Part shown: positions 1-64,000 of the stretch, one piece after another
Numbering within the stretch: position 1 is the first letter of the stretch
How the letters are laid out: every line of letters begins with the position of its first letter
Source: an uncultured Pseudomonadota bacterium
GTDB lineage: Bacteria > Pseudomonadota > Alphaproteobacteria > Rs-D84
Assembly: GCA_902802115.1 (NCBI GenBank)
Contig: CADCKW010000002.1
Coordinates: 69,744 to 133,743 of the forward strand
DNA: 64,000 bases
Direction of reading: 5' to 3'
Program-made: the position numbers and the translations under genes
Notes under the pieces: model-generated
What the model was told of the DNA's origin: nothing
The model's database searches: none
Seen by the model: only the letters and a program-made list of their open reading frames with translations

Positions 1-195
1 ATCGATGCCGATAAATTAACCCCAGATGCTTTGTTGGTTGAAGATTTGGATTTAGATTCAATTGATGCAGTAGATTTGGTTGTTAAATTACAACATATTA
101 TCGGTTGCAAGGTTGAACCTGATGATTTTAAACAAATTAAAACATTGCAAGATATGGTTGATGCCATTGAAAAAATCGTTAATAACAATCATTAA
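1..195 (+). CDS. acyl carrier protein (3' end, 5'-truncated by window edge)
   Basis: Frame 1 is open from the window start to TAA at 193-195; it translates ...EDLDLDSIDAVDLVVKLQ..., an ACP-like DSIDAVDL motif around the phosphopantetheine-attachment Ser. Confidence 0.6.
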   Translation: MDADKLTPDALLVEDLDLDSIDAVDLVVKLQHIIGCKVEPDDFKQIKTLQDMVDAIEKIVNNNH

Positions 196-718
196 AATTA
201 TTGGTATTGGATTTACAATTCTGTACCCTTTCGTTGTGTTTTTGGCATTGAAAAAGCACATGGCTGTTCGGTTTTTTGCTTTGTTATTATTGGTTGCCGC
301 GGGAATATCGTTTGTTCGCAATAAAAATATATGGATATTTTTGTGCGTATTATTATCTGGTGCGGGGTTAATCATTTTTAATGATGCAATATTTTTAAAA
401 TTATACCCTGTTTTAATGAACACATCTGTTTGTTTGATGTTTGCACTGTCCATGCGCAATGTCCCGTTAATTGAACAATTTGCAAAAAAAATAGGATATA
501 ATCTAGATGCAAAACAACAAGAATACACCAGGCGCGCAACATGCGCATGGGCAATATTTATGTTTTTATTGTCTGTTATTTCTTTGACAACTGTGTTTTT
601 ATCTAATGAAATATGGGTTATGTTTAACGGTTTGATTTCCTATATTTTGATTGCTATTATGATTGGTGCTGAATTTTTAGTTCGCAAAAGGTTATTAAAT
701 GTTCGCAGAAATAAATAA
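80..718 (+). CDS. polytopic membrane protein of lipid cluster (start uncertain; track ORF starts with TTG)
   Basis: ORF-track ORF; multiple hydrophobic helices (IIKIIGIGFTILYPFVVFLAL, LLLLVAAGISF, LSGAGLIIF...). The 5' end overlaps the ACP frame, so the true start is probably internal (ATG near 122/161). Confidence 0.5.
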   Translation: MLNYNILSVARLNLMILNKLKHCKIWLMPLKKSLITIIKIIGIGFTILYPFVVFLALKKHMAVRFFALLLLVAAGISFVRNKNIWIFLCVLLSGAGLIIFNDAIFLKLYPVLMNTSVCLMFALSMRNVPLIEQFAKKIGYNLDAKQQEYTRRATCAWAIFMFLLSVISLTTVFLSNEIWVMFNGLISYILIAIMIGAEFLVRKRLLNVRRNK

Positions 719-2396
719 ATTCTTTATCAGCAATATAAATCCAAATCACACCGTTTTTTATCGTGGTGATGACAGAGTGTCTTATGGTGAATTTTCTGGT
801 GATGTTGCGCGTATGGCAAATATATTTTCACGTGTCCGCGCAAAAACAGTGGTTTTATTTATTCCAACAGATATTTATTTGTTCCATGTCGCTTTTATGG
901 GATTGATGCAGGCAGGTAAAGATGTGATTTTACCTGCAATGATGACTGAACAAAATATCAATATTTTGCAAACCGAAACTGATACCATTGTGACAGACCA
1001 AAAACTCAATTTTCCAGATTTTACATTTGTTGATATTAACCAAGATTTTGGTAATAACTGGAATTTTTGCAACCCAAGTGACCGATTGATATATTTTTTC
1101 ACATCTGGCAGTACGGGCGCACCAAAAAAAATCCGTAAAACATTTCATAATCTGGCGGCAGAGGTTGCCATGCATAACAAAATGCAAAGCGACCTGTTTA
1201 ATAAGGCACCTGTGATGATTGCTTCTATTGCGCCATATCACATGTATGGGTTGTTGTGGCGTTTTTTAATTCCAATGTCCGCAGGTATCCCAATTGATAC
1301 AGATATGATTTTTACACCCGAAGAACTGCAAACCACACAACATAGATTTGATAAAGTTTTATTTGCAACAACACCTTCTTTCTTGGACGGTATAACAAAA
1401 TATCAAAACCAATATGAATTTCCTGATAATTGTGTTGGTATTTTTTCATCAGGCAGTTTATTAAACACCGAAACATCAACAAAAACATTTGAAATATTCG
1501 GTGTATCACCGTTCGAGGTTTTTGGCAGTACCGAAACCGGTGGTGTTGCATTTCGTCAGCAAAAAAACGGACCGTCTTGGACCGTTTTTGATGATGTAAA
1601 TGTGGGGCTGGACGAAAATAATTGTATAATTGCAGATTCCGCTTTTTGTTGTACGCGTCCGTTTCAAATGTCTGATATTGTTGAAATGCAAGGTGACAAA
1701 CACTTTTTATTAAAAACACGCGCGGACAGAATTATAAAAATCGCCGAAGAACGTATTTCTTTGCCAGAATATGAACAAAAATTATCTGGGCATGAATTTG
1801 TTGATAATTGTTATGTGACCGGTGTAAATCAAAATGGACGAATTGTTATAGGTTGCGTTTTGACTTTGACGGATATGGGTAAAGATTTCGTTATCCAGTA
1901 TGGAAAACAAATATTTATCAAAAATATTAAAAATTATTTATCTGCGTATTTTCCAAATGTGACATTGCCACGAAAAATTAGAATTGTTAATAAAATACCA
2001 ATGAACACCCAAGGCAAAATATTAAAACATGAAATTGTTGAAATTTTGCGTTCCAATGTACCAGAACCAATCGCAAAAAATTTAATACACACAAACACTT
2101 CGTTGTCTGGCGATTTTGTGTTTTTGGGAGATTCCGCATATTTCAAAGGTCATTTTGAAAACTGCCCTATTTTGCCAGGGGTGATGCAATTACATTTCGT
2201 AATCAAATTTATTCAAATATTTTTCCATAAAAAAGTTAATGTTTATGATATTGTAAAATTAAAATTTACTAATTTGATTTTGCCAAATACAACTGTGCAT
2301 TTCGAATTAAATAAATTAAGTGATAACGAATTTAGTTTCTGTTATGAAAATGGGGGTATAAAATACTCTGGTGGAAAAATTGTTATAAAGGAATAA
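699..2396 (+). CDS. acyl-AMP ligase (adenylate-forming) fused to C-terminal FabA/FabZ-like hotdog dehydratase domain
   Basis: FTSGSTGAPKKI AMP-binding motif; C-terminus FKGHFENCPILPGVMQLHFV is typical of thioester dehydrase hotdog domains; ATG at 699 overlaps the upstream gene by 20 nt. Confidence 0.8.
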   Translation: MFAEINKFFISNINPNHTVFYRGDDRVSYGEFSGDVARMANIFSRVRAKTVVLFIPTDIYLFHVAFMGLMQAGKDVILPAMMTEQNINILQTETDTIVTDQKLNFPDFTFVDINQDFGNNWNFCNPSDRLIYFFTSGSTGAPKKIRKTFHNLAAEVAMHNKMQSDLFNKAPVMIASIAPYHMYGLLWRFLIPMSAGIPIDTDMIFTPEELQTTQHRFDKVLFATTPSFLDGITKYQNQYEFPDNCVGIFSSGSLLNTETSTKTFEIFGVSPFEVFGSTETGGVAFRQQKNGPSWTVFDDVNVGLDENNCIIADSAFCCTRPFQMSDIVEMQGDKHFLLKTRADRIIKIAEERISLPEYEQKLSGHEFVDNCYVTGVNQNGRIVIGCVLTLTDMGKDFVIQYGKQIFIKNIKNYLSAYFPNVTLPRKIRIVNKIPMNTQGKILKHEIVEILRSNVPEPIAKNLIHTNTSLSGDFVFLGDSAYFKGHFENCPILPGVMQLHFVIKFIQIFFHKKVNVYDIVKLKFTNLILPNTTVHFELNKLSDNEFSFCYENGGIKYSGGKIVIKE

Positions 2397-2398
2397 AA

Positions 2399-3697
2399 AT
2401 GTTTAAACCTGTGATAATAATACCTTGTTTTAACCACGCAGATGCTTTTGTCGCCGTTGCAAAACGGATTTATGAACATAAATTGCCTGTGATTGTTATT
2501 GACGATGGCAGCGCACACCCCCAATCAAAAAAATTAAGACAAACATGTGATAAATATAATTATACATATATAAAACACGACAAAAATGCTGGCAAAGGTG
2601 CCGCTATGGTGACAGGATTTCGCAAAGCCATGGAATTGGGTTATACAAATGCAATTCAAATTGATGCAGATGGACAACATGACATTGATGATATTACAAA
2701 GTTTGTGAAAATTTCTAAACAAAACCCAAACGCATTGATTGTGGGACAACCTGTGTATGATTCTTCGGCACCAAAATCGCGTTTATTTGGACGTAAAATT
2801 ACTAATTTTTGGGTGGCAATCGAAACTTTGAACAGACGTATGCCCGATGCAATGTGTGGTTTTCGTATGTATCCTGTGGCGGAAACAAACCGGATATTAA
2901 CATCTTTGCGATTTATGCGCATGGGATTTGACATTGAAATTATTGTAAAATTATATCGTATGGGTGTTAAAATTATCACCACAGAAACACGCGTTATATA
3001 CCCAAAACATGGGGTGTCGCATTTTCGTGTTTGGCGCGATAATTTTTATATCAGTTTATTGCATACATATTTGGTTTGTGGGTTGCCATGGTGGTTATTA
3101 ACCAGATGTGTTAAAAAAATTCAAAATATGTTTTTAATTACTATGATGATTTGTGGAACGGCAAACGCACAAAATATTACAGAAATGCCAACCACATTAA
3201 AAAATTTTACAGATAATTTGGGTGTGGCATACGCTTCCTATACCCAATCAAAAACATTGCCAGAATCAACAAAAGTTTTTCGTGCGCGTGGCACCGTTTA
3301 TTTCGTCAAAGGTATTGGATTTAAATGGAAACAATTAGATCCAAAATCTTTTGATTTTACATCTACGTTGGATTCATATTGCGTAAATGGCAACAGAGAA
3401 GAATTGGCAACATTACCATATTTTTCACAAATACAATCTGTGATTCAAGATATGTTAAATGGCAATATGGACAGTTTTTTAACTGCATTTAATGCTGATT
3501 ATACCGAAAAAGGACAAAATTGGACTTTGTTGGCGACACCAAAAATATCCGCCATTGCAGATTTTTTAAAATCTATAACACTGGGTGGAAATGCCAAAGA
3601 TTTAAAGCAGATTATTATTAAATACACAAACAAGACAACAATTATTATTGATTTTAAACGCATGGAAACGGATTCAAACGATGAAATTAAATGTTAA
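2399..3697 (+). CDS. family-2 glycosyltransferase with fused C-terminal LolA-like lipoprotein-carrier-like domain
   Basis: IIIPCFNHA...VIVIDDGS GT2 motifs, then TM helices. From an internal ATG at 3128 the sequence MFLITMMICGTANAQ looks like a signal peptide followed by a beta-rich LolA-like domain; there is no in-frame stop between the two parts. Confidence 0.7.
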   Translation: MFKPVIIIPCFNHADAFVAVAKRIYEHKLPVIVIDDGSAHPQSKKLRQTCDKYNYTYIKHDKNAGKGAAMVTGFRKAMELGYTNAIQIDADGQHDIDDITKFVKISKQNPNALIVGQPVYDSSAPKSRLFGRKITNFWVAIETLNRRMPDAMCGFRMYPVAETNRILTSLRFMRMGFDIEIIVKLYRMGVKIITTETRVIYPKHGVSHFRVWRDNFYISLLHTYLVCGLPWWLLTRCVKKIQNMFLITMMICGTANAQNITEMPTTLKNFTDNLGVAYASYTQSKTLPESTKVFRARGTVYFVKGIGFKWKQLDPKSFDFTSTLDSYCVNGNREELATLPYFSQIQSVIQDMLNGNMDSFLTAFNADYTEKGQNWTLLATPKISAIADFLKSITLGGNAKDLKQIIIKYTNKTTIIIDFKRMETDSNDEIKC

Positions 3698-5822
3698 AAA
3701 ATTTTTATTTGGAATCGTATGTTTTATTGGTTTGATGTTGGTGTGCGTGTTCCGCATGCCGTTATCTGTGCAAACAAATCTTAATTCTTTGGTTGAAATA
3801 AATAATGCGGATTGGCCTGTTGATAAATTAACAAACAAATTTTCCAATGTGATTAATATTATTGTTGAATCAACAAACCTAAACAATGCAAAAAATGCCG
3901 CAAATAACATAAAAAATATACTGGGCACAGATGAATTCAAAAATATATCTGTTATAACTACTGATTTTGCTGTGGCGGATACAATTAACCAATTTAATAC
4001 ACACAGAAACTCTTTTTTAAGCACAGAATATCGCAATATTATAAAACAAGGAAATTTTTCACAAATCACAGACAATGCTGTTTCAACAGTGTCTTCGTCA
4101 ATGGCACCAACGGTTTTAAGTTTAAAAGATGACCCATTTTTATTGGCAACAAATTATATTGGCGAATTAAAATCTGCAAATGGAAAATGGAATATGCGCG
4201 ATGGTTTTTTATGGCAATATATCGCACCAAACCATTATATTTTGATATCTGCAAATATTATAAACAATGATTCCAATGAATTGACACAAACTATCAATTC
4301 TGTATCAACAATTATAAAAAAATATAATACCCCAGACACACATATATTTTTATCTGGAATCCCCGTTCATACGGCAAACATGACCCAAACAAGTAAATTG
4401 CAACTGACCGTATTTTCAATTATTGCGTTGGCCATGGCCATATTACTAAATTGGTTATTATTTCATAAAACTGCGACTTTATTGCCTGTGATATTGAGTT
4501 TAGGGTTGGGATTTATTGTTGGGGCTGGGGCCTTGGTTTTGTGTTTCCCAGAACCACATATTTTAACATTTGTGTTTGGTGTGACATTAATTGGATTAGG
4601 CATAGATTACTCGTTTCATTTTATTAGTGCGCTGATTAATAAAAACGATAAAAATATCCGCAGAAATATTTTTCATTCATTTTTAACTACGGTTGTATGC
4701 TTTATGCCTTTGTTTTTTTCTGGATTAGATTTATTACAGCAAATTTCTGTATTCACGATTGCTGGACTGACCGCTATTTATTTGGGGTGGCTGGTATTTA
4801 TGCCAACAAAAATAAACGCAAAAAACACATCAATAAAAATGCCACGTGCGGTTTTAAAAAAACATCGACCTGTTATAATTGGGCTGTTGATTATGGCAAT
4901 ATTGGCAACAATTCCATTTATGAAAACACAAAATAATATGGCACAACTCTACAGACCAACCCCAGAATTATTACAAGCAGAAGCATTAATGCAAAATTTG
5001 AACGGAATTGATAAGTCTAAATTTTTACTTATTCGTGAAAAAAATATTGATGATGCTTTGTTGGTTGCAGAAAAAATCAAAGATGAATCTGGGAATTTCT
5101 TTGATATAACAACCATAGTCCCATCACACGAAAGACAAATCGAAAACCAGAATTTAATTCGTCAATTATACAAATTTGAATCCAAAAAAATACAACATGA
5201 ATTGGGACTGCGCGCGGTTCCAAAATTTGTCGAAACACCGCTGATTCAAATCGCAGATATCCAAAATGATAAAACTTTTGGCGCGTTATTTGATAAATTT
5301 GTATTTGATGACGGAAAATATGTATATCTGGTGGCATATGTAGATGCAGATTTTACAACAACACAACCAAACACACTGGTAATTTCACCCGCACAACAAA
5401 TGCAAAATTTAATGGAACAATATTCTTATAAAACATACGGTTTATTAATGATATGTGGTATTGCGTTAATTGTGCTGTTGGTGGTTTTGTATGGTAAAAA
5501 GGCTTTTATTTATTTGGCACCATCGGCACTGGCGGTTGGTTTGACCGCCAGCATACTAACCTGGTTTAATCAGCCAATAACTTTTTTCCATTTATTGAGT
5601 TTGTTTATTGTTATTGGTTTAACTTTGGATTATTCTATTTTTCATATTAACGCGGTGGATAATCACGAAATAAAACCTGTATTATTTTCTTGTTTAACAA
5701 GTTTGATTGGATTTGGAATATTGGGATTTGCCAGTTTCTTTTTAATTAAATCAATGGGAATTACATTGGGATTGGGATTAACCATTGGATATTTGATTTC
5801 ATTGTTATTGTTTCGACGATAA
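3648..5822 (+). CDS. MMPL/RND-superfamily predicted lipid exporter
   Basis: 724 aa with two blocks of about 6 TM helices separated by large soluble loops; typical partner of ACP/ligase/GT clusters; alternative start at 3681 (MKLNVKK...). Confidence 0.75.
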   Translation: MILNAWKRIQTMKLNVKKFLFGIVCFIGLMLVCVFRMPLSVQTNLNSLVEINNADWPVDKLTNKFSNVINIIVESTNLNNAKNAANNIKNILGTDEFKNISVITTDFAVADTINQFNTHRNSFLSTEYRNIIKQGNFSQITDNAVSTVSSSMAPTVLSLKDDPFLLATNYIGELKSANGKWNMRDGFLWQYIAPNHYILISANIINNDSNELTQTINSVSTIIKKYNTPDTHIFLSGIPVHTANMTQTSKLQLTVFSIIALAMAILLNWLLFHKTATLLPVILSLGLGFIVGAGALVLCFPEPHILTFVFGVTLIGLGIDYSFHFISALINKNDKNIRRNIFHSFLTTVVCFMPLFFSGLDLLQQISVFTIAGLTAIYLGWLVFMPTKINAKNTSIKMPRAVLKKHRPVIIGLLIMAILATIPFMKTQNNMAQLYRPTPELLQAEALMQNLNGIDKSKFLLIREKNIDDALLVAEKIKDESGNFFDITTIVPSHERQIENQNLIRQLYKFESKKIQHELGLRAVPKFVETPLIQIADIQNDKTFGALFDKFVFDDGKYVYLVAYVDADFTTTQPNTLVISPAQQMQNLMEQYSYKTYGLLMICGIALIVLLVVLYGKKAFIYLAPSALAVGLTASILTWFNQPITFFHLLSLFIVIGLTLDYSIFHINAVDNHEIKPVLFSCLTSLIGFGILGFASFFLIKSMGITLGLGLTIGYLISLLLFRR

Positions 5823-6296
5823 AAAAGATTCTGGGTTAAATGTTTTTATATGTGGTTTTGCAAATTGACGATTTGCCGTAATACAAATTAAATATTCCCC
5901 ATATGTTATAAAATGTGTGCATGTGTGTTTTAACCCCAGTTTATAGGCAGCCTCGTATTCTGTAAAAGATTTATAAAAATCATTACAAGATTTTGGCACA
6001 GGAAAATTCATCAATTCGGCAATTGCATCAAAATCGCGTTTAACAGATGTGTTTTCTATATCAACACCAACAGGTCCGTTTTCTGCGGTTGCAACAATTA
6101 CCAATTTGTCTTTATGGGCAATAGATGTGTATTTTTTACCAATTTTATTCATCATAAAGTGACCCAATACAAACTGTATTTTTCGCGATTGTTTTTTAAA
6201 TTTCATTGCATGTGCATAATCCCCAGGCGACAAGGTTGCCATAAACATATCGGGGGTCTTGCTTATTGAATCAATATTTGCTATAAATACCTGCAT
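5805..6296 (-). CDS. 4'-phosphopantetheinyl transferase
   Basis: ENGPVGVDIE motif (GxDxE) characteristic of AcpS/Sfp-type PPTases; 163 aa. Confidence 0.6.
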   Translation of the reverse strand: MQVFIANIDSISKTPDMFMATLSPGDYAHAMKFKKQSRKIQFVLGHFMMNKIGKKYTSIAHKDKLVIVATAENGPVGVDIENTSVKRDFDAIAELMNFPVPKSCNDFYKSFTEYEAAYKLGLKHTCTHFITYGEYLICITANRQFAKPHIKTFNPESFLSSKQ

Positions 6297-6336
6297 AGGT
6301 TGATTATAAAAGAAAAAACAACAAAGGCAAGTCGCT

Positions 6337-7239
6337 TTGAATAAAGATAAATGGTATCAACAACATGAACGTGGGGCTGGCAATTTTCGCCTGAATATAT
6401 TGTTTTGGGTGTATAAAATTTTTGGAATACGTTTTACAAAATTTTGGGTTCGATTGGTTGCGCGCATAATTGGTGCGGGTGCAAAATCTGCCAAACAATT
6501 TTCTGGTGAATACAGGCAGATTTTAAACGAATATCAAATCGCAAACAATATCAAACCAACAGTTTTTTCACCCGCCCAACACATCAGTTTTTTTGCAGAT
6601 TCATTGGTCGATAAAATGATTGCAATGTGTTCTGGGAAAAATCGTATAAAATTTAATATACAAAATGATACTGACTGGCAAGAATTTCAAGAATTGATTA
6701 ATCAAAAACATGGTGTTTTTCTGGTTTGCAGTCATGTTGGAAATATCGAGGCCCTGGCTGCATTTCCAGATAATGCAAATATTAAAATCCATGCTTTTCA
6801 ACAAATCAGTCAAACAGGCATTTTTCATGAATTTATATCTCGACATTCTGTAAGAAAAAACACCAAAATTCACGCAATAGAAGATATGAATGTCGGGACC
6901 GCAACAGAAATGTTTGATTGTTTAAGTAATGGCGATTTAGTCATGATGGCGGGCGATAGAATATCTGCATTAAATCCTGAAAAAACAATAAATGCAAAAA
7001 TATTGGGGAACGATTGCAAATTACCCATAGGCGTATTCAAATTTGCCAAAGCAATGTCACACCCCATATTCGCAGTGGCATTATTAAATACTGGCCCAGA
7101 AACATATACTTTGATTGTAAAAAAATTAGATGCACAAAATGTAAATAATATGGCAACGGAATTCGCCAAATTTTTAGAGCAAAATATTTTGCGCGCACCA
7201 ATTCAATGGTTTAATTTTTATAATTTTTTCAATAAATAA
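6337..7239 (+). CDS. LpxL/HtrB-family (lipid A biosynthesis-type) acyltransferase
   Basis: N-terminal membrane anchor plus CSHVGNIE, resembling the HxGNWE catalytic motif of lauroyl/myristoyl acyltransferases. Confidence 0.6.
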   Translation: MNKDKWYQQHERGAGNFRLNILFWVYKIFGIRFTKFWVRLVARIIGAGAKSAKQFSGEYRQILNEYQIANNIKPTVFSPAQHISFFADSLVDKMIAMCSGKNRIKFNIQNDTDWQEFQELINQKHGVFLVCSHVGNIEALAAFPDNANIKIHAFQQISQTGIFHEFISRHSVRKNTKIHAIEDMNVGTATEMFDCLSNGDLVMMAGDRISALNPEKTINAKILGNDCKLPIGVFKFAKAMSHPIFAVALLNTGPETYTLIVKKLDAQNVNNMATEFAKFLEQNILRAPIQWFNFYNFFNK

Positions 7240-7245
7240 TATATT

Positions 7246-7965
7246 TTATTCAGCGCCCTGTTCTACAATGCAATTTACAACCGTTTTATCCCCTGTGCGA
7301 ATTGTAAATTTATTATCATCGCATTTGTATAATTCCAATTTATCACCTTGGAAAGTTTGATTTATATATCTTATTTCAAATGCACTGATTGGATATTCTG
7401 CATTAAATTGATTAATAACATATTGCACATATGCGATGTTATTCGTGTGATGATAAAAATCAATCGCAGATGCCCCAATACAAACACTATATACCAATTC
7501 AATGGGTTCAAAATTCGCATTATGAAATTCAATATCTATTTCTGGGTTTTCTATTTCCAATGTTTCATCAACCCCCGCCGTATTTGCGCGACGAACACGA
7601 CCAGTTTGACAATCAATCGCACATAATTCGGCACGTGACGCAACCGCAATTTTATCATGACATTTTATTAAGGTATCAACAATTAACTTTACACCACCAG
7701 CATTTGTAATTGCACATTCAACAGTATATTCGTCCAACCAATGTATCGGCGAACGCATTTCAATCCGGTTTTTTGCAAATATCCACATTGCGTTATATTT
7801 TGGCACGCATGTTTCACCGTCTAAATTTAAATTACCCATCATTTCAGTAATGGCATCTTCGACAATTTGAAACGCACCAATAACAGATAAATTTGCCGAT
7901 GTATTGGTTAAACTGTATCCTAATTTGCCTTGCTTTATCAATTTCATTGTTAATCCCCCAAACAT
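7246..7965 (-). CDS. acyl-ACP thioesterase (double hotdog)
   Basis: 239 aa two-hotdog layout with HTNNIAYVQY, resembling the HVNN motif of acyl-ACP thioesterases. Confidence 0.6.
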   Translation of the reverse strand: MFGGLTMKLIKQGKLGYSLTNTSANLSVIGAFQIVEDAITEMMGNLNLDGETCVPKYNAMWIFAKNRIEMRSPIHWLDEYTVECAITNAGGVKLIVDTLIKCHDKIAVASRAELCAIDCQTGRVRRANTAGVDETLEIENPEIDIEFHNANFEPIELVYSVCIGASAIDFYHHTNNIAYVQYVINQFNAEYPISAFEIRYINQTFQGDKLELYKCDDNKFTIRTGDKTVVNCIVEQGAE

Positions 7966-8123
7966 ATTACATTTATTAAATATATTAATAAAATTTTAAA
8001 CAGCGCGTCTATTTTTATAACTTTTTTCGTTTTAAGTCAAGACGATTCGACACCCAACAAAAAAACATCGGCAAATTCACAGATGCAACAGACAAATTTA
8101 TCAATAAAAATAATATTTCGGTT

Positions 8124-8903
8124 TTATATTTCTGGATATGGGGTTTGAATTTGTATTGGATAACGACCCGCATCGGCATACAATATATCGCCAAAAGGCA
8201 ACAGCCTTTGCGCCCCAGGTTCGCCTAATAACTGGACAGATTCTGCCGTTGTTCGTGTGTTAAATGCAACACGCGCCGGAAAACATGACAATATCGCATT
8301 AGACAAAACGTCCGCTGTCAGCATTTGTGTTGCAACCAACAAATGAATACCGGTGGCACGCGCCTTGGCACAAACCGTTTGGACAAAATTCGTTGTGTCA
8401 TTTGGGGCAAGACCCATAAAATCAGCAAATTCATCAATGATAACAACCATCATTGGCATATTATTGCCCAACGCATTATATTCACGAATATTATTAACAT
8501 TTGCCGCCGTAAATGTTTCATACCTGGAATCTATCATTTCCAGTATTTTATTAAACATCGGTATAATTTGGTCTGTATTTGTTATCACAGGGACAAACAT
8601 GTGTTTGTCAGTATTCCAATTTTTATAACCATAATTTTTGGTATCAAATATTATAAAACGGCATTGCTTTGGCGTTAATTTTGCCGACAGTGAATATAAC
8701 ACAGTTTGCAAAAACATCGTCTTGCCAGAACCAGTTTTTCCCCCAATCAATAAATGAGGAATTGTTGTTAAATCTTGGACCACAATATTTTTATTGGTAT
8801 CGCAACCAAAAATAATTGGCATTTCGGCATTTGTATTTTGAAATTCTTGGGAATTTATCAAATCTTGCAAATATATTATTTTGGGTTTTGGTGACACATA
8901 CAT
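8124..8903 (-). CDS. FtsK/SpoIIIE-family ATPase domain protein (motor domain only)
   Basis: Walker A LLIGGKTGSGKTMF, Walker B VVIIDEFADF and LLVATQ (FtsK TQ motif); only 259 aa, lacking the membrane and gamma domains. Confidence 0.6.
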   Translation of the reverse strand: MYVSPKPKIIYLQDLINSQEFQNTNAEMPIIFGCDTNKNIVVQDLTTIPHLLIGGKTGSGKTMFLQTVLYSLSAKLTPKQCRFIIFDTKNYGYKNWNTDKHMFVPVITNTDQIIPMFNKILEMIDSRYETFTAANVNNIREYNALGNNMPMMVVIIDEFADFMGLAPNDTTNFVQTVCAKARATGIHLLVATQMLTADVLSNAILSCFPARVAFNTRTTAESVQLLGEPGAQRLLPFGDILYADAGRYPIQIQTPYPEI

Positions 8904-9032
8904 AAACTCCTCCCTGGTGATGTTGTTATTTTAACAGGCTATAACAAAAAAATTGAATTGCAACAAAATCCTTGCAAAAAGACAATTAAAATGCTTACAA
9001 TCATAATATAAATTAACAAAAAGGAAGAAAAA

Positions 9033-9479
9033 ATGGCAGGTAGCATAAATAAAGTTATTTTGGTCGGTAATGTTGGTCAAGAACCACAAATTCGCACCAT
9101 GGGAAATGGTCAAAAGGTTGCAAGTTTTTCATTGGCAACATCTGACCGTTGGCGCGACAGAACATCTGGAGAACAAAAAGAACAAACCGAATGGCATCGC
9201 GTTGTCGTATTTCAACCAAACTTGGTTGATGTCGTTGAACGCATGTTGCAGAAAGGAACAAAATTATATATCGAAGGCTCTTTGCGCACACGCAAATGGC
9301 AAAATCAGCAAGGCACCGACCAATATACAACCGAAGTGACACTGAACCCGTTTGGTGGTCAAATGGTTATTTTGTCTGGGGCCAAGGCTATGGACGGCGC
9401 GGTGGCTGATTCCGTACAACCACAAAAACACGAAGAAATTTCTGTTGGCGATTTGGCTGGGGACGAAATTCCTTTCTAA
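9033..9479 (+). CDS. ssb: single-stranded DNA-binding protein
   Basis: OB-fold N-terminus [18 protein letters not shown], Gly/Gln-rich tail and acidic C-terminal DEIPF; terminator hairpin follows. Confidence 0.9.
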
Positions 9480-9498
9480 GACACTAATCAAAATTTTC

Positions 9499-9531
9499 GC
9501 CCCACTGGTGTTTTTATGTGGGGCTTTTTTA
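9499..9531 (+). terminator. rho-independent terminator after ssb
   Basis: GCCCCA...TGGGGC stem followed by a T-run. Confidence 0.6.
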
Positions 9532-9543
9532 TTGGAATTAGCG

Positions 9544-9900
9544 ATGAAACAATTAACAGATGCAGATATTGCAAAAATGGCAGGACAAGATTTTTCACCA
9601 TCGGGCGATGATGGTGCTGTTCGGCGCGAACTGCATTTATCAAAACGAATTCCAAGAAAACACCCCACCCCAGAACATATCGTTATTGATTTTCACACCC
9701 ATACAGAACAAGAAGCATGGGATATGATAATGGGCGCAATTGAATCTGGGGCACGCAGCGCAACAGTTATCACCGGTGCCAGCGGTATATTAAAAATCAA
9801 ATTTCAACAATGGGTTCGCGACAGTTTAATATCGTCACACATTATTGCATGCACGCCCGTCAATAACGGCAGTTTTGATGTAAAATTTAAAAAGAAATGA
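9544..9900 (+). CDS. Smr-domain protein
   Basis: C-terminal DFHTHTEQEAWDMIMGAIE...ITGASGILK matches the Smr domain pattern; ATG at 9544 after the ssb terminator. Confidence 0.6.
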   Translation: MKQLTDADIAKMAGQDFSPSGDDGAVRRELHLSKRIPRKHPTPEHIVIDFHTHTEQEAWDMIMGAIESGARSATVITGASGILKIKFQQWVRDSLISSHIIACTPVNNGSFDVKFKKK

Positions 9901-9902
9901 TT

Positions 9903-10928
9903 TTATTTACATTTTGCAATTTCATCTGGCAATCGTTGTGTTCGTGATGCCTCGTCCATACAATGCCCACTGTTTATACGCCAATCAACACGATGTTCTT
10001 TTTCACCACTGGCAAAACAATATTGATGATTTAACGCACTGTGATTACATGTGTATTGCGATGTACCAATGTTAGTATAAGAAGCAGACTTGGTATTACG
10101 ACGATATGAACTGGCGCAAGGACACAAAATATCAACAAATGCTTTTTCGCCATTATTTTTCCAATAAATTTGATAATGCAAGTGCGGACCATAACAATTA
10201 CCGGTGCAACCACTGGTCCCCACCAAGTCACCCGCACGCACAGTATCGCCAACACTAACATTTTGCGCCGTTAAATGCAAATATTGCGAATTCATACCGC
10301 CAACATGTTGAATTTCGACATATTTTCCACTGGTTTTATCTTGGGTGACACGTGTGACCGTTCCATCGCCAGTTGCATAAATCGGTGTGCCGTTTGGAAT
10401 ACCAATATCTATACCAGTGTGAAAATATTTTCCGCCTTGGTATTCGCGAAAACCAAAATCACTGGTGATAATAATATTTTTATTTTCCCCCAATGGCGAA
10501 CGCAATGGCAAAGAATTACGTGTGATGCGCGGTGGTTTTGTATTTGGTATTGATGGCAGAACCCCAGGATTTGAATTTGTCCCAGGTGTATTTGGTGTAT
10601 CTGGTGCGATTGGTTTATCGCCGGGCACAGTCGTATCAGGTGTATCAGCATTTGCAATCAAATCTGCAAAATACGCATTTGCATGTTCTGTATTTTCTTT
10701 ATCGCGTTCGATTGTCAAACCCGCATACGGACACCCAGAAATACATTTTCCATTTTCATCATATTGCCGGTCAAACACACCGTATCCTTCGGCCAAAACA
10801 GCCAACCGGTCAGCAAATGCGACATCTTTGAAAGTTTTTGGAAAACTGGTTGGTGTCAGCAAACTGTCTGCAAATGCACATGTTGCCGATACAGTTATGC
10901 CTATAAAAATCCACCCTGCTATTTTCAT
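9903..10928 (-). CDS. secreted M23 (LytM-type) peptidase with Pro-rich linker
   Basis: Signal peptide, Pro/Thr-rich linker, then HTGIDIGIPNGTPIYATGDGTV...GKYVEIQH M23 motifs; Cys-rich C-terminal region. Confidence 0.75.
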   Translation of the reverse strand: MKIAGWIFIGITVSATCAFADSLLTPTSFPKTFKDVAFADRLAVLAEGYGVFDRQYDENGKCISGCPYAGLTIERDKENTEHANAYFADLIANADTPDTTVPGDKPIAPDTPNTPGTNSNPGVLPSIPNTKPPRITRNSLPLRSPLGENKNIIITSDFGFREYQGGKYFHTGIDIGIPNGTPIYATGDGTVTRVTQDKTSGKYVEIQHVGGMNSQYLHLTAQNVSVGDTVRAGDLVGTSGCTGNCYGPHLHYQIYWKNNGEKAFVDILCPCASSYRRNTKSASYTNIGTSQYTCNHSALNHQYCFASGEKEHRVDWRINSGHCMDEASRTQRLPDEIAKCK

Positions 10929-11009
10929 TGTATTAAATTATATCATATTTTAAACTTTGTTGAAATGTATTTGTGCGTTTATTATAATGCAAAAAACAAA
11001 GGAATTATC

Positions 11010-11936
11010 ATGCACAAAGTAAAAACTGTATATGACCATATTCGCGAAAACAATATAAAAACAGCCGTTTTGGTTGCAATGTTTCCAATATCTTTTATCG
11101 CATTGGTGTTTTTATTTTGTTGGATAATTATGCCGGTTCAAGATGCATTAAATACAACCGTCCAGGTGGCAATCCCTACATTTGTTATATGTTTGGTGTG
11201 GATGATTATATCATGGGCATTTGGTGATTCTATGATGATGTCGGGTGCTGGGGCGCATGAAATTCACGATGACACACCTGAAAACAAAAAAATTTTCCGC
11301 ATGGTTGAAAATGTCGCACTGGCGGCAGGATTACCAACACCACGCGTATATATTATCCCCGACAATGGATTGAACGCATTTGCCACAGGACGCAGTCCCA
11401 ATGACGCATCGGTGGCATTAACACGCGGAATTATAAACAAATTGGACGACAATGAACTGCAAGGTGTGATTGCACATGAAATGTCACATATTGGCAATCG
11501 CGATATTCGACTGGACATGCTGTTGATTACCGGTGTTGGCGTGACGGTATTTGCCGCCGATATTTTGTTGCGTGTTGCATTGCAATCAAACAACAATCGT
11601 GACGAAAACGGCAAGGCAGGAACCGGGGCGGTATTATTGATGGTATGGTTGGCATTTACAGTGTTTAATGTTGTTATTTCGCCTTTGTTGCAGTTGGCCG
11701 TATCACGAAAACGCGAATTTGCCGCAGATGCGTGTGGCGCACAAATTACACGCAACCCACGTGCTTTGGCGGACGCATTGCGTAAAATCAGTGGCAATGC
11801 AACCGTAAAATCGTTAAGTGAAACAAAATCTATGGCGATTGCGTGTATTGCCGAACCAGGCAAATCATTTATGGGCGATTTATTTTCAACCCACCCCAGT
11901 ACAGAGGAAAGAATAAAACGGTTGGAAAATATGTAA
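11010..11936 (+). CDS. htpX: membrane protease HtpX (M48)
   Basis: Internal ATG at 11010 with RBS AAAGGA; 4 TM helices and HEMSH zinc motif (VIAHEMSHIGNRD). Confidence 0.85.
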   Translation: MHKVKTVYDHIRENNIKTAVLVAMFPISFIALVFLFCWIIMPVQDALNTTVQVAIPTFVICLVWMIISWAFGDSMMMSGAGAHEIHDDTPENKKIFRMVENVALAAGLPTPRVYIIPDNGLNAFATGRSPNDASVALTRGIINKLDDNELQGVIAHEMSHIGNRDIRLDMLLITGVGVTVFAADILLRVALQSNNNRDENGKAGTGAVLLMVWLAFTVFNVVISPLLQLAVSRKREFAADACGAQITRNPRALADALRKISGNATVKSLSETKSMAIACIAEPGKSFMGDLFSTHPSTEERIKRLENM

Positions 11937-11940
11937 GTGG

Positions 11941-12005
11941 CTACCCCCTCCACCTGCTTTCGCTAACGCTACAGCAAGGTTCCCCTCCCCACGTGGAAAA
12001 ACCAC
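11941..12005. repeat. GC-rich palindromic repeat (family member)
   Basis: CCCCCTCCACCTGCTTTCGCT..GCTACAGCAAGGTTCCCCTCCCCACGTGG, about 50 bp near-identical to 61050-61105; intergenic. Confidence 0.5.
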
Positions 12006-12081
12006 TTGGGGCGGAATTTTTTTCTTGCATTTGAAAAAAAATTATGTCAAAATTAGCCCCGAACTTGTTGAAAGTTTCAAT

Positions 12082-12158
12082 GGAACCATAGCTCAGCTGG
12101 CTAGAGCAACTGACTTTTAATCAGTGGGTCCAGGGTTCGAATCCCTGTGGTTCCACCA
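12082..12158 (+). tRNA. tRNA-Lys (anticodon UUU)
   Basis: Manual cloverleaf: acceptor GGAACCA/TGGTTCC, D-arm GCTC/GAGC, anticodon stem ACTGA/TCAGT with loop CTTTTAA, T-arm CAGGG TTCGAAT CCCTG, encoded CCA. Confidence 0.9.
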
Positions 12159-12168
12159 AAAATAAATA

Positions 12169-12190
12169 ACGCCCTTTTGGGCGTTTTTTT
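12169..12190 (+). terminator. rho-independent terminator after tRNA-Lys
   Basis: ACGCCC TTTT GGGCGT followed by a T-run. Confidence 0.6.
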
Positions 12191-12314
12191 GTTTTTGTGG
12201 AAACACATGATTGATTCAAAGCATTGTTTGCTATCGCGACAGACTTGATTTTATGGGCATTTTGCACTATAATTGCATAGAAAGATTGACGCACATTTCC
12301 CTAAGGAGACATCT

Positions 12315-14786
12315 ATGGCGGAACCGTTGGATTTTAGCAAAGTTAAAGATTTTATTGAATCATATGCTATACACAGACATTTGTATAACATGCCGCCTGA
12401 TGTGCGCAAGCGGTTCAGCAAAAAAATGGAATCCAAGGATTATTCCGGTCATCACAAATACTGGCCGGCATACCTGGAAAACGTTGATCAAGATCCACCA
12501 CAATTTCCGTACCTGACCAGTGAAAATTTATATGAAGAATTATATTCTATGTTCCAGGCCGCGTTCGAAAACATGTCCGAAAACAGATCGGATTTGGAAA
12601 AAGCCGGCAAGGAAGATACAACACTGGCATTTTTAGACAAATGGTATGGGGCCGGTAAATTATTTGATTCATCAAAACCTGTGTCGGGTTTGGAAGAAAG
12701 ATTAACACATTTTGCAGATTTTTTGGCCAGACACGCCAGTAAATTAAAATTAAAAATTTTAAGCAATGCATCTGGGTTGCCTGAAAAATTTGACTATAAC
12801 AATTTTATCAGCGATTTACGCAAACCCGATAAATATAATGATAAAGATTTTCGTGCCGCTTTGAACGCGGTGGCGGGTTATGTTCAAGCGAACTCTACCG
12901 ATGAAAACGCGGTTCATTATGGTGCATGGCCGACCGGTGTTCCGGCATACGATTTTACATCTTCACAATTTATAAATGAATCCGGGGTCACAGAAAATGT
13001 AAAAAAACTGAATGATACAGACCCAAACAAGTGGTTCACGCATGTATATAACCCGGCATTTAAACACAGATTGCCAGAACTGTTTGATAAATTGGTATCG
13101 TCGGGCACTGTATTCACAGATTTTACAACATACGACAGTTCCAGTCCCCACCCGAAAAGCGGAACCATCAGTAAGAAAATTCAGTCTGGTTTGGATTTTA
13201 CGGCATGGGACAAAACTGATAGTGATGATTATGTAAAACCAAAAGACGATGACGAGAAAAACATTTGGCAAAGATTTGAAAAAGCCAAAGAAGATTTTGT
13301 CGCCAATCATATTGACCCATGGACCGATATGTTGCGTGGGCGTCGCAGATTTTTCAGTCCATATGCACGCGCAATTATAGAGGCATGCGGCAAGGTAAAA
13401 ACCAAAGACGGCAAAAAAATAAAACCAACCGATGGTTTGCAGGGAATTTTAGATAACAAAGATGCAATTTTGAAAAAACTGGGGGACGACCCAAAGGGCA
13501 AGCCCGCCAGCCATTTTGATTGGATTACAAAAAAATTGTCTGTTTATGCCGATACATACCCAAAGGCTTTTGCGGGCGCATTTAAAAATCCACGTCAAAT
13601 GAAAAAAATTGTTTCGGCATTTATTATTGATGGCATCAAAGAAAGTAAAGTTGCACAAGTCAAAACCGCTTTGGAAATGTTGTCCGTTATGAAATACGGC
13701 ATGTTTTCCAGCAAAACAATGCAGGATTTAAAAAAGGCAGAATTTACATGGCTGTCCGACAAAGGATTATCTTGGAACAAATACGAAGCACCACAAATGT
13801 TTACAAAAGTTTTTGACACAACATTAAAATACGCTTCATTAGGTATTGGTTATGGTGTTGCCGCATTGCGCAATAAATGGTTCCGCGATAACACAAAATT
13901 CCGCGGCAAAACAAAATTCTTGGACAAAGCGCATGACAAATGGAAAAAAGATAATAAACAAGATGAGTTTGACGAAAAAGTTCGTGATACATTGGAATTG
14001 GATTTAAGAAATTCTATCGCTGAACGCAGAATATTGCATAGCAATTTGTATGCTGCGGGGGGACGCGCCGCAGTTGAGGCAAACATAAACAACCATCAAA
14101 CCCAAAAAGACACAATAGAAAATCGGCGCAACAACTTACAAAATACATTAAATATATTGAAACAACAATTGGACGAAAACCCAAATATTGTTGCGGATTT
14201 AACCAGTGAAATCACAAATTTAGACAATCAAATCACTGTAAAACAGGCCGAAATAAACGCAAAAATAAGAGCCGCCGCAACGCCACCAACCCCAGACCAA
14301 CAGGCAGAAATCGATACATTAAAATATGAATTATATGGCATACAAGCAGAGCGCAATGAAAAAATAAGAAACAAAAATCAACTGCAACTGGGGTATTTAT
14401 CCAGATTGGAAAATATTATATCTAATTGCGATACCAGAATAGATAGTCTGGATACCCAAATTGAAAACAATCAAAAACTGATAGACGACAATGATAAAGC
14501 CGACAACAATGTTCGTGGCTTAATCCATCAAGTTCGCGAAGTTCGTGGCATGTCCGAAGATTGGGAATCCAAACATGGCGACAATTATATGAAATTAATG
14601 GCATATTGGGATATGCTGGAAACATACGGCAAATCTCATCAAAATCCTTGGTTCCGTTCAATGAAAGATGTGCGTGATGAATTTACCGAAGGCTTTGACC
14701 AAGATAAAGATACCGCACCTGTATCCCAGGCAAAAATTGTCGAAGTTGAATTCTGGAACAAATACAAACAAAGACATGCGGCATAA
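12315..14786 (+). CDS. large hypothetical protein with C-terminal coiled-coil region (candidate secreted effector)
   Basis: ATG at 12315 preceded by RBS AAGGAG and a TATAAT-like -10; about 820 aa, no recognisable enzymatic motif; a 250-aa heptad-rich segment (ENRRNNLQNTLNILKQQLDEN...). Confidence 0.55.
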   Translation: MAEPLDFSKVKDFIESYAIHRHLYNMPPDVRKRFSKKMESKDYSGHHKYWPAYLENVDQDPPQFPYLTSENLYEELYSMFQAAFENMSENRSDLEKAGKEDTTLAFLDKWYGAGKLFDSSKPVSGLEERLTHFADFLARHASKLKLKILSNASGLPEKFDYNNFISDLRKPDKYNDKDFRAALNAVAGYVQANSTDENAVHYGAWPTGVPAYDFTSSQFINESGVTENVKKLNDTDPNKWFTHVYNPAFKHRLPELFDKLVSSGTVFTDFTTYDSSSPHPKSGTISKKIQSGLDFTAWDKTDSDDYVKPKDDDEKNIWQRFEKAKEDFVANHIDPWTDMLRGRRRFFSPYARAIIEACGKVKTKDGKKIKPTDGLQGILDNKDAILKKLGDDPKGKPASHFDWITKKLSVYADTYPKAFAGAFKNPRQMKKIVSAFIIDGIKESKVAQVKTALEMLSVMKYGMFSSKTMQDLKKAEFTWLSDKGLSWNKYEAPQMFTKVFDTTLKYASLGIGYGVAALRNKWFRDNTKFRGKTKFLDKAHDKWKKDNKQDEFDEKVRDTLELDLRNSIAERRILHSNLYAAGGRAAVEANINNHQTQKDTIENRRNNLQNTLNILKQQLDENPNIVADLTSEITNLDNQITVKQAEINAKIRAAATPPTPDQQAEIDTLKYELYGIQAERNEKIRNKNQLQLGYLSRLENIISNCDTRIDSLDTQIENNQKLIDDNDKADNNVRGLIHQVREVRGMSEDWESKHGDNYMKLMAYWDMLETYGKSHQNPWFRSMKDVRDEFTEGFDQDKDTAPVSQAKIVEVEFWNKYKQRHAA

Positions 14787-14813
14787 AAAAAAAGAGACAA
14801 ATGCCTCTTTTTT
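14787..14813. terminator. candidate bidirectional terminator between convergent genes
   Basis: A-run, short imperfect hairpin, T-run (AAAAAAAAAGAGACAAATGCCTCTTTTTTTT). Confidence 0.4.
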
Positions 14814-15782
14814 TTATTTTTTGTTGCCCAGTAATTTTTCTGCGGCTAATTTCTGTTGTAGTTGTTTTGTTTTGACCGCTATTTCATTTGGATTAAATGT
14901 ACCGTTTAATATTTGGCTACTCACATTTGATGTTGCAAATGTTGGCCAAACAACTTTATCCAATAATGCATCGATTTGTGGGGATATACCCGCAGCGGCA
15001 ACACCTCTACGAACATTATTGCCTATTTCGGCAATATCTTGGTCAAATTGATTGTTTGGACCAAAATGTGCATGTGGGACACGTGCTATATCCGCCATTT
15101 GTTTCCAACCCAATTTTGCAATAGCAGTGGCAATATCAAATTTCAATTCGTTTGTTTCATGCATTTTATCAGCAATTTGCATATAATACCCCAAATCTTG
15201 CATACGTGTTTGACGAACAAATTTGATTTTATTACCACCTAGTCTGGTGATGTCATTGGCGGCAATATATTTTTCTGGAAATTTTGTTAAATCGTTTGCA
15301 CTGCGTAAAGCGCGTGCCACAGAATATGTTAAATGCCAATCTGGATACAATACGTCCCAATTTTTAACTAATTTAAATTTATCGTCTATTTTATCAATTA
15401 CACGTGTCAAAATGTCGTATTGCAATTTCGCATCACCGATAAACTGCACAAATTCAATAATGTGTTTATAGTATTCAATTTCCGCAAATTCTTTGTGAGA
15501 ATCAAATTGGTCGTGACGCGCCATAATCGGCAACAATAAACGAACTGTTTTTAAATAAATTTTAACATCAGGGTCTGATTTGTATTCATAAAATTTCACA
15601 ACCAATTCGTTTAATTTGCGGTCAGCCAGATTATTCAAAGATAAAGATTTTTTTGTATTATTCACCCGTTCTTCTGTTAATTTGTTATGCGCCAAATTCA
15701 ACAAATTCCAATATGCCGGTGGCGTTGCACCGTTCAAATCAATCAATAATTTAACAAATGAATCAAATTCTTGTTGTGTCAT
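14814..15782 (-). CDS. hypothetical protein (alpha-helical, no recognised domain)
   Basis: ORF track; start moved to the ATG at 15782 preceded by GAGGTG RBS. Confidence 0.5.
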   Translation of the reverse strand: MTQQEFDSFVKLLIDLNGATPPAYWNLLNLAHNKLTEERVNNTKKSLSLNNLADRKLNELVVKFYEYKSDPDVKIYLKTVRLLLPIMARHDQFDSHKEFAEIEYYKHIIEFVQFIGDAKLQYDILTRVIDKIDDKFKLVKNWDVLYPDWHLTYSVARALRSANDLTKFPEKYIAANDITRLGGNKIKFVRQTRMQDLGYYMQIADKMHETNELKFDIATAIAKLGWKQMADIARVPHAHFGPNNQFDQDIAEIGNNVRRGVAAAGISPQIDALLDKVVWPTFATSNVSSQILNGTFNPNEIAVKTKQLQQKLAAEKLLGNKK

Positions 15783-15844
15783 TTTCACCTCTCTGTTCAA
15801 AGGTAATATAGCACAAAATTTTGACAAATCAAGAAAAAGTGTAA

Positions 15845-16927
15845 TTATTTTTTATGTCTGCGATGTTTATGGTGTTTGTGGTGCGGAATTTTATTTGCAA
15901 CAGAATCCGCGACATTGTGGGTGACGGTTTTGATTTTTTCCACAACCTCGGCACCTTTGTCATGCGCCATGGCGCGCCATTTACGGACACGCGCACGCAA
16001 CCAACGTTCATAAATAACAAATAATCCCCCCACCCCAATCAATGGCAAAACATAATAAATTATACGATATGCCAATAATGCACCAAATACAGTCGCCTTA
16101 TCCACATCATCAGGCAGCGCAAGCAAAAACACCGTTTCAAAAACACCTATGCCCCCGGGAACCTGACTGAATACCCCGGTTGTTTGCGCAATCACGAACA
16201 GTCCAATATATGTTCCAAACGATATATGCCAAAATGGTATCAGGCAAAAATACAATACCATACCCGCCAAAACACTGTCTGTGATTCCCAATACAGTTTG
16301 CAAAAATGCAGTTTTGGTTTGTGGAATTTTAAATATAATTTGACCTATTTTAATCTGTTTGTCGTGAAAAAACACCGTCATACCAAAATATGCCAATAAT
16401 ACACCCAAACAAAATACAAATAATGCCCCCAGGCCAACACCCGCCGATTGATTCAAAATATCGCGTGGAATCAAAAAGAAACCAATAATCACAATCGCTG
16501 TGCAGCCCAAAAAATATGTAAATCCAGAAAATGTCAGCATTTTTAATATATCGCCACCGGTAATGCGCCACCGCGTATAAAGACGATAACGAATTGCCCC
16601 CCCAGATACAACCGCATGACCGGCATTATTACTGATTGCAAAACCCAACATACCCGCCAACATCCATTTCCACCATGCGACCTTGGTCCCGGCACCAACA
16701 TAATTCAATGCCAAAAAATCATACAAAGCCAATGCCAAATATCCGGCAAAACACGCAACGCATGCCGCAATCAAATTACGTTTGGGTATCGAAAAAACCG
16801 CGTTCAAAATGTCGCCGAAACTGTAATTACGTAATTGATACCACAACATACCAGCCGCCAAGAAAAAAAAGAAAATCCCAGCATAACTGATTATTTTTTT
16901 AAAAAGCCTTTTTGCACGTGCAGACAT
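15845..16927 (-). CDS. YbhN/UPF0104-type (MprF flippase-like) integral membrane protein
   Basis: 8 or more TM helices, His/Lys-rich C-terminus; start taken at MSARAKR (16927). Confidence 0.5.
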   Translation of the reverse strand: MSARAKRLFKKIISYAGIFFFFLAAGMLWYQLRNYSFGDILNAVFSIPKRNLIAACVACFAGYLALALYDFLALNYVGAGTKVAWWKWMLAGMLGFAISNNAGHAVVSGGAIRYRLYTRWRITGGDILKMLTFSGFTYFLGCTAIVIIGFFLIPRDILNQSAGVGLGALFVFCLGVLLAYFGMTVFFHDKQIKIGQIIFKIPQTKTAFLQTVLGITDSVLAGMVLYFCLIPFWHISFGTYIGLFVIAQTTGVFSQVPGGIGVFETVFLLALPDDVDKATVFGALLAYRIIYYVLPLIGVGGLFVIYERWLRARVRKWRAMAHDKGAEVVEKIKTVTHNVADSVANKIPHHKHHKHRRHKK

Positions 16928-16973
16928 ATTTTCCCCTTTGGCAAAAAGGTATATTATCAACATATAAAATGAA

Positions 16974-19088
16974 ATGCAAATTTTAATTCACTTGCTTAAA
17001 AAAGCGAAATTTTATACTTTTATTATTATGAGACGAGAAATTGCCGAATTTTTAAATACAGATTTACAATTTATCAAAGGTGTTGGTCCGGTTCTGGCGG
17101 AAAGGTTTAATGATGTTTTGGGCGGACGGCGGGTCTTGGATTTTTTATTACATAAACCTGCGTATGTTCGTAATCGGGAAATAAATGAATCTGTGGCAAA
17201 TGTCGATGCGGGCGCAATTATTACTGTGCCTTTGTTGGTAAAATCACATAAAAGTCCGGGGAAATCTGCACCTTGGTTGCGACGCGCACGCGCAACACGC
17301 GTTTTATGTGTTGATAAGTTGGGATATCGGGTTGCAATTCAATTCTTTAATTCCAAATACACAGAATATTGGCTCAATAAATTGCCCGTCGGGCAATGGC
17401 GTATGGTTAGTGGCAAAATAGATGCTGGAAATCCGCCCGTTATGAATCACCCTGAATTTATCGAAACAATGGATGCCGCCGATAAAATTCCTTCTGCCCA
17501 GGCGATTTACCCCAGTGGCGAAGGTTTAACGCAAAAAATATTTACATCGGTACGTGACCAGATTTTTGCAAAACTGGATTCTGTTATATCGGGCGATGAT
17601 GATGAATTATTGGTCGAATTTTTTGACGCGTTGCGACATGTGCATTTTGCAAAATCGTCTGCGGATTTATTACCAAATTCAACATATGTTGCAAAATTGG
17701 CTTACTGTGAATTATTGGCACACCAAGTTGCCATCGCAATCAGTCGTCGCGCCAGAATTCAACAAAAAAATCAACGCGCGGTTCGTGTTAAAAAGTATGA
17801 TTACCTGAATAAATTTTATGACACATTGCCTTATAAATTAACCAATGCACAACAACGCGTGGTTGATGAAATCAAAACAGATATGGCGGCAACTGTGCCA
17901 ATGATGCGCCTGGTCCAAGGCGATGTTGGGTCGGGCAAAACAATCGTTGCGTTGATTGCTGCATTAAATATGGCGGAAAGTGGTGGGCAAACCGCTTTAT
18001 TGGCACCAACAGACACACTGGCACAACAACATTTCGCAAAAATAAAACCTATGTGCGACAAACTGGGAATCGTTGTTGATGTTTTAACTGGACGCGACAA
18101 AGGGGCTCCGCGTCGTGAAAAACTGATATCTTTGCGGTCTGGACGAACCAAGATAGTAATTGGGACGCATGCCCTGTTTTCAACCGATGTGGAATACAAA
18201 GATTTAGGCTTGGTTATTGTTGATGAACAGCATCGTTTTGGTGTCAATCAACGCGAGGCTTTACGCAACAAAGGTATTTTGGTCGATTTGTTGGCTTTGT
18301 CGGCAACACCAATACCGCGAACTTTGTCAATGACAATGTATGGCGATATGGACGTTTCAATCATAAATGAAAAACCCAGTGGCCGATTACCAATACGCAC
18401 AACCAAATTACCAATCGCACGCACAAATGACTTAATCACACGAATTAAACAACAAATTGACGATGGTGCCAAGGTATTCTGGATTTGCCCATTGGTCCAA
18501 GATGAAAACGGATTAGGCGTTGGTGCGGCGGTGGCGCGGCATGAAATGTTGAGCCAGATATTTAAAAATGTTGGATTGGTGCATGGTCAAATGTCAAAAG
18601 ATGCACGTGATAAAATTATGGCTGAATTTGCAGACAATAATTCCAGCATGTCTTTGTTGGTCGCAACCACTGTGATAGAGGTTGGAATTGATGTGCCGAA
18701 AGCCTCTATCATTGTGATTGAAAATGCCGAACAGTTTGGTTTGGCAACATTACATCAATTACGCGGACGTGTTGGACGCGGCAATATCCAATCTTTCTGT
18801 ATATTATTATATGGTATGAACATCAGTCCGGACGGATTAAAACGATTGGACGTGTTATGCGAAACAGACGATGGTTTCGTTATCGCCGAACAAGATTTAA
18901 TGATGCGTGGGGTCGGCGAATTGTTGGGAACACGACAAAGTGGTTGGATTCAATATCACTTTGCTGATTGGCGCGAACACAGGGATTTATTCAAATTGGC
19001 GGCACGCGCGGCGGCGGATAATAATGTGTCACAATGGACGCAAGATTTAATGAATATATTTAATTGTGTGGGTAATATAAATGCATAA
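16974..19088 (+). CDS. recG: ATP-dependent DNA helicase RecG
   Basis: N-terminal wedge domain, GDVGSGKT Walker A, DEQHRFGV, TATPIPRT helicase motifs; alternative start at 17028. Confidence 0.9.
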   Translation: MQILIHLLKKAKFYTFIIMRREIAEFLNTDLQFIKGVGPVLAERFNDVLGGRRVLDFLLHKPAYVRNREINESVANVDAGAIITVPLLVKSHKSPGKSAPWLRRARATRVLCVDKLGYRVAIQFFNSKYTEYWLNKLPVGQWRMVSGKIDAGNPPVMNHPEFIETMDAADKIPSAQAIYPSGEGLTQKIFTSVRDQIFAKLDSVISGDDDELLVEFFDALRHVHFAKSSADLLPNSTYVAKLAYCELLAHQVAIAISRRARIQQKNQRAVRVKKYDYLNKFYDTLPYKLTNAQQRVVDEIKTDMAATVPMMRLVQGDVGSGKTIVALIAALNMAESGGQTALLAPTDTLAQQHFAKIKPMCDKLGIVVDVLTGRDKGAPRREKLISLRSGRTKIVIGTHALFSTDVEYKDLGLVIVDEQHRFGVNQREALRNKGILVDLLALSATPIPRTLSMTMYGDMDVSIINEKPSGRLPIRTTKLPIARTNDLITRIKQQIDDGAKVFWICPLVQDENGLGVGAAVARHEMLSQIFKNVGLVHGQMSKDARDKIMAEFADNNSSMSLLVATTVIEVGIDVPKASIIVIENAEQFGLATLHQLRGRVGRGNIQSFCILLYGMNISPDGLKRLDVLCETDDGFVIAEQDLMMRGVGELLGTRQSGWIQYHFADWREHRDLFKLAARAAADNNVSQWTQDLMNIFNCVGNINA

Positions 19089-20373
19089 AATTTTGATGGT
19101 TTTATTTTTTATATTTGCAGTTATCCCAGCGCACGCGTTGTCTGTGATTACAGATACAGAAACTGAAAAATTATTACACAAAATAATTGCACCGGTGGCA
19201 ACGGCGGCGAACATTCCTGAATCCAGATTAAAAATACATATTGTAAATGATGCTGATTTTAACGCATTTGTGACCGGTGGCGAAGATGTCTATATATATA
19301 CTGGATTGTTAATGCGGATACATGATGTAAATGCATTACAGGCGGTTGTGGCACACGAATTAGGACACACCGTTGGGGGTCATATTCAACAAATGTCTGC
19401 CCGAATGGAAGCCGAAATGAAACGTGCATTGATGATTCAGGCATTGGGTATTGGATTAATGGTCGCAGGTGGCAATCCAACATTGGGTGCGGGTGTGTTG
19501 GCGGGTGCCGGCGGTGTTGCAAAACAATCTTTGTTATCTTTTTCACGTGACGAAGAACGAATTGCCGATGATTTGGCGGTGGATTTAATGGTGCGCGCAA
19601 ATATAAATCCGGCAGGATTACTGACCGTATTTAATCAAATGAACGATATGATGGGCGCAACAGAATCAAAAATCAGCAAACACAACACAAATCACCCTTT
19701 GACAAATGAACGATTAAAAAATACGCGTGAAAAGTTAAAAAACACCAAACATGATGGCGAATTCACAAAATATTCAAATGACGAATATGAATTGGTGCGT
19801 GCCAAGTTGATTGGATACCTGTATCCTGAACAAAGAATTTTGGATAAATACCCTTATCGTGACACAACCAGTCCTGCCATTTATGCACGTGCCATTGGAA
19901 ATATGCGACGGGGCGCATTGTCTGGGGCCGCCCAAGGCACACGAACACTGATTGGACGCGACCCGAAAAACCCTTATTTTTTTGAATTATTGGGCGACAT
20001 AGAATATCAATTTGGACATTATGACGACAGTGCAAGTGCATACGAAATGGCTTTGAAACTGGAACCAAATGCACCGCAAATCCAAACGGCATTGGCATTG
20101 GTTTTGGCGGAAAGAAAAAAGCCAAACGATAATGCGCGTGCCACAGAATTATGCAAAACCGCTTTGTTGCGTGAAAAAGCACCTTTGACATACTGGGTTT
20201 TAAGCAAACTGTATGATGATGGACGCGAATATTGGGCAATGGCTGAATTTTATAATATGAACGGAAATGCAAAAAAAGCCAAACAATTTGCAAAAAAAGC
20301 CCAATCTGTATTAAAACCTGATACCCCGGAATATATTAAATCAGGTGATATTTTGTCTGGCCCAGAAAAATAG
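19081..20373 (+). CDS. bepA: periplasmic M48 metalloprotease with TPR domain (BepA/YfgC-like)
   Basis: Signal peptide, HELGHTVGGH HExxH motif, C-terminal TPR-like repeats. Confidence 0.75.
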   Translation: MHKILMVLFFIFAVIPAHALSVITDTETEKLLHKIIAPVATAANIPESRLKIHIVNDADFNAFVTGGEDVYIYTGLLMRIHDVNALQAVVAHELGHTVGGHIQQMSARMEAEMKRALMIQALGIGLMVAGGNPTLGAGVLAGAGGVAKQSLLSFSRDEERIADDLAVDLMVRANINPAGLLTVFNQMNDMMGATESKISKHNTNHPLTNERLKNTREKLKNTKHDGEFTKYSNDEYELVRAKLIGYLYPEQRILDKYPYRDTTSPAIYARAIGNMRRGALSGAAQGTRTLIGRDPKNPYFFELLGDIEYQFGHYDDSASAYEMALKLEPNAPQIQTALALVLAERKKPNDNARATELCKTALLREKAPLTYWVLSKLYDDGREYWAMAEFYNMNGNAKKAKQFAKKAQSVLKPDTPEYIKSGDILSGPEK

Positions 20374-20449
20374 CATCTGTTTTTAATGATTTTATTTTGG
20401 ATATACTGATTTTTGTGGTATAATATACACAAAGTGAAAAGGAGTTATT

Positions 20450-20848
20450 ATGTTGAAAAACCTGCCTAAAACTAAATTGGGTGTCAAGGCGCACAAAGAA
20501 TTTACCGAAGGTAAATTGTTGGTTAAATTGTGTGCATTGGCCAGTAAAGAGGCAAACAAAATCGTTTTGGATACAAAAGTCAGTGGCGAAACCAAATATG
20601 CCGTTGTTGGCAAATCCGCCAAGGGTGGTCAGCGCACTTTTTATTCTGTAAAATATATTGAAGCATCTGATGCCTATGAAGTTTATGTAAAGGGTAAAAA
20701 GGTGTCTTTGGGACCAAAAAATTCCAAACGGTTGTTTAAATTTACAAAATCCCAGGACGATAACAGAAAGAATTTAGAAAATTCTTTGGTTGGTGAAAAT
20801 AAAAAATGGTCTTTGTTTGGCTGGTTAAAGGGTCGCGGTTCCAAATAA
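20450..20848 (+). CDS. small Lys-rich hypothetical protein
   Basis: ORF with TATAAT-like -10 at about 20410 and RBS AAAGGAG; terminator hairpin at 20869-20900. Confidence 0.4.
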   Translation: MLKNLPKTKLGVKAHKEFTEGKLLVKLCALASKEANKIVLDTKVSGETKYAVVGKSAKGGQRTFYSVKYIEASDAYEVYVKGKKVSLGPKNSKRLFKFTKSQDDNRKNLENSLVGENKKWSLFGWLKGRGSK

Positions 20849-20868
20849 AGCCAGATTTAGCAATTTAA

Positions 20869-20900
20869 CACCGCCAAAATGGGCGGATTCTTTTTTTATT
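20869..20900 (+). terminator. terminator hairpin CCGCCAAAATGGGCGG plus T-run
   Basis: Perfect 6-bp stem plus T-run; a near-identical hairpin recurs at 22024-22048. Confidence 0.55.
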
Positions 20901-21384
20901 TTTGTTTATCATGTCCGGCAATTGTGGTTATTTGCCATGGCAATTTAATAACACTTGGTTGTTTTTGTTTGGTTCCTTGGTTATCAATCAAACCAAACAA
21001 CGCCGACCGAAAGTTCGCGAAAGTACGGACGGCGTACGCACAGAGGAACGCGCCGACGTTCGCACTATGCCTCTTGAGGATTAACACCCAAGACACCGGT
21101 GTTATATCACGTGTCACAACACGACACCATGAGTTGTTCCCAGGTTTTGACGACGGTTCGCCCGATTTCGCATGTTCACCATTCGTTTCCGACGACATTA
21201 TGTGAAATTCGGTAATGTCTGGGTTTTGTTCCTGCATCCATGCAAAAACTTCTTTGATATAATCTATGTAATCTATTTTCTCACCACGATATGTTGTTGC
21301 CGATTTTCCACCAACGAAAACACCAACATCACCTTTTTCATCGCGTTTTACCGTAATATATTCTGTATCCGGTATATTTGTCAT
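20896..21384 (-). CDS. hypothetical protein, paralog 1 of tandem pair
   Basis: Shares the N-terminal 60 aa almost exactly (MTNIPDTEYITVKRD...VGVFVGG...FAWMQEQNP..EFHI) with the adjacent ORF. Confidence 0.5.
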   Translation of the reverse strand: MTNIPDTEYITVKRDEKGDVGVFVGGKSATTYRGEKIDYIDYIKEVFAWMQEQNPDITEFHIMSSETNGEHAKSGEPSSKPGNNSWCRVVTRDITPVSWVLILKRHSANVGAFLCAYAVRTFANFRSALFGLIDNQGTKQKQPSVIKLPWQITTIAGHDKQK

Positions 21385-21386
21385 AT

Positions 21387-21923
21387 TTACCCCCTGGTAT
21401 TTTGTCCAGATTTACGGACAACAATTTCATAAGCACCGATTTTATGTGTGCCAACAAATTTAGACAAATCTGTATCTTTTAACGCATTTGTTAATGCGTT
21501 TTGTTTTTTATTCGCCGCACCAAACACCGCCGAACGAAACGACGCGGAGACGCGGACGTAGCGCGCGCAGTAGTTCGCACAGTTGTGCGCACAATTGGCA
21601 GCCAAACTGGCCGTGTCGTAGAAGACCCAAGCACCCAATTTACCGTTTTTAAATTTTACCCGACACCATGCATTTGGACCAAACACACCATTCGGATTGC
21701 CCGGCTTTGCATGTTCGCCACGCGTTTTAAATGCGCCAATATGAAATTCCTCTATTTCTGGATTTTGTTCCTGCATCCATGCAAACATATTTTTAACATA
21801 TTGCATACCGCATATATCTTCACCATGATATGTTGTTGCCGGGTTTCCACCAACGAAAACACCAACCTGACCATCTTTGTCGCGTTTTACCGTAATATAT
21901 TCTGTATCCGGTATATTTGTCAT
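21387..21923 (-). CDS. hypothetical Cys-rich protein, paralog 2 of tandem pair
   Basis: Same conserved N-terminal region, divergent Cys-rich C-terminus (CAHNCANYCARY). Confidence 0.5.
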   Translation of the reverse strand: MTNIPDTEYITVKRDKDGQVGVFVGGNPATTYHGEDICGMQYVKNMFAWMQEQNPEIEEFHIGAFKTRGEHAKPGNPNGVFGPNAWCRVKFKNGKLGAWVFYDTASLAANCAHNCANYCARYVRVSASFRSAVFGAANKKQNALTNALKDTDLSKFVGTHKIGAYEIVVRKSGQNTRG

Positions 21924-22142
21924 ATTTTATCCTTTTTATATACACATATATAATATATTACAAAAAATTCATTTGTCAAGTTTAAAAAAGAAAAAATTTA
22001 TATATCACCCAATAAAGAACCAAACCGCCCAAATGGGCGGTGTTTTTGTTTAAAAATGCGCATAAAACCAATAAAAAAACTTGTAATTGTGGATTTTGTC
22101 GGTATAGTGATTAATAGACAAACACGCAACAGGTATATATTT

Positions 22143-22937
22143 ATGGCGGACAATTTACAATTATCTATTCCAATACAATATGATTGGCAAAAATTGTTTT
22201 TGCCGGATATAAAACGTCCAGAGATATTAAATACATCTTTTAAAATACCCAAAGATTTTAACGCGTCTGCACAAAAATTGCGAAACAGATTAAATGCAGA
22301 ATTACCACAATGTGATAATTTAATTCAGTTGGCTAATTTAATTATCCCATGTGCAAAAATGCAGTATTTACATAATCATTTTTCAATAATTGGTCATAAA
22401 AGCGAATTTATATATGATGCCGATACCGCTAATAAAATGATTGTTTTACTGTACGATATCGCCAGTCGCGATTTAAACCGCCACCCAATACAACAATATA
22501 TGGATTTGCATTTATACCAAGGTCCTGTTTTGAGCCTGGGTAATTATGGCAGTGCGGTTGCAGACCCAAAAAAATATACTTTTTATATCGTAAATAATCA
22601 TGTAAAAACGGTTCCTGTGTTCAATGGCAATGTAAATCCAGCAATAAAACAATCTGTCCAGGTGTTAGATTATATTATGTATAATTCTTTGACAGAATTG
22701 TATAAAACCCACCCCCAAGGTTATGTTGATGGTATAATTTTCCAGAATATCTGTCGGGATTCTTTTAATTATCCAGAAATGCAACAAATATTTAACAACA
22801 GAAAACAATATGCAATTAGTCATAAATCTGGGTTTAATAATTCCGGGTATGAAAAACTGATGGATTGGCATTTGGCAAAAATAAATCAATATTTACAAAT
22901 TGGTGTCACATTGGTTGCCAAGACCGGCGAGCGATAA
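22143..22937 (+). CDS. hypothetical protein
   Basis: Track ORF 22056-22937; a more plausible ATG at 22143 (MADNLQLS). No recognisable domain. Confidence 0.4.
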   Translation: MADNLQLSIPIQYDWQKLFLPDIKRPEILNTSFKIPKDFNASAQKLRNRLNAELPQCDNLIQLANLIIPCAKMQYLHNHFSIIGHKSEFIYDADTANKMIVLLYDIASRDLNRHPIQQYMDLHLYQGPVLSLGNYGSAVADPKKYTFYIVNNHVKTVPVFNGNVNPAIKQSVQVLDYIMYNSLTELYKTHPQGYVDGIIFQNICRDSFNYPEMQQIFNNRKQYAISHKSGFNNSGYEKLMDWHLAKINQYLQIGVTLVAKTGER

Positions 22938-23171
22938 ACCTTTAATTTTTATGCATTTTTTCCTTTTAACTTGCTTTTATAAACTATGTTTGATAATCTG
23001 GGTCGCGTCGCATATTGACGGGGTTAGTTTTATTGTTTTTAATTCTAATTTCTGCAATTCGCATGGCAATGTGTGGTATCGGTGGTTGCCTCCCTTGGCA
23101 TGGGCGGGATTGCCCCATGGGGACGGGTTGTATCCGTATATGTATGCGCATGAACGCAAAAGGATTTTTAT
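22938..23171 (+). promoter_or_regulatory. GC-rich structured leader upstream of rne (candidate autoregulatory 5'UTR)
   Basis: Locally GC-rich with complementary segments GGTTGCCTCCCTTGGCATGGGCGGGATTGCCCCATGGGGACGGG immediately upstream of the rne start. Confidence 0.35.
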
Positions 23172-24968
23172 ATGTCAAAAAAAATATACGTGGATGCTGT
23201 CCATCCGGAAGAAACACGCGTTGTTGTTGTTGATTCCGAAACCGGCCGCGTGTCTGATTTTGATGTAGAAACAACAACAAAACCCCAGATAAAAGGAAAC
23301 ATTTATCTGGCCAAGGTTATACGTGTTGAACCATCGCTTCAGGCCGCGTTCGTTGATTATGGAACTGGGAAAAACGGATTTTTGCCTTTTTCAGAAATCC
23401 ATCCTGATTATTACCAGGTGACCCCAGAACAAAAAAAGAAATTATTGGAATTGGCACATGCCAATATCGTTGATGACGATACAGACCCAGATGAAGAAAA
23501 TGACGAGGTTGCCGAATTCGATGACCAAAATTCTGGGGAAGATAATAAGGAATTTTTGAAACGCGCACGCGAATTCAAAATCCAAGACGTTATCAAACCA
23601 AAACAAATTTTATTGATTCAAGGTGTTAAAGAAGAACGTGGTTGCAAAGGCGCCTCGATGACAACATATTTGTCTTTGGCGGGTCGTTTTGCGGTTTTGA
23701 TGCCTAATTCACGCAAACGCAACAGTTATGGAATTTCTAAAAAGATTTCAGACAAGGCAGAGAGAGCCCGCTTGCGTGAAATATTACACAATTTAAAAAT
23801 TCCACGCGGTATGACCGTTGTTTTACGCACCGCTGCCGCGGGGGCATCTGCCGATGATATCGCCAAAGACTATGATTATTTGGTGAATCTGTGGAACGAT
23901 ATTCGTAAAACGACTTTGGAATCGGTCGCGCCGGTTATTATTCACGCCGAAGATTCCCTGCTCCGTCGTGTTGTGCGTGATTTTATCAGCGACAAAGATG
24001 ATTCTATGGTTATCCAAGGCGAAGAAGCGTTTGATGCCGCGAAAACCTATTTCCAGCAATTGTACGGACGCGCACCACGCAAACAAATCACACTGTATAA
24101 AGATGTCGCGTTGCCAATCATGGTCAAGGCCGGCGTCGAAAAACAGTTGGAAGGTTTGCATGGACCATATGTCGTTTTGCCATCTGGGGGGTCGATTGTT
24201 ATAAATCAAACCGAAGCCATGGTGACAATCGATGTTAATTCATCACGCGCAATCAAAGAAAAAGATATTGAACAAACCGCTTTGAATACCAACTTGGAAG
24301 CCGCCGAAGAAATTGCGTTGCAATTAAGACTGCGCGATTTGGCGGGGATTGTTGCAATTGACTTTATCGATATGGAAGAAGAACGCAATAATCGTAAATT
24401 GGAAATGAAAATGCGCGAGGTTATGAAACGTGACCGCGCACGCACCCAGGTTGCAAAAATCAATGCGTTTGGTGTGATGATGTTGTCGCGCCAACGTATG
24501 CGCAGCAGTTTCATTGAATCTTCGTATGTTGCATGTCCGCACTGTATGGGTGCCGGGGTCGTGCCAAGTATTCAAACGGCTTCGATTATATTATTCCGTC
24601 ATTTGCAAGAAAAACTGTTGGCAAAATCTGCCCAGAAAATTATTATGACGGTTCCAACCGATGTCGCAATTTATTTGTTAAATCAAAAACGTGCAGAATT
24701 ATCGGCAATGGAAAATGAATTCGAAACAGAAATCGTTATCGTTGGTGATGACAGTTTGATGAATATTGACCAATATTCTATTCAACGCGTCGCCCCAGAA
24801 CAAGTTAAAACAGATGATGTTTTGGCGGCTCATACCCCATCAACCGATGCGAAAAAGAAAAATGCACAACATGTCGAGGCAAAGCGCACAACAACAACTG
24901 CGCCACGCAGACATGCAAAAAAGAAACAACCACAAAAGAAATCCATTTGGAGAAAATTGGTTGGTTAA
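23172..24968 (+). CDS. rne: ribonuclease E/G family endoribonuclease (short RNase E)
   Basis: N-terminal S1/catalytic region MSKKIYVDAVHPEETRVVVVD...GNIYLAKVIRVEPSLQAAFVDYG; acidic insertion; basic C-terminal tail. Confidence 0.85.
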   Translation: MSKKIYVDAVHPEETRVVVVDSETGRVSDFDVETTTKPQIKGNIYLAKVIRVEPSLQAAFVDYGTGKNGFLPFSEIHPDYYQVTPEQKKKLLELAHANIVDDDTDPDEENDEVAEFDDQNSGEDNKEFLKRAREFKIQDVIKPKQILLIQGVKEERGCKGASMTTYLSLAGRFAVLMPNSRKRNSYGISKKISDKAERARLREILHNLKIPRGMTVVLRTAAAGASADDIAKDYDYLVNLWNDIRKTTLESVAPVIIHAEDSLLRRVVRDFISDKDDSMVIQGEEAFDAAKTYFQQLYGRAPRKQITLYKDVALPIMVKAGVEKQLEGLHGPYVVLPSGGSIVINQTEAMVTIDVNSSRAIKEKDIEQTALNTNLEAAEEIALQLRLRDLAGIVAIDFIDMEEERNNRKLEMKMREVMKRDRARTQVAKINAFGVMMLSRQRMRSSFIESSYVACPHCMGAGVVPSIQTASIILFRHLQEKLLAKSAQKIIMTVPTDVAIYLLNQKRAELSAMENEFETEIVIVGDDSLMNIDQYSIQRVAPEQVKTDDVLAAHTPSTDAKKKNAQHVEAKRTTTTAPRRHAKKKQPQKKSIWRKLVG

Positions 24969-24970
24969 AA
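24935..24970 (+). repeat. direct repeat 1: rne 3' coding end
   Basis: AAAGAAATCCATTTGGAGAAAATTGGTTGGTTAAAA; a second copy with one mismatch lies at 26841-26876. Confidence 0.6.
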
Positions 24971-24974
24971 AGTT

Positions 24975-25008
24975 CGCCCGGTATTCAAAAAGCCGGGCGT
25001 TTTTTTTA
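24975..25008. terminator. bidirectional terminator between rne and the convergent glycosylase gene
   Basis: CGCCCGGT...CCGGGCG hairpin flanked by A- and T-runs. Confidence 0.6.
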
Positions 25009-25752
25009 TCTGGTATGTGGGGATTTGCAAACATTGGCCTTTTTGGGTCCCAAAGGGCAATCTTGGCAATGTGGCACCCCGCGTTTTTTACAATAATTCT
25101 TGCCTATATAAAAACAAGGATAATCCAATTTGTATGGAGCAGTTGGATTTAATGCGCGTGCCATATATACAATTATATCTGTATTGTTTTTGTGTTCATT
25201 ATCAACAAAGCCCAGCTTGTTAAAAATCTGTTTTACATGTGTATCTGGGGATATATCCATAAAATGTTCGTCTAAAAAATTGTCACCAACATTGGCATAG
25301 CGGTGCAACATATTCGCCGCCATGGTTGCAATTTTTTTACCAACACCTTGGAATTCCAAAAATTTCACAATTATTTCGGCAAAAGATTTGGATTCTGTCC
25401 AAATTTTATCAGCATGACCGTCGTATTTTTCACGCATATGACGTATCGCTAAAACATATTCTTTGGACACCTTGATTGACCGATTATAGCCCGCGTGTGT
25501 TAATATTTCTTGCCATTGTTGGTCTGTGATTTTTTCTAATTCGGCAAATGAATCGTATGGAACCAGGTCTGGAATTTTCCATGCAATACTGGCATCTACA
25601 TTTTTATCTGCAACACAACACAATACAAAAAACGCAGGGTTGCGTTTAATTATTGCCCTGATTAATTTACCTTCGGTGCTTTCATATACCAATTTATTTC
25701 CATATTCCAACAACATTTTTACTGCTGGGGTGAATTGAGAAAAATCTGTCAC
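25006..25752 (-). CDS. HhH-GPD family DNA glycosylase with C-terminal Fe-S cluster loop (Nth-like)
   Basis: Helix-hairpin-helix GVGKKIATMAAN and C-terminal Cys spacing CQDCPLGPKKANVC; 248 aa. Confidence 0.55.
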   Translation of the reverse strand: MTDFSQFTPAVKMLLEYGNKLVYESTEGKLIRAIIKRNPAFFVLCCVADKNVDASIAWKIPDLVPYDSFAELEKITDQQWQEILTHAGYNRSIKVSKEYVLAIRHMREKYDGHADKIWTESKSFAEIIVKFLEFQGVGKKIATMAANMLHRYANVGDNFLDEHFMDISPDTHVKQIFNKLGFVDNEHKNNTDIIVYMARALNPTAPYKLDYPCFYIGKNYCKKRGVPHCQDCPLGPKKANVCKSPHTR

Positions 25753-25764
25753 TTTTTTTATCCT

Positions 25765-26775
25765 TTACATCATATAAATATAATCCAACAACATTTTGTC
25801 GGCACTGAACCGCGCATATTTTTTTGCCGTCGCAGTATCCATTTTCAAAACCGTTATATAATATTTTTCCAATGTTGTTTTCATTTTTTCATAACCGCGT
25901 TTGGCGTGTGAATTTGCCAATATTTTTGATTCTAAATCTGTGGCGGTAATATGAACATCTTTGTCGTCACAATCGGCATCATCTGTTTCCCAATCGCAAT
26001 ATGCGGTGCGTTCGACATAAATATCGTCCAAATTATCTGTTTTAAAAAAGTGCGTTGGATATGTCATCATGTAAATAAAATCATGATAATTTGATGTTCT
26101 GTATCCAAAACGTATTGTGCCATCAATCGCGCCAAATGAATTTAAAGACAACAAATATTCCAAACCGTCCGCATCAAAGAAATCATCAAAATCTATGAAT
26201 TTTCCATTTAATTCATATTCGCAAACAGACGGAATCGATAAATCACGCGTTGAACCAAACCATGCATCTATCAATTTTAACGCATCTTCATTTTCGCGTA
26301 TCATATCCATATAAACGCATGGCATAGACATTTGATACACAAACATTGCATCATCAATTGTGTTGATTGGTGTTGGTGTTATTGTATATGTCATTTTATT
26401 AAAATCATAATAGGGATAACAATAATTATCATATTTTTCCAAAGTATCGCCATTGATTTTGGCATATTGACATTTTTGCAACATTGATTTTGTTGCCGTA
26501 TTTAACATTTTTATTGCCAAATCCCAATCATAATGCGATTTATCCGTTAAATAAATGTATGATAAATATAACATGGAATCTATTTTAGATTCAGGCAAAG
26601 ACACCAATTTATCATCAGGCAAATCAACCGCATCACCAATACAGTCCTGGTATATTTTAATCGCAGAATCACGATTTTCCCAATTTACATTTTTGATTTT
26701 TTTGCACTGTGGCGCGTCATTTTGACCGCATGCCGCCAACAATAACGCAATTAAAAAATATGTTATTTTTTTCAT
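25765..26775 (-). CDS. hypothetical lipoprotein
   Basis: Signal plus lipobox LLAACGQ; no recognised domain. Confidence 0.5.
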   Translation of the reverse strand: MKKITYFLIALLLAACGQNDAPQCKKIKNVNWENRDSAIKIYQDCIGDAVDLPDDKLVSLPESKIDSMLYLSYIYLTDKSHYDWDLAIKMLNTATKSMLQKCQYAKINGDTLEKYDNYCYPYYDFNKMTYTITPTPINTIDDAMFVYQMSMPCVYMDMIRENEDALKLIDAWFGSTRDLSIPSVCEYELNGKFIDFDDFFDADGLEYLLSLNSFGAIDGTIRFGYRTSNYHDFIYMMTYPTHFFKTDNLDDIYVERTAYCDWETDDADCDDKDVHITATDLESKILANSHAKRGYEKMKTTLEKYYITVLKMDTATAKKYARFSADKMLLDYIYMM

Positions 26776-26840
26776 AATTACATAATACCGCTTTTTGCAA
26801 TTTTAGTCAATAAAAGTTGTGTAAAGCGTGATAAAAAAAC

Positions 26841-26876
26841 AAAGGAATCCATTTGGAGAAAATTGGTTGGTTAAAA
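26841..26876 (+). repeat. direct repeat 2: non-coding copy of the rne 3' end
   Basis: AAAGGAATCCATTTGGAGAAAATTGGTTGGTTAAAA, followed by a terminator-like hairpin CGCCCGAAGATATCGGGCG plus T-run. Confidence 0.6.
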
Positions 26877-27450
26877 TTAAAACGCCCGAAGATATCGGGC
26901 GTTTTGTTTTATTTAAAAAACTTATAAATAAAAAAGGATCGCGCGGTCCATTTTTATTTGTTGCATTGCGTTGATCTATACAGAATTGTATTAGTAGGAT
27001 TTAATCGTGCCTTGTTCTTTTCAAAAGATATTTCCTTGGTATTGTTTGTCGAATCAGAGGTCAACACATTGTCACAAACACCAAAAATTAGAAATATACA
27101 CAGTGCCCCGGCACAACAACCATAAGTAAAAATCTGTAATGGGAGTATTGGATTATTCTTGAGTTTTTCCTCACGCATAAGTTGTTTGTACAAATTATTT
27201 TTTTTATTCATAATTTACCTCTTATACCAAGATTATTCGTAGGCAAATGTAGCACAAAAAAATTACACTGTCAAACATTTTACCTAAAACTCAATATTGT
27301 GTCCAAGATGTTATGCGACCGGGGTGCTGCGCCAATATTGAAACATTTGCTGACGCAAATCGGCATACTCTCGTCTGCCTTTCACCTGCGGTTCGAACGG
27401 ATTGTTCGCCGGCTCGAACCAAATTATATTCACACAATAAATAAAAAAAA

Positions 27451-27478
27451 CACCCCTGACGGGGTATTTTTTTTATTT
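27451..27478. terminator. terminator hairpin downstream of the tRNA-Ala/tRNA-His unit
   Basis: ACCCCTGACGGGGT followed by a T-run. Confidence 0.5.
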
Positions 27479-27479
27479 A

Positions 27480-27557
27480 TGGGGCGGATGACCGGATTCG
27501 AACCGGCGACATTCGGTACCACAAACCGACGCTCTAACCAGCTGAGCTACATCCGCC
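27480..27557 (-). tRNA. tRNA-His (anticodon GUG) with encoded G-1 and CCA
   Basis: Reverse complement reads G-GCGGATG TA GCTC AGCTGGTTA GAGC G TCGGT TTGTGGT ACCGA ... GCCGG TTCGAAT CCGGT CATCCGC C CCA; the extra 5' G is typical of tRNA-His. Confidence 0.85.
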
Positions 27558-27666
27558 ATGAAACTTTTACAATGGTTTTATGTTTTACATGTCCGCCTAC
27601 GCCAAAGGCTACGGCGGGACACTGAATTTTCTTAATTGTGCGCCTTGCGCGCAATAACGAAAATTC

Positions 27667-27742
27667 GTGGTGGAGCTGATCAGACTCGAACTGACGACCC
27701 CTTGCATGCCATGCAAGTGCTCTACCAACTGAGCTACAACCC
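27667..27742 (-). tRNA. tRNA-Ala (anticodon GGC) with G3:U70
   Basis: Reverse complement GGGGTTG TA GCTC...GAGC A CTTGC ATGGCAT GCAAG ... TTCGAGT ... CAGCTCC A CCA; the acceptor stem carries the G3-U70 alanine identity pair. Confidence 0.85.
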
Positions 27743-27827
27743 CACAAAGCAAAACATATTCTATATTTCTTCTTGCTAAATGTCAAATATTTTTGCTACT
27801 CTCCTTTTGACATCTAAGGAGAACTAT

Positions 27828-28388
27828 ATGGATTATCAAACTTTAAAAAATGAAGTCGAACAAAAAACAGCCCAAACATTAGAAGTTTTGCAAAATGAAT
27901 TTGCTGGATTACGCACTGGACGTGCATCTGTGCATTTGTTGGACGGCGTGCGTGTGCCGGTTTATGGTTCCGATATGCCATTAAATCAAGTTGCAACTGT
28001 TTCAACACCTGATAACCAAACATTAAATGTGACTGTTTGGGACATGAATAATGTGGGTCCGGTGGAAAAAGCAATTCGTGATTCTGGATTGGGATTAAAC
28101 CCTATGTCTGCGGGTGCGGTTATTCGTTTGAATATGCCACCACTTACCGAAGAACGCCGCAAGGAATTAACCAAGGTTGCTGGCAAATATGCCGAAGAAG
28201 CCAAGATTTCTATGCGTAATATTCGCCAAGATGCAATGTCCAAGATTAAACGCGCCGTCACAGACAAAGAAATCAGCGAAGATGATCAACGCAAATACGA
28301 AGACGATATACAAAAGGTTTTCGATGCGCGCGGCACCGAGGTCGATGCCATGGCAAAGAAAAAAGAAGCAGATATTATGGCTGTGTAA
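27828..28388 (+). CDS. frr: ribosome recycling factor
   Basis: ATG at 27828 with GGAG RBS; MDYQTLKNEVEQKTAQTLEVLQNEFAGLRTGRAS is a typical Frr N-terminus. Confidence 0.9.
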   Translation: MDYQTLKNEVEQKTAQTLEVLQNEFAGLRTGRASVHLLDGVRVPVYGSDMPLNQVATVSTPDNQTLNVTVWDMNNVGPVEKAIRDSGLGLNPMSAGAVIRLNMPPLTEERRKELTKVAGKYAEEAKISMRNIRQDAMSKIKRAVTDKEISEDDQRKYEDDIQKVFDARGTEVDAMAKKKEADIMAV

Positions 28389-28443
28389 TTTCATAAATCA
28401 AAAAATATAAAACTTAACATTTTATATAGGAAAGGTGACGAAT

Positions 28444-29202
28444 ATGTTTAAATTTTTCAAAAAAACAAAATCTGTTAATCCAACAAAAATTCCACAGCAC
28501 ATTGCTTTTATTTGCGATGGCAATCGTCGTTGGGCGGAAAACCGCGGTTTGCCACCATTGATGGGACACCAGGCTGGCATTGCCAACTTTGAAAAAATGG
28601 CAGAATGGTTTATGAACCGCGGTGTGACAACATTAACTTTCTTTATTTTTTCCACAGAAAACTGGGACCGCAGTGAAGAAGAAGTAAATTTCTTGATGAA
28701 TTTGTTTTGCGATGTAATGGAAAAAAATAAGGATTATGCTTTAAAACAAAATATTCGTTATCGTGTTATTGGGTCGCGCGATAAGTTGCCCAAAAAATTG
28801 GCAAAATTGTGTGATGAACTGGAAGAAAAATCTGCAGAAAACACCGGTGGGACGATTGTATTCGCGTTGAATTATGGTGGTCAAGACGAGATTGTTCGTG
28901 CGGCAAACATGGCAATTGAAAATGGCGAGCCTGTCACACGCGAAACATTTGAAACATTTATGGATTCAGGGGATTTGTTGCCGATTGATTTAATGGTTCG
29001 AACCAGCAACGAGTGCAGAATTTCTAACTTTATGTTATGGAAATTGGCGTATGCTGAATTGTTATTTGTTCCAGAACATTGGCCTGATTTGGTTCGCAGT
29101 GAAAAATTATGGCAACATGTTTTGGACGAATTTGCCACACGCAATCGCAGATTTGGTGGCGGAAAAAAGAAAGATTATTCAGGTAAAGCAAAGGGTAAAT
29201 AA
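28444..29202 (+). CDS. uppS: undecaprenyl diphosphate synthase
   Basis: HIAFICDGNRRWA and downstream UPPS motifs; ATG at 28444 (track ORF starts at a GTG at 28435). Confidence 0.9.
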   Translation: MFKFFKKTKSVNPTKIPQHIAFICDGNRRWAENRGLPPLMGHQAGIANFEKMAEWFMNRGVTTLTFFIFSTENWDRSEEEVNFLMNLFCDVMEKNKDYALKQNIRYRVIGSRDKLPKKLAKLCDELEEKSAENTGGTIVFALNYGGQDEIVRAANMAIENGEPVTRETFETFMDSGDLLPIDLMVRTSNECRISNFMLWKLAYAELLFVPEHWPDLVRSEKLWQHVLDEFATRNRRFGGGKKKDYSGKAKGK

Positions 29203-29204
29203 TT

Positions 29205-29849
29205 ATGTCTGAAACAATGAAACGTGTGTTGGTGTCGTTCGTAATGCTGGGCATCGTTTGTGTTGCCACGGTATTGGAACATTTTCATATTCCTGCGGTG
29301 CGGTGGTTGTCTGTATTGGTTGCATCTGGCATGGTTTATGAAATGGCAAATCGCCTGTTTAATACAGAACGCGAAAATATCGCGCAACATGGTTTATTGT
29401 TTTTCGTGTTCTTGGCATGGTTGGTTATGTTGATTGCGGCGGCATATTATGTTGGTGCAAATGCGCGCAATATGGTTTTATTGTTGGCTGTTATTTGTGC
29501 TGCTGATATTGGTGCATGGTTTTTTGGAAAAATGTTCGGTGGCGATAAAATGTGGGAACGAATTTCTGCACACAAAACATGGACTGGACAAATCGCAGGC
29601 ATCATTTGTGGCGCATTGGTATCGTTGGCTTTTGGACCGTTGGTTGTTGGAAATTATCAACCTGAATTATTATGGATTGGTATATCGGTTGCATTGTTAT
29701 CTCAATACGGTGATTTAACCGCCAGTTTTATAAAGCGCAATTTGGGCATCAAAGATTTCGGGACAATTTTACCTGGTCATGGCGGATTGCTGGATAGGTT
29801 TGATGGCTGGATTTATGTGTTGCCGATTGTGTGGTGGATTTTGGGTTAA
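29205..29849 (+). CDS. cdsA: phosphatidate cytidylyltransferase
   Basis: Polytopic, C-terminal signature GHGGLLDRFD. Confidence 0.85.
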   Translation: MSETMKRVLVSFVMLGIVCVATVLEHFHIPAVRWLSVLVASGMVYEMANRLFNTERENIAQHGLLFFVFLAWLVMLIAAAYYVGANARNMVLLLAVICAADIGAWFFGKMFGGDKMWERISAHKTWTGQIAGIICGALVSLAFGPLVVGNYQPELLWIGISVALLSQYGDLTASFIKRNLGIKDFGTILPGHGGLLDRFDGWIYVLPIVWWILG

Positions 29850-29885
29850 AATAAATTTGGATTTAACTGGGGAGGATTTATAAAA

Positions 29886-30944
29886 ATGCATATCGTGATG
29901 ACTGTTGTTGCGTTGTTGATTGTTTTAGGTGTCGTGGTCGTTATTCACGAATTAGGGCATTTTTTGGCGGCACGTTGGGCGGGTGTCCGCGTTGATAAAT
30001 TTTCTATTGGATTTGGACCTGCATTAATTAAATGGCATGACAAGCATGGAACCCAGTGGCAGTTGGCATGTTTGCCGTTGGGTGGTTATGTTTCTATATA
30101 CGGTCAAGAAGATATGTTCGACCGCAAAAAATACGATGATTTAAGCGATGAAAAAAAAGTTGGACATTACCTGTCGGTGGCGCGTTGGAAACAATTTATA
30201 ATCATTGGCGCGGGTGTATTTATGAACTTTATGTTGGCTTGGTTTATTTATTCGGCGGCATTTATGTTTCACCCACGCGAAATTCAATTACCGGTGGTTG
30301 GTCAGGTTATACAGCAAAGTGTTGCATTTAAAGCGGGTGTAAAACCGGGCGATGTTATTGTAAAAATTGATGGAAAAAAGGTTTCTAATTGGGGTGAAAT
30401 TATTTTGGCCAAAGAATTGGCGGCGCAACACGATGCAAATGTTGAACTGATGCGTGGCGAAAAATTTATTGATGTCACTTTGGCACCTGCGGAACGGTGG
30501 GGTTTGGTTGCAGACGGTTCCAAAACAGAATTACGCAAAAAAGGTTTTATTGACGGCATGTATTGGGGCGCACGTGAAACATACAACCAATCAAAAACTT
30601 TATTGACCGTATTAAAACAGATTATTACCGGCGAACGTTCATCTAAACAACTGGGGTCGTTCATCACAATTGCCCAGGTTTCTGGCCAGGCTTTATCCAT
30701 TGGATTTTGGGCGTTTTTATCAATTATCGCATTATTATCTGTTAATTTAGGTGTGGTGAATTTATTACCTTTGCCGGTGTTGGACGGTGGATTTTTGTTG
30801 ATATTGATAATTGAATTTATCACGCGTCGCCGTTTGCAAGGCAAAGCCATGGAATATGCTTTTGCGGTGGGTTGGATATTGATTATTGGTTTAATGTTGC
30901 TGACCATGTGGAACGATATAGCTAGGGTTTTTGGATTGAATTAA
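29886..30944 (+). CDS. rseP: RIP metalloprotease RseP (site-2 protease)
   Basis: HELGHF zinc motif in TM1, PDZ region, C-terminal LDGG motif. Confidence 0.9.
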   Translation: MHIVMTVVALLIVLGVVVVIHELGHFLAARWAGVRVDKFSIGFGPALIKWHDKHGTQWQLACLPLGGYVSIYGQEDMFDRKKYDDLSDEKKVGHYLSVARWKQFIIIGAGVFMNFMLAWFIYSAAFMFHPREIQLPVVGQVIQQSVAFKAGVKPGDVIVKIDGKKVSNWGEIILAKELAAQHDANVELMRGEKFIDVTLAPAERWGLVADGSKTELRKKGFIDGMYWGARETYNQSKTLLTVLKQIITGERSSKQLGSFITIAQVSGQALSIGFWAFLSIIALLSVNLGVVNLLPLPVLDGGFLLILIIEFITRRRLQGKAMEYAFAVGWILIIGLMLLTMWNDIARVFGLN

Positions 30945-30945
30945 A

Positions 30946-33213
30946 ATGAATAGAAAAAATATTATTTCTTTGATTGGGACAATGTGCGTTGTTGGCACAG
31001 CGGGTGCGGCAACGATTTCACGCATTGATGTTTCGGGAACAAAACGTATGGACGCGGAATCTGTGCGGATTTTGTCTGGGGTCAAGGTTGGCGATAACAT
31101 TGGGTCTGCAACGACAAATGAAATCGCAAAAAGATTACAAGACAGTGGTTATTTTTCCAGTATCAATGTCACAAGTGATGGCGGTGTAATTAAAATAAAA
31201 CTGACTGAATCACCTGTGGTGTCCCAGGTGACTGTCGAAGGTAATGACGAGGTTTCGACAGATGATTTAAAAAAAGAAATTAAATTGGCGGAACGCGCGG
31301 CATACGATGAAACGGTTATTGGTGCCGATGTGCAAAGGTTGCTGACTATATATCAACGCAAGGGATTTTTTGGAACAAAAATAAATCCAAAAAAAATCGA
31401 ATTGGATAACAACCGCGTCAATGTTGTATATGAAATTACCGAAGGTCACCCAACATATATTTCCAATATTGATTTTTCTGGTAATGAACATTTCAGCGAC
31501 AGGACTTTGCGTGGTGAAATATTGTCGCGCGAACATGCGTGGTGGCGTTTTATGACTCAATTTGATGTGTTTGACGAAGACAGAATTCAATACGATGCAC
31601 AAATGTTGCGCCAATTTTATCTGCGCAATGGTTATGTTGATGCAAATGTCGTAAATACGACTGGGAAATTTACAGAAACGCGCGAATATTATTCTGTTAA
31701 TTTTGAAATTAACGAAGGTGAAAAATATAAATTCGGCGAATTGAAAATTGATAATCCGTTCCCAGATGTGCCAGATGAAAAATTATACGATGTTATAAAA
31801 ATGGAAACAGGTGACACATATGATATAGACAAGGTTGATGCGACAATATCTGCGTTGCGTGGCGCGGTGGCGGACGCCGGATATGCGTTTATTACGGTGG
31901 AACCTGTCCCGGTCAAAGACGATAAAAAACGTACTGTGTCGTTGGAATTTAAAATTCAAAAAACCAATCGTATTTATTTAAATTCTATTAACATTTTGGG
32001 AAATGTGAGAACGTTTGACAGTGTGATTGAACAATCTTTGCCGATGCGTGCGGGCGACCCGTTTTCATTACAAACAATCGAAGAAGCACGTCAAAATTTA
32101 ATGCACACACGTTATTTCAAAGATGTGCAAATGGTGCCAACACGAATTGCCGATGCAAATATGATGAATCTGGACGTGCGTGTTGCCGAACAGCCCACAG
32201 GCGAATTGTCGGGTGGTGTTGGTTGGTCTAATATCAATGGATTTATGGTTGATGCGGGTATTACCGAAAATAATTTTATGGGACGCGGTCAAATTGTCCA
32301 AATCAAAGGCTCGCTGGCGCAATATCAAAAACAGGCCTTGTTCAGTTTTACCGAACCATATTTGTTTGGTCGCGCATTATCGGCGGGATTTGATGTCGCA
32401 TACACAATGTATGATTATCGGGGACTCACCGGATTTGATTACGACCGCGACTCGCTTAGTGTGTCGGGACGATTGGGTTGGAAATTAACAGACCATTGGT
32501 CACAAAGTATGCGTTTGTCTGCGGCATTTGATCAAAACACTGATCCGCAACAGGCCGCCGGCATGGTGCATGCGCGTTTATATTCGTTGGGAACAACACT
32601 GCGGTATTATAATTTGGATACGAATTTTGAACAAAACACTCATACCGGATTGGTTGGTAATTTTGGTGTGACATATACCGGTTTTGGTGGCACGACAACA
32701 TATATGCGTTATTCAGGTGATATGACCGCAATGGTTAAATTCTGGGACGACCGGTGGCAATTAAAAACTGCATTAGAAGGCGGATATATTGCCCCCATTG
32801 GCGACAGTTATGTTCCACGTGTGTATCGGTATTTCTTGGGTGGTGAATCATTGCGTGGATTTGATGTTGCGGGTGTTGGTCGTATCAGCAAGAATTCTTA
32901 TTCGTTGGGTGGATTATGGAAGGTTAATGGCACAACACAGTTGAATTTCCCTGTATTTATACCTGATGAATACCAGGTCAAAGGTTTTGTATTTACCGAT
33001 TATGGATACCTGGGCGACCCAGATGTGCCGGCGGGTCAAGAAAACGCGGCATATTTGAACGAGATTGGTTCAGGTTGGCGCACATCGGCGGGATTTGGTG
33101 TGTATTGGAATACCCCAATGGGTCCAATGAATTTCAGTTGGGGCTGGCCGTTGCGCATTGATAAAAACGATAAAGAACGCAGATTTTTATTATCATTTGA
33201 AACACAATTTTAA
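30946..33213 (+). CDS. bamA: outer membrane protein assembly factor BamA
   Basis: Signal peptide, POTRA repeats, C-terminal beta-barrel ending ...FSFETQF; conserved position after rseP. Confidence 0.9.
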   Translation: MNRKNIISLIGTMCVVGTAGAATISRIDVSGTKRMDAESVRILSGVKVGDNIGSATTNEIAKRLQDSGYFSSINVTSDGGVIKIKLTESPVVSQVTVEGNDEVSTDDLKKEIKLAERAAYDETVIGADVQRLLTIYQRKGFFGTKINPKKIELDNNRVNVVYEITEGHPTYISNIDFSGNEHFSDRTLRGEILSREHAWWRFMTQFDVFDEDRIQYDAQMLRQFYLRNGYVDANVVNTTGKFTETREYYSVNFEINEGEKYKFGELKIDNPFPDVPDEKLYDVIKMETGDTYDIDKVDATISALRGAVADAGYAFITVEPVPVKDDKKRTVSLEFKIQKTNRIYLNSINILGNVRTFDSVIEQSLPMRAGDPFSLQTIEEARQNLMHTRYFKDVQMVPTRIADANMMNLDVRVAEQPTGELSGGVGWSNINGFMVDAGITENNFMGRGQIVQIKGSLAQYQKQALFSFTEPYLFGRALSAGFDVAYTMYDYRGLTGFDYDRDSLSVSGRLGWKLTDHWSQSMRLSAAFDQNTDPQQAAGMVHARLYSLGTTLRYYNLDTNFEQNTHTGLVGNFGVTYTGFGGTTTYMRYSGDMTAMVKFWDDRWQLKTALEGGYIAPIGDSYVPRVYRYFLGGESLRGFDVAGVGRISKNSYSLGGLWKVNGTTQLNFPVFIPDEYQVKGFVFTDYGYLGDPDVPAGQENAAYLNEIGSGWRTSAGFGVYWNTPMGPMNFSWGWPLRIDKNDKERRFLLSFETQF

Positions 33214-33236
33214 TATAAATATTTATAACCCGCGGA

Positions 33237-33260
33237 ATTCGCGGGTTTTGTTTGATTATT
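33237..33260 (+). terminator. terminator after bamA
   Basis: AACCCGCGGAATTCGCGGGTTTTG. Confidence 0.6.
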
Positions 33261-33314
33261 TTTGTAATCATAAAAATTATTGCAATAAAACACAAAAATG
33301 TTTTATCATGTTTT

Positions 33315-33696
33315 ACAGAATATAACGGGAGTTATATTCGGGGCTGTCGAAAGCCTGGCTTACCCGGTGCAAAAAATTGTATCGTTATTCCGAATCGCTG
33401 GGATATTTTGTCCCATGAGTTTTTGATATAACATTTTCAGTTTTTTGCGCCGACATATATGAATATTTGTCGGCGTAATTTTTATGCGACAATTGTTTGT
33501 ATATAAAATCCAACTGATTTAAACCCTAAACCAATGTGTTGGTCAGGGTGCCGCATATACGAAAGATATGCGGAGTCACTTGGTATAGCTGATTTTCGAA
33601 CACCCCGACCGCTTCTCTCGTTAGCGGTATTTTTATTTTTTTGCATCGCAAAAAATAAAAATCACGCCACATACCAAAAACCAAAGGGGAGAACAA
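33315..33696 (+). promoter_or_regulatory. conserved leader (about 380 bp) of the variable secreted-protein family, copy A
   Basis: Aligns with the leaders of copies B (48326-48710, minus strand) and C (58902-59295). It begins ACAGAATA(C/T)AACGGGA.TT.T.TTCGGGG and ends with the AT-rich IR TTTTTATTTTTTTGC-ATC-GCAAAAAATAAAAA (about 33630-33662), 35 bp before the ATG. Confidence 0.6.
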
Positions 33697-34605
33697 ATGA
33701 AAAAGATATTATGCGCATTGTTGGGAATGTTGCTTGCCGGGACATCGTGGTCGGCCACCCTGCCCGCCGGTTATACACAACTTGAATATATTGAATCAAC
33801 AGGGGCACAGTATATTGATACAGGGATTTCTGGGTTTAACACTGGGGATTGGGAAATTTATGCCAAATGGATGACGACTGTTTCAACCCAACCGGCCAGT
33901 TATGGTTTCATTTTTGGTGTGTATACAGATGAATCGCACAATTCGTACAGGTTGATTTTTAATCAAACAAATTCTGGGAAGTATTTTATTAGCGCAAATT
34001 CAAGAGCTGGTGGTGGCAGTATAGCTGTTTCAGCAAGTACAAATGCGATTCATAACGTAGTGGTCAAAAATGGTTCTTTTGTATTAGATGGACAAAATTA
34101 TCAAGCACCTAATGCTGGAACAGCATTGCCGGCGGATTCTAAATTGGGAATATTTAGATGCGATGAAAATGGTTCATATGCGTCAAAAGGTGTCGCCAGA
34201 CTTTATTCTATGAGTGTGAAAAAAGATGGTGTTTTGATTGGTGATTTTGTTCCTGCAAAAAATTCGTCTGGCGTAATTGGTATGTATGATACGGTTGGTA
34301 ATCGTTTTTATACAAATCAGGGTACTGGGGAATTTATTGCCGGTCCAGAGGTTTCTATCCGCATTGCGACGACGGCGTATAACAGCGCGCGGTTTAGCCC
34401 AGTGGTGACTGAATTGAACGACACGATTGCAACGATACGAAATGTCGTGACGAACACTATTAACCAAACCAAAGCCATTGCGGATTTGCAGGCAACCAAA
34501 CAAACCCGCCCAGACGAGAACTGCCCCGCCGGTAAAAAATGCCTGCTGGTTGAAGACGATGCCGGCGTGCCGCATTGGTATGAGATTATCGAAAACGCAG
34601 ATTGA
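33697..34605 (+). CDS. variable secreted protein family, copy A (type-I N-terminus, conserved C-terminal module)
   Basis: Signal peptide MKKILCALLGMLLAGTSWSA; N-terminal TLPAGYTQLEYIESTGAQYIDTG shared with 51490 and 52307; C-terminal 90 aa (IRIATTAYNSARFSPVVTELNDTIATIRNVVTNTINQTKAIADLQATKQTRPDENCPAGKKCLLVEDDAGVPHWYEIIENAD) over 90% identical to copies B and C. Confidence 0.7.
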   Translation: MKKILCALLGMLLAGTSWSATLPAGYTQLEYIESTGAQYIDTGISGFNTGDWEIYAKWMTTVSTQPASYGFIFGVYTDESHNSYRLIFNQTNSGKYFISANSRAGGGSIAVSASTNAIHNVVVKNGSFVLDGQNYQAPNAGTALPADSKLGIFRCDENGSYASKGVARLYSMSVKKDGVLIGDFVPAKNSSGVIGMYDTVGNRFYTNQGTGEFIAGPEVSIRIATTAYNSARFSPVVTELNDTIATIRNVVTNTINQTKAIADLQATKQTRPDENCPAGKKCLLVEDDAGVPHWYEIIENAD

Positions 34606-34684
34606 CAGTTTTGATTTTGTTTGGTCAAGGCCCTGAATTCAACTCCCATTAAAAAAAGTAAGGCTGCCAGACAGAGTCAAGAAG

Positions 34685-34710
34685 CACCTGATGAAAATCA
34701 GGTGTTTTTT
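34685..34710 (+). terminator. family 3' hairpin terminator (CACCTGATGAAAATCAGGTG plus T-run)
   Basis: Perfect 8-bp stem plus T-run; an identical hairpin recurs at 34838-34865 and on the minus strand at 47421-47450. Confidence 0.6.
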
Positions 34711-34837
34711 GTTGGCCCCGAACAACTCGCTCGGTTCGCTGTCGCTTTCCTGCGCGGCACTCGTGACAAATCGCCTGACGGCTCTTTTACTCGTAGTCCC
34801 ATTAAAAAACAAGAGGCTTTTGTTTCTAAATCAAGAA

Positions 34838-34865
34838 ACACCTGATGAAAATCAGGTGTTTTTAT
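34838..34865 (+). terminator. second copy of the family 3' hairpin terminator
   Basis: ACACCTGATGAAAATCAGGTGTTTTT, preceded by a 45-bp stretch identical to the copy-B 3'UTR. Confidence 0.5.
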
Positions 34866-34937
34866 GTAAAAATAAATTTCCATTTATAAAAAATCCCCGG
34901 CAATGCCGGGGGATTATCGAGTATTGTTTTATATGCT

Positions 34938-35195
34938 TTATTTTATAACGGCGGATTTGATTAATGTGACATCTTCTTTGATGCCGTCTATTTTTAATTG
35001 CAATTGTCCCAGTCCGGTTTCCAATATTGTTGTGCGATTTTCCAATGCGGTAATGCGACTGTCGGCGCGTTCCAATTCCGCAACCGATGAATCTTGGCGT
35101 GCAACCCAATATACCGCACCAAATGCAAATGCCAGTAAAAACCAACTGTTTCGCAATATTTCCAATATATTCATAAAATCTGTTTTTTTTGGCAT
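34938..35195 (-). CDS. small membrane-anchored coiled-coil protein (phage-associated, function unknown)
   Basis: One TM helix then a heptad region; ends the portal-side phage-like block. Confidence 0.35.
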   Translation of the reverse strand: MPKKTDFMNILEILRNSWFLLAFAFGAVYWVARQDSSVAELERADSRITALENRTTILETGLGQLQLKIDGIKEDVTLIKSAVIK

Positions 35196-35198
35196 GAT

Positions 35199-35399
35199 TT
35201 AACTCCCTGCTTTGCCACGCGATATCATTTGTTCGATTTGTCGCACAAATGCCCGGTTCGATTCAGCCCAACGCAATTCGTTGTCTGTCGCGTTTGGTCC
35301 CAATGTGCGTTCCAATGTAATTTTACGCATGTGTTCCAATACCGCACGACCCGCAGGTGTCCCAAATGCACGCGCATATTGTTTTTCTATTTCTGTCAT
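35199..35399 (-). CDS. small phage-associated protein downstream of portal
   Basis: 66 aa, translationally coupled to the portal gene; its position matches the small conserved gene after the portal in GTA/HK97-type clusters. Confidence 0.4.
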   Translation of the reverse strand: MTEIEKQYARAFGTPAGRAVLEHMRKITLERTLGPNATDNELRWAESNRAFVRQIEQMISRGKAGS

Positions 35400-35409
35400 T
35401 TTTTATCCT

Positions 35410-36633
35410 TTATATTCCCATGTCACGCGTCGCAATCGCAATTGGTGCCAGATATTTTAATTCCGCATCACTGTGTAATGATATCGGTTCTATAACACCA
35501 CGACGCGATAAAATCTGTAATCCGCGTTCGCATAATGGACGTATGAATTCATGCAATACGCGACCATATGTCGCACCCAAAATACGCATCATGTCTGCAT
35601 TGCGTGCCAAAACCTCGGTCGCGGTCATTTCGCGTTCCGCCAACAAACTTAATCTGTCCGCCAATAATGTATGACGAATACGGTCGCGCAAATCGTTTAA
35701 TATCAATTGCGACACATCAAAATCGGCGCCACTGTGTAATGGTGTTAAACCAGAACTGCCCACCGCTTTTGGTATTATCGCCCCAGGTGTCAGATTGATG
35801 TTTTGCAAATTTATAACACCATCATCGTCGGCCTGCCATATACCACTGACGGCGATGGTCGCATTTTTCAAAACCAATTCTACAACTTTGTTCGCCGTTT
35901 TGATGTCTGGCAATGCACGCAAAATTGGACTGCGACCGTATAATTCGCCACTTTGCACAGACCAACGAAAGATTAAATACGGATTCGTTTCAAATGTACC
36001 TGTGGCGACGATATTGTTTTCAATGTCGCCACCAACGTCCAACCATGCAACAAATTCCTTATCAATCAATGATTGAATCATACGTATCGGGGTGTCTGGA
36101 TTTTTTTCAAATTTATTGCGCAAATTCGATGGCGCGTTCCATGTTGGATATCGCAATAAAACATCACCAAATGTTATTGTCGTGGTGTGAAAAATCGCGT
36201 TAGGTAAAATGGCTAAATCTGTGACGGGAATCGCAGTAAATGAAAACGCAGATGCCGCCCCAATTGGATTTTCCGCCATAAACATACATGCAGTACCATA
36301 TATACATAAATCCATATATGCCTGATGCACAGTCGTATAAAAATTTGAATCATTTAAATTTGCACGCAACGCAGTTGTTGCAATTTCTGGGTCTGGGGAC
36401 ATATCACTTTCACGCACCAAATTTATCCATAATGATTCAGGTGGTGTTAAAAGTGTGTATATCGATGCCGCTAAATTATCAACTGCATCGGCAGCGGTGC
36501 CATCAAACAATGTCGCCGTTTCATTATCTGCAATTGGAACAGTATAACGGCGCGCTTCGTCCCAACGGTGCAACCATGGTTCGCGCAATGTTATCGCTTT
36601 GTTATACATTTTGGTTAAGTTTTGAATATTCAT
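35410..36633 (-). CDS. phage portal protein (HK97/GTA-type)
   Basis: 407 aa, a typical size for GTA/HK97-type portals (inference); immediately downstream of the terminase nuclease-domain fragment in the GTA order terminase-portal. Confidence 0.55.
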   Translation of the reverse strand: MNIQNLTKMYNKAITLREPWLHRWDEARRYTVPIADNETATLFDGTAADAVDNLAASIYTLLTPPESLWINLVRESDMSPDPEIATTALRANLNDSNFYTTVHQAYMDLCIYGTACMFMAENPIGAASAFSFTAIPVTDLAILPNAIFHTTTITFGDVLLRYPTWNAPSNLRNKFEKNPDTPIRMIQSLIDKEFVAWLDVGGDIENNIVATGTFETNPYLIFRWSVQSGELYGRSPILRALPDIKTANKVVELVLKNATIAVSGIWQADDDGVINLQNINLTPGAIIPKAVGSSGLTPLHSGADFDVSQLILNDLRDRIRHTLLADRLSLLAEREMTATEVLARNADMMRILGATYGRVLHEFIRPLCERGLQILSRRGVIEPISLHSDAELKYLAPIAIATRDMGI

Positions 36634-36653
36634 TTTTATTCCTTTTTTTATTT

Positions 36654-37700
36654 TTATACTTTGAAATTTGTGTTCGCATTATATGTGCGACATGTTTGTC
36701 CCAATGGGCGTATCGGTGTCGGTGTTATATTTATCGCCCCAGATACCGCGTCCAAACCATCATCATGATAAGAACTGCCAATTGGTGACCAACCTAACAT
36801 TTCAGCCATAAATGGTGTTCGCGTTATTCGTGTGTGCGCAAACATACGCGCCGCCCCCAGTAATGGTTCAAATGTGTTTAAAATTCTTGTTTCTTTTTTT
36901 GTATTATTTGTGATTTTTTGGACATATATTCCGCCACCACGTGATGCAATTTTGTCACCTAATATTTCTGGCAACGCATTTCCCAGCCCATTTGTTTCAA
37001 CCGTCACACGATGCATGTTATATCGTTCCAAGAAATTCAATACTAAATCGCATTGGTATGTCAAAGGCTGGGGATGGTCAGGTGGTGTCACCATATATTG
37101 TATGTCGTGCAAAAATATCCTGTGTGTTTTATCGTCACGAAAAATCAGTGCAATAACACTGGAATCTGTTTTTTTGTGTCCCAATGACGGGTCCCAATAT
37201 ACAGATGCACCTGTGATTTTTTCTGTGCCGATTTGACCTGTTAAATTATTAAATTCTGTGTCATATATTTGTATCATGCCAGGGTCCAAACGGACACGTT
37301 CCAATGGCATGAATTCCAGCATCATTTGCGCCATAAAATGATGTTCGCCCACAGATTTCCTTAATTCATTTATTTTTTCTGGGGTAAAAACATCTGGCCA
37401 GGCAGAGTTTCCGGCACTGTCCAAAATCGGCAGAAAAAATTTTTGAAATCCTGATAAAAAAGGCGTTGAAAATTGAAATTTTTTATTTACTATAACAGAC
37501 ATGGACTTTACCCCTAAGACTTTACCGACAAATCTCGAAGCCGAACAGGCTGTGTTGGCGGCTGTGTTGATGAATAATCGCGCATTGGAACGCGTTTCCG
37601 ATTTTTTAAAACCTGAACATTTTTCACACCCAGCGCACCAAGAAATGTATCGTTTGGCATTGCGTAAGTTTTCCATAGCCGAAGAATTCGATATCATCAC
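36654..37700 (-). pseudogene. terminase large subunit, C-terminal nuclease-domain fragment
   Basis: RNase-H-like nuclease signature (VYWDPSLGHKKTDSSVIALIF...), no Walker ATPase region; the ORF's 5' end overlaps the dnaB start by about 200 nt. Confidence 0.55.
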
Positions 37701-39075
37701 AATTAAAAATTACCTGCAACAACAAGGCATTTTGGATTCTGTCGGCGGTATCGATTATTTGACCGAGTTGTCCCGCGCCGGCGCAACAGTTGTTAATGTC
37801 GAACAATACGGACGCATCGTTTATGAAAATGCTATGCGACGCCAGTTAATTGAACTGGGGCAATCCATTATTGACGATGCATATATCGAAGATTTGGATA
37901 AACCTGTGGCACGTCAATTAGAGGTCGCAGAACAAAAGTTGTTCGAAATGGCGTCCAGTGGTGTCGCAGAACACGAACCAACAACGATTGGAAATGCTTT
38001 GCAATCCGCATTGGAAGAAGCACAAATCGCGTACCAGGCAGATGGAACATTGTCTGGTTTGACAACAGGATTAACCGAATTGGACAAGTCTATTAGTGGT
38101 CTGCACCATTCCGATTTAATTATTATTGCGGGACGTCCCGCCATGGGTAAAACAACACTGGCAATGAATATCGCATTCAATGCGGCAAATGCAATATTAA
38201 CAGGACGCGCAAATTCACATTACAAAGGTGCGGTTGCATTTTTCTCGCTTGAAATGTCTGCGCCCCAGTTGGCGACACGTGTTTTGTCATCACAAACAAA
38301 AATTCCGGCGACATCTATGCGTGAAGGTTCGCTGACCGATGAAGAATTTTTGAAAATGACCCAATATTCCAAGGCTATTTCACAAACACCGTTGGTTATC
38401 GATGATACCGCCGGTATGTCTGTGCCAATGATTCGAACACGCGCACGCAGATTGGCACGCAAATACGGTGGAATCGCGTTGATTGTAATTGACTATTTAC
38501 AGTTGATGATGTCGCCTGGCGGAAAACGCAGCGAAAATCGCGTGCAAGAATTGTCTGAAATTACCCGCGGATTAAAAATGCTGGCCAAAGAATTAGATGT
38601 GCCGGTTATCGCCCTGTCCCAGTTGTCACGCAGTGTCGAAATGCGCGATGATAAACGACCACAATTGGCAGACTTGCGTGAATCTGGTTCTATTGAACAG
38701 GACGCCGATATTGTTATGTTCACATATCGTGAAGAATACTATTTGGATAATCGTGACCCGTCACAAAGAATTTCAACAACAACATCACAAAATAGTGTCG
38801 AAACATGGCAAAAACGTCTGGAACGCGCACGCGGCAAGGCAGATATTATCATCGGCAAAAACCGTCATGGCCGTCCAGAAACTGTGCATTTGGCTTTCTT
38901 GGGCGATTATTGTTTGTTCGATAATTTGGACGAAATGGCGGCGCGGACAATGGACGCACCTTTGCCGGGTGATTTTGGAACAAACACACAAAATAATGTT
39001 GATTCTGGGCCGGCACCAACAGATGATAATGCGGGTGTTGATGTTTCGGCAATTCCTGATGATATTGCACTGTAA
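37501..39075 (+). CDS. dnaB: replicative DNA helicase DnaB (with about 50 aa C-terminal extension)
   Basis: N-terminal primase-interaction region LPTNLEAEQAVLAAVLMNN, Walker A GRPAMGKTT, typical DnaB motifs. Confidence 0.85.
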   Translation: MDFTPKTLPTNLEAEQAVLAAVLMNNRALERVSDFLKPEHFSHPAHQEMYRLALRKFSIAEEFDIITIKNYLQQQGILDSVGGIDYLTELSRAGATVVNVEQYGRIVYENAMRRQLIELGQSIIDDAYIEDLDKPVARQLEVAEQKLFEMASSGVAEHEPTTIGNALQSALEEAQIAYQADGTLSGLTTGLTELDKSISGLHHSDLIIIAGRPAMGKTTLAMNIAFNAANAILTGRANSHYKGAVAFFSLEMSAPQLATRVLSSQTKIPATSMREGSLTDEEFLKMTQYSKAISQTPLVIDDTAGMSVPMIRTRARRLARKYGGIALIVIDYLQLMMSPGGKRSENRVQELSEITRGLKMLAKELDVPVIALSQLSRSVEMRDDKRPQLADLRESGSIEQDADIVMFTYREEYYLDNRDPSQRISTTTSQNSVETWQKRLERARGKADIIIGKNRHGRPETVHLAFLGDYCLFDNLDEMAARTMDAPLPGDFGTNTQNNVDSGPAPTDDNAGVDVSAIPDDIAL

Positions 39076-39153
39076 TTTTTAATGCAGATTTTACTTGCCA
39101 AATATTTAAAAATTGACTAGACTTTTGTCAAGTATTTAACAGGAGTACCAATC

Positions 39154-40161
39154 ATGGCCCAAGAAGAAATCATTTTTCCTAATAATATTAGAACTATCCG
39201 TTTGAATAACGGTATGAAGATGACGGAATTGGCACGCAGAACAGGATTAAGTCTGTCGGCGGTGTCCAAAATCGAAAAAGGCGTGCGTCGTTTAAACCAA
39301 AAACAGTTGCTGAATATATGCAATATTTTGGGTTGCAAACTCTCTGATATTTTCATCAAAGAATCCGATGCAGTTGCAGGTAAATGGCAAACAGAAATCA
39401 AACGCCGTTTAAATGATAATGAACATGGTGGTTTAAAGGTGTTTGGTTCGGGTCTGCGTAAAATCCGTCAAATCAAAGGAAAAACTATTGCCCAGGCGGC
39501 ACGCGATGCAGGTATGACTTTGTCTGTGTATCACAAAATCGAAATCGGCCAACGCGAAATTTATAAAAACGAAGTTGAACCTTTGGCTAAATCTTTTGCG
39601 ATGTCGGCAAATGAAATGTTTGATAAAATCGCAAATTTATATAAATCTGGCGAATTGACCAAACAAATCAACAAGGTCAAAGAACGCGTTAAATCTGTAT
39701 TGATTCCTGACAATCCTGTATCTGGGATTGATATGCACGACGGTTTGTATGGTGCAAAATTGTATGACAGTGCGCGTCGTAAATTGGTTCCGGTGTTTGG
39801 CTCACCTGCGGGCAAATCAATTTCTTTCAAGAAAAACGACAAAATTATGATTGTCGCACCAGCTTCATTGGAAGGTCGCAAATCTATTTATGCGGTTATA
39901 CCAAATTCAAAACGCAGTGGTGGATTTATTCCGGAAAAATCATATGTGTTCGTTGATGCGGCACAACCTGCAAATGTTGGCGATTTGGCATTGTGTATGA
40001 ATGCGGATTTTTCAAAGTTAAATCCTGATGATGTTGTTGATGCACATATTGCGGTGGTTCATAGTGATTCCAAGGGCAAAATGTATGGCGCATTGGTTGA
40101 TCCCCAAGAAAAAATCAGCGCAACAACTATGCACAAAGTCGTTTTGATTTTGACCGAATAA
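39154..40161 (+). CDS. XRE-family transcriptional regulator with two helix-turn-helix domains
   Basis: Two Cro/CI-type HTH repeats (IRTIRLNNGMKMTELARRTGLSLSAVSKIEKG and LRKIRQIKGKTIAQAARDAGMTLSVYHKIEIG) plus a C-terminal domain. Confidence 0.6.
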   Translation: MAQEEIIFPNNIRTIRLNNGMKMTELARRTGLSLSAVSKIEKGVRRLNQKQLLNICNILGCKLSDIFIKESDAVAGKWQTEIKRRLNDNEHGGLKVFGSGLRKIRQIKGKTIAQAARDAGMTLSVYHKIEIGQREIYKNEVEPLAKSFAMSANEMFDKIANLYKSGELTKQINKVKERVKSVLIPDNPVSGIDMHDGLYGAKLYDSARRKLVPVFGSPAGKSISFKKNDKIMIVAPASLEGRKSIYAVIPNSKRSGGFIPEKSYVFVDAAQPANVGDLALCMNADFSKLNPDDVVDAHIAVVHSDSKGKMYGALVDPQEKISATTMHKVVLILTE

Positions 40162-40181
40162 TTTTTATACGGAGAGAGAAT

Positions 40182-40841
40182 ATGAAACCAAAAGCAAATC
40201 TGGTCGCACAAAGATTGGTTAATCTGTATCGCCAAGAGCATGTTATATTGGGTGGCTGGGCCGCGTTAAATCCGGTATTTGTCCAAGAAGCCACAGACGA
40301 TGTTTTGGACGAAATGGCAGATTTGCCGACTGGTAAATTATTGGTTCAACATATTAAAAATCTGCGCAGTGGTAAAACACCAATGGATTCAATCGAACGC
40401 GATTTGTTGCCATACGGTGGTTTAATGGGCGAATCTGGTGTATCAACCCCAATGTCAAACGAACAATGGCACGAATTAAGTGATGCATTGAATAATTTTG
40501 TTCCAAACCAACAAGGTCTTGAAAATCTACAAAAATTAGATGTTGTAAAAAAATTCGGTGACGAGTGGTTGGTTGGAATTAAAAACATGCTGTCTGGGGA
40601 CACAGAATTGGCTGAAAAATGGAAGGTTGTTATGCAAACTTGGCGCGCATATCATTTGTGGGATATGGCAACCCAGATAATCAACCAACCATTAACAGAA
40701 CGTATGCGCGCACAAATCCAAGCCGATATGCCAGAATACGAAACTTTCTTGCCAATGTTTGCAGAACCCGGCAATCAGTTGTTGGCAAAATTGCGTTCTT
40801 TTATGAGTGATAAAAAACGCCCAAGTTCAACCGATAATTAA
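40182..40841 (+). CDS. hypothetical protein
   Basis: ORF track only; RBS GGAGAGAG upstream. Confidence 0.4.
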   Translation: MKPKANLVAQRLVNLYRQEHVILGGWAALNPVFVQEATDDVLDEMADLPTGKLLVQHIKNLRSGKTPMDSIERDLLPYGGLMGESGVSTPMSNEQWHELSDALNNFVPNQQGLENLQKLDVVKKFGDEWLVGIKNMLSGDTELAEKWKVVMQTWRAYHLWDMATQIINQPLTERMRAQIQADMPEYETFLPMFAEPGNQLLAKLRSFMSDKKRPSSTDN

Positions 40842-40843
40842 CA

Positions 40844-41455
40844 TTATTCGCCCTGCTCTGTATTTTCTGTGCGATATATTGTATCGGTGGTGTGTGGTGT
40901 GCCGATATATATTATTGTGCCATGGGGCGACAAAATAAAATCTAATTCACGCAGTCTTTCACGCAGTGCCTCGCGTTTTTGTGGGGTATTGCATGTATTT
41001 GGAACCTCTACGTCATCACATATTATTAAATCTGCACGCATACCTGTTATATTACCATGGATTCCTTGGCATACAACAGACGGTTCGCGAATACCAATTG
41101 GACGATTTATTGTTATTTTATCTGCCGACCATTCTTTTTTCGATTTTGGAATTAAATCTGTGCAAAACGGGTGGTTTTCCAATATATTTTTTATATGTGC
41201 CACCATGCGTGATGCCAATGCGGTGTGTGCAGATAAAACCAAAATTCTGGTTTCTGGGTGTAAATATAAAACACATGCCGCAAAAATTCCAACAACTGTT
41301 GATTTGCCAGAATGACGAAATGCCATCAGCAAACCTTTACGATTATTAGATTCCAATACACCAAATAAAAATTTTAACATTTCGTAATGATGATGCGGTG
41401 TTTGGTATCCTAAAATTTTGTTCCATTGGTCTGCAAATTGTAATACAGGATTCAT
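40844..41455 (-). pseudogene. terminase large subunit, N-terminal ATPase-domain fragment
   Basis: Walker A AFRHSGKSTV, Walker B ADLIICDDVE; ends where the plus-strand insert begins; same strand and order as the nuclease fragment at 36654-37700. Confidence 0.6.
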
Positions 41456-41460
41456 CGATT

Positions 41461-41808
41461 TTATCCAACAATTTTATTAACACGCGACAACCAAGATTTT
41501 AATAAATTTGGTTTTTTGGCGGATGTGGTGGCTATTTTTGCCAAATTAGAATTCTTTTTTTCATTATATGGTTCGGCAATTTCATCACGCAATCTATTTA
41601 ATACCGCGCCAGATGTGGTGCTGGACGCACTGACGCCGGATGCGCCATATTTTGCGCGTTGTGTTGCCAAGGCTTTTTTTATTAAATTTGTTTTTGCGCG
41701 TTCGTCTTTGGCAATTTGTTGTAAAATTTCTTGCCGTTTATTGTTTGATGATTTTTTGTTTTTTTGATAATTCAAAACATCTGTGACATCTGATACAAGT
41801 TGTCCCAT
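41461..41808 (-). CDS. small phage protein upstream of terminase (possible small terminase subunit)
   Basis: Basic, helical; start taken at ATG 41808 with AAGGAG RBS. Confidence 0.3.
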   Translation of the reverse strand: MGQLVSDVTDVLNYQKNKKSSNNKRQEILQQIAKDERAKTNLIKKALATQRAKYGASGVSASSTTSGAVLNRLRDEIAEPYNEKKNSNLAKIATTSAKKPNLLKSWLSRVNKIVG

Positions 41809-41824
41809 TTTAAACTCCTTTGGA

Positions 41825-43537
41825 TTAAATTTCATATTGTCCGTAAATTGTGACAGATAACACCGTAATTGGTTCAGGTTCATTACCACTGATTTGCCAT
41901 GGTGATATCGATACATCAATTTGCGAACCTAAAAAATTCATAGATATATCGCCAGAAAAACCACTGGACGACGCATCATAAATTTCGTTTGGTAATTCCA
42001 GGCGCATATTGTTTATAAATGCCCCTTTGGTTTCCACCAGCCGTAAATTGACTTTGCGTAATCTTAAATGTTTTGGTCTGTGTCCTGAAAAAGACAAAGG
42101 TAATCCAGATGCGCAAAATTCTATATCATGCGTTCCAGAATCTGTCAATGCGGTGCCAGAAAACTTTGCTAATTTATATGTGCCTGTGTTTTCCAATACA
42201 ACATACGTTGTGTTTCCTATGACCACAACAGATTTAAATTTTGCATACGAACTGTATCGCGACCATGCAGAAATACCCAAACCAACATTTTGATTTAATA
42301 CCGCCATGGTGCCATCTGCATTTACCAAATATAATTGTTTTAACTCTTTGTTATACGTAATATCCACAGGCGAATTTAACATATGTTTTGAAAACAAACA
42401 TAAATCATCAGCATTATACCTTTCGCCAAGTGTATCCAATGACAATTTGCGAATATCACGCAGTGTGCTGGATACAAACACTGTATCACCTTCGATTTTT
42501 TGTGGTGGTAAATTACATATGGTTGGGCTGCCAACGGTGGTGTGTTGAACTATATTCATACTGGACGGTGTGACCGGTTGATTTGCGATTGCCCATTCAC
42601 CCGCAGATGTTAAAACCTGTAATTTATCACTGCTGATTAAACTGCAAACTTGCTGGCGTTCTTTGGATAACAAAGTTGTTGAAATTGCCTCGTCATCTAA
42701 GCCAGAGCCCGCATCAAAATTATGATAATCACCAACATGCGACATCCATATTCCCCCAGGTGTTGCGCGTGTTCCACCAAAAACTAATCTGTCTTGGTGA
42801 AATGTGATTGCAATTGGCCAACCATGTTTATCATCAAATGCACTTTCCAACCAATCTGTCACAGGGGCAGCCGGCAAAGAATATTCAATTGTGCTGGTGG
42901 CATAAACGACTGTGGGACTTATATATTCTGTAATTTGCCAATTTTGGTTATTAAAACGCAATATTGTGCCAATATTATCGGGTGTCCAATAATTTTTAGA
43001 TGCAGTTAATATTGCAGATTGTACGCCATGAATTCCGGCTGTGACAGATATGTTGATACCATACATGTCATCATATTTCATAAATGGCATACGCGGATAT
43101 ACACCTGTGGTGTCGTAAAAATTAAATTTATCCAGAGTAAAATCATTTCCTGATTTTTTAAATACATACGGACAATAATCAGGTTGAACAAAAACCAACG
43201 AATCACTGAAACCGGCGCATTGTAAATGTGTAAGTGCAGATTCTGGCCATGGGGAACTTATTATTTTCAACAATGTATCATTTGAATATACGGATACTGT
43301 ATTATTTGAAAACACCAAAATATAATGTTCTGTATTTGAAATATCATATGAAAAAATACGCGAAAAACCTGGCAATATGGCGACATCAACCAAACCGGCG
43401 CGACGCGTTAATCCCCCACCAGACAATACGTCCATATTTTCCAAACGTGACAGACCATAAATATCTTTGTTCAAATAAAATTCTGGCGCAATTTCACCAT
43501 GCGCAAATGAATTTTGCGTGTGTATAAATTCTGTCAT
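41825..43537 (-). CDS. phage tail protein (possibly T7 gp12-like tail tubular protein B)
   Basis: 570 aa, beta-rich; segment ITFHQDRLVFGGT...NF resembles a recalled conserved gp12 motif (inference). Confidence 0.35.
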   Translation of the reverse strand: MTEFIHTQNSFAHGEIAPEFYLNKDIYGLSRLENMDVLSGGGLTRRAGLVDVAILPGFSRIFSYDISNTEHYILVFSNNTVSVYSNDTLLKIISSPWPESALTHLQCAGFSDSLVFVQPDYCPYVFKKSGNDFTLDKFNFYDTTGVYPRMPFMKYDDMYGINISVTAGIHGVQSAILTASKNYWTPDNIGTILRFNNQNWQITEYISPTVVYATSTIEYSLPAAPVTDWLESAFDDKHGWPIAITFHQDRLVFGGTRATPGGIWMSHVGDYHNFDAGSGLDDEAISTTLLSKERQQVCSLISSDKLQVLTSAGEWAIANQPVTPSSMNIVQHTTVGSPTICNLPPQKIEGDTVFVSSTLRDIRKLSLDTLGERYNADDLCLFSKHMLNSPVDITYNKELKQLYLVNADGTMAVLNQNVGLGISAWSRYSSYAKFKSVVVIGNTTYVVLENTGTYKLAKFSGTALTDSGTHDIEFCASGLPLSFSGHRPKHLRLRKVNLRLVETKGAFINNMRLELPNEIYDASSSGFSGDISMNFLGSQIDVSISPWQISGNEPEPITVLSVTIYGQYEI

Positions 43538-43559
43538 TTCATTTCCTTTTTTTAAATAT

Positions 43560-44078
43560 TTAAAATCGTGCGTCTATCAAAGAAAATTGCCTGACCCCGG
43601 TATTAATATCTGTGGTGGAATCAATAAATTTCGCGTTTTGATATTCTGCGTCGTATAAGTTAATTAATATCCGCAACATCTGTTGATTGCCGGTCAAAGG
43701 CACACAAAATTCTATTGCCAATTTTGTTGCCGCCAATGATACAAAATAACTGGGGAAAAATTCTGGTTCAACACGTTGCAAAGCCAATATTTTTACACTT
43801 TGTGATTTCGATATAATTTTATTACCAATAATATGTCCATCACAACGCAATATACGCAAAACATTTGATGGTATTATAAATTCATCATTTTCATTTTTTT
43901 CAATTTCAAAATTTTTTGATGCAAAATGCCAAGGGTGTGTTGATATCAACGAATCAATCGTTGTGTCGTATAATGTTCGCGCCAATTGCGCAGATGCGGT
44001 ATCTGCATTTATCGATGTTAATGGTTGTTCGCCTAATTTTAATAATGCCATAGAACATAAATCTTGTTTAGTGACCAT
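43560..44078 (-). CDS. phage structural protein (possibly gp11-like tail adaptor)
   Basis: 172 aa between the capsid and the large tail protein; by position only. Confidence 0.3.
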   Translation of the reverse strand: MVTKQDLCSMALLKLGEQPLTSINADTASAQLARTLYDTTIDSLISTHPWHFASKNFEIEKNENDEFIIPSNVLRILRCDGHIIGNKIISKSQSVKILALQRVEPEFFPSYFVSLAATKLAIEFCVPLTGNQQMLRILINLYDAEYQNAKFIDSTTDINTGVRQFSLIDARF

Positions 44079-44159
44079 ATTGAAATCCTTTATAAAAAAA
44101 TAAAAAAAAGGGGCGCAAACAATCGCGCCCCAAATGGTTGGATTATATATTATTTATTT

Positions 44160-44390
44160 TTAAGCCAACGCACCAACAGATACCGCCGATGCCGAAACAG
44201 TAATTTTCTTGATTGCTGTGCTGTCCGATGCATTGATAATGATAATATCGCCAGTATTCATCAATGTAATAACATTATTGAAATAACCACTGGTGCTAAT
44301 CGCCGTCATTGTTTCGTCTGCGACATAGTGCCACAAAGTGAAACCATTTGCATACGCAATCACAGATAATTTTTTATTTTGAAATGCCAT
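44160..44390 (-). CDS. small phage structural protein
   Basis: 76 aa ORF between capsid and tail genes. Confidence 0.25.
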   Translation of the reverse strand: MAFQNKKLSVIAYANGFTLWHYVADETMTAISTSGYFNNVITLMNTGDIIIINASDSTAIKKITVSASAVSVGALA

Positions 44391-44428
44391 CTGTTTTTCC
44401 TTTTGGTTGTTTTGTTAAAGCGTTAAAT

Positions 44429-45253
44429 TTATGCATTATCTTTGCATTTGACACGAACGATACCGTCTTGGTCAATCAATACGGCACCTTGGGACATGCT
44501 GTTGCTGATAAAGTGCGCTGCACGATCACCATGCCAAGAAATATCTGTTTTGACCTCTTGACCACATGCATGACCGATACTGGACGCATGATATATAAAG
44601 CAACTGCGTTGTGTTGTGCTGGCAAGTGGCAAATCATTGTGCAAAATCCATGTAATGCCCATCCATTTGCGAGCCTCGTATCCGTTTATCATTGGATATG
44701 AATCACCAACATAATCAGCAGATACAAATTCATTTATGCCCAATAATTCGTTCCATTGATGCACACCAACCACAGCAAATCTGCGACCGTCATCAGGAAC
44801 ATCTTTTTCATTTAATTTTTCAATGGCTTCCAAAATCAATGATTTGGTTAAACCTGTTGAAAAATCTCCAACATACGCAGTGGCATTATCCATGGCGCTA
44901 ATAATCAATTCATCAGTTTTACGACCCAATGCATATGCACCCGCAGATGCAACAACACGACGTTCATCGACATTGGTTTTTAATTCGTCCAAAGAATCGA
45001 CCCAATCACCTGCATAATAATCTTGCAAAACACATTCCACAGGTTGATGATTCAAATTCATAACTGGGACAATACCATGTCTGGATTTTGTGCTGGCGGT
45101 GCCACGACCGATTGTTTGAAAAGTGGTTGATTGTCCAACAACACCGGTTTTGCTGCGAACGGTTGGACGCAATTTTGTGCCCATTTGCTGATATGCAAGA
45201 TGAACATCTGCTTCGAATTGTTTCACAAAAACTTGATCTATGGAAACAGACAT
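44429..45253 (-). CDS. phage major capsid protein (podovirus/T7 gp10-like)
   Basis: 274 aa; C-terminal FIYHASSIGHACG...AHFISNSMSQGAVLID resembles T7 gp10 FMHRSAVGTVK...AKYAMGHGG; follows a scaffold-like gene. Confidence 0.45.
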   Translation of the reverse strand: MSVSIDQVFVKQFEADVHLAYQQMGTKLRPTVRSKTGVVGQSTTFQTIGRGTASTKSRHGIVPVMNLNHQPVECVLQDYYAGDWVDSLDELKTNVDERRVVASAGAYALGRKTDELIISAMDNATAYVGDFSTGLTKSLILEAIEKLNEKDVPDDGRRFAVVGVHQWNELLGINEFVSADYVGDSYPMINGYEARKWMGITWILHNDLPLASTTQRSCFIYHASSIGHACGQEVKTDISWHGDRAAHFISNSMSQGAVLIDQDGIVRVKCKDNA

Positions 45254-45395
45254 ATTTATTCCTTTTTGTTAAAAATTAAATTCATGTGCAAAAATGCACG
45301 ACAATAAAAAAAGATTTTGTTTTTTTGATTATGCAAATGAAATATTTGCGTCATATAACAAAAATGCGGGGTCAAACGGTGATTATCCTGCAACA

Positions 45396-45430
45396 GTTTT
45401 AGTTAGACTTTTTTTCATCTAACTAAAATT
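45396..45430. promoter_or_regulatory. 11-bp perfect inverted repeat in the capsid-gene upstream region
   Basis: TTTTAGTTAGA-N10-TCTAACTAAAA between the histone-like gene terminator and the capsid start. Confidence 0.35.
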
Positions 45431-45439
45431 ATTACAAAA

Positions 45440-45466
45440 AAACCGCAACGAATTGCGGTTTTTTTA
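45440..45466. terminator. bidirectional terminator hairpin
   Basis: AAAAAAACCGCAACGAATTGCGGTTTTTTT. Confidence 0.55.
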
Positions 45467-45485
45467 AATCACTTTAAAAGAAAAA

Positions 45486-45842
45486 TTATTTTCTTTTAGC
45501 AGCTGGTTTTTTGCATGCGCATTTTTTTGCCGCTGGTTTTGCAGCAACTTTTTTTGCAACAGGCTTTTTAGCAGCAACTTTTTTCACAGCGACTTTTTTA
45601 GCAGCTGGTTTTTTCGCAGCAACTTTTTTAGCCGCTGGTTTTTTTGCAGCAACTTTTTTCACTGCTGGTTTTTTCGCAGCAACTTTTTTTACAGCTGGTT
45701 TTTTTGCAGCAACTTTTTTCACTGCTGTTTTTTTTGCAGCTGGCTTTTTAGCAGCAGCTGGTTTTTTAGCGGCAACTTTTTTTGCAGCAGGTTTTGCAGC
45801 TGCAGGTTTTGTTGCTTTCTTTGCCAAGAATGAAAATGCCAT
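45486..45842 (-). CDS. histone H1-like Lys/Ala-repeat DNA-binding protein
   Basis: 118 aa of (AAKKPA/VKKV) repeats, resembling Hc1/BpH1/AlgP-type proteins; encoded by about 30-bp tandem DNA repeats. Confidence 0.6.
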   Translation of the reverse strand: MAFSFLAKKATKPAAAKPAAKKVAAKKPAAAKKPAAKKTAVKKVAAKKPAVKKVAAKKPAVKKVAAKKPAAKKVAAKKPAAKKVAVKKVAAKKPVAKKVAAKPAAKKCACKKPAAKRK

Positions 45843-45969
45843 TCTTCTCTCCTTTTTATGTTTTGGTTAGAACAAAACTTTTTTTGTTCTTGATTCTATT
45901 TTAACTTAAACAAAAAAAATAGTAAAGAAGAATTTGATTTTTTATGAAATGTTTTTTCATTTTTTTATT

Positions 45970-46626
45970 TTATGAATACAATTTTTTAAAACCATTTTCA
46001 ATTTTTCTAACATATTCTGGATCTGCATCTCGCCAATATTTTGGGTCACGCATCATGCGTCGCAATTCATCATCTGTTAAATTTTCTGTCGCACCATTTT
46101 CCATTTCAACACGTGGTTCCATTGATTGCATCATTTGATATATGCCTTGGATTCCCTGGGCGCTGGCGCACAAAGATTCAAATGCATCATGTGGTAAAAA
46201 TTTTTCACCAAATGTATTTATCGCATTTAATGCATCGTTCATTTTTTCTTTGCCACCAAAAAATTTTTCCAATTTTAAAATTTCATTTGTTTCATTTTTT
46301 GCACTCATCAATTCATTTATCACAGGTGATAAAAATTTTTCTGCCAAACCATAAATTTGTTCAACTTGATTTTTTGTTAATCCAATATCATGAAATTTTT
46401 GTTTAATCGATTCGTCATCGAACAACGCATTTGATGGATAATCATTTGCATTTTCTGGCACACCAATTGCACGATTAAATTTTTCACGCGTGGCATCATC
46501 GGCATTATCATTTGGCACAGATACCATCGTTCCAATTTTCTTTTCCAATTCTGTATATGATTTTACCAACGCATCAACATTAACCGAACCGTCAGTGTTT
46601 TGAAATTTTTCTGGGATTTTTTGCAT
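45970..46626 (-). CDS. phage scaffolding/capsid-assembly-like protein
   Basis: Acidic helical protein directly upstream of the capsid; start at MQKIPEKF (46626) with AAGGA RBS. Confidence 0.4.
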   Translation of the reverse strand: MQKIPEKFQNTDGSVNVDALVKSYTELEKKIGTMVSVPNDNADDATREKFNRAIGVPENANDYPSNALFDDESIKQKFHDIGLTKNQVEQIYGLAEKFLSPVINELMSAKNETNEILKLEKFFGGKEKMNDALNAINTFGEKFLPHDAFESLCASAQGIQGIYQMMQSMEPRVEMENGATENLTDDELRRMMRDPKYWRDADPEYVRKIENGFKKLYS

Positions 46627-46822
46627 TGTTATTCCTTTTTGTTTCTGTTGATTTGCGCAGAAAATAAATTCCGCCAAGTGTAAATATCGATTGCAGTGTT
46701 ATAAACAAATCTGTATCACCAACCAAATAAGATGCGACGGCAGACAAAATTCCCACAGATGATATTATATATGTTCTGTGTCCTGCCAATGCGCCACCGC
46801 GAATAATTTTTTGCATTTTCAT
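46592..46822 (-). CDS. small two-TM protein (holin-like)
   Basis: 76 aa, two hydrophobic helices, basic C-terminus; adjacent to the cell-wall hydrolase. Confidence 0.3.
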   Translation of the reverse strand: MKMQKIIRGGALAGHRTYIISSVGILSAVASYLVGDTDLFITLQSIFTLGGIYFLRKSTETKRNNNAKNPRKISKH

Positions 46823-46835
46823 TTTTTATATTCCG

Positions 46836-47246
46836 TTATCGATAGAAAAACAAACCGTCCATTTCCAAAATATAACCACGTGCGATTGACCATGATGGAT
46901 TAAATTCATTGCGATGAAATTTGGTTGCACCAAAACAACAATCTGGTAAATTGTTTTTTAACATTCTGTCGCAGACACGCAAACACATTTGAAATGCTTT
47001 GGCATTTGGATTTACATTTAATAAATCATGATGCGTTGATTTTTTATCCAGACTTTCAAATAATCCAGACTGTGTAATAAAATCAGTTGGTGAAATTCCA
47101 TTAACACGCGCACCATTTGCAATCATCGAAGCCAAGGCTTCAACAACACGCAGTGATTGCCCACATGTTTCTGCATATATTACACGTGCAATTTTATAAA
47201 CATCGCGTGCAAAATCGTTTTGATGTTTAATCAGTGTTAATTGCAT
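46836..47246 (-). CDS. SleB-type cell wall hydrolase
   Basis: IARVIYAETCGQS...VEALASMIANGAR matches the Hydrolase_2/SleB family common in alphaproteobacterial phage and GTA clusters. Confidence 0.6.
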   Translation of the reverse strand: MQLTLIKHQNDFARDVYKIARVIYAETCGQSLRVVEALASMIANGARVNGISPTDFITQSGLFESLDKKSTHHDLLNVNPNAKAFQMCLRVCDRMLKNNLPDCCFGATKFHRNEFNPSWSIARGYILEMDGLFFYR

Positions 47247-47420
47247 TGTGGTATCCTTTGGTTAAAATAAAAAAGGCCACGAAAAATCGTGACCAAAAAA
47301 TATGAGTAAAAAAAATCACGCCAAATGTGACGCGTATAATTTCTGCTCTTGATGGTTTGTATTATATCACAAATCGAGTTGCAAGTCAAGAATATTTCAA
47401 AATACATCGGTGCATTATAA

Positions 47421-47450
47421 AAAAACACCTGATTTTCATCAGGTGTTTCT
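47421..47450 (-). terminator. family 3' hairpin terminator (copy B)
   Basis: Reverse complement AACACCTGATGAAAATCAGGTGTTTTTTT, identical to the stems at 34685 and 34838. Confidence 0.6.
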
Positions 47451-47518
47451 TGATTTAGAAACAAAAGCCTCTTGTTTTTTAATGGGAGTTGAATTCGGGG
47501 CTTTCTAAATCAAAACTG

Positions 47519-48325
47519 TCAATCTGCGCTTTCGATAATCTCGTACCAATGGGGTTGGCCAGCATCGTCTTCAACCAGCAGGCATTTTTTGCCGGCGGGG
47601 CAGGTTTCATCTGGTCGGGTTTGTTTGGTTGCCTGCAAATCCGCAATGGCTTTTGTCTGGTTAATTGTATTTGTGACAACCGACCGTATCGTTGCAATCG
47701 TATCGTTCAATTCCGTCACCACCGGACTAAACCGCGCGGTGTTATACGCGGTTGTTGCAATGCGGATTGGATTAGTGTTGGTGCATTGAGGAATATTTGT
47801 ATTTGGTATTGCTTCGCCTTCAACCATTATAATTTTATCTTGTGTTGTTATTGAAATATCTGATCCAGAATTCCAGTTGGTTATTGATACAACAACGTAT
47901 TCTGTATCATCTGTGGTTGTAAAAGTTGTCTGTTTGGGTTGGACACCGGAGCCCAAAGAAAATGTGCTTTTATAATTTACTTGCTTATCTGGTACAATAG
48001 CATCAGCTTCGGTTCGATATCCCGCAACTTCAAAACCGCATTTATCTGCGCCAGACGGAACTGTGATATCTGTATATAGTGTGTATTTTGTATTTGGATT
48101 TACTTTGACTAATTTTACTGGAACATTTTGATATCCGCCTCCTGCCGTGGCATGAGTAATAGTTATTGGGAAACTAAAATTACGCTGGGTTGTATATAAA
48201 CTTGGTATCCAATTTGCTGTTCCGCCATTAGACCAAGTATCCATAGCGGGCAACATATTACACAGTTCTGCCCAACCAGGCACAGCGAACAATAACCCAA
48301 TTAACCCCAATAATATCTTTTTCAT
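47519..48325 (-). CDS. variable secreted protein family, copy B (type-II N-terminus, conserved C-terminal module)
   Basis: Signal peptide MKKILLGLIGLLFAVPGWA; C-terminal IRIATTAYNTARFSPVVTELNDTIATIRSVVTNTINQTKAIADLQATKQTRPDETCPAGKKCLLVEDDAGQPHWYEIIESAD; lies directly upstream of, and on the same strand as, the phage-like block. Confidence 0.7.
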   Translation of the reverse strand: MKKILLGLIGLLFAVPGWAELCNMLPAMDTWSNGGTANWIPSLYTTQRNFSFPITITHATAGGGYQNVPVKLVKVNPNTKYTLYTDITVPSGADKCGFEVAGYRTEADAIVPDKQVNYKSTFSLGSGVQPKQTTFTTTDDTEYVVVSITNWNSGSDISITTQDKIIMVEGEAIPNTNIPQCTNTNPIRIATTAYNTARFSPVVTELNDTIATIRSVVTNTINQTKAIADLQATKQTRPDETCPAGKKCLLVEDDAGQPHWYEIIESAD

Positions 48326-48710
48326 GTTTTCTCCCCTTTTGGTTTTTTGGTATGTGACGTGATTTTTATTTTTTGCAATGCAAAAAATAAAAATACCGCT
48401 AACGAGAGAAGCGGTCGGGGTGTTAGAAAAATCAAAATACTACAATGATCCCGCATATATTGCCATATGCAGCCACCCCGCCACAAAAACCAGCGAGGAT
48501 TTACAAATCATTGGGAATATAATTCACATAATATGACACAAAAAAATTTTGCATCGATGCGAATTAATATCGATGCAAAACCAATTTCCGTTATAACAAT
48601 ACAAGAAACACGATTAACGAATCGTTTTCTGTTTTGGGATAACGATGCAGGTCTTGCATCGGTAGTATTTTGGGCTTTTCTAGGGCCCCGAAAACAATTC
48701 CCGTTGTTTT
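48326..48710 (-). promoter_or_regulatory. conserved family leader, copy B
   Basis: Reverse complement aligns with leaders A and C, including the AT-rich IR about 35 bp upstream of the ATG. Confidence 0.6.
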
Positions 48711-48759
48711 CGCATGTTATATTAAAATAATAAATCTGGAATTTGCAATATAAAAAATT

Positions 48760-49440
48760 TTAAAACATTATTTCATCGCCGTATGCCAAAACATAACGCG
48801 TTCCACATCGTAAAACCAGCGCACCATTTTCATTTATACCAATTAATTCGGCGGTCGCACCACGATATTTAACCATCGTATTTAATCCGTTCGCCATTGA
48901 CATCCAACGTTCGCGAATCGTTGTAAAATCTGTGCGCAGGCATTTATCTATGTTTTTCATCAGGCGCGACAATACATCAGCAACCGAAACATCTGTGTAT
49001 TTTTGAAGCTTTGTTGTTTTATATTCTGGAACAGTTGGATTTGTTGCAACATTTATACCAATACCGACAATTACAAATCGACCATAATATTCAATTAAAA
49101 TCCCAGATATTTTTTTCCCATCAACCAATATATCGTTTGGCCATTTAATACTGGGGCTGACACCGAAATTTATTAATGTGTCCGCCACAGCAATCGCCAT
49201 TGCATAAGAAATTTTTGCATCGCGTTCAGGCGCAAAAAATATAAAACTGGCATATAAATTTCCATGATGCGACACCCATTTGCGTCTAAAACGACCGCGA
49301 CCATCACTTTGCGCATTTGCCACAACAACACAATGGTCTTTGGCACGACCACACGCAATTAAATCAATCGCAGTTGTCTGCGTACTGGGGATTTTATCGT
49401 ATGAAAAAACATTATATTGTGCCAAGTTTATAAACCCCAT
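48760..49440 (-). CDS. birA: biotin--protein ligase, catalytic domain (group I, no HTH)
   Basis: DGRGRFRRKWVSHHGNLYAS (GRGRRGR-type motif); 226 aa. Confidence 0.8.
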   Translation of the reverse strand: MGFINLAQYNVFSYDKIPSTQTTAIDLIACGRAKDHCVVVANAQSDGRGRFRRKWVSHHGNLYASFIFFAPERDAKISYAMAIAVADTLINFGVSPSIKWPNDILVDGKKISGILIEYYGRFVIVGIGINVATNPTVPEYKTTKLQKYTDVSVADVLSRLMKNIDKCLRTDFTTIRERWMSMANGLNTMVKYRGATAELIGINENGALVLRCGTRYVLAYGDEIMF

Positions 49441-49888
49441 TTTCCAATATTATGAAATCACGACCACATAATTTGCGTAATGTATAAATTGCTGTATCAA
49501 TCGGGTGTGTCGCGACCCCAGGCATAAAACCCAATGCATGTTTTAATTCCGCCCCAGACATACCACCGGTGCGCCACAGGGACACAATTATATTTTTTTG
49601 CACATTTGACAGTTGTGGAACATTGTCATGAAACAACGCAGATAAAATATTCGTGTTGTCAGCATAATTCAAAATCAAAGATTTTAACTCTGTCACCGTC
49701 AATGGCGAATCAGGCATAATTTCATCAAAATTAACCCCTAAAACATTTGGGCTGTCTGTCACCGTTGCACCCAGTTCATTAAAAATATGGCGCCATATCG
49801 ATTGCGATGAATAAATCTTGATTCCATTTAACATATTTTTAGCATAGCAAAAAATAATATTGTGTCCATAAAAAACGCAATACAACAC
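49412..49888 (-). CDS. hypothetical protein
   Basis: ORF track only; its end overlaps the birA start by 29 nt. Confidence 0.3.
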   Translation of the reverse strand: MLYCVFYGHNIIFCYAKNMLNGIKIYSSQSIWRHIFNELGATVTDSPNVLGVNFDEIMPDSPLTVTELKSLILNYADNTNILSALFHDNVPQLSNVQKNIIVSLWRTGGMSGAELKHALGFMPGVATHPIDTAIYTLRKLCGRDFIILENGVYKLGTI

Positions 49889-49953
49889 CGTTGATTTTTT
49901 GAAAATTTGGTGTTATGCTGGGGCCATATAAAAACCAACAAAAAGGATAGAAA

Positions 49954-51195
49954 ATGTATATACTTGCTTTGAATTGTGGTTCTTCATCATTAAAATATCA
50001 GGTTTTTGATGCCGATACAAAAAAACCTTTGGTCAGTGGTAATGTTGAAAAAATTGGATTGCCAGATTCTTTTGTCACACAAAAATATCCAGATGGCGAA
50101 AAGGTTCGCAAAGATGTTTATATGGCCGATCACAACCAGGCTTTGAATGTCGTTATTGGTTTATTGCGCGAGGCATCTATTGACATCAGCAAAATTGCCG
50201 GTGTGGGTCATCGTGTTGTGTTGGGCGGTGAAAAATTCGCTAATTCTGTTGAAATCACAGATGAAGTTATTAAAAAAATCGATGAATTATCTATGATTGC
50301 GCCATTACATAATCCGGCGGCTTTGGTTGGTATTATGGCAGCAAAACAGTTATTACCAAACGCGACCCAGGTTGCTGTATTTGATACCGCGTTTTATAAT
50401 ACTTTGCCAGAATACGCATATCGTTATGCGGTGCCGGCGGCATGGTATCGTGAATTAGGTGTGCGCCGTTATGGTTTCCATGGAACATCACATTTGTATG
50501 TTTCAAAACGCGCCGCGGCAATTTTAGGCAAACCTGCAAAAGACTGTAATTTAATCACTTTGCATATTGGGTCAGGCGCATCGGCGGCGGCAATTCGCGG
50601 GGGTGTTGCGGTTGATACTTCGTTGGGTATGACACCGGTCGCAGGATTGGTTATGGGCACACGTCCAGGTGATTTGGATTCTGGGGTTGTATTATATGTA
50701 ATGCAACGGTTGGGATTAACACCTGAACAAATGCAAAAACATTTGAATAAAGATTCTGGATTATTGGGTGTCACCGAATGTTTCGCCGACAGACGCGATG
50801 TTGAGGCAAACAAAGATGTAAAACCTGAATGCAAATTGGCAATCGAAATGGAGGCACATGCCGTCCGCAAATATATTGGTGCGTTCTTGGCGGAATTGGG
50901 GCATGTCGATGCAATCGTATTTACCGCCGGTGTTGGCGAAAATGACGATTATTTGCGCGCACAATTCTGCAAAGGTTTGGAACCATTGGGAATCAAATTG
51001 GACCCAGAAAAAAATGCGGCGGCATTGGCACGCAAAGGTGTTGAATCTGCAATTATCAGCACAGACGACAGCCCAATTAAAATTATCATGATTGCAACAA
51101 ATGAAGAATTAGTTATCGTCGAAGATACTATCGCAATTATGAACGGAACATATAATCCAGACCATTTGAAGATGGATTATTCGTTTGCAAAATAA
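49954..51195 (+). CDS. ackA: acetate (propionate) kinase
   Basis: MYILALNCGSSSLKYQVFD N-terminal ASKHA motif; 413 aa. Confidence 0.85.
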   Translation: MYILALNCGSSSLKYQVFDADTKKPLVSGNVEKIGLPDSFVTQKYPDGEKVRKDVYMADHNQALNVVIGLLREASIDISKIAGVGHRVVLGGEKFANSVEITDEVIKKIDELSMIAPLHNPAALVGIMAAKQLLPNATQVAVFDTAFYNTLPEYAYRYAVPAAWYRELGVRRYGFHGTSHLYVSKRAAAILGKPAKDCNLITLHIGSGASAAAIRGGVAVDTSLGMTPVAGLVMGTRPGDLDSGVVLYVMQRLGLTPEQMQKHLNKDSGLLGVTECFADRRDVEANKDVKPECKLAIEMEAHAVRKYIGAFLAELGHVDAIVFTAGVGENDDYLRAQFCKGLEPLGIKLDPEKNAAALARKGVESAIISTDDSPIKIIMIATNEELVIVEDTIAIMNGTYNPDHLKMDYSFAK

Positions 51196-51215
51196 TAAAT
51201 ACTTTAAAAAAAACA

Positions 51216-51250
51216 AAAATACCCAACAATTTAAGTTGGGTATTTTTTTA
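51216..51250 (+). terminator. terminator after ackA
   Basis: ATACCCAACAATTTAAGTTGGGTAT plus T-run. Confidence 0.6.
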
Positions 51251-51293
51251 TAACTGATTAAATATAGCATGTTTTTGTTGCCTAAACCGGTCT

Positions 51294-51429
51294 AAAAAAA
51301 ACCTAGGTTTAAAAGCAACAACTTTTTTCAAAAATTTTAAAATTTGCTTTTTTCGTAAAAACAATGCGTTATTCAAAATCGCAATTTGCCAGAGGTGGTG
51401 TCGAAAAAAACCTAGGTTTTTTGTATAAT
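51294..51429 (+). promoter_or_regulatory. promoter region with two AAACCTAGGTTT palindromes and an extended -10 (TGTATAAT)
   Basis: The perfect 12-bp palindrome AAACCTAGGTTT occurs at about 51297-51308 and 51407-51418, the second abutting TTTTTGTATAAT. Confidence 0.5.
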
Positions 51430-51489
51430 TTCAATATAGTGAAAAACCGCGGATTTCCGCCAGTTTATAAAATCGAGAGAGTTGCGAAA

Positions 51490-52365
51490 ATGTCTGTAAA
51501 ACGTGCATTTTTTAGTGTTTTTCAAAAAATCATGGTGGTTTGCTGTGCCATATTTTTTGGTTTTGCCAACGCATTTTCTGCAAATTTACCAAGCGGATAT
51601 ACAGAGTTAGAATATATCCAATCCAGTGGATCACAGTATATTGATACGAGGATTAAACCAGACAGTAATTTCTCTTATGAAATAAAGTTTAGTGGGTATA
51701 CGGTTCCAACTAGTGGTAGTGCAGAACATATTATGTTCGGCGAAACAGCTGCCGGTTGGAATGATATGATTGGTATTAACCAATCAAGAGCAGGTAGTCG
51801 TTCTAATGTTATTCCATATATAAAATATGATGGTGTTGCGTGTAGTTTAGCACAACAAACCAATGGTATATTAAAATTGACGCCTGTTGGATTGTATTTT
51901 AATGGCAATTTAGTGTATTCAAAAACCCCAAGTAGTTTTGGTACAGAAACTTATTCAATATATTTATTTGCTGCGAATCGTCAAGGCACTGCTTCTTACT
52001 TTACACAATATCGTCTTGAAAACTTTAAAATGTGGAACAATGACGTGTTGGTTGGTAATTTTATACCAACCAAAGATTCAAACAATGTGGTTGGTATGTA
52101 TGACACGGTTAGTGGTCAGTTCTTTACGAACGCGGGCACAGGTGAATTTATTGCCGGTCCAGAGGTTTCAATCCGCATTGCCACAACCGCATATAATGCG
52201 GCGCGGTTTAACCCAGTTAAAACAGATTTAAATAGCGCGGTGGCGACGATACGTGAAATCGTCACAAAAACGATAAATCAAACCGCCGCAAGAAAATATT
52301 TATGGATTGCCAGCCGGATACACCCCGTTGGAATATATCCAATCCAGTGGATCACAGTATATTGA
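51490..52365 (+). CDS. variable secreted protein family, copy D1 (type-I N-terminus; C-terminal module truncated and frame-fused into next cassette)
   Basis: Distinct signal peptide MSVKRAFFSVFQKIMVVCCAIFFGFANA then LPSGYTELEYIQSSGSQYIDT; the conserved C-terminal module runs only to ...TINQTAA before the frame reads into the next cassette. Confidence 0.55.
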   Translation: MSVKRAFFSVFQKIMVVCCAIFFGFANAFSANLPSGYTELEYIQSSGSQYIDTRIKPDSNFSYEIKFSGYTVPTSGSAEHIMFGETAAGWNDMIGINQSRAGSRSNVIPYIKYDGVACSLAQQTNGILKLTPVGLYFNGNLVYSKTPSSFGTETYSIYLFAANRQGTASYFTQYRLENFKMWNNDVLVGNFIPTKDSNNVVGMYDTVSGQFFTNAGTGEFIAGPEVSIRIATTAYNAARFNPVKTDLNSAVATIREIVTKTINQTAARKYLWIASRIHPVGIYPIQWITVY

Positions 52366-52885
52366 TACAGGCTTTGCTCCAACTGCGAACTATAAGCACA
52401 CGATTGTGTTCGAAACACTTTCTAGTGGTACTTGTTATTTGTGTGGTACAGGGTCTGCTGGGCAACGTTCTGGTAATGTTAAACTTACTGGCAATAATAT
52501 TCTTGATATTTATAATAACGATTCGGGAACTGGTTCCGCTGCTATATTGGGAAATGTACAATTAGCCCAAGGAAAAAATACATTGGTGCTGGACTTGCGT
52601 AACGCGAGCAAGAGTTATGTATCATTAAATGGGGTAGATTTGGAAACAACAAATACGAAAACATACATAACATCATCTTTATCTGTGACTCTATTTAGTA
52701 GTGGTGGTGCGAGTTCTTTGCCATTGAGAATATATGAATCTATAATTGAGCAAAATGGTGTTGTTATTGCACATTTCGTCCCAGCAAAAAATTCATCTGG
52801 TGTGGTTGGTATGTATGACACCGTCAATAATCGGTTTTATCAAAATGCGGGTACTGGGGAATTTACCGCGGGTCCAGAAATGTAA
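52307..52885 (+). pseudogene. variable secreted protein family, cassette D2 (no leader or signal peptide, no C-terminal module)
   Basis: Begins in-frame at (L)PAGYTPLEYIQSSGSQYIDTG without ATG, RBS or signal peptide and ends ...GTGEFTAGPEM; overlaps D1 out of frame. Confidence 0.5.
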
Positions 52886-52886
52886 T

Positions 52887-52927
52887 ACCACCACCCATGG
52901 CCTTTGGCGATGGGTGGTTTTGTTTTG
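52887..52927 (+). terminator. terminator after cassette D2
   Basis: ACCACCCATGGCCTTTGGCGATGGGTGGTTTTGTTTT. Confidence 0.55.
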
Positions 52928-53050
52928 AACAAAAAAAAGATAAAAATTTATTTATTATTTTTTCAAATTTTGAACTGATGTTCTTATTTTCACTTGACCG
53001 GGTTTGTTGGATTTTTTTATACTGAAATCGTATGAATTGGGGGAAAGATT

Positions 53051-53197
53051 ATGAAGAAAATTTTACTCGGTTTTTTCGTTGCTTTGGTACTGGCTGGTTG
53101 TGGTCAGGTTTATGATCGCGAACCGGTTGGTGTTGGTTTTGACAATAACGAATTAAAATTGTCGCCATGCGCATGTATCATGGTGTATCAGGCATAA
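53051..53197 (+). CDS. small lipoprotein (48 aa), VirB7-like by position
   Basis: Not in the ORF track (under 60 aa). MKKILLGFFVALVLAGC lipobox, GGGAAAG RBS, TTGACC-N18-TATACT promoter; directly upstream of a VirB8-like gene. Confidence 0.45.
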   Translation: MKKILLGFFVALVLAGCGQVYDREPVGVGFDNNELKLSPCACIMVYQA

Positions 53198-53220
53198 ATT
53201 AAAACATACGGGGGCAATAT

Positions 53221-53916
53221 TTGAAATACCCAGATGATTTTAATACACCTGCCTTTCCTGCGGGAAGGTTTGTCGCGGTATCTCGGTTTATGGGAACGGC
53301 GGTGATGTGTGTGTTTTTTCTTATCATCTGTGTATGTGGAATTATTTTGTGGGTCAAACGAACCCAAGATGTCACCCCGTTTTTAATTTCTATCAATCCA
53401 AACGGCGAACGTTGGACTGTTGTGGCGCATGACAATCATAAAACTACTATCCCGGCATATTATGTTTTACAGGAATCTTTGTTGAATAAATTTGTGCGAA
53501 ATTGGTTTTCTGTATCCAGTGATGCAAATGAAAATAATGCCCGTTGGGCAAAATGCAATCGCGATTCGCCGGCATGTACCCAAGACATCGGTAATGACGA
53601 TATAACTTGTGCAATTTATTGTCCAAGTGACGATGCTGTATGGGATACATTTGAACATGTTGTGTTGCCGACTTTGACCCAGATTGCAACCGTTGATGGT
53701 GATGTGTGGGCGGTAAAATCATTGTCTATGAAACCTGTGGATTCTGTGGAATCTATAACGGCAAATGGTGGTTTTTGGAAGTTAAATATCGCGGTCCAAA
53801 CAAATACAGATACTTTGTATTTTACCGGATTTGCGCGCGTTGGGTATGATATTCAGGCATATCCAAAAACCATGGGGTATTATGTCGCAGAGTTTTACAC
53901 GTACAGGATGAATTGA
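53221..53916 (+). CDS. VirB8-like type IV secretion inner-membrane protein
   Basis: Short cytoplasmic N-terminus, one TM helix, about 170-aa periplasmic domain; follows the small lipoprotein. Confidence 0.5.
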   Translation: MKYPDDFNTPAFPAGRFVAVSRFMGTAVMCVFFLIICVCGIILWVKRTQDVTPFLISINPNGERWTVVAHDNHKTTIPAYYVLQESLLNKFVRNWFSVSSDANENNARWAKCNRDSPACTQDIGNDDITCAIYCPSDDAVWDTFEHVVLPTLTQIATVDGDVWAVKSLSMKPVDSVESITANGGFWKLNIAVQTNTDTLYFTGFARVGYDIQAYPKTMGYYVAEFYTYRMN

Positions 53917-54572
53917 TGTTGAGAAAGTTGTTTTTGTTCTTAATCGGTTTATTGATGTTGGCATCTATGCTGGGGCTGTTGTTTTTTGCGGGTGCGATTT
54001 ATGATTCCCAAGAAAAACATACCATTGAAACATTTTTTTGGGAACCAAATTCACAATCTAAAAATCGTGTATCGACACCGGTTTCTGCCGATGATACACC
54101 TGATAAATTTTTACGCGACAGTTTGATTGCCCGGTTTATGAACGAATATTTTTATGTAATACCAGATACAAACAATGCAAATGCACGCGCAGAATTTGTA
54201 AATACTGATGGAACTTTGACCGCATTGTATGGTTTGTCGCAAAAATCTGTGTCGTCAAAATGGCGCAATACCGTCGCACCTGAAATCCAAGATATGGCGG
54301 CGCGTGGCGCCATGCGCCAGGTCGAAGTATTGGAAATCGCCGATGCAGAAACAGGACATTTGGTTGTAAATTACCGTTTAAAAACTTGGAACGAACCGAA
54401 TAATCTTTTTGCCATGCCTGATATCACATATGGCAGTATATATTTAAATGTCACGCGCGACCCAATACACGTCAATCAAACAAAAGAGGTTTTGGATTTA
54501 CTGCGTGATGGAACCGATCCTGCGGCGGCGTTTGCAGATACTTTTCAAATTTTGGACGTGCCACAACAATAA
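53913..54572 (+). CDS. membrane-anchored periplasmic protein (possible second VirB8-like paralog)
   Basis: N-terminal TM anchor then soluble domain; overlaps the upstream gene by 4 nt. Confidence 0.3.
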   Translation: MMLRKLFLFLIGLLMLASMLGLLFFAGAIYDSQEKHTIETFFWEPNSQSKNRVSTPVSADDTPDKFLRDSLIARFMNEYFYVIPDTNNANARAEFVNTDGTLTALYGLSQKSVSSKWRNTVAPEIQDMAARGAMRQVEVLEIADAETGHLVVNYRLKTWNEPNNLFAMPDITYGSIYLNVTRDPIHVNQTKEVLDLLRDGTDPAAAFADTFQILDVPQQ

Positions 54573-54581
54573 AGGTTTAAT

Positions 54582-55415
54582 ATGCTGAATACTTTGAGGA
54601 ATATTTTAATAGGTTTTGTTTTGTCTGTGCCGATGTGTATGAATTATGCCTGGGCCGATGATGATTTTGATTTGTTGGGCGATGAAGAAGACGCATTTGT
54701 AGATGGGACAAATCCTGACATTATGTATGAAGATTCGGGTGACGATGATTCGTTATCGGGTGGTGGTAATATTACTTTGAATGACGGTGCCGGTGTTGTA
54801 AATGTCGGTGGTTTTGATATTGCGGGCATTATGTTGGGTATGTCTTTTGAAGATGTTTATAATTTATATCACAATCAAAGCAATCTGTATTCGCCACGCA
54901 AACGCAACAGTTTGGTTTATACTATTCCAACAGATTGGAAATATAATTTGGATTATGAATGTCGGCAATCTGGTGTGATTCAACCAAATAAATTAGACAA
55001 ATGTATTCGCGGTCTGGCACGCAGTCGTGGTTTATTATATGTATCCGAAATTCATTTGGAAAGGTCCAGAACCGGCGAAACAATCGATGTATATTTGACC
55101 AGTAATGCCACCGACAATGTTGTTTATAGAATTGTTTATAACAATGATGTCGAAAAATTAGAAAGTCAAAATCCTAAATTCATAGACCAACGCGAAAAAC
55201 GTCGTTTGGCTTTTTGGAAAAATGTCGTTGAAAAATATGGCGAACCAAATGCGGGTATCGATACATGGGCAACATCAACAAATGCGTATGACCCAAAAAT
55301 GACTGCGTATTATGATTCACTGGATTTAATTGATGAAGGTCGTCGCGCCATGGACGCGGCAAATTCTGCACAACAATCGCGCGAAAATTTCCGCGCCAAA
55401 CCATATGCTTTTTAA
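54582..55415 (+). CDS. secreted hypothetical protein with acidic N-terminal region
   Basis: Signal peptide (NYAWADDD), Asp/Gly-rich low-complexity stretch; no recognised domain. Confidence 0.4.
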   Translation: MLNTLRNILIGFVLSVPMCMNYAWADDDFDLLGDEEDAFVDGTNPDIMYEDSGDDDSLSGGGNITLNDGAGVVNVGGFDIAGIMLGMSFEDVYNLYHNQSNLYSPRKRNSLVYTIPTDWKYNLDYECRQSGVIQPNKLDKCIRGLARSRGLLYVSEIHLERSRTGETIDVYLTSNATDNVVYRIVYNNDVEKLESQNPKFIDQREKRRLAFWKNVVEKYGEPNAGIDTWATSTNAYDPKMTAYYDSLDLIDEGRRAMDAANSAQQSRENFRAKPYAF

Positions 55416-55417
55416 AC

Positions 55418-55759
55418 ATGAATACATATCGCAAGGGACTTTTCAGTGAATGGTATGCCAGACAGTTTCTGCGTTTGCATGGGTTCAGTATTTTAAAAAC
55501 GCGTTATGTGACGGGGCGCAATACAAACCGCGCGGAAATTGATATAATCGCAAAAAAACACAATACTATCGTTTTCATAGAGGTTAAATATCGCCCAGAT
55601 TTATTATCTGCATGGGACGCAATCACACCAACACAAATTCGGCGATTGCGCGATGCCGCAGATACATATCTGGCAAAAAAGAAATGGATTGGCGATGCCA
55701 GATTTGATGTGATTGCGGTTTGTGGTTGGAAAATTTATTGGGCAAAAAACGCATTTTGA
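55418..55759 (+). CDS. yraN: YraN/UPF0102-family endonuclease-like protein
   Basis: 113 aa with ...DIIAKKHNTIVFIEVKYR..., the conserved core of UPF0102. Confidence 0.65.
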   Translation: MNTYRKGLFSEWYARQFLRLHGFSILKTRYVTGRNTNRAEIDIIAKKHNTIVFIEVKYRPDLLSAWDAITPTQIRRLRDAADTYLAKKKWIGDARFDVIAVCGWKIYWAKNAF

Positions 55760-55819
55760 TAATTGAAAAAATTCCTAATATGTTTTAGTATTTACACATA
55801 CTTTGCAAAGGAGTAAATT

Positions 55820-55969
55820 ATGAAAAAAGTATTATTGGCATTGTTTGCCGTATTAACATTGGCGGCATGCACAGGTTCATATAAATCTGGCAACTGCGAA
55901 TATGATTTCTTGTTGCACAAAGACATTTCCATTTCTAAATGGATTGGTAATGCGACTGGGGGTTGCTAG
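55820..55969 (+). CDS. small lipoprotein (49 aa)
   Basis: Not in the ORF track; AAGGAG RBS; MKKVLLALFAVLTLAACTGS lipobox. Confidence 0.4.
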   Translation: MKKVLLALFAVLTLAACTGSYKSGNCEYDFLLHKDISISKWIGNATGGC

Positions 55970-56027
55970 ATTTATATTCGTAAAAAAAATGGGGCAAATT
56001 GCCCCATCTTTTGTATTCGTACCAAAT

Positions 56028-56585
56028 TTATTTGCAAACCACCACCATTGCAGGACGCAAAACCGTATCGCCATACATGTATCCAGACTGCATTTCTGCA
56101 AAGATTGTGTTTGGTGCATGTTCATCGTCCGCCGGCGCAGTTGATACTGCACTGTGAAATTGAGGGTTTAACGGTTGTCCCAAACTTTCGATTTTCACAA
56201 TTCCAATTTGCGCAAATGCGGAATTCAAAGCCATCGCCAAAGATTTTATACCCTCGTCTTCTGGGGTTTGTTTTAATGCCGCATCTAACGCGTCCATCAC
56301 CGGCAAGAATTTTTTTGCAATTCCCATGCCAACGGTGCGCGCCGCAGATTCCGCATCACGCACACTGCGACGGCGTGTATTTTCCAATTCGGCGGCAACA
56401 CGCATATATTTATCGGTCATGTCTGCGACCTGGGTCTGTAAATCTGCGACCAATTTATCGGTTTCGTTTTCAGTTGCCGTTTCATTTGTATTATCTGGGG
56501 TTCCAGATTTTTCGTTCTTTTCCGCATCGTTCAAAGATACAGATTCAACATCTACTTCTTTTTTAATATCTTTATCGTTTTCCAT
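56028..56585 (-). CDS. grpE: nucleotide exchange factor GrpE
   Basis: Acidic N-terminus, coiled coil, C-terminal GrpE beta-domain (GDTVLRPAMVVV). Confidence 0.85.
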   Translation of the reverse strand: MENDKDIKKEVDVESVSLNDAEKNEKSGTPDNTNETATENETDKLVADLQTQVADMTDKYMRVAAELENTRRRSVRDAESAARTVGMGIAKKFLPVMDALDAALKQTPEDEGIKSLAMALNSAFAQIGIVKIESLGQPLNPQFHSAVSTAPADDEHAPNTIFAEMQSGYMYGDTVLRPAMVVVCK

Positions 56586-56615
56586 ATCAACCTGCCATGT
56601 ATAAATTATTGTATA

Positions 56616-57323
56616 TTATTCAGCATTTTTAATTATAGGTATAAAATCATCTAATTTCAAGGACGCACCACCAACCAAAACACCATCAACATTTGGCACA
56701 GACATAATTTCATGTGCATTTGCCCCCGTCACAGACGCGCCATATAAAATTGGTGTATCTGTAAATCCCATATCATTTAATGTTTCGCGAATAATTTTAT
56801 GGACCGCACCAATTTGTTGTGTCGTTGGGGTAATACCTGCGCCAATTGCCCAACGCGGTTCATACGCAATAATAAATCCGCCGTCGGTCGCATTATCAGG
56901 CACAGATTCCCGCACACCGTTTTCAACAACACGAATCGTCAATCCCATATCGCGTTCTGTGGCGGTTTCACCAATGCAAATAATAGGAATTAAATCGTTT
57001 AAAATCGCCATTTTTGCGCGTTCGGCGACATCTGTGTTCGTATCATGCAACGCGTCGCGACATTCGCTGTGTCCAACCAAAGTCACCACCGCACCAGTAT
57101 CACGCACCATTTTTGCAGAAATTTCGCTGGTATGGGCACCTGATTCAAATTTACTGACATTTTGTGCGCCAATCATCACGACATCGTTTCCCGCCCGCAA
57201 CATAGTATATGGAACACATAAAATCACCCTGGATTCAGTATCTATCCCGGACAAATCATTTATCATATTGTCCAAAGATTTTACATCACCGTTCATTTTC
57301 CAATTTCCAGCAATTATTTTCAT
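56616..57323 (-). CDS. tpiA: triosephosphate isomerase
   Basis: MKIIAGNWKMNG start, catalytic IAYEPRWAIG and GGASL motifs; track ORF extends to 57356. Confidence 0.85.
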   Translation of the reverse strand: MKIIAGNWKMNGDVKSLDNMINDLSGIDTESRVILCVPYTMLRAGNDVVMIGAQNVSKFESGAHTSEISAKMVRDTGAVVTLVGHSECRDALHDTNTDVAERAKMAILNDLIPIICIGETATERDMGLTIRVVENGVRESVPDNATDGGFIIAYEPRWAIGAGITPTTQQIGAVHKIIRETLNDMGFTDTPILYGASVTGANAHEIMSVPNVDGVLVGGASLKLDDFIPIIKNAE

Positions 57324-57393
57324 GTGTTTTCCCCTATTTTTTTCGTTGCAATTCAAATATCACCTTTGCTATGGTAATGCAAAAGGAAAAAAA

Positions 57394-58806
57394 ATGCTAG
57401 AATATTTACGTAATGCGTCTGAAAAGCCATTGGCCAAGATTTTAATTGCCATTTTGGCGTTTTCATTTATTGGTTGGGGCGTTGCCGAATGGATTTTTGG
57501 CGGTGCCACTGGGGATACAACATTGGTTCGCGTTGGCGATGCTGAAATTTCTGTCAATCAGTTCAGCAACCAAAAATCACAAACTTTGGCAAATATGTCG
57601 CGTGACCAACAACGTGCAATTTATACAGATGCCAATGCAACAAAGTCTTTCAACCGTTATATTTTGGGCGAATTAACCAGTCAGCAAATGGTGCAAAATC
57701 GCGTGGCTGATTTGGGATTTGTGGTTTCCGACCATCGCATTGCAAAGCAAATTAGTGATATGCCGGTATTCAAACGCGACGGCAAATTTGATACAGAATT
57801 GTTCGATAACGCACTGGCGGCAAACGGTTTAACCGAAGACAGATTGGCAACTGTTTTGCGGACCGATATTGCGCGTTCTATGTTGTTGGGGCCAATGGGC
57901 GAACGGGTCAGTGTTCCAGAATTCGCGGTTGATGCGGCATACAACGCGCGTTATGCAACACGCAATATTGAATACAAGGTTGTGAATTTTAATGATTTCA
58001 AAGTCGCCGCACCCACAGATGATGCGTTGCAGACATATTATGCACAAAATCCAAAAACTTTACCGGAAACACGTCGCGTGTCTTATGCTTTTGTTCCGGC
58101 GGATATGTCAAAACCTGACGAATATGATGCGGGCATGACACGCATAACACATGTCGAAGATGAAATTATCGGTGGCGAAACATTGGCAAATGCGGCAAAA
58201 AAGCATGGTGCAAAATTTGTGCAACTGCGTGAATTTGCGCGTAATGGTGCGGCAAACGATGCGAATATAACACCACAGATTGTGGCGGAAATATTCGGTA
58301 TGGCCCCCAACAGCGACAGTCAAATCATAGAGGCAAAAAAAGGATTTATGATTATACATATTGATAAAATAAATCCTGCACACAGTGCTGAGTTTGCCGA
58401 TGTAAAGCGTGAATTGGTGCCACAATGGACACGCGCCGAAAAACGTAAATCCGCATATGCGCGCGCAAATGAAATATTGGTGGATTTGAATACAAATAAT
58501 AAGTTTGATGGTGCAATAAAAAAGACCATCACACGTGGCAACGGTTTGCCGGTGGCGGTGTTGAGTGATGCATTTAACAACGCAGTTGGCACAAATAAAA
58601 TTGTTGAAACACCTGATGCGTTTTATGTGTTATCGATAAAATCTGTCCAGGCACCAGTCGCTGACGCAAAAAAGAAGGCTGATTTGCGTCGTGAAATGGA
58701 ACAAATGATGCAATATCAAATCCAGGCAGATTATAATAAATTTTTGCAACGCAAATACCCAATCAAGATGAACGATAAAGTGTATGAACGTTTTATCGAA
58801 AAATAA
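57394..58806 (+). CDS. ppiD: PpiD/SurA-family periplasmic chaperone (membrane-anchored)
   Basis: ATG at 57394 with AAAGGA RBS; N-terminal TM anchor then SurA-N-like and parvulin-like regions. Confidence 0.7.
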   Translation: MLEYLRNASEKPLAKILIAILAFSFIGWGVAEWIFGGATGDTTLVRVGDAEISVNQFSNQKSQTLANMSRDQQRAIYTDANATKSFNRYILGELTSQQMVQNRVADLGFVVSDHRIAKQISDMPVFKRDGKFDTELFDNALAANGLTEDRLATVLRTDIARSMLLGPMGERVSVPEFAVDAAYNARYATRNIEYKVVNFNDFKVAAPTDDALQTYYAQNPKTLPETRRVSYAFVPADMSKPDEYDAGMTRITHVEDEIIGGETLANAAKKHGAKFVQLREFARNGAANDANITPQIVAEIFGMAPNSDSQIIEAKKGFMIIHIDKINPAHSAEFADVKRELVPQWTRAEKRKSAYARANEILVDLNTNNKFDGAIKKTITRGNGLPVAVLSDAFNNAVGTNKIVETPDAFYVLSIKSVQAPVADAKKKADLRREMEQMMQYQIQADYNKFLQRKYPIKMNDKVYERFIEK

Positions 58807-58811
58807 TACAA

Positions 58812-58835
58812 CACCGCGGGAAACCGCGGTTTTTA
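58812..58835 (+). terminator. terminator after ppiD
   Basis: CACCGCGGGAAACCGCGGTTTTT. Confidence 0.6.
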
Positions 58836-58901
58836 TTATACTGTTTATTTGCAAAAGTTTTTTCCCTTGCAATACGCGATTAAATTATTTTACCATAATC
58901 C

Positions 58902-59295
58902 ACAGAATACAACGGGAATTGTATTCGGGGCCTCGAAAAAGCCCAACGTCTGACCAGTGCAAGATTTGCATTGTTATCCCAACAAGAAAACGATTCGTAT
59001 CGTATTCTTGTGCTTTTGATAACTTGTAAAATTTTGCACTGACGTGTATAAAACTCGGTCAGTGTTTTTTTATATAAAAACACATTGATAGAAATTTTAT
59101 ACACGCAATAACCAATGATTTTACCCCCTGCGATTTTGGCGGGGTGTCTGCGCTTAGCGATATGCGCGGGATCATTGTCAGACTTGATTTTTTCGAACAC
59201 CCCGACCGCTTCTTGTTGCAAGGCGGTATTTTTATTTTTCGCACCGTAAAAAAATAAAAATCACGCAAACACCACAAACCAAAAGGGGAGAAAAC
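58902..59295 (+). promoter_or_regulatory. conserved family leader, copy C
   Basis: Aligns with leaders A and B over about 390 bp, including the AT-rich IR at about 59229-59261. Confidence 0.6.
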
Positions 59296-60192
59296 ATGAG
59301 AAAGTTATTATTGGGGTTAATCGGGCTGTTGTTCGCGATACCGAGTTTCGCCACGTGTCCAACCGGACAAATCGAACAAACATATACATCGGCAACCGGA
59401 ACAGTCACACAAAACGGCACGCCAACACCAACAAACCCCGTTGAACCGATATTTTATCAACAAGGCGATATGATATTACGCAAAGTCGGCGATGTCGCGG
59501 ATTCATACGATGCAACCACCGGTAAAATCACCCGAAAAATTGGGGTTAAGATTTTTAATGGAACAGAATCACTTACAATGTTTAATTATGATGCGTATAT
59601 TAAACCTGATGCCTCCAATGTCGCTTTTTTATTAGATTCAAACAGAACAGCGGCTAGCAATGGTATATCTAATCATCTGGAGTACACTAGAGACAGTATC
59701 TGGCACAAGACAGGGGTTCCAAATAAATGGACTTTAAATTCAGGAACTCAACTTCATATGAATTTTGCGAACGATGTTCTAGGCATCACAGATTATACCC
59801 AAGAAACACAAAATTCTGTTATGGGAAAAGCAAAAGCTTATTTAAAATCACAATTTGAGGCAGGAACCCCATACGCATTTTATTATGTACTGGCCACGCC
59901 GTTTGAAGAAGATTGGAACGAAACCACTTATTGCGCACCGGATATCAAAATTGCCACGACTGCATACAATACGGCGCGGTTTAGCCCAGTGGTGACGGAA
60001 TTAAACGACACTATTGCGACGATACGGTCGGTCGTCACGAACACAATTAACCAAACCAAAGCGATTGCGGATTTGCAGGCAACCAAACAAACCCGCCCAG
60101 ACGAAACCTGCCCCGCCGGTAAAAAATGCTTACTCGTTGAAGACGATGCCGGCCAACCCCATTGGTACGAGATTATCGAAAACGCAGATTGA
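59296..60192 (+). CDS. variable secreted protein family, copy C (type-II N-terminus, conserved C-terminal module)
   Basis: Signal peptide MRKLLLGLIGLLFAIPSFA (near-identical to copy B); unique Thr/Pro-rich core; C-terminal 90 aa about 98% identical to copy B. Confidence 0.7.
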   Translation: MRKLLLGLIGLLFAIPSFATCPTGQIEQTYTSATGTVTQNGTPTPTNPVEPIFYQQGDMILRKVGDVADSYDATTGKITRKIGVKIFNGTESLTMFNYDAYIKPDASNVAFLLDSNRTAASNGISNHLEYTRDSIWHKTGVPNKWTLNSGTQLHMNFANDVLGITDYTQETQNSVMGKAKAYLKSQFEAGTPYAFYYVLATPFEEDWNETTYCAPDIKIATTAYNTARFSPVVTELNDTIATIRSVVTNTINQTKAIADLQATKQTRPDETCPAGKKCLLVEDDAGQPHWYEIIENAD

Positions 60193-60261
60193 CAGTTTTA
60201 TTTGGAATTGGCCCCGAATTCAACTCCCATTAAACTTAAAAAGGCTTGGTTCCAAATAAAT

Positions 60262-60289
60262 GACACCCAGAATTTTCTGGGTGTTTTTT
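60262..60289 (+). terminator. terminator after copy C
   Basis: ACACCCAGAATTTTCTGGGTGTTTTTT; different stem sequence, same architecture as the other family terminators. Confidence 0.55.
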
Positions 60290-60299
60290 ATGCAGAACA

Positions 60300-60470
60300 G
60301 CCCTGGTGGCAAATGGTGCCAAAATTCCCCTCCGGCGGAGGGGGGAACCACGAAGTGGTGGGGAGGGTCCCTGATACCCCCGCCACCACTCGCCAAGACG
60401 GCTCCGTGGTCCCCCTCCCCGATGGGGCGGAATTAAAGGGTTGTGCTGGTGGGAAATTAAAGGGGCAATT
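60300..60470. repeat. GC-rich compound palindromic element
   Basis: About 65% GC in a 35% GC genome; nested hairpins CCCCTCC-GGC-GGAGGGG, CCACCA-CGAA-GTGGTGG, TCCCCCTCCCCGATGGGGCGG; related to 11941-12005 and 61050-61105. Confidence 0.5.
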
Positions 60471-60619
60471 GATGCCAGATTAACAAAAACGCGGGCGCGT
60501 TTTTGTGGAATGCCAAACCTGGATCCGTTCGACTTCGCTCAGGATGACACCTGACGGTGTCCGGTTTGGCAAATAAAAAATACCGCGTTGCGCGGTATTT
60601 TTTAGTTAATGATATTACA

Positions 60620-60997
60620 TTACTTTATCTCTTTGATTGTCACTTTGAAAACAACTTCGTGACCAGCCAATTGTGTTGCAGGGTAATTATTTGGGAAACG
60701 GACATTAACATCACGTTGTTCACCGATTTTTGCACCAACCAATTGATCTTCGAATCCAGGAATAAATGCGCCACTGCCCAATATTAATGGATAATTTTCC
60801 GCGGTGCCACCAGCAAACTGAACACCATTATCAAAACCCGCAAAATCAATTACAACAATATCACCTTTTTTTGCTACAACAGTATCATCCATTTTTTCTA
60901 CAACAGTATTCTCTAATTCTGTGGTACGTGCGTTTGAACAACATGCGGTTAATGTAAATGCACCAATTATTCCCAATACAGAAGCCAATTTTTTCAT
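60620..60997 (-). CDS. FKBP-type peptidyl-prolyl isomerase lipoprotein
   Basis: Lipobox LTACCS; FKBP core (VVIDFAGF...[20 protein letters not shown]). Confidence 0.8.
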
Positions 60998-61049
60998 TTT
61001 TTATCCTTTTTTGTTAATCGATTAAAAAATTCGTGCTTTTTATAGCACC

Positions 61050-61105
61050 CCCTCCACCTGCTTTCACTTCGCTACAGCAAGGTCCCCCTCCCCAATGGGG
61101 AGGAA
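61050..61105. repeat. GC-rich palindromic repeat (family member)
   Basis: CCCCCTCCACCTGCTTTCACTTCGCTACAGCAAGGTCCCCCTCCCCAATGGGGAGG between convergent lipoprotein genes. Confidence 0.5.
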
Positions 61106-61116
61106 TTGCAGAGGAA

Positions 61117-61677
61117 TTATTTTTTTGTTTTGTTATATACGCAACGAAATCCGTATTCGCGCATTGTGGGGCCTTGGGCCTCTACCCTGTAATCAAAGAA
61201 TGGGGTTGGGCGCATAACCTCGAACGATGGTTCATCATACACAATCACAATGTTTTCAACATTGCGACCGCATACACGTTTCATTTCGTAATCTGCAACA
61301 TGTGCCAATACAGTGCGCGCATCGCCATCAATATCCATACCATCGGCACTTTGCATCATACGCAGACGCATTTCGCGCAATTCACTGTCGCCCAATAAAA
61401 TTTGAATTCGAACCATTGCACCACGATATTCTTGCCACCGGGTTTCCATACGCGATGAATTCCACCGTTTGTGCGATGCATCTTTTTCCGCATCACTGCG
61501 CGGACGCATCGAATCGATTTCGCCATATTCGTTATTTGCGTCCATAAATGTCGATGTCCGTTCGTTGTAATATGGCGCTTTATCGCCACCGTCGGCATAA
61601 TCGTCCGCATTATAACCAGATGTACATGCCGCAAATATCGGCGCCAAAACAATTGCAAAAATCAGTGATTTTTTCAT
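61117..61677 (-). CDS. hypothetical lipoprotein
   Basis: Lipobox IFAACTSG; no recognised domain. Confidence 0.45.
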   Translation of the reverse strand: MKKSLIFAIVLAPIFAACTSGYNADDYADGGDKAPYYNERTSTFMDANNEYGEIDSMRPRSDAEKDASHKRWNSSRMETRWQEYRGAMVRIQILLGDSELREMRLRMMQSADGMDIDGDARTVLAHVADYEMKRVCGRNVENIVIVYDEPSFEVMRPTPFFDYRVEAQGPTMREYGFRCVYNKTKK

Positions 61678-61737
61678 TTTTTCTCTTCCTTTTTTTTGAT
61701 TCTAGCAAATAAACTATTTTGATTCAAGGGTCGATTT

Positions 61738-62715
61738 GTGGTAAAATTAAATAAAATGGTAAATGTTGTTTTAGAATCTTTGTTAAAACCGTTGGCGGAA
61801 TTTTATCGGCCTGACTTTGTCGAAGAAATCGCCATAAATCACGAGGGTCAGGTGTGGATGCGTCTGCATGGCGCACGCGTTCCATGGGTGTCTTATTCGG
61901 CACCACAATTAACCAAACAATATCTGGTGGATTTAATTCATACGGTGGCAAATGTTTATGAACAACCGTTCGATCCATACCATGGTGTGCCGGTCGTTTA
62001 TGCTTCGTTGCCAGGGAATCACAGATTTTCTGCTATTGCGGGTCCAAATGTGCAATATGACGATAATGACCTGACGGGTGGTGTCGCAATGAGTATTCGT
62101 GGTGGCGGTGCCAAAGATACCAGTTTTGAAAACTACCATTTGGAAAAAGGAAAACAATTATTGAAAATTAAACCACGCGAAAAAGTACGGCCTGATGACC
62201 CGTATGATAGGTTGATGTCTGCGATAAATGATGGTAGCCCCATTTTAATCAGTGGTGCAACCGCCACAGGTAAAACAACTTTTTTAAATCACATGCTGAC
62301 ATTGATTGATAAAAACGCACGTATTATTACCGTCGAAGACGCACGTGAAATCCAGGTCACCCAAGAAAATCGCGTTCATTTTATATTGTCCAGAACCGAA
62401 CAAAATAACGATTTTGATTATGCGCGCTTGCTGGATTTGGTTGTTCGTATGACCCCAGATGTTATTATCGGTGGTGAAATTTCAACCAGTAATGCGTCTG
62501 TATTATGGGAAATGTTGGGCACCGGACACGACCATTTTTATACCACCATACATGCAGAATCTGCCGAGGCCGCATACGCCGCATTTGCAGACAGAATTTT
62601 ACATACCCAACCCGCATATAATCGGTCTGATTTAATCCAAGAGATGAAGAAAAAAATCCGCGTTGTTCAATTATCGCGCGATGGCGGGCTGCGCGCAGTG
62701 ACCGAGGTTGTATAA
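61738..62715 (+). CDS. virB11: type IV secretion ATPase VirB11
   Basis: 325 aa; Walker A ILISGATATGKTTFLNHML, Asp box and His box consistent with VirB11/TrbB ATPases. Confidence 0.75.
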   Translation: MVKLNKMVNVVLESLLKPLAEFYRPDFVEEIAINHEGQVWMRLHGARVPWVSYSAPQLTKQYLVDLIHTVANVYEQPFDPYHGVPVVYASLPGNHRFSAIAGPNVQYDDNDLTGGVAMSIRGGGAKDTSFENYHLEKGKQLLKIKPREKVRPDDPYDRLMSAINDGSPILISGATATGKTTFLNHMLTLIDKNARIITVEDAREIQVTQENRVHFILSRTEQNNDFDYARLLDLVVRMTPDVIIGGEISTSNASVLWEMLGTGHDHFYTTIHAESAEAAYAAFADRILHTQPAYNRSDLIQEMKKKIRVVQLSRDGGLRAVTEVV

Positions 62716-62746
62716 AGTTAAAAACCGCCGTATTTGGCGGTTTTAT

Positions 62747-63616
62747 TTAATGTATATATTGTTTTGCAACATATTGGTCACGCATATTTTTTATTTCACG
62801 AAATGCGACGGCCAAATCTTTGTAATTACAGATATCGAACACGCATTCTTCGGTATGATCTTTGTTATCTGGGTTATAGTTAATTTTTTTGATAAATCCC
62901 CATGGTTTCGAATATTGCATGATAACCATATAGTAAGTTTTTGGTCCAACTTTGAATATAATTTGGGTATCTTTGCCTTTTCGGACCTTGGGATTTGGAT
63001 AAAAGAACCGATTGGCGGTATGACTGCTTATGGTGTCAAAGTTCATTTGCTGAATCAATTTAAAAGCAATTCTGTCACCCAGGTTTTCAATTCTGGACTT
63101 GCCATCAGTAATATTGCGTGGGCGACAGGTCAGTTTTCCATGATTTCCCTGTTCTATTCTTTTTGGAACCAGACCCGTAAGGGTAAATAAAGGATTGAAA
63201 AACAATGGTTCTGAAACCCGTAGTGGCTTATCCGTATGTGCATAATCGATTTGTTCGGGGACCTCTGGCTTATCCCAAAATGTGATTGCGTTTTCACCAG
63301 ATTTTTCATCTATTTTGGATGTGATAAAAAAATCGTCCAATGCCAAACAATAATCCGCCTGGGCTATCGCATCAAAACAAACAAACGGCCCAGAACAAAA
63401 ATATGTGAATCTGGCCATTGTTCCAGGAATCATTTTATATGCCTGGGACCAATCATACACAGGCGTGTTATAAAAAGAATACGGTTGTTTAGAAAAATTC
63501 ATAAATGGTGGGATTAAATTATCGCCCTGTGGCTTATAATGTTTATACATATCCAATCCTTGTACTTTGTATCCTACATTTGTCCAAATTTTAGTCAAAA
63601 AAAACCATTTTTGCAA
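62747..63616 (-). CDS. hypothetical protein
   Basis: ORF track only; no motif recognised. Confidence 0.35.
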   Translation of the reverse strand: MQKWFFLTKIWTNVGYKVQGLDMYKHYKPQGDNLIPPFMNFSKQPYSFYNTPVYDWSQAYKMIPGTMARFTYFCSGPFVCFDAIAQADYCLALDDFFITSKIDEKSGENAITFWDKPEVPEQIDYAHTDKPLRVSEPLFFNPLFTLTGLVPKRIEQGNHGKLTCRPRNITDGKSRIENLGDRIAFKLIQQMNFDTISSHTANRFFYPNPKVRKGKDTQIIFKVGPKTYYMVIMQYSKPWGFIKKINYNPDNKDHTEECVFDICNYKDLAVAFREIKNMRDQYVAKQYIH

Positions 63617-63705
63617 TGATTATTTAGCCCTGATATTAAACATTGACTAATTCAAAATTTGCGGTATCTTTGTTGTATCAAAAATAATATTTGGGGGTAT
63701 TTAAT

Positions 63706-64000
63706 ATGGCAAAAAAACATACAGAAATGACAGATAAACAAACCGCTATTAAAACATATATGCGCAATCAATTATTATTACAAAATGTTATTGATGGCGA
63801 TGGTAATATTTTGGATTTAAACCGTTTTCACGATACTGTTGCCAAAGAAATCCGCCAATGCGAAAAAGAAATGGCTGAAAACGAAACCGAAAATGGTGTT
63901 GTCAAAGACCAAATGCTGCAATCTGTGTTAATCGGTGATTTAGAATATTTGAAATCTTTGGAAAAACACAAAAAAAGCATCGATCCTTGGGTGGAATTCC
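63706..64000 (+). CDS. hypothetical protein (3'-truncated at window end)
   Basis: ATG at about 63706 after GGGGGT RBS; MAKKHTEMTDKQTAIKTYMRN...; open to the window end. Confidence 0.3.
   Translation, partial: MAKKHTEMTDKQTAIKTYMRNQLLLQNVIDGDGNILDLNRFHDTVAKEIRQCEKEMAENETENGVVKDQMLQSVLIGDLEYLKSLEKHKKSIDPWVEF

Follow-up and report, generated by a model that had tools for sequence, protein, structure and literature searches.

A hypervariable family of putative surface lectin fibres in Rs-D84 Alphaproteobacteria, with a structured leader RNA and a candidate phase switch

Family members and shared blocks within the window

The window analysed here (64,000 nt of contig CADCKW010000002.1, positions 69,744 to 133,743) derives from an uncultured alphaproteobacterium of the order Rs-D84, and contains three complete genes of one family. 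Gene A (302 aa; 33697..34605, plus strand) encodes a signal peptide (~33697-33756), a type-I ConA/LamG-like core (~33757-34353) and a C-terminal module, or C-module (34357-34605). Gene B (268 aa; 47519..48325, minus strand), the product of which is identical to P0147 in the public collection, has a signal peptide and C-module on either side of an unrelated core with no assigned fold, and gene C (298 aa; 59296..60192, plus strand) similarly houses a type-II core (GTPTPTNP...YYVLATP). All three ORFs had been correctly placed by the initial annotation, which nevertheless left a further family locus, D/E (51490-52885), and the invertible element upstream of it out of its list.

Four blocks are common to A, B and C, namely a leader of ~385 nt, a signal peptide, a C-module of 79-82 aa and a 3′ UTR. 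By self-BLASTN, the C-module and 3′ UTR display 84-87% DNA identity amongst the three, with upstream DNA reaching 72% over ~480 bp for B versus C, and 86% over ~170 bp for A versus B. A leader of ~390 bp had been described as alignable across all three copies, and the upstream regions indeed align end to end, with a mean column identity of 75% in a three-way alignment. The proposed Sec signal peptides are likewise recognisable, having been assigned by eye from their n-, h- and c-regions (SWSA/T). With regard to the C-module, the strong conservation originally noted holds, although the earlier figures of ~90 aa and 90-98% identity are now revised to the length given above and 94-99% at the protein level. 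The cores, by comparison, are unrelated in sequence, as had been suggested, with no significant similarity amongst A, B and C by BLASTP (E > 0.3).

The type-I motifs first reported (LPAGYT.LEYIESTG.QYIDTG ... GMYDTV..FYTN.GTG.F.AGP) are found in A, D, E and hundreds of homologues; between the type-I core of A and ORF E, identity amounts to 37%. Type-II N-terminal regions, on the other hand, are not unique as was believed: at least 26 further members share the C-type core (GTPTPxNP...YYPLAT), which is additionally present as a domain inside long family members. The 26 homologues found for the core of C all lie within the family.

Both ends of each unit carry recognisable signals. A promoter-like site for gene A (33280..33309, plus strand) was identified by promoter scan and conserved alignment columns, and consists of TTGCAA, an 18-nt spacer and TATCAT, with the -35 TTGCAA also kept in conserved columns of the upstream alignment for B and C. 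The promoter-like region and leader of B occupy 48326..48751 on the minus strand (TTGCAA 48751-48746; leader 48717-48326), and those of C 58864..59295 on the plus strand (TTGCAA at 58864; leader 58899-59295). Downstream, the 3′ UTR of A (34606..34866, plus strand) comprises two tandem family 3′ blocks, with CACCTGATGAAAATCAGGTG hairpins at 34686-34705 and 34840-34859, and that of B (47415..47518, minus strand) has one such hairpin (47426-47445) and matches the second 3′ block of A at 97% identity. The 3′ UTR of C (60193..60291, plus strand) contains the GAATTCAACTCCCATTAAA block and a different hairpin, ACACCCAGAATTTTCTGGGTGT, at 60263-60284. The notion that one terminator hairpin follows all three genes is consequently accurate for A (twice) and B (once), but not for C. 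GAATTCAACTCCCATTAAA itself occurs exactly three times in the window, once 3′ of each of A, B and C, against a chance expectation of 0.05.

A structured leader RNA upstream of A, B and C

The leaders of A, B and C, which we refer to as subfamily 1, fold on the sense strand as a closed RNA of ~330 nt with 11 helices. That of A spans 33312..33696 (plus strand), as delineated by alignment, RNAalifold, pair counts and a covariance-model match at 33509-33633; the corresponding matches in B and C are at 48390-48516 and 59110-59232. Within leader A, RNAalifold places helix H1 at 33318-33325/33332-33339, and long-range closing helices are formed by 33340-33343/33603-33606, 33347-33353/33593-33599 and 33360-33363/33582-33585. 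The 3′ end consists of a small hairpin (33608-33628), a U run (to 33636), an AU hairpin (33637-33655) and the ribosome-binding site GGGGAG, all on the plus strand.

Amongst 10 distinct leaders, all paralogues or orthologues from one clade, the 71 base pairs of the structure are 94% paired, compared with 38-49% when the partners are slid, and compensatory changes occur at 25 pairs versus 7-8 with slid partners; the observed values for pairing and covariation were reached in none of 500 shuffles. G-U pairs are frequent, and a long-range helix exists in four co-varying variants (TCGAAAA/TTTTCGA, TAGAAAA/TTTTCTA, TGAAGA/TCTTCA and TCACAA/TTGTGA). Judged on these alignments, the leader is conserved as an RNA structure via compensatory changes, and not as a passive block of homology. 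A small ORF inside the leader was considered and rejected, as indels in the helix loops break its frame between copies and the conservation takes the form of base-pair covariation.

Covariation-supported structure within a 5′ UTR, which is the mark of riboswitch- or attenuator-type leaders, is thus present, and the leader probably functions as a cis-regulator, in which the hairpin and U run at 33608-33636 of leader A could be an attenuator. The leader covariance model matches solely upstream of subfamily-1 genes. A search of the window with Rfam 15 returned three tRNAs above the gathering threshold. No family passed for the leader by gathering or E-value threshold, its best sub-threshold match scoring 21.5 bits where the gathering score is 53. 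A metagenome scan with an 18-mer from the leader retrieved 63 loci, 8 of which align to the leaders beyond the 18-mer itself; most of the remainder look like chance matches.

A sister subfamily with a candidate invertible promoter element

The D/E locus (51490..52885, plus strand) is a broken long-form gene belonging to a second subfamily, which differs from A, B and C in both its signal peptide (MSVKRAFF...) and its upstream element. Following the signal peptide are a type-I core, a C-module and a second type-I domain, distributed over ORF D (51490-52365) and ORF E (52307-52885). The lesion consists of the deletion of ~38 module codons and a frameshift near 52290-52300, and ORF E, which has neither signal peptide nor C-module, is the tail of this disabled long-form gene.

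Upstream of D/E lies an element without assigned strand (51299..51430), in which palindromic AAACCTAGGTTT sites at 51299-51310 and 51408-51419 enclose a 99-bp A/T-rich segment, with a promoter-like TCGAAA-17-TATAAT (51401-51429) straddling the right-hand site. These are the two AAACCTAGGTTT sites of the window, where 0.11 would be expected, and the same layout is repeated before 10 other subfamily-2 genes and absent from A, B and C. A segment bounded by inverted repeats just upstream of a gene, as in invertible promoters, is therefore a feature of subfamily 2 only. The 99-bp segment is seen in both orientations when paralogous loci are compared with each other, rather than within a single locus of one population: L003b and L010 carry its reverse complement (identity 0.77-0.81 when reversed versus 0.57-0.60 forward). 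On inversion of the segment the -35 would change, whilst the TGTATAAT -10 would stay put.

A serine recombinase (Resolvase and HTH_7 domains) adjoins one family gene, in L003, and its best solved relative is the Gin invertase (E = 7e-11); by tBLASTN, neither the window nor the other loci compared contain a copy of this protein. The core of AAACCTAGGTTT, A-tract-CC-TA-GG-T-tract, bears what we take to be a resemblance to the hix/gix consensus. We infer a phase switch, in which an invertase of the Gin/Hin type would flip the 99-bp segment.

Predicted protein structure and selection on the C-module

The initial annotation had asked whether the type-I core might be a jelly roll of the LamG, TNF or C1q kind, and an AF2 model of the core of A is indeed a ConA/LamG-like jelly roll, i.e. 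a beta-sandwich with pLDDT ~90. This type-I head model displays the two-sheet arrangement that typifies the ConA-like lectin/LamG superfamily, with its first and last strands conserved and its interior hypervariable. Foldseek relates the type-I domain to gut-metagenome phage proteins (E = 1e-16, 26% identity). The C-module of A, in an AF2 monomer in which the module has pLDDT 50-75, is modelled as a long helix (residues 230-266) and a beta-hairpin (282-296). A Cys pair within it, CPAGKKC, is nearly invariant (at least 90% of sequences), and suggests an oxidising compartment.

That no named family had been recognised is in keeping with scans of A, B, C, E and long members against Pfam, NCBIfam and PHROG (E ≤ 1 or 0.01), which gave no match, Pfam models for LamG and ConA included. 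Furthermore, phmmer of the C-module against PDB sequences found nothing below E = 1, fibritin and foldon included, and no outer-membrane anchor or secretion route was identified for the family proteins. As modular proteins of predicted export, with lectin-like heads and high diversity between strains, they might also be secreted toxins or bacteriocins which, by polymorphic-toxin logic, deploy variable targeting heads in bacterial competition. Scans of family members, 10 long ones included, revealed neither a toxin nor an enzyme domain, however, and no small immunity-like gene sits beside A, B or C; moreover, it is a binding-type fold that varies, and not a C-terminal toxin, making this a most improbable account.

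Within the window, C-modules show dS values of 0.55-0.75 and dN/dS of ~0.08, and over 93 pairs the median dN/dS is 0.084. Paralogues within a single MAG, RUG13870, share 74-89% DNA identity. Given these values for dS and DNA identity, the paralogous modules have not been homogenised, and by sequence comparison it is purifying selection on the protein, rather than recent gene conversion, that keeps the C-module conserved. It could be argued that these are simply recent paralogues with flanks that have yet to diverge, and with no special mechanism or function, given how common multigene families are and that the flanks can still be aligned. Against this, synonymous divergence of the module is near saturation whilst its protein remains so highly conserved, the leader helices are maintained by compensatory substitutions, the cores are unalignable despite conserved flanks, and strains that are 98% identical carry different alleles at one locus. 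Of all the explanations weighed here, we consider it the least credible.

Cassette differences between strains

The initial annotation had called for a search for core swapping between strains, and this was found at both the A and B loci, where contigs with flanks of 97-99% identity harbour unrelated cassettes. At the B locus, the flanks of L021 and L041 are 98% identical up to window positions 47406/47414 and again from 48310/48285, with unrelated genes between; at the A locus, the breaks fall at 33828 and 34903 in L038, and at 33656 and 34363 in L005. The C locus has a relative of 91-93% identity with a whole different unit; here, L011 has a unit of subfamily 2, complete with the upstream element belonging to it, and L032 an extra C-terminal domain. 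Divergence begins in the 3′ end of the leader, the signal peptide or the N-terminal strand, and ceases in the C-module or terminator, these boundaries marking where alleles differ whilst crossover points may lie elsewhere. None of the swapped cassettes could be traced to an identical donor copy. An integron or attC-like cassette was set aside on anatomy, with no integrase nearby.

Taken as a whole, the conserved blocks common to all paralogues plausibly act as homology arms for exchange between paralogous loci and between strains, albeit that arms which are merely 74-89% identical between paralogues would be a poor substrate for RecA. Conserved ends around a variable centre had originally been read as the hallmark of variable surface or fibre proteins driven by recombination or gene conversion, with pilE/pilS and msp2/p44 given for comparison. 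In programmed antigenic variation of that kind, one expressed copy would be rewritten time and again from silent donor cassettes via the conserved ends. The pattern itself stands, as do the many copies per genome and the differing cores of close strains at one locus, and ORF E, lacking signal peptide and module, might pass for a silent cassette. The remainder of that model does not stand, since none of A, B and C lacks a promoter-like site, leader, signal peptide or terminator, E is a deletion/frameshift remnant of a long-form gene and not a cassette, and the synonymous divergence and 74-89% DNA identity noted above leave neither homogenised ends nor near-identical tracts between paralogues. 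With every copy a complete expression unit, the pilE/pilS or msp2 model fails, and we judge programmed conversion to be very unlikely.

Distribution of the family and its relationship to a phage-like cluster

Whether further copies exist beyond the window had also been raised, and 612 homologues were recovered, all hypothetical, with every named one deriving from gut or rumen Alphaproteobacteria MAGs and some belonging to Ca. Enterousia onthequi. The C-module profile defines a closed set of 334 representatives at 50% identity, ranging from 92 to 1173 aa, in which the long members have type-I and type-II domains strung together with the C-module. A genome-collection scan with a single-sequence query, which reached one MAG, located 12 family copies in RUG13870. 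Candidatus Enterousia genomes are under 1 Mb, with a proposed partner-dependent lifestyle (PMC12306168); across Candidatus Enterousia/Rs-D84 most biosynthetic pathways are missing, and the mode of partner attachment or exploitation is unknown (PMC12306168). The family accounts for more than 1% of such a genome.

Between A and B lies a T7-like, possibly GTA-like, cluster (34938-47246) that encodes portal, scaffold, capsid, tail-tube A, tail-tube B, terminase and lysis proteins but lacks a gene for a fibre, and the family could conceivably supply its missing tail fibres or receptor-binding proteins. A and B stand at opposite ends of the cluster and are directed inwards, and gut phage proteins are the closest structural relatives of the type-I domain with a sequence signal. 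Gin-type invertases are, in addition, classic switches of phage fibre genes, and the coiled coil and terminal beta-hairpin of the module are, to our eye, reminiscent of phage fibritin. Nonetheless, the N-termini resemble Sec signal peptides, and the Cys pair points to an oxidising compartment. T7-like (gp17-like) fibres are marked by homology to known fibres or adaptors and by location in the structural module, and the family proteins have neither, with the PHROG search empty and most copies residing amid housekeeping genes far from the cluster. L080 and L081 have the same cluster and synteny with no cassette at the B position or in ~480 bp of A-side flank, and in L037 the cassette at the B position is in the opposite orientation. 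Capsid homologues form more than 4000 clusters, compared with ~600 for the family, meaning that the T7-like cluster is far more widespread. A scan of IMG/VR for members in viral contigs turned up nothing but this same B locus of the chromosome, which owes its viral flag to the T7-like cluster. A role as phage fibres is thus unlikely, although it is the alternative to which we would give the most weight.

Proposed model and significance

The explanation that we favour, with reasonable though limited confidence, is that these modular proteins are exported and form a recombining, phase-variable repertoire of surface lectin fibres in uncultured gut and rumen Alphaproteobacteria with reduced genomes, namely Candidatus Enterousia and its relatives in the order Rs-D84. 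Each unit runs from a sigma-70-like promoter and regulatory element, through a signal peptide and at least one variable head, to the ~80-aa module and a 3′ UTR with terminator, and constitutes a self-contained expression cassette, the heads of which may be swapped via the conserved blocks. The C-module could provide a trimeric coiled-coil neck, capped by a disulphide-braced beta-hairpin, and so generate a trimeric lectin fibre; such fibres would be exposed at the surface and bind variable ligands, e.g. glycans displayed by partner or host cells. For the family proteins, export, assembly into trimers, exposure at the surface and the binding of ligands are all putative properties. Subfamily-1 units would be controlled by the RNA leader and subfamily-2 units by the 99-bp phase switch, the outcome being a variable and individually switchable repertoire of adhesion or evasion proteins.

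More tentatively, the leader of ~330-385 nt may represent a new class of large cis-regulatory RNA that senses a signal and gates the hypervariable lectin-fibre repertoire, alongside a Gin-type mini-inverton on the sister genes; this we regard as possible, but as rather less likely than not. In a bolder version, the leader RNA, situated at the exact 5′ boundary of the exchanged cassettes, might take part in the exchange itself.

A hypervariable, individually switchable family is an obvious candidate for the interface with a partner, host or phages, and its proteins are concrete targets in the search for the Enterousia partner. As a structured RNA, the leader is well supported and unusually large, and has no Rfam family; large bacterial RNAs of complex fold are few, and each has so far been informative. 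Two control devices, the RNA leader and the 99-bp inverton, are seemingly grafted onto one protein scaffold, and, if the reading of the shared blocks as homology arms is true, conserved functional modules double as recombination arms.

Comparison with known systems

With regard to protein architecture, the heads recall ConA-like lectin, LamG and pentraxin domains, including phage tailspike and receptor-binding modules, from which they differ in their conserved terminal strands, hypervariable interior and N-terminal signal peptide. Collectins and phage T4 fibritin with its foldon offer a parallel for the predicted joining of a globular head to a heptad-like helix that ends in a small beta-hairpin, and for the pairing of a conserved, putatively oligomerising neck with a variable head. 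In this family, however, the head is N-terminal, further heads are possible after the module, and there is no sequence similarity to any solved structure. Neisseria pilE/pilS and Anaplasma msp2/p44 share the conserved ends, hypervariable centre, many copies and recombination-derived diversity, but the present family is not split into an expression site and silent cassettes, and exchange is seen between strains and loci.

The leader resembles T-box and cobalamin leaders, as well as OLE, ROOL and GOLLD-type RNAs, in its 330-385 nt, multiple helices, long-range closing helices, covariation, and hairpin with U run. Unlike these, it has no Rfam 15 match and is known solely upstream of one protein family in one bacterial clade.

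For the switch, the Hin/Gin/Cin/Pin DNA invertase systems and the Bacteroides invertons (Mpi) share with subfamily 2 a short segment by a promoter-like site between inverted sites, and the candidate recombinase is likewise a small serine recombinase with an HTH_7 domain; a single recombinase serving many promoters in trans would match Mpi. The differences from Hin, Gin and Mpi are the 99-bp segment, the palindromic central dinucleotide TA, the lack of an identified enhancer, and a recombinase that is unlinked to most loci and absent from the window.

A further parallel is Mycoplasma penetrans, where the mpl (P35-family) lipoprotein genes each possess their own short invertible element with 12-bp inverted repeats (PMC3047005). 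This too is a reduced-genome, host-dependent bacterium with dozens of surface-protein paralogues, and subfamily 2 mirrors the per-gene element with its 99-bp segment, which is flanked by palindromic sites of 12 bp. In M. penetrans, however, the recombinase is of the tyrosine type (MYPE2900), whilst the sole candidate here is a Gin-like serine recombinase, and the proteins are unrelated. Finally, A, B and C have no such switch, and possess the structured RNA leader instead.

Gene units, protein family and predicted fold

Three ORFs, A (33697–34605, plus strand), B (47519–48325, minus strand) and C (59296–60192, plus strand), confirm the gene family proposed in the initial annotation. Self-BLASTN of the window shows the last ~240 nt and ~100 nt of 3′ UTR to be 84–87 % identical among them and the upstream regions to be 72–86 % identical; the latter are alignable end to end (mean column identity 75 % in a three-way alignment), and the cores display no significant mutual match by BLASTP. 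The described arrangement of shared ends around unrelated cores is hence borne out. A GAATTCAACTCCCATTAAA block lies 3′ of each stop codon (three matches in the window, 0.05 expected). The hairpin CACCTGATGAAAATCAGGTG, initially considered a terminator common to all, follows A in two copies and B in one, with C harbouring another hairpin. A fourth locus, D/E (51490–52885), of a sister subfamily (subfamily 2), possesses type-I motifs, and its signal peptide and upstream region are unlike those of A, B and C.

Homologues of A number 612, all unannotated; those with an organism named by the source are from alphaproteobacterial MAGs of animal guts, and Candidatus Enterousia onthequi is the named organism of two family members. 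Candidatus Enterousia belongs to order Rs-D84, with genomes of 0.75–1.0 Mb from which most biosynthetic pathways are missing; dependence on a partner has been suggested as its lifestyle (PMC12306168). Searches with Pfam, NCBIfam and PHROG models gave no match to the family, in keeping with the initial failure to name it. A profile of the C-module (the conserved block following the core), scored against 1.84 billion representatives, returned 334 proteins of 92–1173 aa that form a closed set (314 of them below 1e-10), in which the module is often mid-protein. Short members comprise signal peptide, core and module, and longer ones add one to three type-I domains C-terminal to the module, or type-I/type-II (GTPTPxNP...YYPLAT) strings before it. 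At least 12 copies occur in one rumen MAG, RUG13870, with shared flanks 91–97 % identical to the window.

The AF2 model of A, from an alignment of 34 sequences, displays a β-sandwich at residues ~20–217 (pLDDT ~90), a helix at 230–266 and a β-hairpin at 282–296. Its best BFVD matches are uncharacterised gut-metagenome phage proteins (E = 1e-16, 24–26 % identity). Modelling, as initially suggested, thus yields a β-sandwich for the type-I core and a helix with β-hairpin for the module, although the latter matches no solved structure by sequence; for C the model was of low quality and no fold matched it. Across the aligned family, the type-I first strand (LPAGYTELEYIESTGTQYIDTG) and last strands (VPAK..S..VGMYD.V...FYTN.GTG.F.AGP) are nearly invariant, and the intervening ~150 residues cannot be aligned. 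The module has hydrophobic and polar residues at heptad spacing and a nearly invariant (at least 90 %) Cys-x5-Cys, and is predicted to trimerise as a coiled-coil neck beneath a disulphide-braced cap, the proteins being predicted to be exported to an oxidising compartment. The family probably comprises uncharacterised modular lectin-like exported proteins, predicted to be trimeric. A toxin role is highly improbable, as the scan turned up neither a supporting domain nor an immunity gene.

Conservation of the module and exchange of cassettes

For the module, codon comparison of A, B and C gives dS of 0.55–0.75 and dN of 0.014–0.054; across 93 pairs the median dN/dS is 0.084. Paralogous modules within RUG13870 are only 74–89 % identical in DNA. 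These values argue that the module is conserved by purifying selection on the protein, rather than by recent gene-conversion homogenisation. D/E corresponds to a long-form gene that has lost ~38 module codons and shifted frame, indicating that ORF E is a remnant and not a silent cassette. Antigenic variation by gene conversion of the msp2/pilE type, to which the family was initially likened, is consequently very unlikely, its defining features failing on both counts.

Recombination itself does, however, find support when strains and loci are compared. Relatives, some of them close, were compared as metagenome contigs retrieved with a leader 18-mer. At the B locus, L021 is 98.6 % identical to the window up to 47406 and 98.3 % from 48310, with 1.7 kb of a different gene in between, and L041 contains a third gene between breaks at 48285 and 47414 (flanks 97.7 and 98.2 %). 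At the A locus, L022 carries the window allele (97.4 %), L038 another gene between 33828 and 34903 (flanks 98.5 and 97.1 %), and L005, from RUG13870, has breaks at 33656 and 34363. At the C locus, the core is retained in L032 (93 %), which has a 250-nt leader insertion and an additional type-I domain, whilst in L011, also from RUG13870, flanks of 91–93 % enclose a whole subfamily-2 unit, including the upstream element that belongs to it. In L037, an 82 % relative, a cassette adjoins the phage-like cluster in opposite orientation. The core swapping anticipated initially is hence seen between strains, with different genes at the A and B loci inside ~97–99 % identical flanks. Leaders are locus-specific, at 95–99.8 % identity between strains, whereas the coding part differs, suggesting exchange via the family-conserved ends. 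The heads would thus move as cassettes, with the RBS, signal peptide or N-strand as one exchange arm and the module, 3′ UTR or terminator as the other. After A the 3′ block is present as a tandem pair, which is compatible with a staggered crossover. No identical donor was found for the swapped cassettes.

Several further variations accompany these loci. A MITE-like, GC-rich insert of ~250 nt separates leader and ATG at two loci in two strains (L005 1569–1827 and L032 6029–6332; 98.8 % identical to each other), with pieces near other cassettes (L021 5880–5963, L011 4190–4273, L004 3371–3418); a related 43-nt piece (60528–60569) lies in a GC-rich stretch 3′ of gene C (~60290–60570). In L043 (661–1320), leader and family gene are ~630 nt apart, separated by GC-rich, hairpin-rich DNA that includes a copy of the family 3′ UTR block, suggesting the remnant of a deleted upstream cassette. 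L052 (11543–12677) places the putative invertible element of subfamily 2 before a gene with a third signal-peptide type (MVGENKVKRLFVLGLLVV...) and then the C-module, which implies that control elements and coding parts have themselves recombined. Elsewhere, a ~1.1-kb segment (20898–22024) that contains one ORF of a tandem paralogous pair (20896–21384 and 21387–21923; repeats 79 % identical) is missing from the 98 %-identical L022, and the tRNA region at 26849–27476 also varies between strains.

The phage-like cluster between A and B

Between A and B, at whose ends the two genes sit, is a T7-like structural cluster (34938–47246; also in L079, L080 and L081). It encodes portal, scaffold, capsid, tail-tube A and B, and lysis genes; fibre, core, polymerase and integrase genes are absent from the ORFs examined. 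Although this layout speaks for it, the possibility that the family supplies the missing tail fibres is unlikely: members carry predicted signal peptides, most copies are dispersed amongst housekeeping genes, and the cluster is far more widespread than the family (4153 capsid homologue clusters). Moreover, a ~70 %-identical relative with the same cluster and synteny has no cassette at the B position, nor in the short A-side flank covered.

In this relative (~70 % in DNA; ~0.96-Mb contig) gene order and synteny, with birA upstream, are kept, and the capsid is 80–93 % identical in the best 120 of its homologue clusters. The gene for the large terminase is in two pieces, divided at the boundary between ATPase and nuclease (36654–37700 and 40844–41455, minus strand), its halves covering phrog_38 positions 283–459 and 483–710. 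Between them (37501–40841) is a 3.1-kb opposite-strand block encoding a DnaB helicase, a double-HTH regulator and an unknown protein. This split is shared by the distant relative L080/L081, and so appears old and either tolerated or functional. Between scaffold and capsid genes, 45486–45842 (minus strand) encodes a Lys/Ala-rich histone H1-like repeat protein (AAKKPAAKKVAAKK...), and L080/L081 have at this position an ORF comparable in length (114–119 aa). Judged from its genes, the cluster resembles a podovirus-type element, domesticated and possibly GTA-like, of reduced-genome gut Alphaproteobacteria. A literature search yielded no account of it; FpGTA of Faecalibacterium (PMC12946183) was the sole podovirus-like GTA found there.

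Two putative control elements

A TTGCAA-N18-TAtcAT site is conserved ~385 nt 5′ of each ATG in subfamily 1 (A, B and C). Ten distinct leaders, the three of the window plus seven found elsewhere, were aligned; RNAalifold predicts 11 helices with 71 pairs, in which 94 % of cells are paired, compared with 38–49 % when partners are slid by 1–3 columns, and 25 pairs show compensatory changes, compared with 7–8; none of 500 shuffled sets reached any observed measure. Three long-range helices close the domain, one in four co-varying variants (TCGAAAA/TTTTCGA, TAGAAAA/TTTTCTA, TGAAGA/TCTTCA and TCACAA/TTGTGA) and another with all four pairs co-varying. These changes, together with the module dS and dN, render simple recent duplication of the genes extremely improbable. 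G-U pairs are common, which fits an RNA transcribed from the gene's strand. A small hairpin and U run, an AU hairpin and the RBS follow 3′ of the domain. There is no match in Rfam 15. A covariance model of the 3′ half, run over 332 kb, recovers the 17 known instances and no others. Three of them are in the window; each of the 17 lies 5′ of a family gene, and none precedes a subfamily-2 gene. Some family copies therefore appear to be controlled by a large structured leader RNA absent from Rfam, a putative cis-regulator, possibly of attenuator type.

Other copies may be governed by an invertible switch. Upstream of D, palindromic sites AAACCTAGGTTT at 51299 and 51408 (0.11 expected) enclose a 99-bp A/T-rich segment, and this layout recurs 5′ of ten other subfamily-2 genes. 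In two of these, L003b and L010, the segment is reverse-complemented with respect to the others. A promoter-like TCGAAA-17-TATAAT spans the right-hand site. A divergent serine recombinase of 215 aa (Resolvase and HTH_7), whose closest solved relative is the Gin invertase, adjoins one family gene; no such recombinase is present within the 64-kb window. The closest published design to this putative element is that of the mpl family of M. penetrans, in which ~30 genes each have a promoter bounded by 12-bp inverted repeats (PMC3047005).

Follow-up and report, generated by a model that had tools for sequence, protein, structure and literature searches.

A structured leader RNA, probably a new on/off switch, precedes the genes of a variable surface-protein family in Rs-D84 Alphaproteobacteria

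The locus and its conserved leader

The window, by which is meant the whole 64,000-nucleotide stretch of DNA analysed here, carries three full-length genes of one family, referred to below as A, B and C:

33697..34605, plus strand: family gene A, 302 aa, with a signal peptide, a ConA/LamG-like lectin head, a long helix and a conserved C-terminal domain
33686..33699, plus strand: Shine-Dalgarno sequence GGGGAG (33686-33691) and ATG (33697) of gene A
59296..60192, plus strand: family gene B, 298 aa
47519..48325, minus strand: family gene C, 268 aa

Family proteins are secreted and share a ConA/LamG-like part, a helix and a small C-terminal domain, and searches of Pfam and PHROGs returned no matches for them. 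A reading of the family as phage tail fibres was dropped, as signal peptides are present and the conserved part is C-terminal. The leader occurs in just two IMG/VR contigs, and the one inspected (L083) is the same chromosomal locus, adjoining a phage-like island.

Upstream of each gene lies a leader of about 380 nt (33315-33696 for A, 58902-59295 for B, and the reverse complement of 48326-48710 for C). The original prediction had aligned these three over their full length, and this alignment holds, with a mean column identity of 74% (100-nt flanks included) and nhmmer E-values of 1e-116 to 1e-128. The motifs quoted for the leader start (ACAGAATA.AACGGGA.TTGT.TTCGGGGCC) and end (CACCCCGACCGCTTC...GCGGTATTTTTATTTTT) were found again, as was the divergence in the middle of leader A, where the P4 domain is without the CGAUUCG hairpin seen in B and C. 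Its start at 33315 falls close to the predicted start of transcription, yet conservation begins about 35 nt earlier, at the promoter. Likewise, the count of three copies is exact for the window, with more than 50 found more widely in related genomes and metagenomes.

This wider distribution was charted with two covariance models, one of the leader's 5′ module (R1) and one of its 3′ module (R2), which gave 52-54 paired matches from six MAG species and from metagenomes of rumen and gut, all within the order Rs-D84. Without exception, these copies are sense-oriented and directly precede a family gene. Conversely, the leader is present before 53 of the 66 family genes with enough upstream sequence; several of the other 13 bear another upstream region instead. 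Minus-strand matches to the leader, weak and degenerate, occur only in L036.

An Rfam search had been proposed along with the original prediction, and it matched the leader to no known family. At the gathering threshold of Rfam 15, the whole window yielded three tRNAs only. With leaders A and B searched at E-values up to 10, the matches were at chance level, the best scoring 21-24 bits against gathering scores of 53-144, and no known aptamer was among them.

Promoter and transcription of the leader

A sigma-70-type promoter (TTGCAA-N18-TATAAT/TATACT) is conserved before the leader. The pattern TTGnnn-N17/18-TAnnnT is found in 38 of 40 distinct upstream regions, and its -10 box ends 7-8 nt before the first hairpin, P1. 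In the window the three promoters are:

33280..33309, plus strand: promoter of copy A by consensus, with -35 TTGCAA (33280-33285), an 18-nt spacer and -10 TATCAT (33304-33309)
58867..58896, plus strand: promoter of copy B by consensus, TTGCAA (58867-58872) and TACCAT (58891-58896)
48719..48748, minus strand: promoter of copy C by consensus, TTGCAA (48743-48748) and TAATAT (48719-48724)

Transcription of copy A is predicted to start at about 33316-33318 and, taken by itself, the promoter consensus points to transcription of the element as the 5′ leader of its gene. A shared promoter had been one of the functions first suggested for the conserved block; such a promoter does exist, but just upstream of the block and not inside it. 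Between T2, the second terminator-like element of the leader, and the ATG, a distance of 41-73 nt in most copies, no further promoter-like site was found, so that the gene needs read-through from the leader promoter.

Local hairpins and two terminator-like elements

A series of local hairpins is predicted in the leader, two of them followed by U-tracts. They are placed as follows in the three window copies:

33318..33339, plus strand: P1 hairpin of leader A (GAAUAUAAC/GUUAUAUUC), 94.8% of alignment cells paired, three pairs with compensatory changes
33341..33356, plus strand: P2 hairpin of leader A, whose loop box UCGAAAG pairs with box2 (33593-33599)
33365..33384, plus strand: P3 hairpin of leader A, seg1 (33365-33372) with seg2 (33377-33384), 99.7% of cells paired, many of the pairs G-U
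33447..33485, plus strand: T1 of leader A, the first terminator-like element, a hairpin (33447-33475) followed by AAUUUUUAU, with five covarying pairs
33502..33648, plus strand: 3′ module of leader A (R2, 116 bits), with P5 (33524-33548), P6 (33551-33573), box2 (33593-33599) and CACCCCGA (33601-33608)
33608..33642, plus strand: T2 of leader A, the second terminator-like element, an ACCGC/GCGGU hairpin (33608-33628) followed by the U-tract AUUUUUAUUUUUUU, 96.7% paired
33629..33662, plus strand: AU hairpin of leader A, made of the T2 U-tract and a downstream A-tract
58901..59078, plus strand: 5′ module of leader B (R1, 141 bits), with P1 (58905-58926), P2 (58928-58944), seg1/seg2 (58955-58973), seg3 (59034-59041) and T1 (59036-59064)
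59103..59261, plus strand: 3′ module of leader B (R2), with P6 (59147-59170), CACCCCGA (59198-59205), T2 (59205-59227) and AU hairpin (59228-59261)
48538..48715, minus strand: 5′ module of leader C (R1, 148 bits), with P1 (48690-48711), P2 (48672-48688), seg1 (48654-48661), seg2 (48643-48650), seg3 (48571-48578) and T1 (48551-48576)
48362..48523, minus strand: 3′ module of leader C (R2), with P6 (48451-48473), T2 (48395-48415) and AU hairpin (48362-48394)

In covariance-model alignments of the leader copies, P1, P3, T1, P6 (five covarying pairs) and T2 all show compensatory changes. For P1, P3 and T1 together, 93.3% of cells are paired, a share that drops to 21-41% with a slid partner, and 66 cells are altered on both sides against 19 in shuffles, figures to be read with the leaning of such alignments towards the modelled structure. 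G-U pairs are common in the helices (34 at columns 74/89, for example); since each would be a C-A mismatch on the other strand, they indicate an RNA of the sense strand. Folding agrees: the sense strand reaches a minimum free energy (MFE) of -132.4 kcal/mol with a z-score of -8.6 and a centroid that agrees with its rod-like MFE structure, whereas the antisense strand has a z-score of -5.2 and an ill-defined centroid. Of the roles first proposed for the leader, a long structured 5′UTR or sRNA is thus strongly supported, by covariation, G-U pairs, sense-strand folding and a conserved promoter positioned precisely where the leader begins.

The T1 helix is paired in 86.6% of cells and is followed by at least five U within 10 nt in 33 of 41 variants, the U-tract being missing in about 20%. 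Past the T2 stem, at least seven U are found within 9 nt in all 39 variants; this stem is short (5-6 bp, mean -8.4 kcal/mol), its loop is long, and a consensus terminator scan made no call on it. Both elements nonetheless combine hairpin and U-tract upstream of the coding region in the manner of intrinsic terminators, and termination at these short stems is predicted. Three other complementary pairings (GGGGUG:CACCCC; Pa, CAAUGAU:AUCAUUG; and the outer portion of P5) are conserved but covary little or not at all, and a helix P7 (AUCA/UGAU) found no support and was dropped. A leader peptide starting at the ATG in CAATGAT was also rejected: the start is present in 30 of 49 variants and absent in 19, has no Shine-Dalgarno sequence, and opens frames that are split 16/10/4, run for 2-112 codons and are inconsistent over the conserved blocks.

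The AU hairpin is the AT-rich inverted repeat of the original prediction, and it sits where that prediction had placed it, at 33629-33662, 59228-59261 and 48362-48394; in copy A, it extends from 68 to 35 nt upstream of the ATG at 33697. Of 49 distinct leaders, 31 form it, with sequences that differ while compensatory changes maintain complementarity. Its proposed use as an operator finds no support, the sequence being variable with compensation, lying about 310 nt past the predicted transcription start and coinciding with the terminator U-tract plus A-tract. It is rather an RNA hairpin, in the model below one of the read-through transcript, possibly serving as a processing or stabilising site.

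Mutually exclusive long-range pairings

Two strands of the leader have a second partner, which involves them in alternatives to the local hairpins:

33445..33452, plus strand: seg3 of leader A, the other partner of seg1 (anti-T1 helix), overlapping the 5′ arm of T1
33327..33344, plus strand: 5′ element GGGAGTTATATTCGGGGC of leader A, with complementary sequences in the T2 region and in the loop of the stem-loop after the gene

Two mutually exclusive alternatives covary. In the first, seg1 pairs with seg3 at the expense of T1; pairing reaches 99.1% in this helix, and two of its pairs show compensatory GC/AU changes. In the second, the first ~45 nt of the leader are joined to the T2 region. Here the P2-loop box and box2 form a perfect 7-9 bp helix in all 34 distinct leaders, through 14 distinct sequence-pair variants that include matched length changes (UCGAAAG/UUUUCGA as against UCGAAAAAG/UUUUUUCGA). 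The mean helix length is 8.44 bp against 5.98 bp with permuted partners, and the duplex of the 5′ element with the T2 region has -20.1 kcal/mol for cognate pairs against -17.7 for permuted ones (sd 0.39); values as good arose in 0 of 1000 and 0 of 500 permutations, respectively, although the leader sequences are related and such tests overstate significance. The P1 loop (AACGGGAG in leader A) pairs with the T2 loop; tested alone, this contact is clearly above shuffled loops, with only 37/500 for cognate against non-cognate partners. The full-leader MFE structure contains both the seg1:seg3 helix and the helix between the 5′ region and the T2 region. A conserved 5′ block and 3′ block had been proposed as possibly separable modules, which is contradicted by these results: the blocks co-evolve and base-pair over about 270 nt. 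By alignment and folding, the leader has the conserved, terminator-excluding alternative structure that characterizes an attenuator.

A complementary stem-loop after each gene

Each unit ends with a stem-loop and an intrinsic terminator:

34611..34680, plus strand: SL-A, with a 15-19 bp stem and a ~29-nt loop (34633-34661) showing complementarity to the 5′ element
34685..34710, plus strand: intrinsic terminator of unit A (CACCTGAT GAAA ATCAGGTG, then a T-run)
60197..60289, plus strand: SL-B (60197-60260, loop element 60211-60228) and unit B terminator (60264-60289)
47415..47512, minus strand: SL-C (loop element 47484-47501) and unit C terminator

In each of these stem-loops, an 18-nt loop element is complementary to the leader 5′ end, so that every unit is flanked by the same element in inverted orientation, with 6 matches where 0.14 were expected. 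Of 61 contexts, 41 have it inside the large loop of a long covarying stem. The duplex of the loop with the leader 5′ end is predicted at -27 to -34 kcal/mol, while shuffled loops reach no more than -11 to -14. A cognate-specific match was not seen, all nine window combinations being about equally strong, and the pairing may act in cis or in trans. In some species, the stem-loop is placed after T2 instead of after the gene. An integron attC-like reading of the stem-loop was considered and dropped, the units being dispersed with their own promoters, the stems containing G-U pairs and no integrase being seen.

This complementarity also bears on the view that the leader is mainly one or two stand-alone trans-acting sRNA genes, about 160 nt long if they stop at T1 and about 320 nt if at T2, with read-through as a secondary matter. 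Strong promoters followed by terminator-like hairpins are what such genes would look like, and their 18-nt 5′ element could pair, at about -30 kcal/mol, with the loops of cognate and non-cognate family stem-loops alike. Stem-loops after family genes would be possible targets; a role in trans has also been proposed for the Brt RNAs of Bartonella, and multi-copy leader RNAs before multi-copy genes have a precedent in that other alphaproteobacterium (PMC5387305). We nevertheless hold this view to be unlikely: the gene depends on read-through for want of a promoter-like site after T2, and covarying anti-T1 and anti-T2 helices are meaningful only with conditional termination. A dual role of the leader, in cis and in trans, is possible.

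Gene exchange between strains

At loci A, B and C, strains whose flanks are 97-99% identical differ in their gene bodies. The left breakpoints (33656, 33797, 48310, 48285 and 59233) fall in the leader 3′ end or the signal peptide, and the right ones at 34903 and 47406-47414. Conservation is accordingly mosaic, with leader and C-terminus kept and the middle of the gene unalignable. The original prediction had also offered a recombination site for cassette exchange, which finds support in a weaker sense: the swapping of gene bodies fits homologous arms, but neither a site-specific site nor a recombinase nor an inverted leader copy was seen.

Could concerted evolution alone account for the similarity of the leaders, as a DNA homology arm that works together with the C-terminus and 3′UTR in gene conversion or cassette exchange, the RNA structure being incidental? 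The exchanged gene bodies and the mosaic pattern speak for it. Homogenisation, however, preserves sequence and not complementarity, while the leader helices show compensatory substitutions across species and even matched length changes, carry strand-specific G-U pairs and fold far better in the sense than in the antisense direction. As a complete explanation it is thus quite improbable. That leader and gene 3′ end double as homology arms is very likely real, as an addition to the RNA role and not as its replacement: at the DNA level, leader plus signal peptide on one side and C-terminus plus 3′UTR on the other would serve as arms by which gene bodies are swapped among family members.

A model of the leader as a bistable attenuator

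Promoter consensus, covarying helices, exclusive alternatives, U-tracts, complementarity and gene replacement between strains, all of them obtained in silico, lead us to give a probability of about 0.6 to the leader being a cis-acting bistable attenuator RNA, in which two mutually exclusive folds decide termination. It is probably a new on/off switch for the variable surface-protein family. The positions at which transcription starts and stops, the folds deciding termination, the trigger of the switch and the decoy role of the 3′ stem-loop are all inferred.

In this model, each unit would be one transcript running from the promoter through the ~380 nt leader, the adhesin-like gene and the 3′ stem-loop to the terminator. 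Fold I would be the local hairpin array P1, P2, P3, P4, T1, P5, P6 and T2, in which both T1 and T2 form and transcription halts ahead of the gene. Fold II would be a closed rod: seg1:seg3 pairing destroys T1, and a stretch of ~50 nt, whose last part is the 5′ arm and loop of T2, is bound by the first ~45 nt (P1 loop, UCGGGG and P2-loop box). T2 would thereby be destroyed as well, and RNA polymerase would continue into the gene. With its loop, the post-gene stem-loop would mimic the T2 region and capture the leader 5′ element, in cis or on the transcripts of other members, and nascent leaders would thereby be pushed to termination. The most far-reaching part of the model is a tentative one, and rather doubtful as it stands: an RNA-only cross-talk in which the 3′ stem-loop of an adhesin mRNA, through its mimicry of the T2 region, may capture the antiterminator strand of any paralog and force termination, with the expression of one member limiting or excluding that of the others.

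Two further readings have to be set against the bistable attenuator. Antitermination systems of the put/EAR kind control long surface or exopolysaccharide operons. A leader of this kind would bind RNA polymerase and modify it to ignore T1, T2 and later terminators, and structured hairpins at the very 5′ end of the transcript with terminators after them would suit it. It is nonetheless very unlikely, since no Rfam family, EAR included, matches at E-values up to 10, the covarying helices compete directly with the terminator arms as in a structural switch, and a single short gene per unit makes processivity unneeded. Least probable of all, the palindromes (AT-rich inverted repeat, P1 with its likeness to 8-9 bp arms around a 4-6 bp spacer, and the inverted 18-nt flanking elements) might be recognised in the DNA by a repressor, or by a site-specific recombinase that inverts or swaps the unit and gives phase variation as in Mycoplasma vsp/vsa. 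The swapped gene bodies would suit this reading, but the arms vary between copies while remaining complementary with G-U pairs, the right-hand element lies within an RNA-like stem-loop with a covarying stem, all 54 leaders have one orientation relative to their gene and a promoter of their own, and a scan of roughly two dozen window ORFs turned up no recombinase. For the same reasons of orientation, promoters and scanned ORFs, site-specific inversion of the vsp/vsa or fim-like type was rejected.

Implications

Bacteria of the Rs-D84 or Enterousia-like group are uncultured and have genomes of about 0.9 Mb (PMC12306168). In these small genomes, many loci are nonetheless taken up by genes for secreted lectin-like proteins of one hypervariable family, with a ~380 nt structured RNA before each. 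Should the leader be a bistable attenuator, it would represent a large and uncatalogued class of regulatory RNA and, its covariation being unusually clear for both competing folds, a suitable model of co-transcriptional switching over long distances. A decoy role of the 3′ stem-loop, if real, would show how mRNA-mRNA contacts alone can let a gene family regulate itself. The suggested cross-talk, if true, would provide a new route to one-at-a-time or dosage-capped expression of surface proteins, coupled with cassette exchange via the same conserved sequences. Strain comparisons also mark the loci as hot spots of surface-protein replacement, which bears on adhesion variation and on phage or host evasion in these dependent gut bacteria.

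Comparison with known systems

The vsp/vsa genes of Mycoplasma and the msp2/p44 genes of Anaplasma are variable surface-protein families with conserved 5′ regions. The likeness is wide: a reduced genome, a secreted or surface multigene family, a conserved 5′ non-coding region, signal peptide and 3′ end around a hypervariable middle, and cassette exchange. Here, however, each copy has its own promoter and structured leader, with no single expression site, invertible promoter or adjacent recombinase seen, and the pattern of exchange suggests homologous replacement between strains.

In Bartonella, each of the nine Brt RNAs, which are structured, similar to one another and about 200 nt long, lies just upstream of a paralogous trp gene, and both cis riboswitch-like and trans sRNA roles have been hypothesised for them (PMC5387305). 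What is shared, in a comparison made by description, is an alphaproteobacterial multi-copy structured RNA directly before each paralog, with three here in the window and 52-54 in related loci. The genes behind the Brt RNAs encode helix-turn-helix regulators instead of secreted lectin-like proteins; the present RNA is about twice as long and has a 3′UTR partner, which is not described for Brt.

Such a partner recalls the icaR mRNA of Staphylococcus aureus, whose 3′UTR carries a motif complementary to its own 5′UTR and pairs with the Shine-Dalgarno region, blocking translation (PMC3868564). In the present units, the 3′UTR motif is likewise complementary to the 5′UTR of the same mRNA. Its target, however, is nucleotides ~10-30 of the transcript (33327-33344), about 340 nt upstream of the Shine-Dalgarno sequence (33686-33691) and thus away from the site that icaR pairing blocks; it coincides with the antiterminator strand, and the motif is common to all paralogs.

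The same kind of logic is found in terminator/antiterminator attenuators and riboswitch expression platforms, trp-type attenuators and T-box leaders for example, in which, as proposed here, terminator-like hairpins are each set against an exclusive alternative helix conserved by covariation. The leader differs from them in being without a known aptamer, T-box features or a leader peptide. It would instead place two terminators in series, control the second by an anti-T2 helix that reaches over about 270 nt from the very 5′ end of the transcript, and be matched by a decoy-like stem-loop in the 3′UTR, all of this in multiple copies, one for each member of a variable family.

A conserved leader upstream of a gene family

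Three leaders precede the full-length family genes A, B and C. As the original prediction held, they align over their full length, with a mean column identity of 74% (100-nt flanks included), they carry the quoted 5′ and 3′ motifs, and the middle of leader A is unlike that of B and C. A profile made from the three re-finds each one with E-values of 1e-116 to 1e-128, and the window contains exactly three copies. Each carries an AT-rich inverted repeat, which in copy A has its first base 68 nt and its last base 35 nt before the ATG at 33697, also as described.

Features of the three units in the window
33280-33309, + strand: promoter of copy A, a consensus match
33315-33696: leader A (AT-rich inverted repeat 33629-33662)
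33697-34605: gene A
34630-34647: reverse-complement element after A
58902-59295: leader B (AT-rich inverted repeat 59228-59261)
59296-60192: gene B
60211-60228: reverse-complement element after B
48326-48710, reverse complement: leader C (AT-rich inverted repeat 48362-48394)
47519-48325, reverse complement: gene C
47484-47501: reverse-complement element after C

The leader is real and reaches well beyond the window. Family loci were gathered by protein-based scans, 39 from species-representative genomes (six MAG species) and 43 from metagenomes, and searched with nhmmer and with covariance models of the 5′ module (R1) and the 3′ module (R2). Across related loci, 52-54 strong matches were found (54 for R1, 52-53 for R2), both models always together, always on the same strand and upstream of a family gene. 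The leader precedes 53 of the 66 family genes for which 1.3 kb or more of upstream sequence was available. Its conserved part ends 41-73 nt before the ATG in roughly half the variants; in the others the distance is 117-477 nt, and these longer stretches contain inserted modules. In L043, L058, L009 and L066, where hairpin T2 lies about 290-310 nt from the ATG, an extra conserved hairpin (CGCGUAAAGGGCAGAGCCCGAAUACGCG) directly 3′ of the inverted repeat is a further such module. Weak matches of both models (26 and 37 bits) at L036 1568-1824 (minus strand), on the opposite strand to and downstream of a family gene and with no gene behind them, appear to be a decayed orphan leader or recombination relic. 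The proposed Rfam check, run on Rfam 15 with the window and with leaders A and B, yielded no family matching the leader.

The pattern TTGnnn-N17/18-TAnnnT is present upstream of the leader in 38 of 40 distinct upstream regions, with the consensus TTGCAA and TATAAT or TATACT and a spacer of 18 nt in 36 of the 38. The -10 box ends 7-8 nt before the first G of P1, the first of the leader's hairpins (P1, P2, P3, P4, T1, P5, P6 and T2, from 5′ to 3′). Since no second promoter-like site was found between the copy A promoter and the gene, consensus matching predicts that transcription starts at about 33316-33318, which would make the leader the 5′UTR of the gene's mRNA.

Family genes without the structured leader (window 51212-51490; L006, L007, L013 and L069) have a different conserved upstream region in common. 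It holds two AAAAAACCTAGGTTTTTT palindromes separated by about 110 nt; the second directly adjoins TGTATAAT, and a UTR of about 70 nt follows. This region looks like an operator-controlled promoter. The ORF listed at 51364-52365 probably has its true start at an inner ATG (MSVKRAFF...).

Two predicted competing folds

When 47 5′ modules are aligned with plain MAFFT, pairing in P1, P3 and T1 amounts to 93.3%; sliding the partner columns lowers it to 21-41%. Both sides are changed in 66 cells, against 19 in shuffles. P1 alone occurs as GAAUACA/UGUAUUC, GAAAUCA/UGAUUUC, GAAUAUA/UAUAUUC and GAAUUCA/UGGAUUC. G-U pairs, which become mismatches if read on the opposite strand, are frequent; one pair of P3 has them in 34 of 42 sequences. 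Five pairs of P6, in the 3′ module, covary, and pairing in T2 (ACCGC/GCGGU) reaches 96.7%. Each of the 39 distinct variants has a U-tract after T2, with 7 or more U among 9 nt, and 33 of 41 are U-rich after T1. Because conserved hairpins here run into U-tracts, T1 and T2 resemble intrinsic terminators within the leader, although both stems are short. In leader A, the sense strand folds at -132.4 kcal/mol (z -8.6), its centroid being identical to the minimum free energy (MFE) structure, while the antisense strand has z -5.2 and an ill-defined centroid. Among the functions first proposed, the structured 5′UTR or sRNA is strongly supported by the covarying helices, the strand-specific G-U pairs and the promoter at the leader's 5′ end.

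The MFE structure of all three full leaders is a rod, not the hairpin array, and separate evidence backs the rod helices. In one, the 5′ arm of P3 (seg1) pairs with the 5′ arm of T1 (seg3); this helix is 99.1% paired, has GC-to-AU compensatory changes at two positions and rules out both P3 and T1. A box in the P2 loop and another just upstream of ACACCCC, about 270 nt apart, form a perfect 7-9 bp helix in 34 of 34 distinct leaders. Its 14 distinct sequence-pair variants include UUCGAAAAG/UUUUUCGAA, CUAGAAAAG/UUUUUCUAG, UUCAAAAG/UUUUUGAA, UUAGCAGG/UUUGCUAA, UAGUAAG/UUUACUA, UCACAAG/UUUGUGA and UGAAGAG/UUCUUCA, and its mean length is 8.44 bp, against 5.98 with permuted partners (0/1000). Adjoining UCGGGG:CCCCGA and P1-loop:T2-loop pairings lengthen this helix. 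The whole 5′ element (33327-33344 in leader A) pairs with its cognate T2 region at -20.1 kcal/mol, against -17.7 for permuted (sd 0.39; 0/500) and -14.2 for shuffled partners, and the T2 5′ arm is trapped between or within long-range helices. Because the rod helices covary and exclude T1 and T2, the leader is predicted to have two mutually exclusive, co-evolving folds, one with both terminators formed and one with both disrupted. Attenuators and riboswitch expression platforms are built in this way.

The AT-rich inverted repeat is the T2 U-tract pairing with a downstream A-tract, an AU hairpin present in 31 of the 49 distinct leaders. Its arms differ between subfamilies (UAUUUUUUGC/GCAAAAAAUA; UUGUGUUUU/AAACACAA; UUGUGAAAA/UUUCACAA) yet stay complementary, a pattern that argues for an RNA hairpin and against the protein operator once considered. 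It forms only once the polymerase has passed T2, and would therefore be part of the read-through RNA.

The post-gene stem-loop

The 18-nt 5′ element recurs reverse-complemented just past each stop codon, giving six matches against 0.14 expected by chance. Across loci, the reverse complement is found after the gene, or after T2 in some species. A covarying stem of 15-21 bp encloses it in a loop of 26-30 nt in 41 of 61 contexts. The duplex between the leader 5′ end and this loop is predicted at -27 to -34 kcal/mol in all nine window combinations, compared with -11 to -14 for shuffled loops and -13 to -17 for the local P1+P2 fold. The loop (CCCCGAAUUCAACUCCCAUU) and the T2 region (CCCCGACCGCUUCUCUCGUU) are each complementary to one shared 5′ strand and therefore resemble each other. 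We infer that the loop could act as a competitor of the anti-T2 helix, either in cis or across transcripts of paralogs.

The downstream proteins

Proteins A, B and C have signal peptides, a nearly identical C-terminal region of about 85 aa and very different N-terminal parts; Pfam and PHROG searches gave no match. A protein search returned 612 relatives, all named hypothetical proteins, from uncultured gut or rumen Alphaproteobacteria. The AlphaFold model of protein A (mean pLDDT 77) includes a ConA/LamG-type jelly-roll (about 22-215), a long helix (230-266) and a small C-terminal beta domain, and its fold matches laminin-G, CBM40 sialic-acid-binding domains and uncharacterised phage proteins. 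Signal peptides and lectin-like matches suggest that the leader precedes a secreted, probably carbohydrate-binding family with a variable head. In other bacteria with reduced genomes, variable surface-protein families are comparable. Candidatus Enterousia is among the related genomes, which belong to the order Rs-D84, are below about 1 Mb in size and come from farm-animal guts (PMC12306168).

Two tandem, partly degenerate family copies occupy 51364-52885, the first with a lectin-type head and decayed C-terminus, the second with a head only. They adjoin a VirB8-like gene (53221-53916); further on lies a VirB11/T2SSE-like gene (61738-62715).

Exchange of gene bodies between strains

Contigs of closely related strains agree with the window on both sides of each locus (97-99% identity) but have a different gene body between.

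Limits of the matching flanks
Locus A, L061: left 29692-33797; right 34903-38454; body of 431 aa instead of 302
Locus A, L009: left through 33656; right from 34903; gene body differs
Locus C, L059: left 51422-48310; right 47406-44268; body of 410 aa instead of 268
Locus C, L045 and L083: left through 48285; right from 47414; gene body differs
Locus B, L066: left through 59233; right resumes at 61117; 60190-61117 replaced, B-like ORF (93% identical) extended to 486 aa

Because the left breakpoints fall at the leader end or inside the signal peptide and the right ones at the 3′UTR end, the conserved ends of the unit (promoter, leader, gene, post-gene stem-loop and terminator) would also serve as homology arms for swapping gene bodies. 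The cassette exchange originally suggested is retained in this form. For site-specific inversion there is no evidence: all leaders have one orientation, each with its own promoter, and no recombinase was found among about two dozen window ORFs scanned.

Past the gene A terminator, 34711-34869 is a second, gene-less 3′UTR-like module. It includes a degenerate loop-element copy (GGCCCCGAACAACTC...), and 73 nt of it share 97% identity with the gene C 3′UTR end (47415-47487), forming inverted repeat I4. An earlier gene replacement probably left this module behind.

Between the convergent genes A and C lies a phage-like island (34903-47406), 98-99% identical in L061, L059, L045 and L083, 93% in L009, and covered by one IMG/VR contig. 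It may be a resident cryptic prophage or particle-forming element.

Genes of the phage-like island
35410-36633, - strand: T7-type portal
36654-37700, - strand: terminase large-subunit fragment
41825-43537, - strand: tail protein
44429-45253, - strand: major head protein
Also present: DnaB-like helicase; HTH regulator

Inside island ORF 45486-45842 (- strand), a 15-nt unit is repeated in tandem at least 16 times (45492-45821), which would encode a pentapeptide repeat protein. Just 3′ of unit B, in A+T-rich surroundings, the G+C-rich stretch 60300-60450, with many CCCC/GGGG runs (cccctccggcggaggggggaacc...), may be a small repeat element; similar text occurs in L032. Two direct repeats are unrelated to the leader family: 36 nt, 97% identical, 1.9 kb apart (24935-24970/26841-26876), and 189 nt, 82% identical, 539 nt apart (21200-21388/21739-21927).

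Comparison with known systems

These data are best explained by a bistable leader RNA with internal terminators, not catalogued so far, that belongs to a variable adhesin-like gene family and whose conserved sequences also mediate cassette exchange. Its structure and distribution are well supported in silico; its transcription and termination are predicted, and a trigger and the decoy role of the stem-loop are hypothetical. A leader peptide as sensor is excluded. Terminator/antiterminator leaders are the closest in kind, although this leader is without any known sensor. The Brt RNAs upstream of Bartonella trp genes are similarly arranged (PMC5387305). The post-gene loop recalls the 5′-3′ complementarity of icaR, where the target is the ribosome-binding site (PMC3868564), whereas here it would be the antiterminator strand.

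Follow-up and report, generated by a model that had tools for sequence, protein, structure and literature searches.

We consider it fairly probable that the DNA described here is a domesticated podovirus remnant resembling a gene transfer agent (GTA), in which the large terminase would be made in two pieces and a probably essential host gene, dnaB, lies embedded between them. The likeness is that the element has been maintained in working form, as a gene transfer agent is, and its ancestry reads as that of a podovirus with T7/BPP-1-type head genes. We found no published description of such an element. In the window, meaning the whole 64-kb stretch of DNA that was analysed, its limits were set by the breakpoints of synteny with the closest relative, L092.

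34937..47391, late operon on the minus strand with an embedded plus-strand module: phage-derived element of about 12.45 kb

A large terminase encoded by two genes

40844..41455, minus strand: TerL-N, ATPase core of the large terminase, 203 aa (family matches, alignment to intact homologs)
36654..37502, minus strand: TerL-C, rest of the ATPase domain and RNase-H-like nuclease, 282 aa (family matches)

The sequence-only reading had proposed that two fragments, in the correct order and orientation, derive from a single ancestral terminase gene, and this was borne out. TerL-N matched positions 283-459 of the PHROG 38 terminase and positions 4-195 of NCBIfam NF033889, the T7-type TerL (237 bits, cutoff 150), and TerL-C matched positions 483-710 and 232-500 of the same families. 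In the intact homolog P0019, residues 9-202 aligned to the N piece and residues 202-455 to the C piece, therefore the two are contiguous and do not overlap. These matches identify TerL-N and TerL-C as adjoining halves of one T7-type large terminase. TerL-N corresponds to residues 19-219 of the T7-like terminase in the PDB; it carries Walker A, Walker B, the catalytic Glu and motif III, and ends in DTIYRT followed by a short variable tail. When the halves were joined in silico the model was a complete TerL fold (pLDDT 91.1, pTM 0.84), with low confidence only at residues ~198-215, the junction, and with the T7-like terminase 8dgc as its top structural match.

The start first given for the C-terminal gene, a GTG at 37700, had to be moved to an ATG at 37502, which gives 282 aa; in relatives it is this form that is conserved and annotated. 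The 198 nt at 37503-37700 are no more than the opposite-strand reading of dnaB codons. The nearest TerL-C homologs were all standalone proteins of 267-282 aa (18 clusters at 69-76% identity, 12 of them of 282 aa, five of 267 and one of 270).

The late operon and the other structural genes

47361..47389, minus strand: late-operon promoter, TTGACT, 17 nt, TG-extended TATAAT (best promoter match in the region)
47275..47334, minus strand: two tandem hairpin and T-tract terminators in the leader (terminator scan)
46836..47246, minus strand: p136, SleB/Hydrolase_2-type endolysin homolog (BLASTP)
46592..46822, minus strand: 76-aa protein with two apparent membrane-spanning hydrophobic stretches (sequence reading)
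45970..46626, minus strand: scaffold or capsid-assembly protein, 218 aa (orthologs with PF05396 Phage_T7_Capsid)
45486..45842, minus strand: 118-aa Lys/Ala-rich (KKPAAKK) repeat protein (repeat family D1, translation)
44429..45253, minus strand: major capsid protein, 274 aa (orthologs with PF19821 Phage_capsid_2)
44110..44131, minus strand: strong terminator inside the operon, following the capsid and p76 genes
41825..43537, minus strand: tail protein, 570 aa (PHROG 376, E 3.7e-79)
41461..41808, minus strand: p115, small conserved protein just upstream of TerL-N
35410..36633, minus strand: portal protein, 407 aa (PF12236 Head-tail_con, E 2.6e-77)
35199..35399, minus strand: Bbp19-like small phage protein (PF25181, E 1.1e-9)
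34938..35195, minus strand: p85, last gene of the element (conserved, 67-93% identity)
34895..34911, minus strand: terminator at the element end (7 G-C pairs, then T-tract)

The late promoter matches at 11/12 positions with a TG upstream, and CTTGACTT...TGTGATATAAT was conserved in 14/14 loci compared. Both leader hairpins, which the scan placed at 47334..47317 and 47294..47275, upstream of the first late gene, were likewise present in 14/14 loci with differing stems, so it is the structure and not the sequence that is conserved. The internal terminator has a 9-pair stem, 7 of the pairs being G-C, and then T8; counterparts of this terminator and of the one at the element end were found in L009 at 16649..16628 and 7440..7414, respectively.

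Searched alone against Pfam, p136 gave no match, and its assignment comes from BLASTP against the Hydrolase_2 genes of the intact elements L006 and L008 (E 7e-13 and 4e-13). The 76-aa protein, with a 64-82 aa ORF at the same position in most relatives, may be holin-like, judging by its place after the endolysin. The KKPAAKK protein is encoded by a 15-nt tandem repeat and has a positional counterpart of 81-119 aa in most relatives (in L009 it is on the opposite strand); it is possibly a DNA-condensing head protein. Orthologs of p115, of 115-117 aa, occur in all loci, and its position makes it a small-terminase candidate.

These surroundings had been taken for phage debris, a description that does not fit an element whose other parts are complete and strongly conserved (endolysin, holin-like protein, scaffold, capsid, tail and portal) and whose capsid, at 80-95% identity across the clade, is more conserved than DnaB. 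The dN/dS was 0.04-0.12 for the capsid, 0.07 for the portal and 0.11-0.30 for p115. Strong selection on capsid, portal and tail suggests that particles matter and does not indicate their cargo, which would also suit an element domesticated for a purpose other than DNA transfer, such as killing, signalling or cargo particles, or halves that have taken separate new roles as stand-alone nuclease and ATPase. TerL-C evolves faster than TerL-N, and the head module includes the Lys/Ala-rich repeat protein. However, the retained portal, scaffold and both halves with intact ATPase and nuclease sites amount to a minimal DNA-packaging set, and the joined model is a canonical TerL, so we regard such a purpose as unlikely.

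The embedded dnaB module

37466..37493, plus strand: dnaB promoter, TTGAAA, 16 nt, TACTAT (promoter scan)
37501..39075, plus strand: dnaB, cellular alphaproteobacterial-type replicative helicase (NF006606, TIGR00665)
39154..40161, plus strand: XRE-family regulator, 335 aa (two HTH_3 stretches)
40182..40841, plus strand: hyp219, 219 aa, last gene of the embedded operon (clade-restricted)

All three opposite-strand genes reported between the halves, dnaB, the two-HTH XRE gene and the 219-aa gene, are present. The start codons of TerL-C and dnaB overlap back to back as CATG (37500-37503), as they do in 14/16 loci. The dnaB promoter is buried in TerL-C codons 1-14, with its two boxes and spacer spanning codons 3-12, and ends 7 nt upstream of the dnaB ATG, so the mRNA is predicted to be leaderless. 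Its AAAAAAGGCGTTGAAA was invariant in 16/16 loci and TACTAT was found in 14/16, with TACCAT in L019 and L025; third-codon-position entropy over TerL-C codons 1-15 was 0.28-0.57 versus a gene mean of 1.35. Probably, then, dnaB is transcribed as a leaderless mRNA from a sigma-70 promoter inside the start of TerL-C. No conserved minus-strand promoter was found at the dnaB 5' end.

The dnaB product, with DnaB and DnaB_C domains, passed the alphaproteobacterial cellular equivalog NF006606 (599 bits, cutoff 540) and TIGR00665 (498 bits, cutoff 385) and failed the phage_DnaB model TIGR03600 (412 bits, under the cutoff of 499); it also matched PHROG 19. The unusual C-terminal extension noticed earlier is real, being composed of a variable linker and a conserved tip, AIPDD(M/I)(P/A)L. 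The gene occupies the same position in every clade member and is kept in the decayed variant L018, and together with the NF006606 match this suggests, in line with a possibility raised earlier, that it is most likely the replicative helicase of the cell and probably an essential host gene. In the sister lineage dnaB has an ordinary cellular context. No second dnaB or second terminase was found within the window, and nine clade assemblies each appeared once among the 80 loci listed, which is weak evidence against a second dnaB.

The XRE regulator is 70-93% identical across the main clade and 50% in L018; its C-terminal domain of ~150 aa has no assigned family, and an S24-type domain there found no support (hhalign probability 1%). 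The hyp219 gene ends 2 nt from the TerL-N stop and had a dN/dS of 0.09-0.10. It gave no family matches in Pfam, PHROG or NCBIfam; 1088 homolog clusters, all of ~215-235 aa, were found, and only 59 representatives in a library of 1.84 billion proteins. Its AlphaFold model is all helical (pLDDT 79.5) and had no fold match in the PDB.

An active temperate phage or integrative element carrying its own phage DnaB and a CI-like repressor, with the host dnaB elsewhere and no essential gene embedded, could present a similar picture. DnaB-like helicases are common in phages, as the PHROG 19 match recalls, an opposite-strand module that includes an XRE regulator looks like one for lysogeny/replication, contigs of this kind are classed as viral in IMG/VR and in one NCBI record, and the element lies at a different place in the window than in L092. 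We nevertheless find this improbable. The element and the loci of relatives had no integrase, primase or initiator and no att-like direct repeats, the lplA-side flank is the same across deep divergence (L003-L005 and L009-L011), and a module inside terL is an odd layout for a working phage. Moreover, DnaB is of the cellular type by its model scores and outlives the decay of the phage genes, and all dnaB genes found for the clade are embedded, with a second match from no assembly.

Selection, age of the split and proposed expression

The split layout was shared by all relatives looked at (about 25 loci from genomes and metagenomes) and by 78 of the best 80 loci in IMG/VR (59 with both halves and the module between them, 19 with the N half and then hyp219 before the contig ends), and a common gene order is found in L001-L005, L009-L015, L017, L019, L025, L092 and L093. 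Every dnaB at 68% identity or above was embedded and none at 51% or below. These comparisons indicate that the split is ancient and shared, down to the nucleotide, across a deep clade, not a recent rearrangement, and that the clade inheriting the element vertically is a large group of uncultured gut, rumen and termite Alphaproteobacteria.

The dN/dS, measured for both halves over a dS of ~1 or more, was 0.06-0.09 for TerL-N and 0.09-0.15 for TerL-C, and 0.05-0.09 and 0.055-0.08 for the comparison genes DnaB and BamA. These values place both halves under purifying selection as strong as on the comparison genes. On the earlier reading, an insertion or rearrangement had knocked out the terminase of a resident prophage or GTA; the halves would then be pseudogene debris and dnaB alone functional. 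The gene is physically interrupted, and L018 does show real decay (a capsid fragment, truncated TerL-N and no portal), but this explanation is very improbable because it is contradicted by the selection analysis, by ORFs of steady length in 16/16 loci (197-214 aa for TerL-N, 281-283 aa for TerL-C), by the invariance of Walker A, Walker B, the catalytic Glu, motif III and the nuclease acidic residues, by other structural genes that are equally or better conserved, and by a layout maintained while DnaB itself diverged to ~70% identity.

Of the scars sought at the junctions, no integrase remnant was found, and the only one is a possible short, imperfect duplication at the two edges of the module (~11 of 18 nt), with DTIY[RK]T towards the TerL-N end and [D/N]IVY[KE][KN] at the start of TerL-C. 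It might favour programmed excision of the 3.4-kb module in particle-producing cells, rebuilding an intact terL, the reverse of phage regulatory switches, which split host genes; this is scarcely credible, however, as recombination would need longer and less diverged repeats, no recombinase gene lies in or beside the element, the halves each possess a conserved start or stop codon of their own, a Shine-Dalgarno-like sequence accompanies TerL-C, and the TerL-N tail is variable.

For the domesticated element with a two-piece terminase, we propose that in the clade ancestor DNA carrying dnaB entered terL at a variable surface loop directly after ATPase motif III (GTPHTxDTIY), and that both pieces persisted as separate genes. 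The terminase would then consist of a RecA-type ATPase core of 203 aa and a separate 282-aa polypeptide with the rest of the ATPase and the nuclease, and the two most likely come together non-covalently as a functional packaging motor. The ATPase and nuclease domains of T4 gp17 expressed separately are each active, and mixing them is not known to restore packaging, so a two-piece terminase is not guaranteed to work. Among the packaging genes TerL-C is also the least conserved, falling to 48-54% identity in distant members, which speaks against this reading. Also, an element of ~12.5 kb could fit its own head, so GTA-type random packaging stays putative.

The late operon would run from endolysin through the holin-like gene, scaffold, capsid and tail to TerL-N. 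A near-consensus promoter followed by two terminators and further internal ones suggests that a processive antiterminator is needed, and points to antitermination as the control. None was identified, hyp219 having no fold match to Q-type proteins. Caulobacter GafYZ (PMC11150451) and Bartonella BrrG (bioRxiv 10.1101/2024.11.20.624540) are precedents for antitermination in alphaproteobacterial GTAs.

Because there is no promoter room for TerL-C, the portal and the following genes, and there are no strong minus-strand terminators on the way, their transcription probably depends solely on polymerase that crosses hyp219, XRE and dnaB in the antisense direction. If so, particle production and dnaB/XRE expression would be mutually antagonistic, and an essential gene would be locked inside the element. 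The last gene along this path, p85, encodes what looks like a membrane-spanning segment and, after it, a heptad-like stretch.

The two halves of the terminase

Two minus-strand genes in the window gave complementary matches to the terminase profiles NF033889 and PHROG 38, in agreement with the sequence-only reading, which had taken them for the two parts of a single ancestral terminase.

36654-37700, minus strand: C-terminal nuclease half (TerL-C), open reading frame as first read; PHROG 38 positions 483-710, NF033889 positions 232-500, Pfam Terminase-T7_RNaseH-like
40844-41455, minus strand: N-terminal ATPase half (TerL-N), 203 aa; PHROG 38 positions 283-459, NF033889 positions 4-195

Against the 500-position model NF033889, TerL-N scored 237 bits, above the cutoff of 150, and TerL-C scored 101 bits, under the 150-bit cutoff when scored alone; the model is covered by the two together and by no single polypeptide. 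An intact homolog of 487 aa (protein cluster P0019) aligned to TerL-N over its residues 9-202 and to TerL-C over residues 202-455, and therefore the halves adjoin without overlap. The assignment of 40844-41455 to the ATPase domain holds, the profiles being matched over their ATPase part only. For the other fragment the nuclease identity stands and the start coordinate had to be corrected, as the conserved start is the ATG at 37502, giving a product of 282 aa, and not the GTG at 37700.

The Walker A lysine, the Walker B aspartates, the catalytic glutamate, motif III and the acidic residues of the RNase-H-like nuclease (K51, D147, D148, E150, T186-P187-H188, D307, E372, D450, D451 and D454) show no variation in an alignment with 47 intact homologs. 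When the two halves were joined in silico, a complete terminase fold was predicted (pLDDT 91.1, pTM 0.84), with low confidence only around residues 198-215, which is the junction. The break falls in a loop that varies in length in intact proteins, directly after the motif III strand GTPHTxDTIY, and the TerL-N match ends at about residue 217-219 of the T7-type terminase chains 8dgc and 4bij. The top structural match of the joined model was 8dgc, the T7-like terminase of PhiV-1 bound to the defence sensor Avs3; as a passing thought, the split might bear on recognition by Avs3-type sensors.

A split intein or an intein-interrupted gene, which would need intein blocks flanking the break (about 100 aa N-terminal to it and about 35 aa C-terminal), was rejected. 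There is no space for intein sequence because homology to the intact terminase nearly reaches both edges of the break: TerL-N is homologous through DTIYRT, 8 residues short of its stop, and TerL-C becomes homologous again from FSTPFL onwards, near residue 11.

Pairwise dN/dS (Nei-Gojobori) for the window against the loci L092, L093, L001, L003 and L004, with dS of about 0.6-1.9
TerL-N: 0.06-0.09
TerL-C: 0.09-0.15
Capsid: 0.04-0.07
Portal: 0.07
DnaB: 0.05-0.09
BamA: 0.055-0.08

In 16 loci the reading frame of the N half kept to 197-214 aa and that of the C half to 281-283 aa, and in distant members the capsid was more conserved (80-84% identity) than DnaB (71-79%). The idea that an insertion or rearrangement had inactivated the terminase is at odds with the low dN/dS, the constant lengths, the invariant catalytic residues and the complete joined fold, and is therefore unsupported. 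We infer instead that the terminase acts as a two-subunit motor. If it works in two pieces, the break in the ATPase domain would mark a split point tolerated by viral packaging motors, and this natural two-piece enzyme would be a ready system for studying communication between domains.

The embedded module and its junctions

Three plus-strand genes lie between the halves, much as the sequence-only reading had described them.

37501-39075, plus strand: full-length DnaB
39154-40161, plus strand: XRE335, a regulator of 335 aa with two HTH_3 domains
40182-40841, plus strand: hyp219, 219 aa, no family match

DnaB passed the alphaproteobacterial equivalog model NF006606 (599 bits, cutoff 540) and TIGR00665 (498 bits, cutoff 385) and failed the phage_DnaB exception model (412 bits, cutoff 499). 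By these profile scores it is of the cellular type, and it is likely the only dnaB of the genome. The nearest dnaB genes outside the clade, at 48-51% identity, belong to other gut Alphaproteobacteria, and the sole one examined (L021) lies among ordinary cellular genes, rpmB for example. In the locus L018 (636-5629) the phage genes have decayed, a capsid N-terminal fragment abutting a truncated TerL-N and the portal being lost; dnaB is inverted there and intact despite this decay, which, together with the embedded DnaB clusters and loci described below, gives indirect support to a single dnaB. The unusual C-terminal extension of DnaB is indeed present (window 38920-39072), and consists of a variable linker of 35-45 aa and a conserved acidic tip, (D/S)AIPDD(M/I)(P/A)L. 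This tip, which is reminiscent of the acidic tails with which SSB or T7 gp4 bind their partners, is kept in 14 of the 16 clade members compared, with L013 and L014 ending in IPDDFE and IPDEFE. The tail found no alignment in the DnaB proteins of sister lineages, whose matches stop at about residue 476-489.

The C-terminal domain of XRE335 looked S24-like by eye, but no Peptidase_S24 match was obtained in the domain search, and hhalign against the S24 repressors of L006 and L008 gave a probability of 1%, so that a LexA/S24 assignment was dropped; its PDB profile matches span the first HTH only. For hyp219, nothing was found in Pfam, PHROGs or NCBIfam, a profile search of 1.84 billion proteins returned only 59 family members, without extra domains, and the AlphaFold model had no PDB match at E <1. 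An identity as a lambda Q, Q21 or BrrG-type antiterminator was tried and found no similarity of fold or sequence.

At the dnaB side of the module, the ATG of dnaB and the ATG of TerL-C overlap back-to-back as CATG in 14 of 16 loci (window 37500-37503), and a 19-nt spacer separates the two starts in L019 and L025. Upstream of the dnaB ATG, within codons 1-14 of TerL-C, we found the promoter-like arrangement AAAAAAGGCG-TTGAAA-16 nt-TACTAT-7 nt-ATG. All 16 loci share its first 16 nt unchanged, and TACTAT is kept in 14, L019 and L025 having TACCAT. Third-codon-position entropy at the TerL-C start falls to 0.28-0.57, compared with a gene mean of 1.35. This pattern suggests that TerL-C codons 1-14 carry the dnaB promoter, from which a leaderless mRNA would be made. 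Such overlapping back-to-back starts with a promoter inside coding sequence would be an extreme case of dual coding. TerL-C itself has a Shine-Dalgarno-like GGRG 8 nt upstream, in dnaB codons 4-5, and no promoter space. No conserved minus-strand -10 or -35 element was found in the dnaB 5' region, and synonymous variation dips only mildly in dnaB codons 1-10.

At the other side, the stops of hyp219 and TerL-N lie within a few nt of each other in most loci. No direct repeats, integrase or att sites were found at the module edges, and no tRNA nearby. The motifs closing TerL-N (DTIY[RK]T) and opening TerL-C ([D/N]IVY[KE][KN]) resemble a duplicated stretch of about 6 codons, the sole candidate for an insertion scar. 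Of the junction traces anticipated earlier, then, integrase remnants were absent and a target-site duplication is present only as this possible repeat.

Distribution and nature of the element

The joined halves were searched against 5.8 billion proteins. The best 18 matches (69-76% identity) were all standalone proteins of 267-282 aa corresponding to the C half only, and intact terminases of about 490 aa turned up only at 38-46% identity. An uninterrupted gene, for which the sequence-only reading had proposed a comparison with related genomes, was thus missing from the 18 best matches and present only at the lower identities. The contigs bearing the standalone matches have the gene order of the window: endolysin-like p136, a small membrane protein, scaffold, a basic repeat protein, capsid, p76, p172, tail, p115 and TerL-N; then hyp219, XRE and DnaB on the opposite strand; then TerL-C, portal, Bbp19 and p85.

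More than 120 DnaB clusters were found at 72-99% identity, and all five that were checked are embedded in this way (P0160, P0144 and P0240 at 73-78%; P0122 and P0123 at 90-92%). When one genome per GTDB species was scanned, terminase pieces adjoined dnaB at every locus with DnaB at >=68% identity, and at no locus with DnaB at <=51%. Loci with terminase-flanked dnaB include deer, yak and termite gut MAGs. Among viral contigs, the best 80 of at least 174 IMG/VR relatives comprised 59 with both halves enclosing the module, 19 with the N half followed by hyp219 where the contig ends, one with an intact terminase (52% identity) and one divergent variant, L172. We regard as robust the arrangement of the genes, how well it is conserved and the selection acting on it. 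The embedded dnaB, as the replicative-helicase gene, would be a clear case of an essential gene fixed in a phage-derived element through the whole history of a large clade, which suggests a route to undeletable elements, or a host coupling of replication to particle production.

Some variants were also seen. In a termite-gut MAG (L016, 177-4783), recG is inserted between TerL-C and dnaB. In L172 (IMGVR_UViG_2820136564_000001, 4731-13855) a split terminase encloses a dnaB whose product is 58% identical, in a different order, with a Cys-rich protein of 834 aa, whose N-terminus resembles a signal peptide, instead of XRE and hyp219, and with pilin-like and ParA-like genes between TerL-C and portal. 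The 834-aa gene was considered as a relative of hyp219 or XRE and found unrelated to both. As dnaB lies between the halves of L172 without XRE or hyp219, the association of dnaB with the terminase predates the rest of the module. Public pipelines label the region viral: the DnaB cluster P0177 is named "Caudoviricetes sp.", and a single-protein scan found at least 174 relatives among IMG/VR viral contigs; therefore the cell's dnaB is filed in databases as a phage gene.

From synteny with L092, the closest relative, the element extends over window 34937-47391 and holds genes for an endolysin homolog, a holin-like protein, scaffold, capsid, tail, portal and the split terminase; no integrase, primase or replication initiator was found in it. 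It is a chromosomal structural, packaging and lysis cluster without integration or replication-initiation genes of its own, inherited vertically and with purifying selection on the structural genes (dN/dS 0.04-0.15), as in GTAs. GTAs are further defined by packaging essentially random host DNA and by a whole cluster too large for one particle. These features, with those of the intact-TerL relatives described below, agree with a domesticated, GTA-like element descended from a podovirus. The description of these surroundings as phage debris was not borne out, since the structural genes are conserved, the capsid more so than DnaB. In line with vertical inheritance, the lplA-side flank is common to L003-L005 and L009-L011. 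Many Alphaproteobacteria of rumen and gut carry the element, which is probably a GTA-like system of gut bacteria; from communities of this kind GTAs are barely known.

Further features were noted within and around the element.

33697-34605, plus strand: paralogous arm gene, 302 aa, signal-peptide-like start
45486-45842, minus strand: Lys/Ala-rich protein, 118 aa, KKPAAKK-type repeats, about 22 copies of a 15-nt tandem repeat
47519-48325, minus strand: paralogous arm gene, 268 aa

The Lys/Ala-rich gene lies between scaffold and capsid, where most relatives have an open reading frame of 81-119 aa (on the other strand in L009), and may encode an internal head protein that condenses DNA. On either side of the element lie inverted repeats of about 1.2 kb (window 33593-34869 and 47415-48430), whose arms include stretches of 261 nt (88% complementary) and 73 nt (97% complementary). 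Inside them are three copies of a palindromic hairpin, AAACACCTGATTTTCATCAGGTGTTT, at 34682-34707, 34836-34861 and 47423-47448, with 0-1 mismatch and none expected by chance. The Rfam search returned nothing in the window except three tRNAs. Relative to L092, the element including its promoter lies across a 5.8-kb host block (L092:1616-7446, window 52987-58837), and being on the opposite side of this block it has therefore moved as a unit.

Late transcription and comparison with known systems

Each of the 14 loci compared has a promoter close to the consensus (CTTGACTT...TGTGATATAAT) and a leader that is short and conserved (CATNAANAG). Two hairpin-plus-T-tract terminators, whose stem sequences vary between loci, follow the leader 5' of the first late gene, and more strong terminators lie 3' of capsid/p76 and at the element end. 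From this layout we infer a late operon dependent on processive antitermination. By its position hyp219, which has no detectable similarity to anything, is the obvious candidate for the antiterminator.

No strong minus-strand terminator was found in the module interior. Given this, and the lack of promoter space for TerL-C and portal, the simplest model is that polymerase reading through the module, antisense to its genes hyp219, XRE and dnaB, would transcribe these two genes, so that late transcription would be set against that of dnaB and the regulator. In the fullest form of this model, which we consider rather improbable, the nesting of dnaB would be a working switch and not a frozen accident, the terminase an obligate two-subunit motor, and the element undeletable because its embedded essential gene bars deletion. 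Antiterminated late transcription would then meet hyp219, XRE and dnaB head-on before TerL-C and portal, and commitment to particles would shut down the replicative helicase and the element regulator through transcriptional interference; in growing cells, strong constitutive dnaB transcription would hold portal and nuclease expression off.

We found no description in the literature of a split terminase or of a dnaB nested in a phage or GTA cluster; the terminase held as two genes and the cellular dnaB between them are the distinguishing features of the element. Inteins and introns also occur in phage terminase genes, and are spliced out to give one polypeptide; phage regulatory switches that split host genes are excised by a recombinase. 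As with these and with homing endonucleases, a gene is interrupted by foreign DNA and its function, here that of the terminase, appears to be kept. However, the insert is a three-gene operon on the opposite strand, unlike inteins and introns, and the element has no recombinase, unlike the regulatory switches.

The element can be likened to an alphaproteobacterial GTA built of T7/BPP-1-type genes. RcGTA of Rhodobacter capsulatus and CcGTA of Caulobacter crescentus are similarly head, tail, packaging and lysis clusters of about 12-15 kb, without integration or replication genes of their own, vertically inherited and under purifying selection. They are siphovirus-like with an intact terminase, whereas the element has T7/BPP-1-type portal, terminase, scaffold and tail, a split terL and an essential-type host gene in the cluster; no GafA/GafYZ homolog was recognised in it. 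CcGTA has internal terminators in its cluster and is expressed via processive antitermination, which has been shown for it (PMC11150451). Antitermination has been proposed for Bartonella and other alphaproteobacterial GTAs; the Bartonella BaGTA, a domesticated phage cluster, has a processive Q21-like antiterminator that acts at a promoter whose attenuating leader contains a -10-like element (bioRxiv 10.1101/2024.11.20.624540). Both BaGTA and the element link a GTA to DNA replication, but in BaGTA the link is run-off replication from a phage-derived origin module elsewhere, and in the element it is the cell's dnaB inside terL; BaGTA also has an intact terminase and another phage ancestry. FpGTA, a podovirus-like candidate from the gut bacterium Faecalibacterium, has an operon of about 10.5 kb encoding a TerS-like protein, TerL, portal, scaffold and capsid (PMC12946183). 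It differs from the element in its Firmicutes host, its intact TerL, the lack of an embedded host gene, and packaging that is backed experimentally (PMC12946183).

A further likeness is to loci of other Alphaproteobacteria (L006-L008 and L173) with homologous terminases, 52-54% identical in the N half and 37-43% in the C half. Like the element they have portal, Bbp19, scaffold, capsid (62%), tail and a Hydrolase_2 endolysin, in about 11-12 kb flanked by host genes and with no integrase. They differ in having a single TerL gene of 487-493 aa, a circularly permuted order, and a small S24-type repressor at the edge instead of the XRE335/hyp219/dnaB module. We know of no characterisation of these intact-TerL elements, two of which are placed as follows.

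L006, 7807-19649: intact-TerL element
L008, 1511-12572: intact-TerL element

Those of L006-L008 also carry a GTA-type holin, and the L006/L008 type may represent a wider, undescribed family of podovirus-like GTA-type elements.
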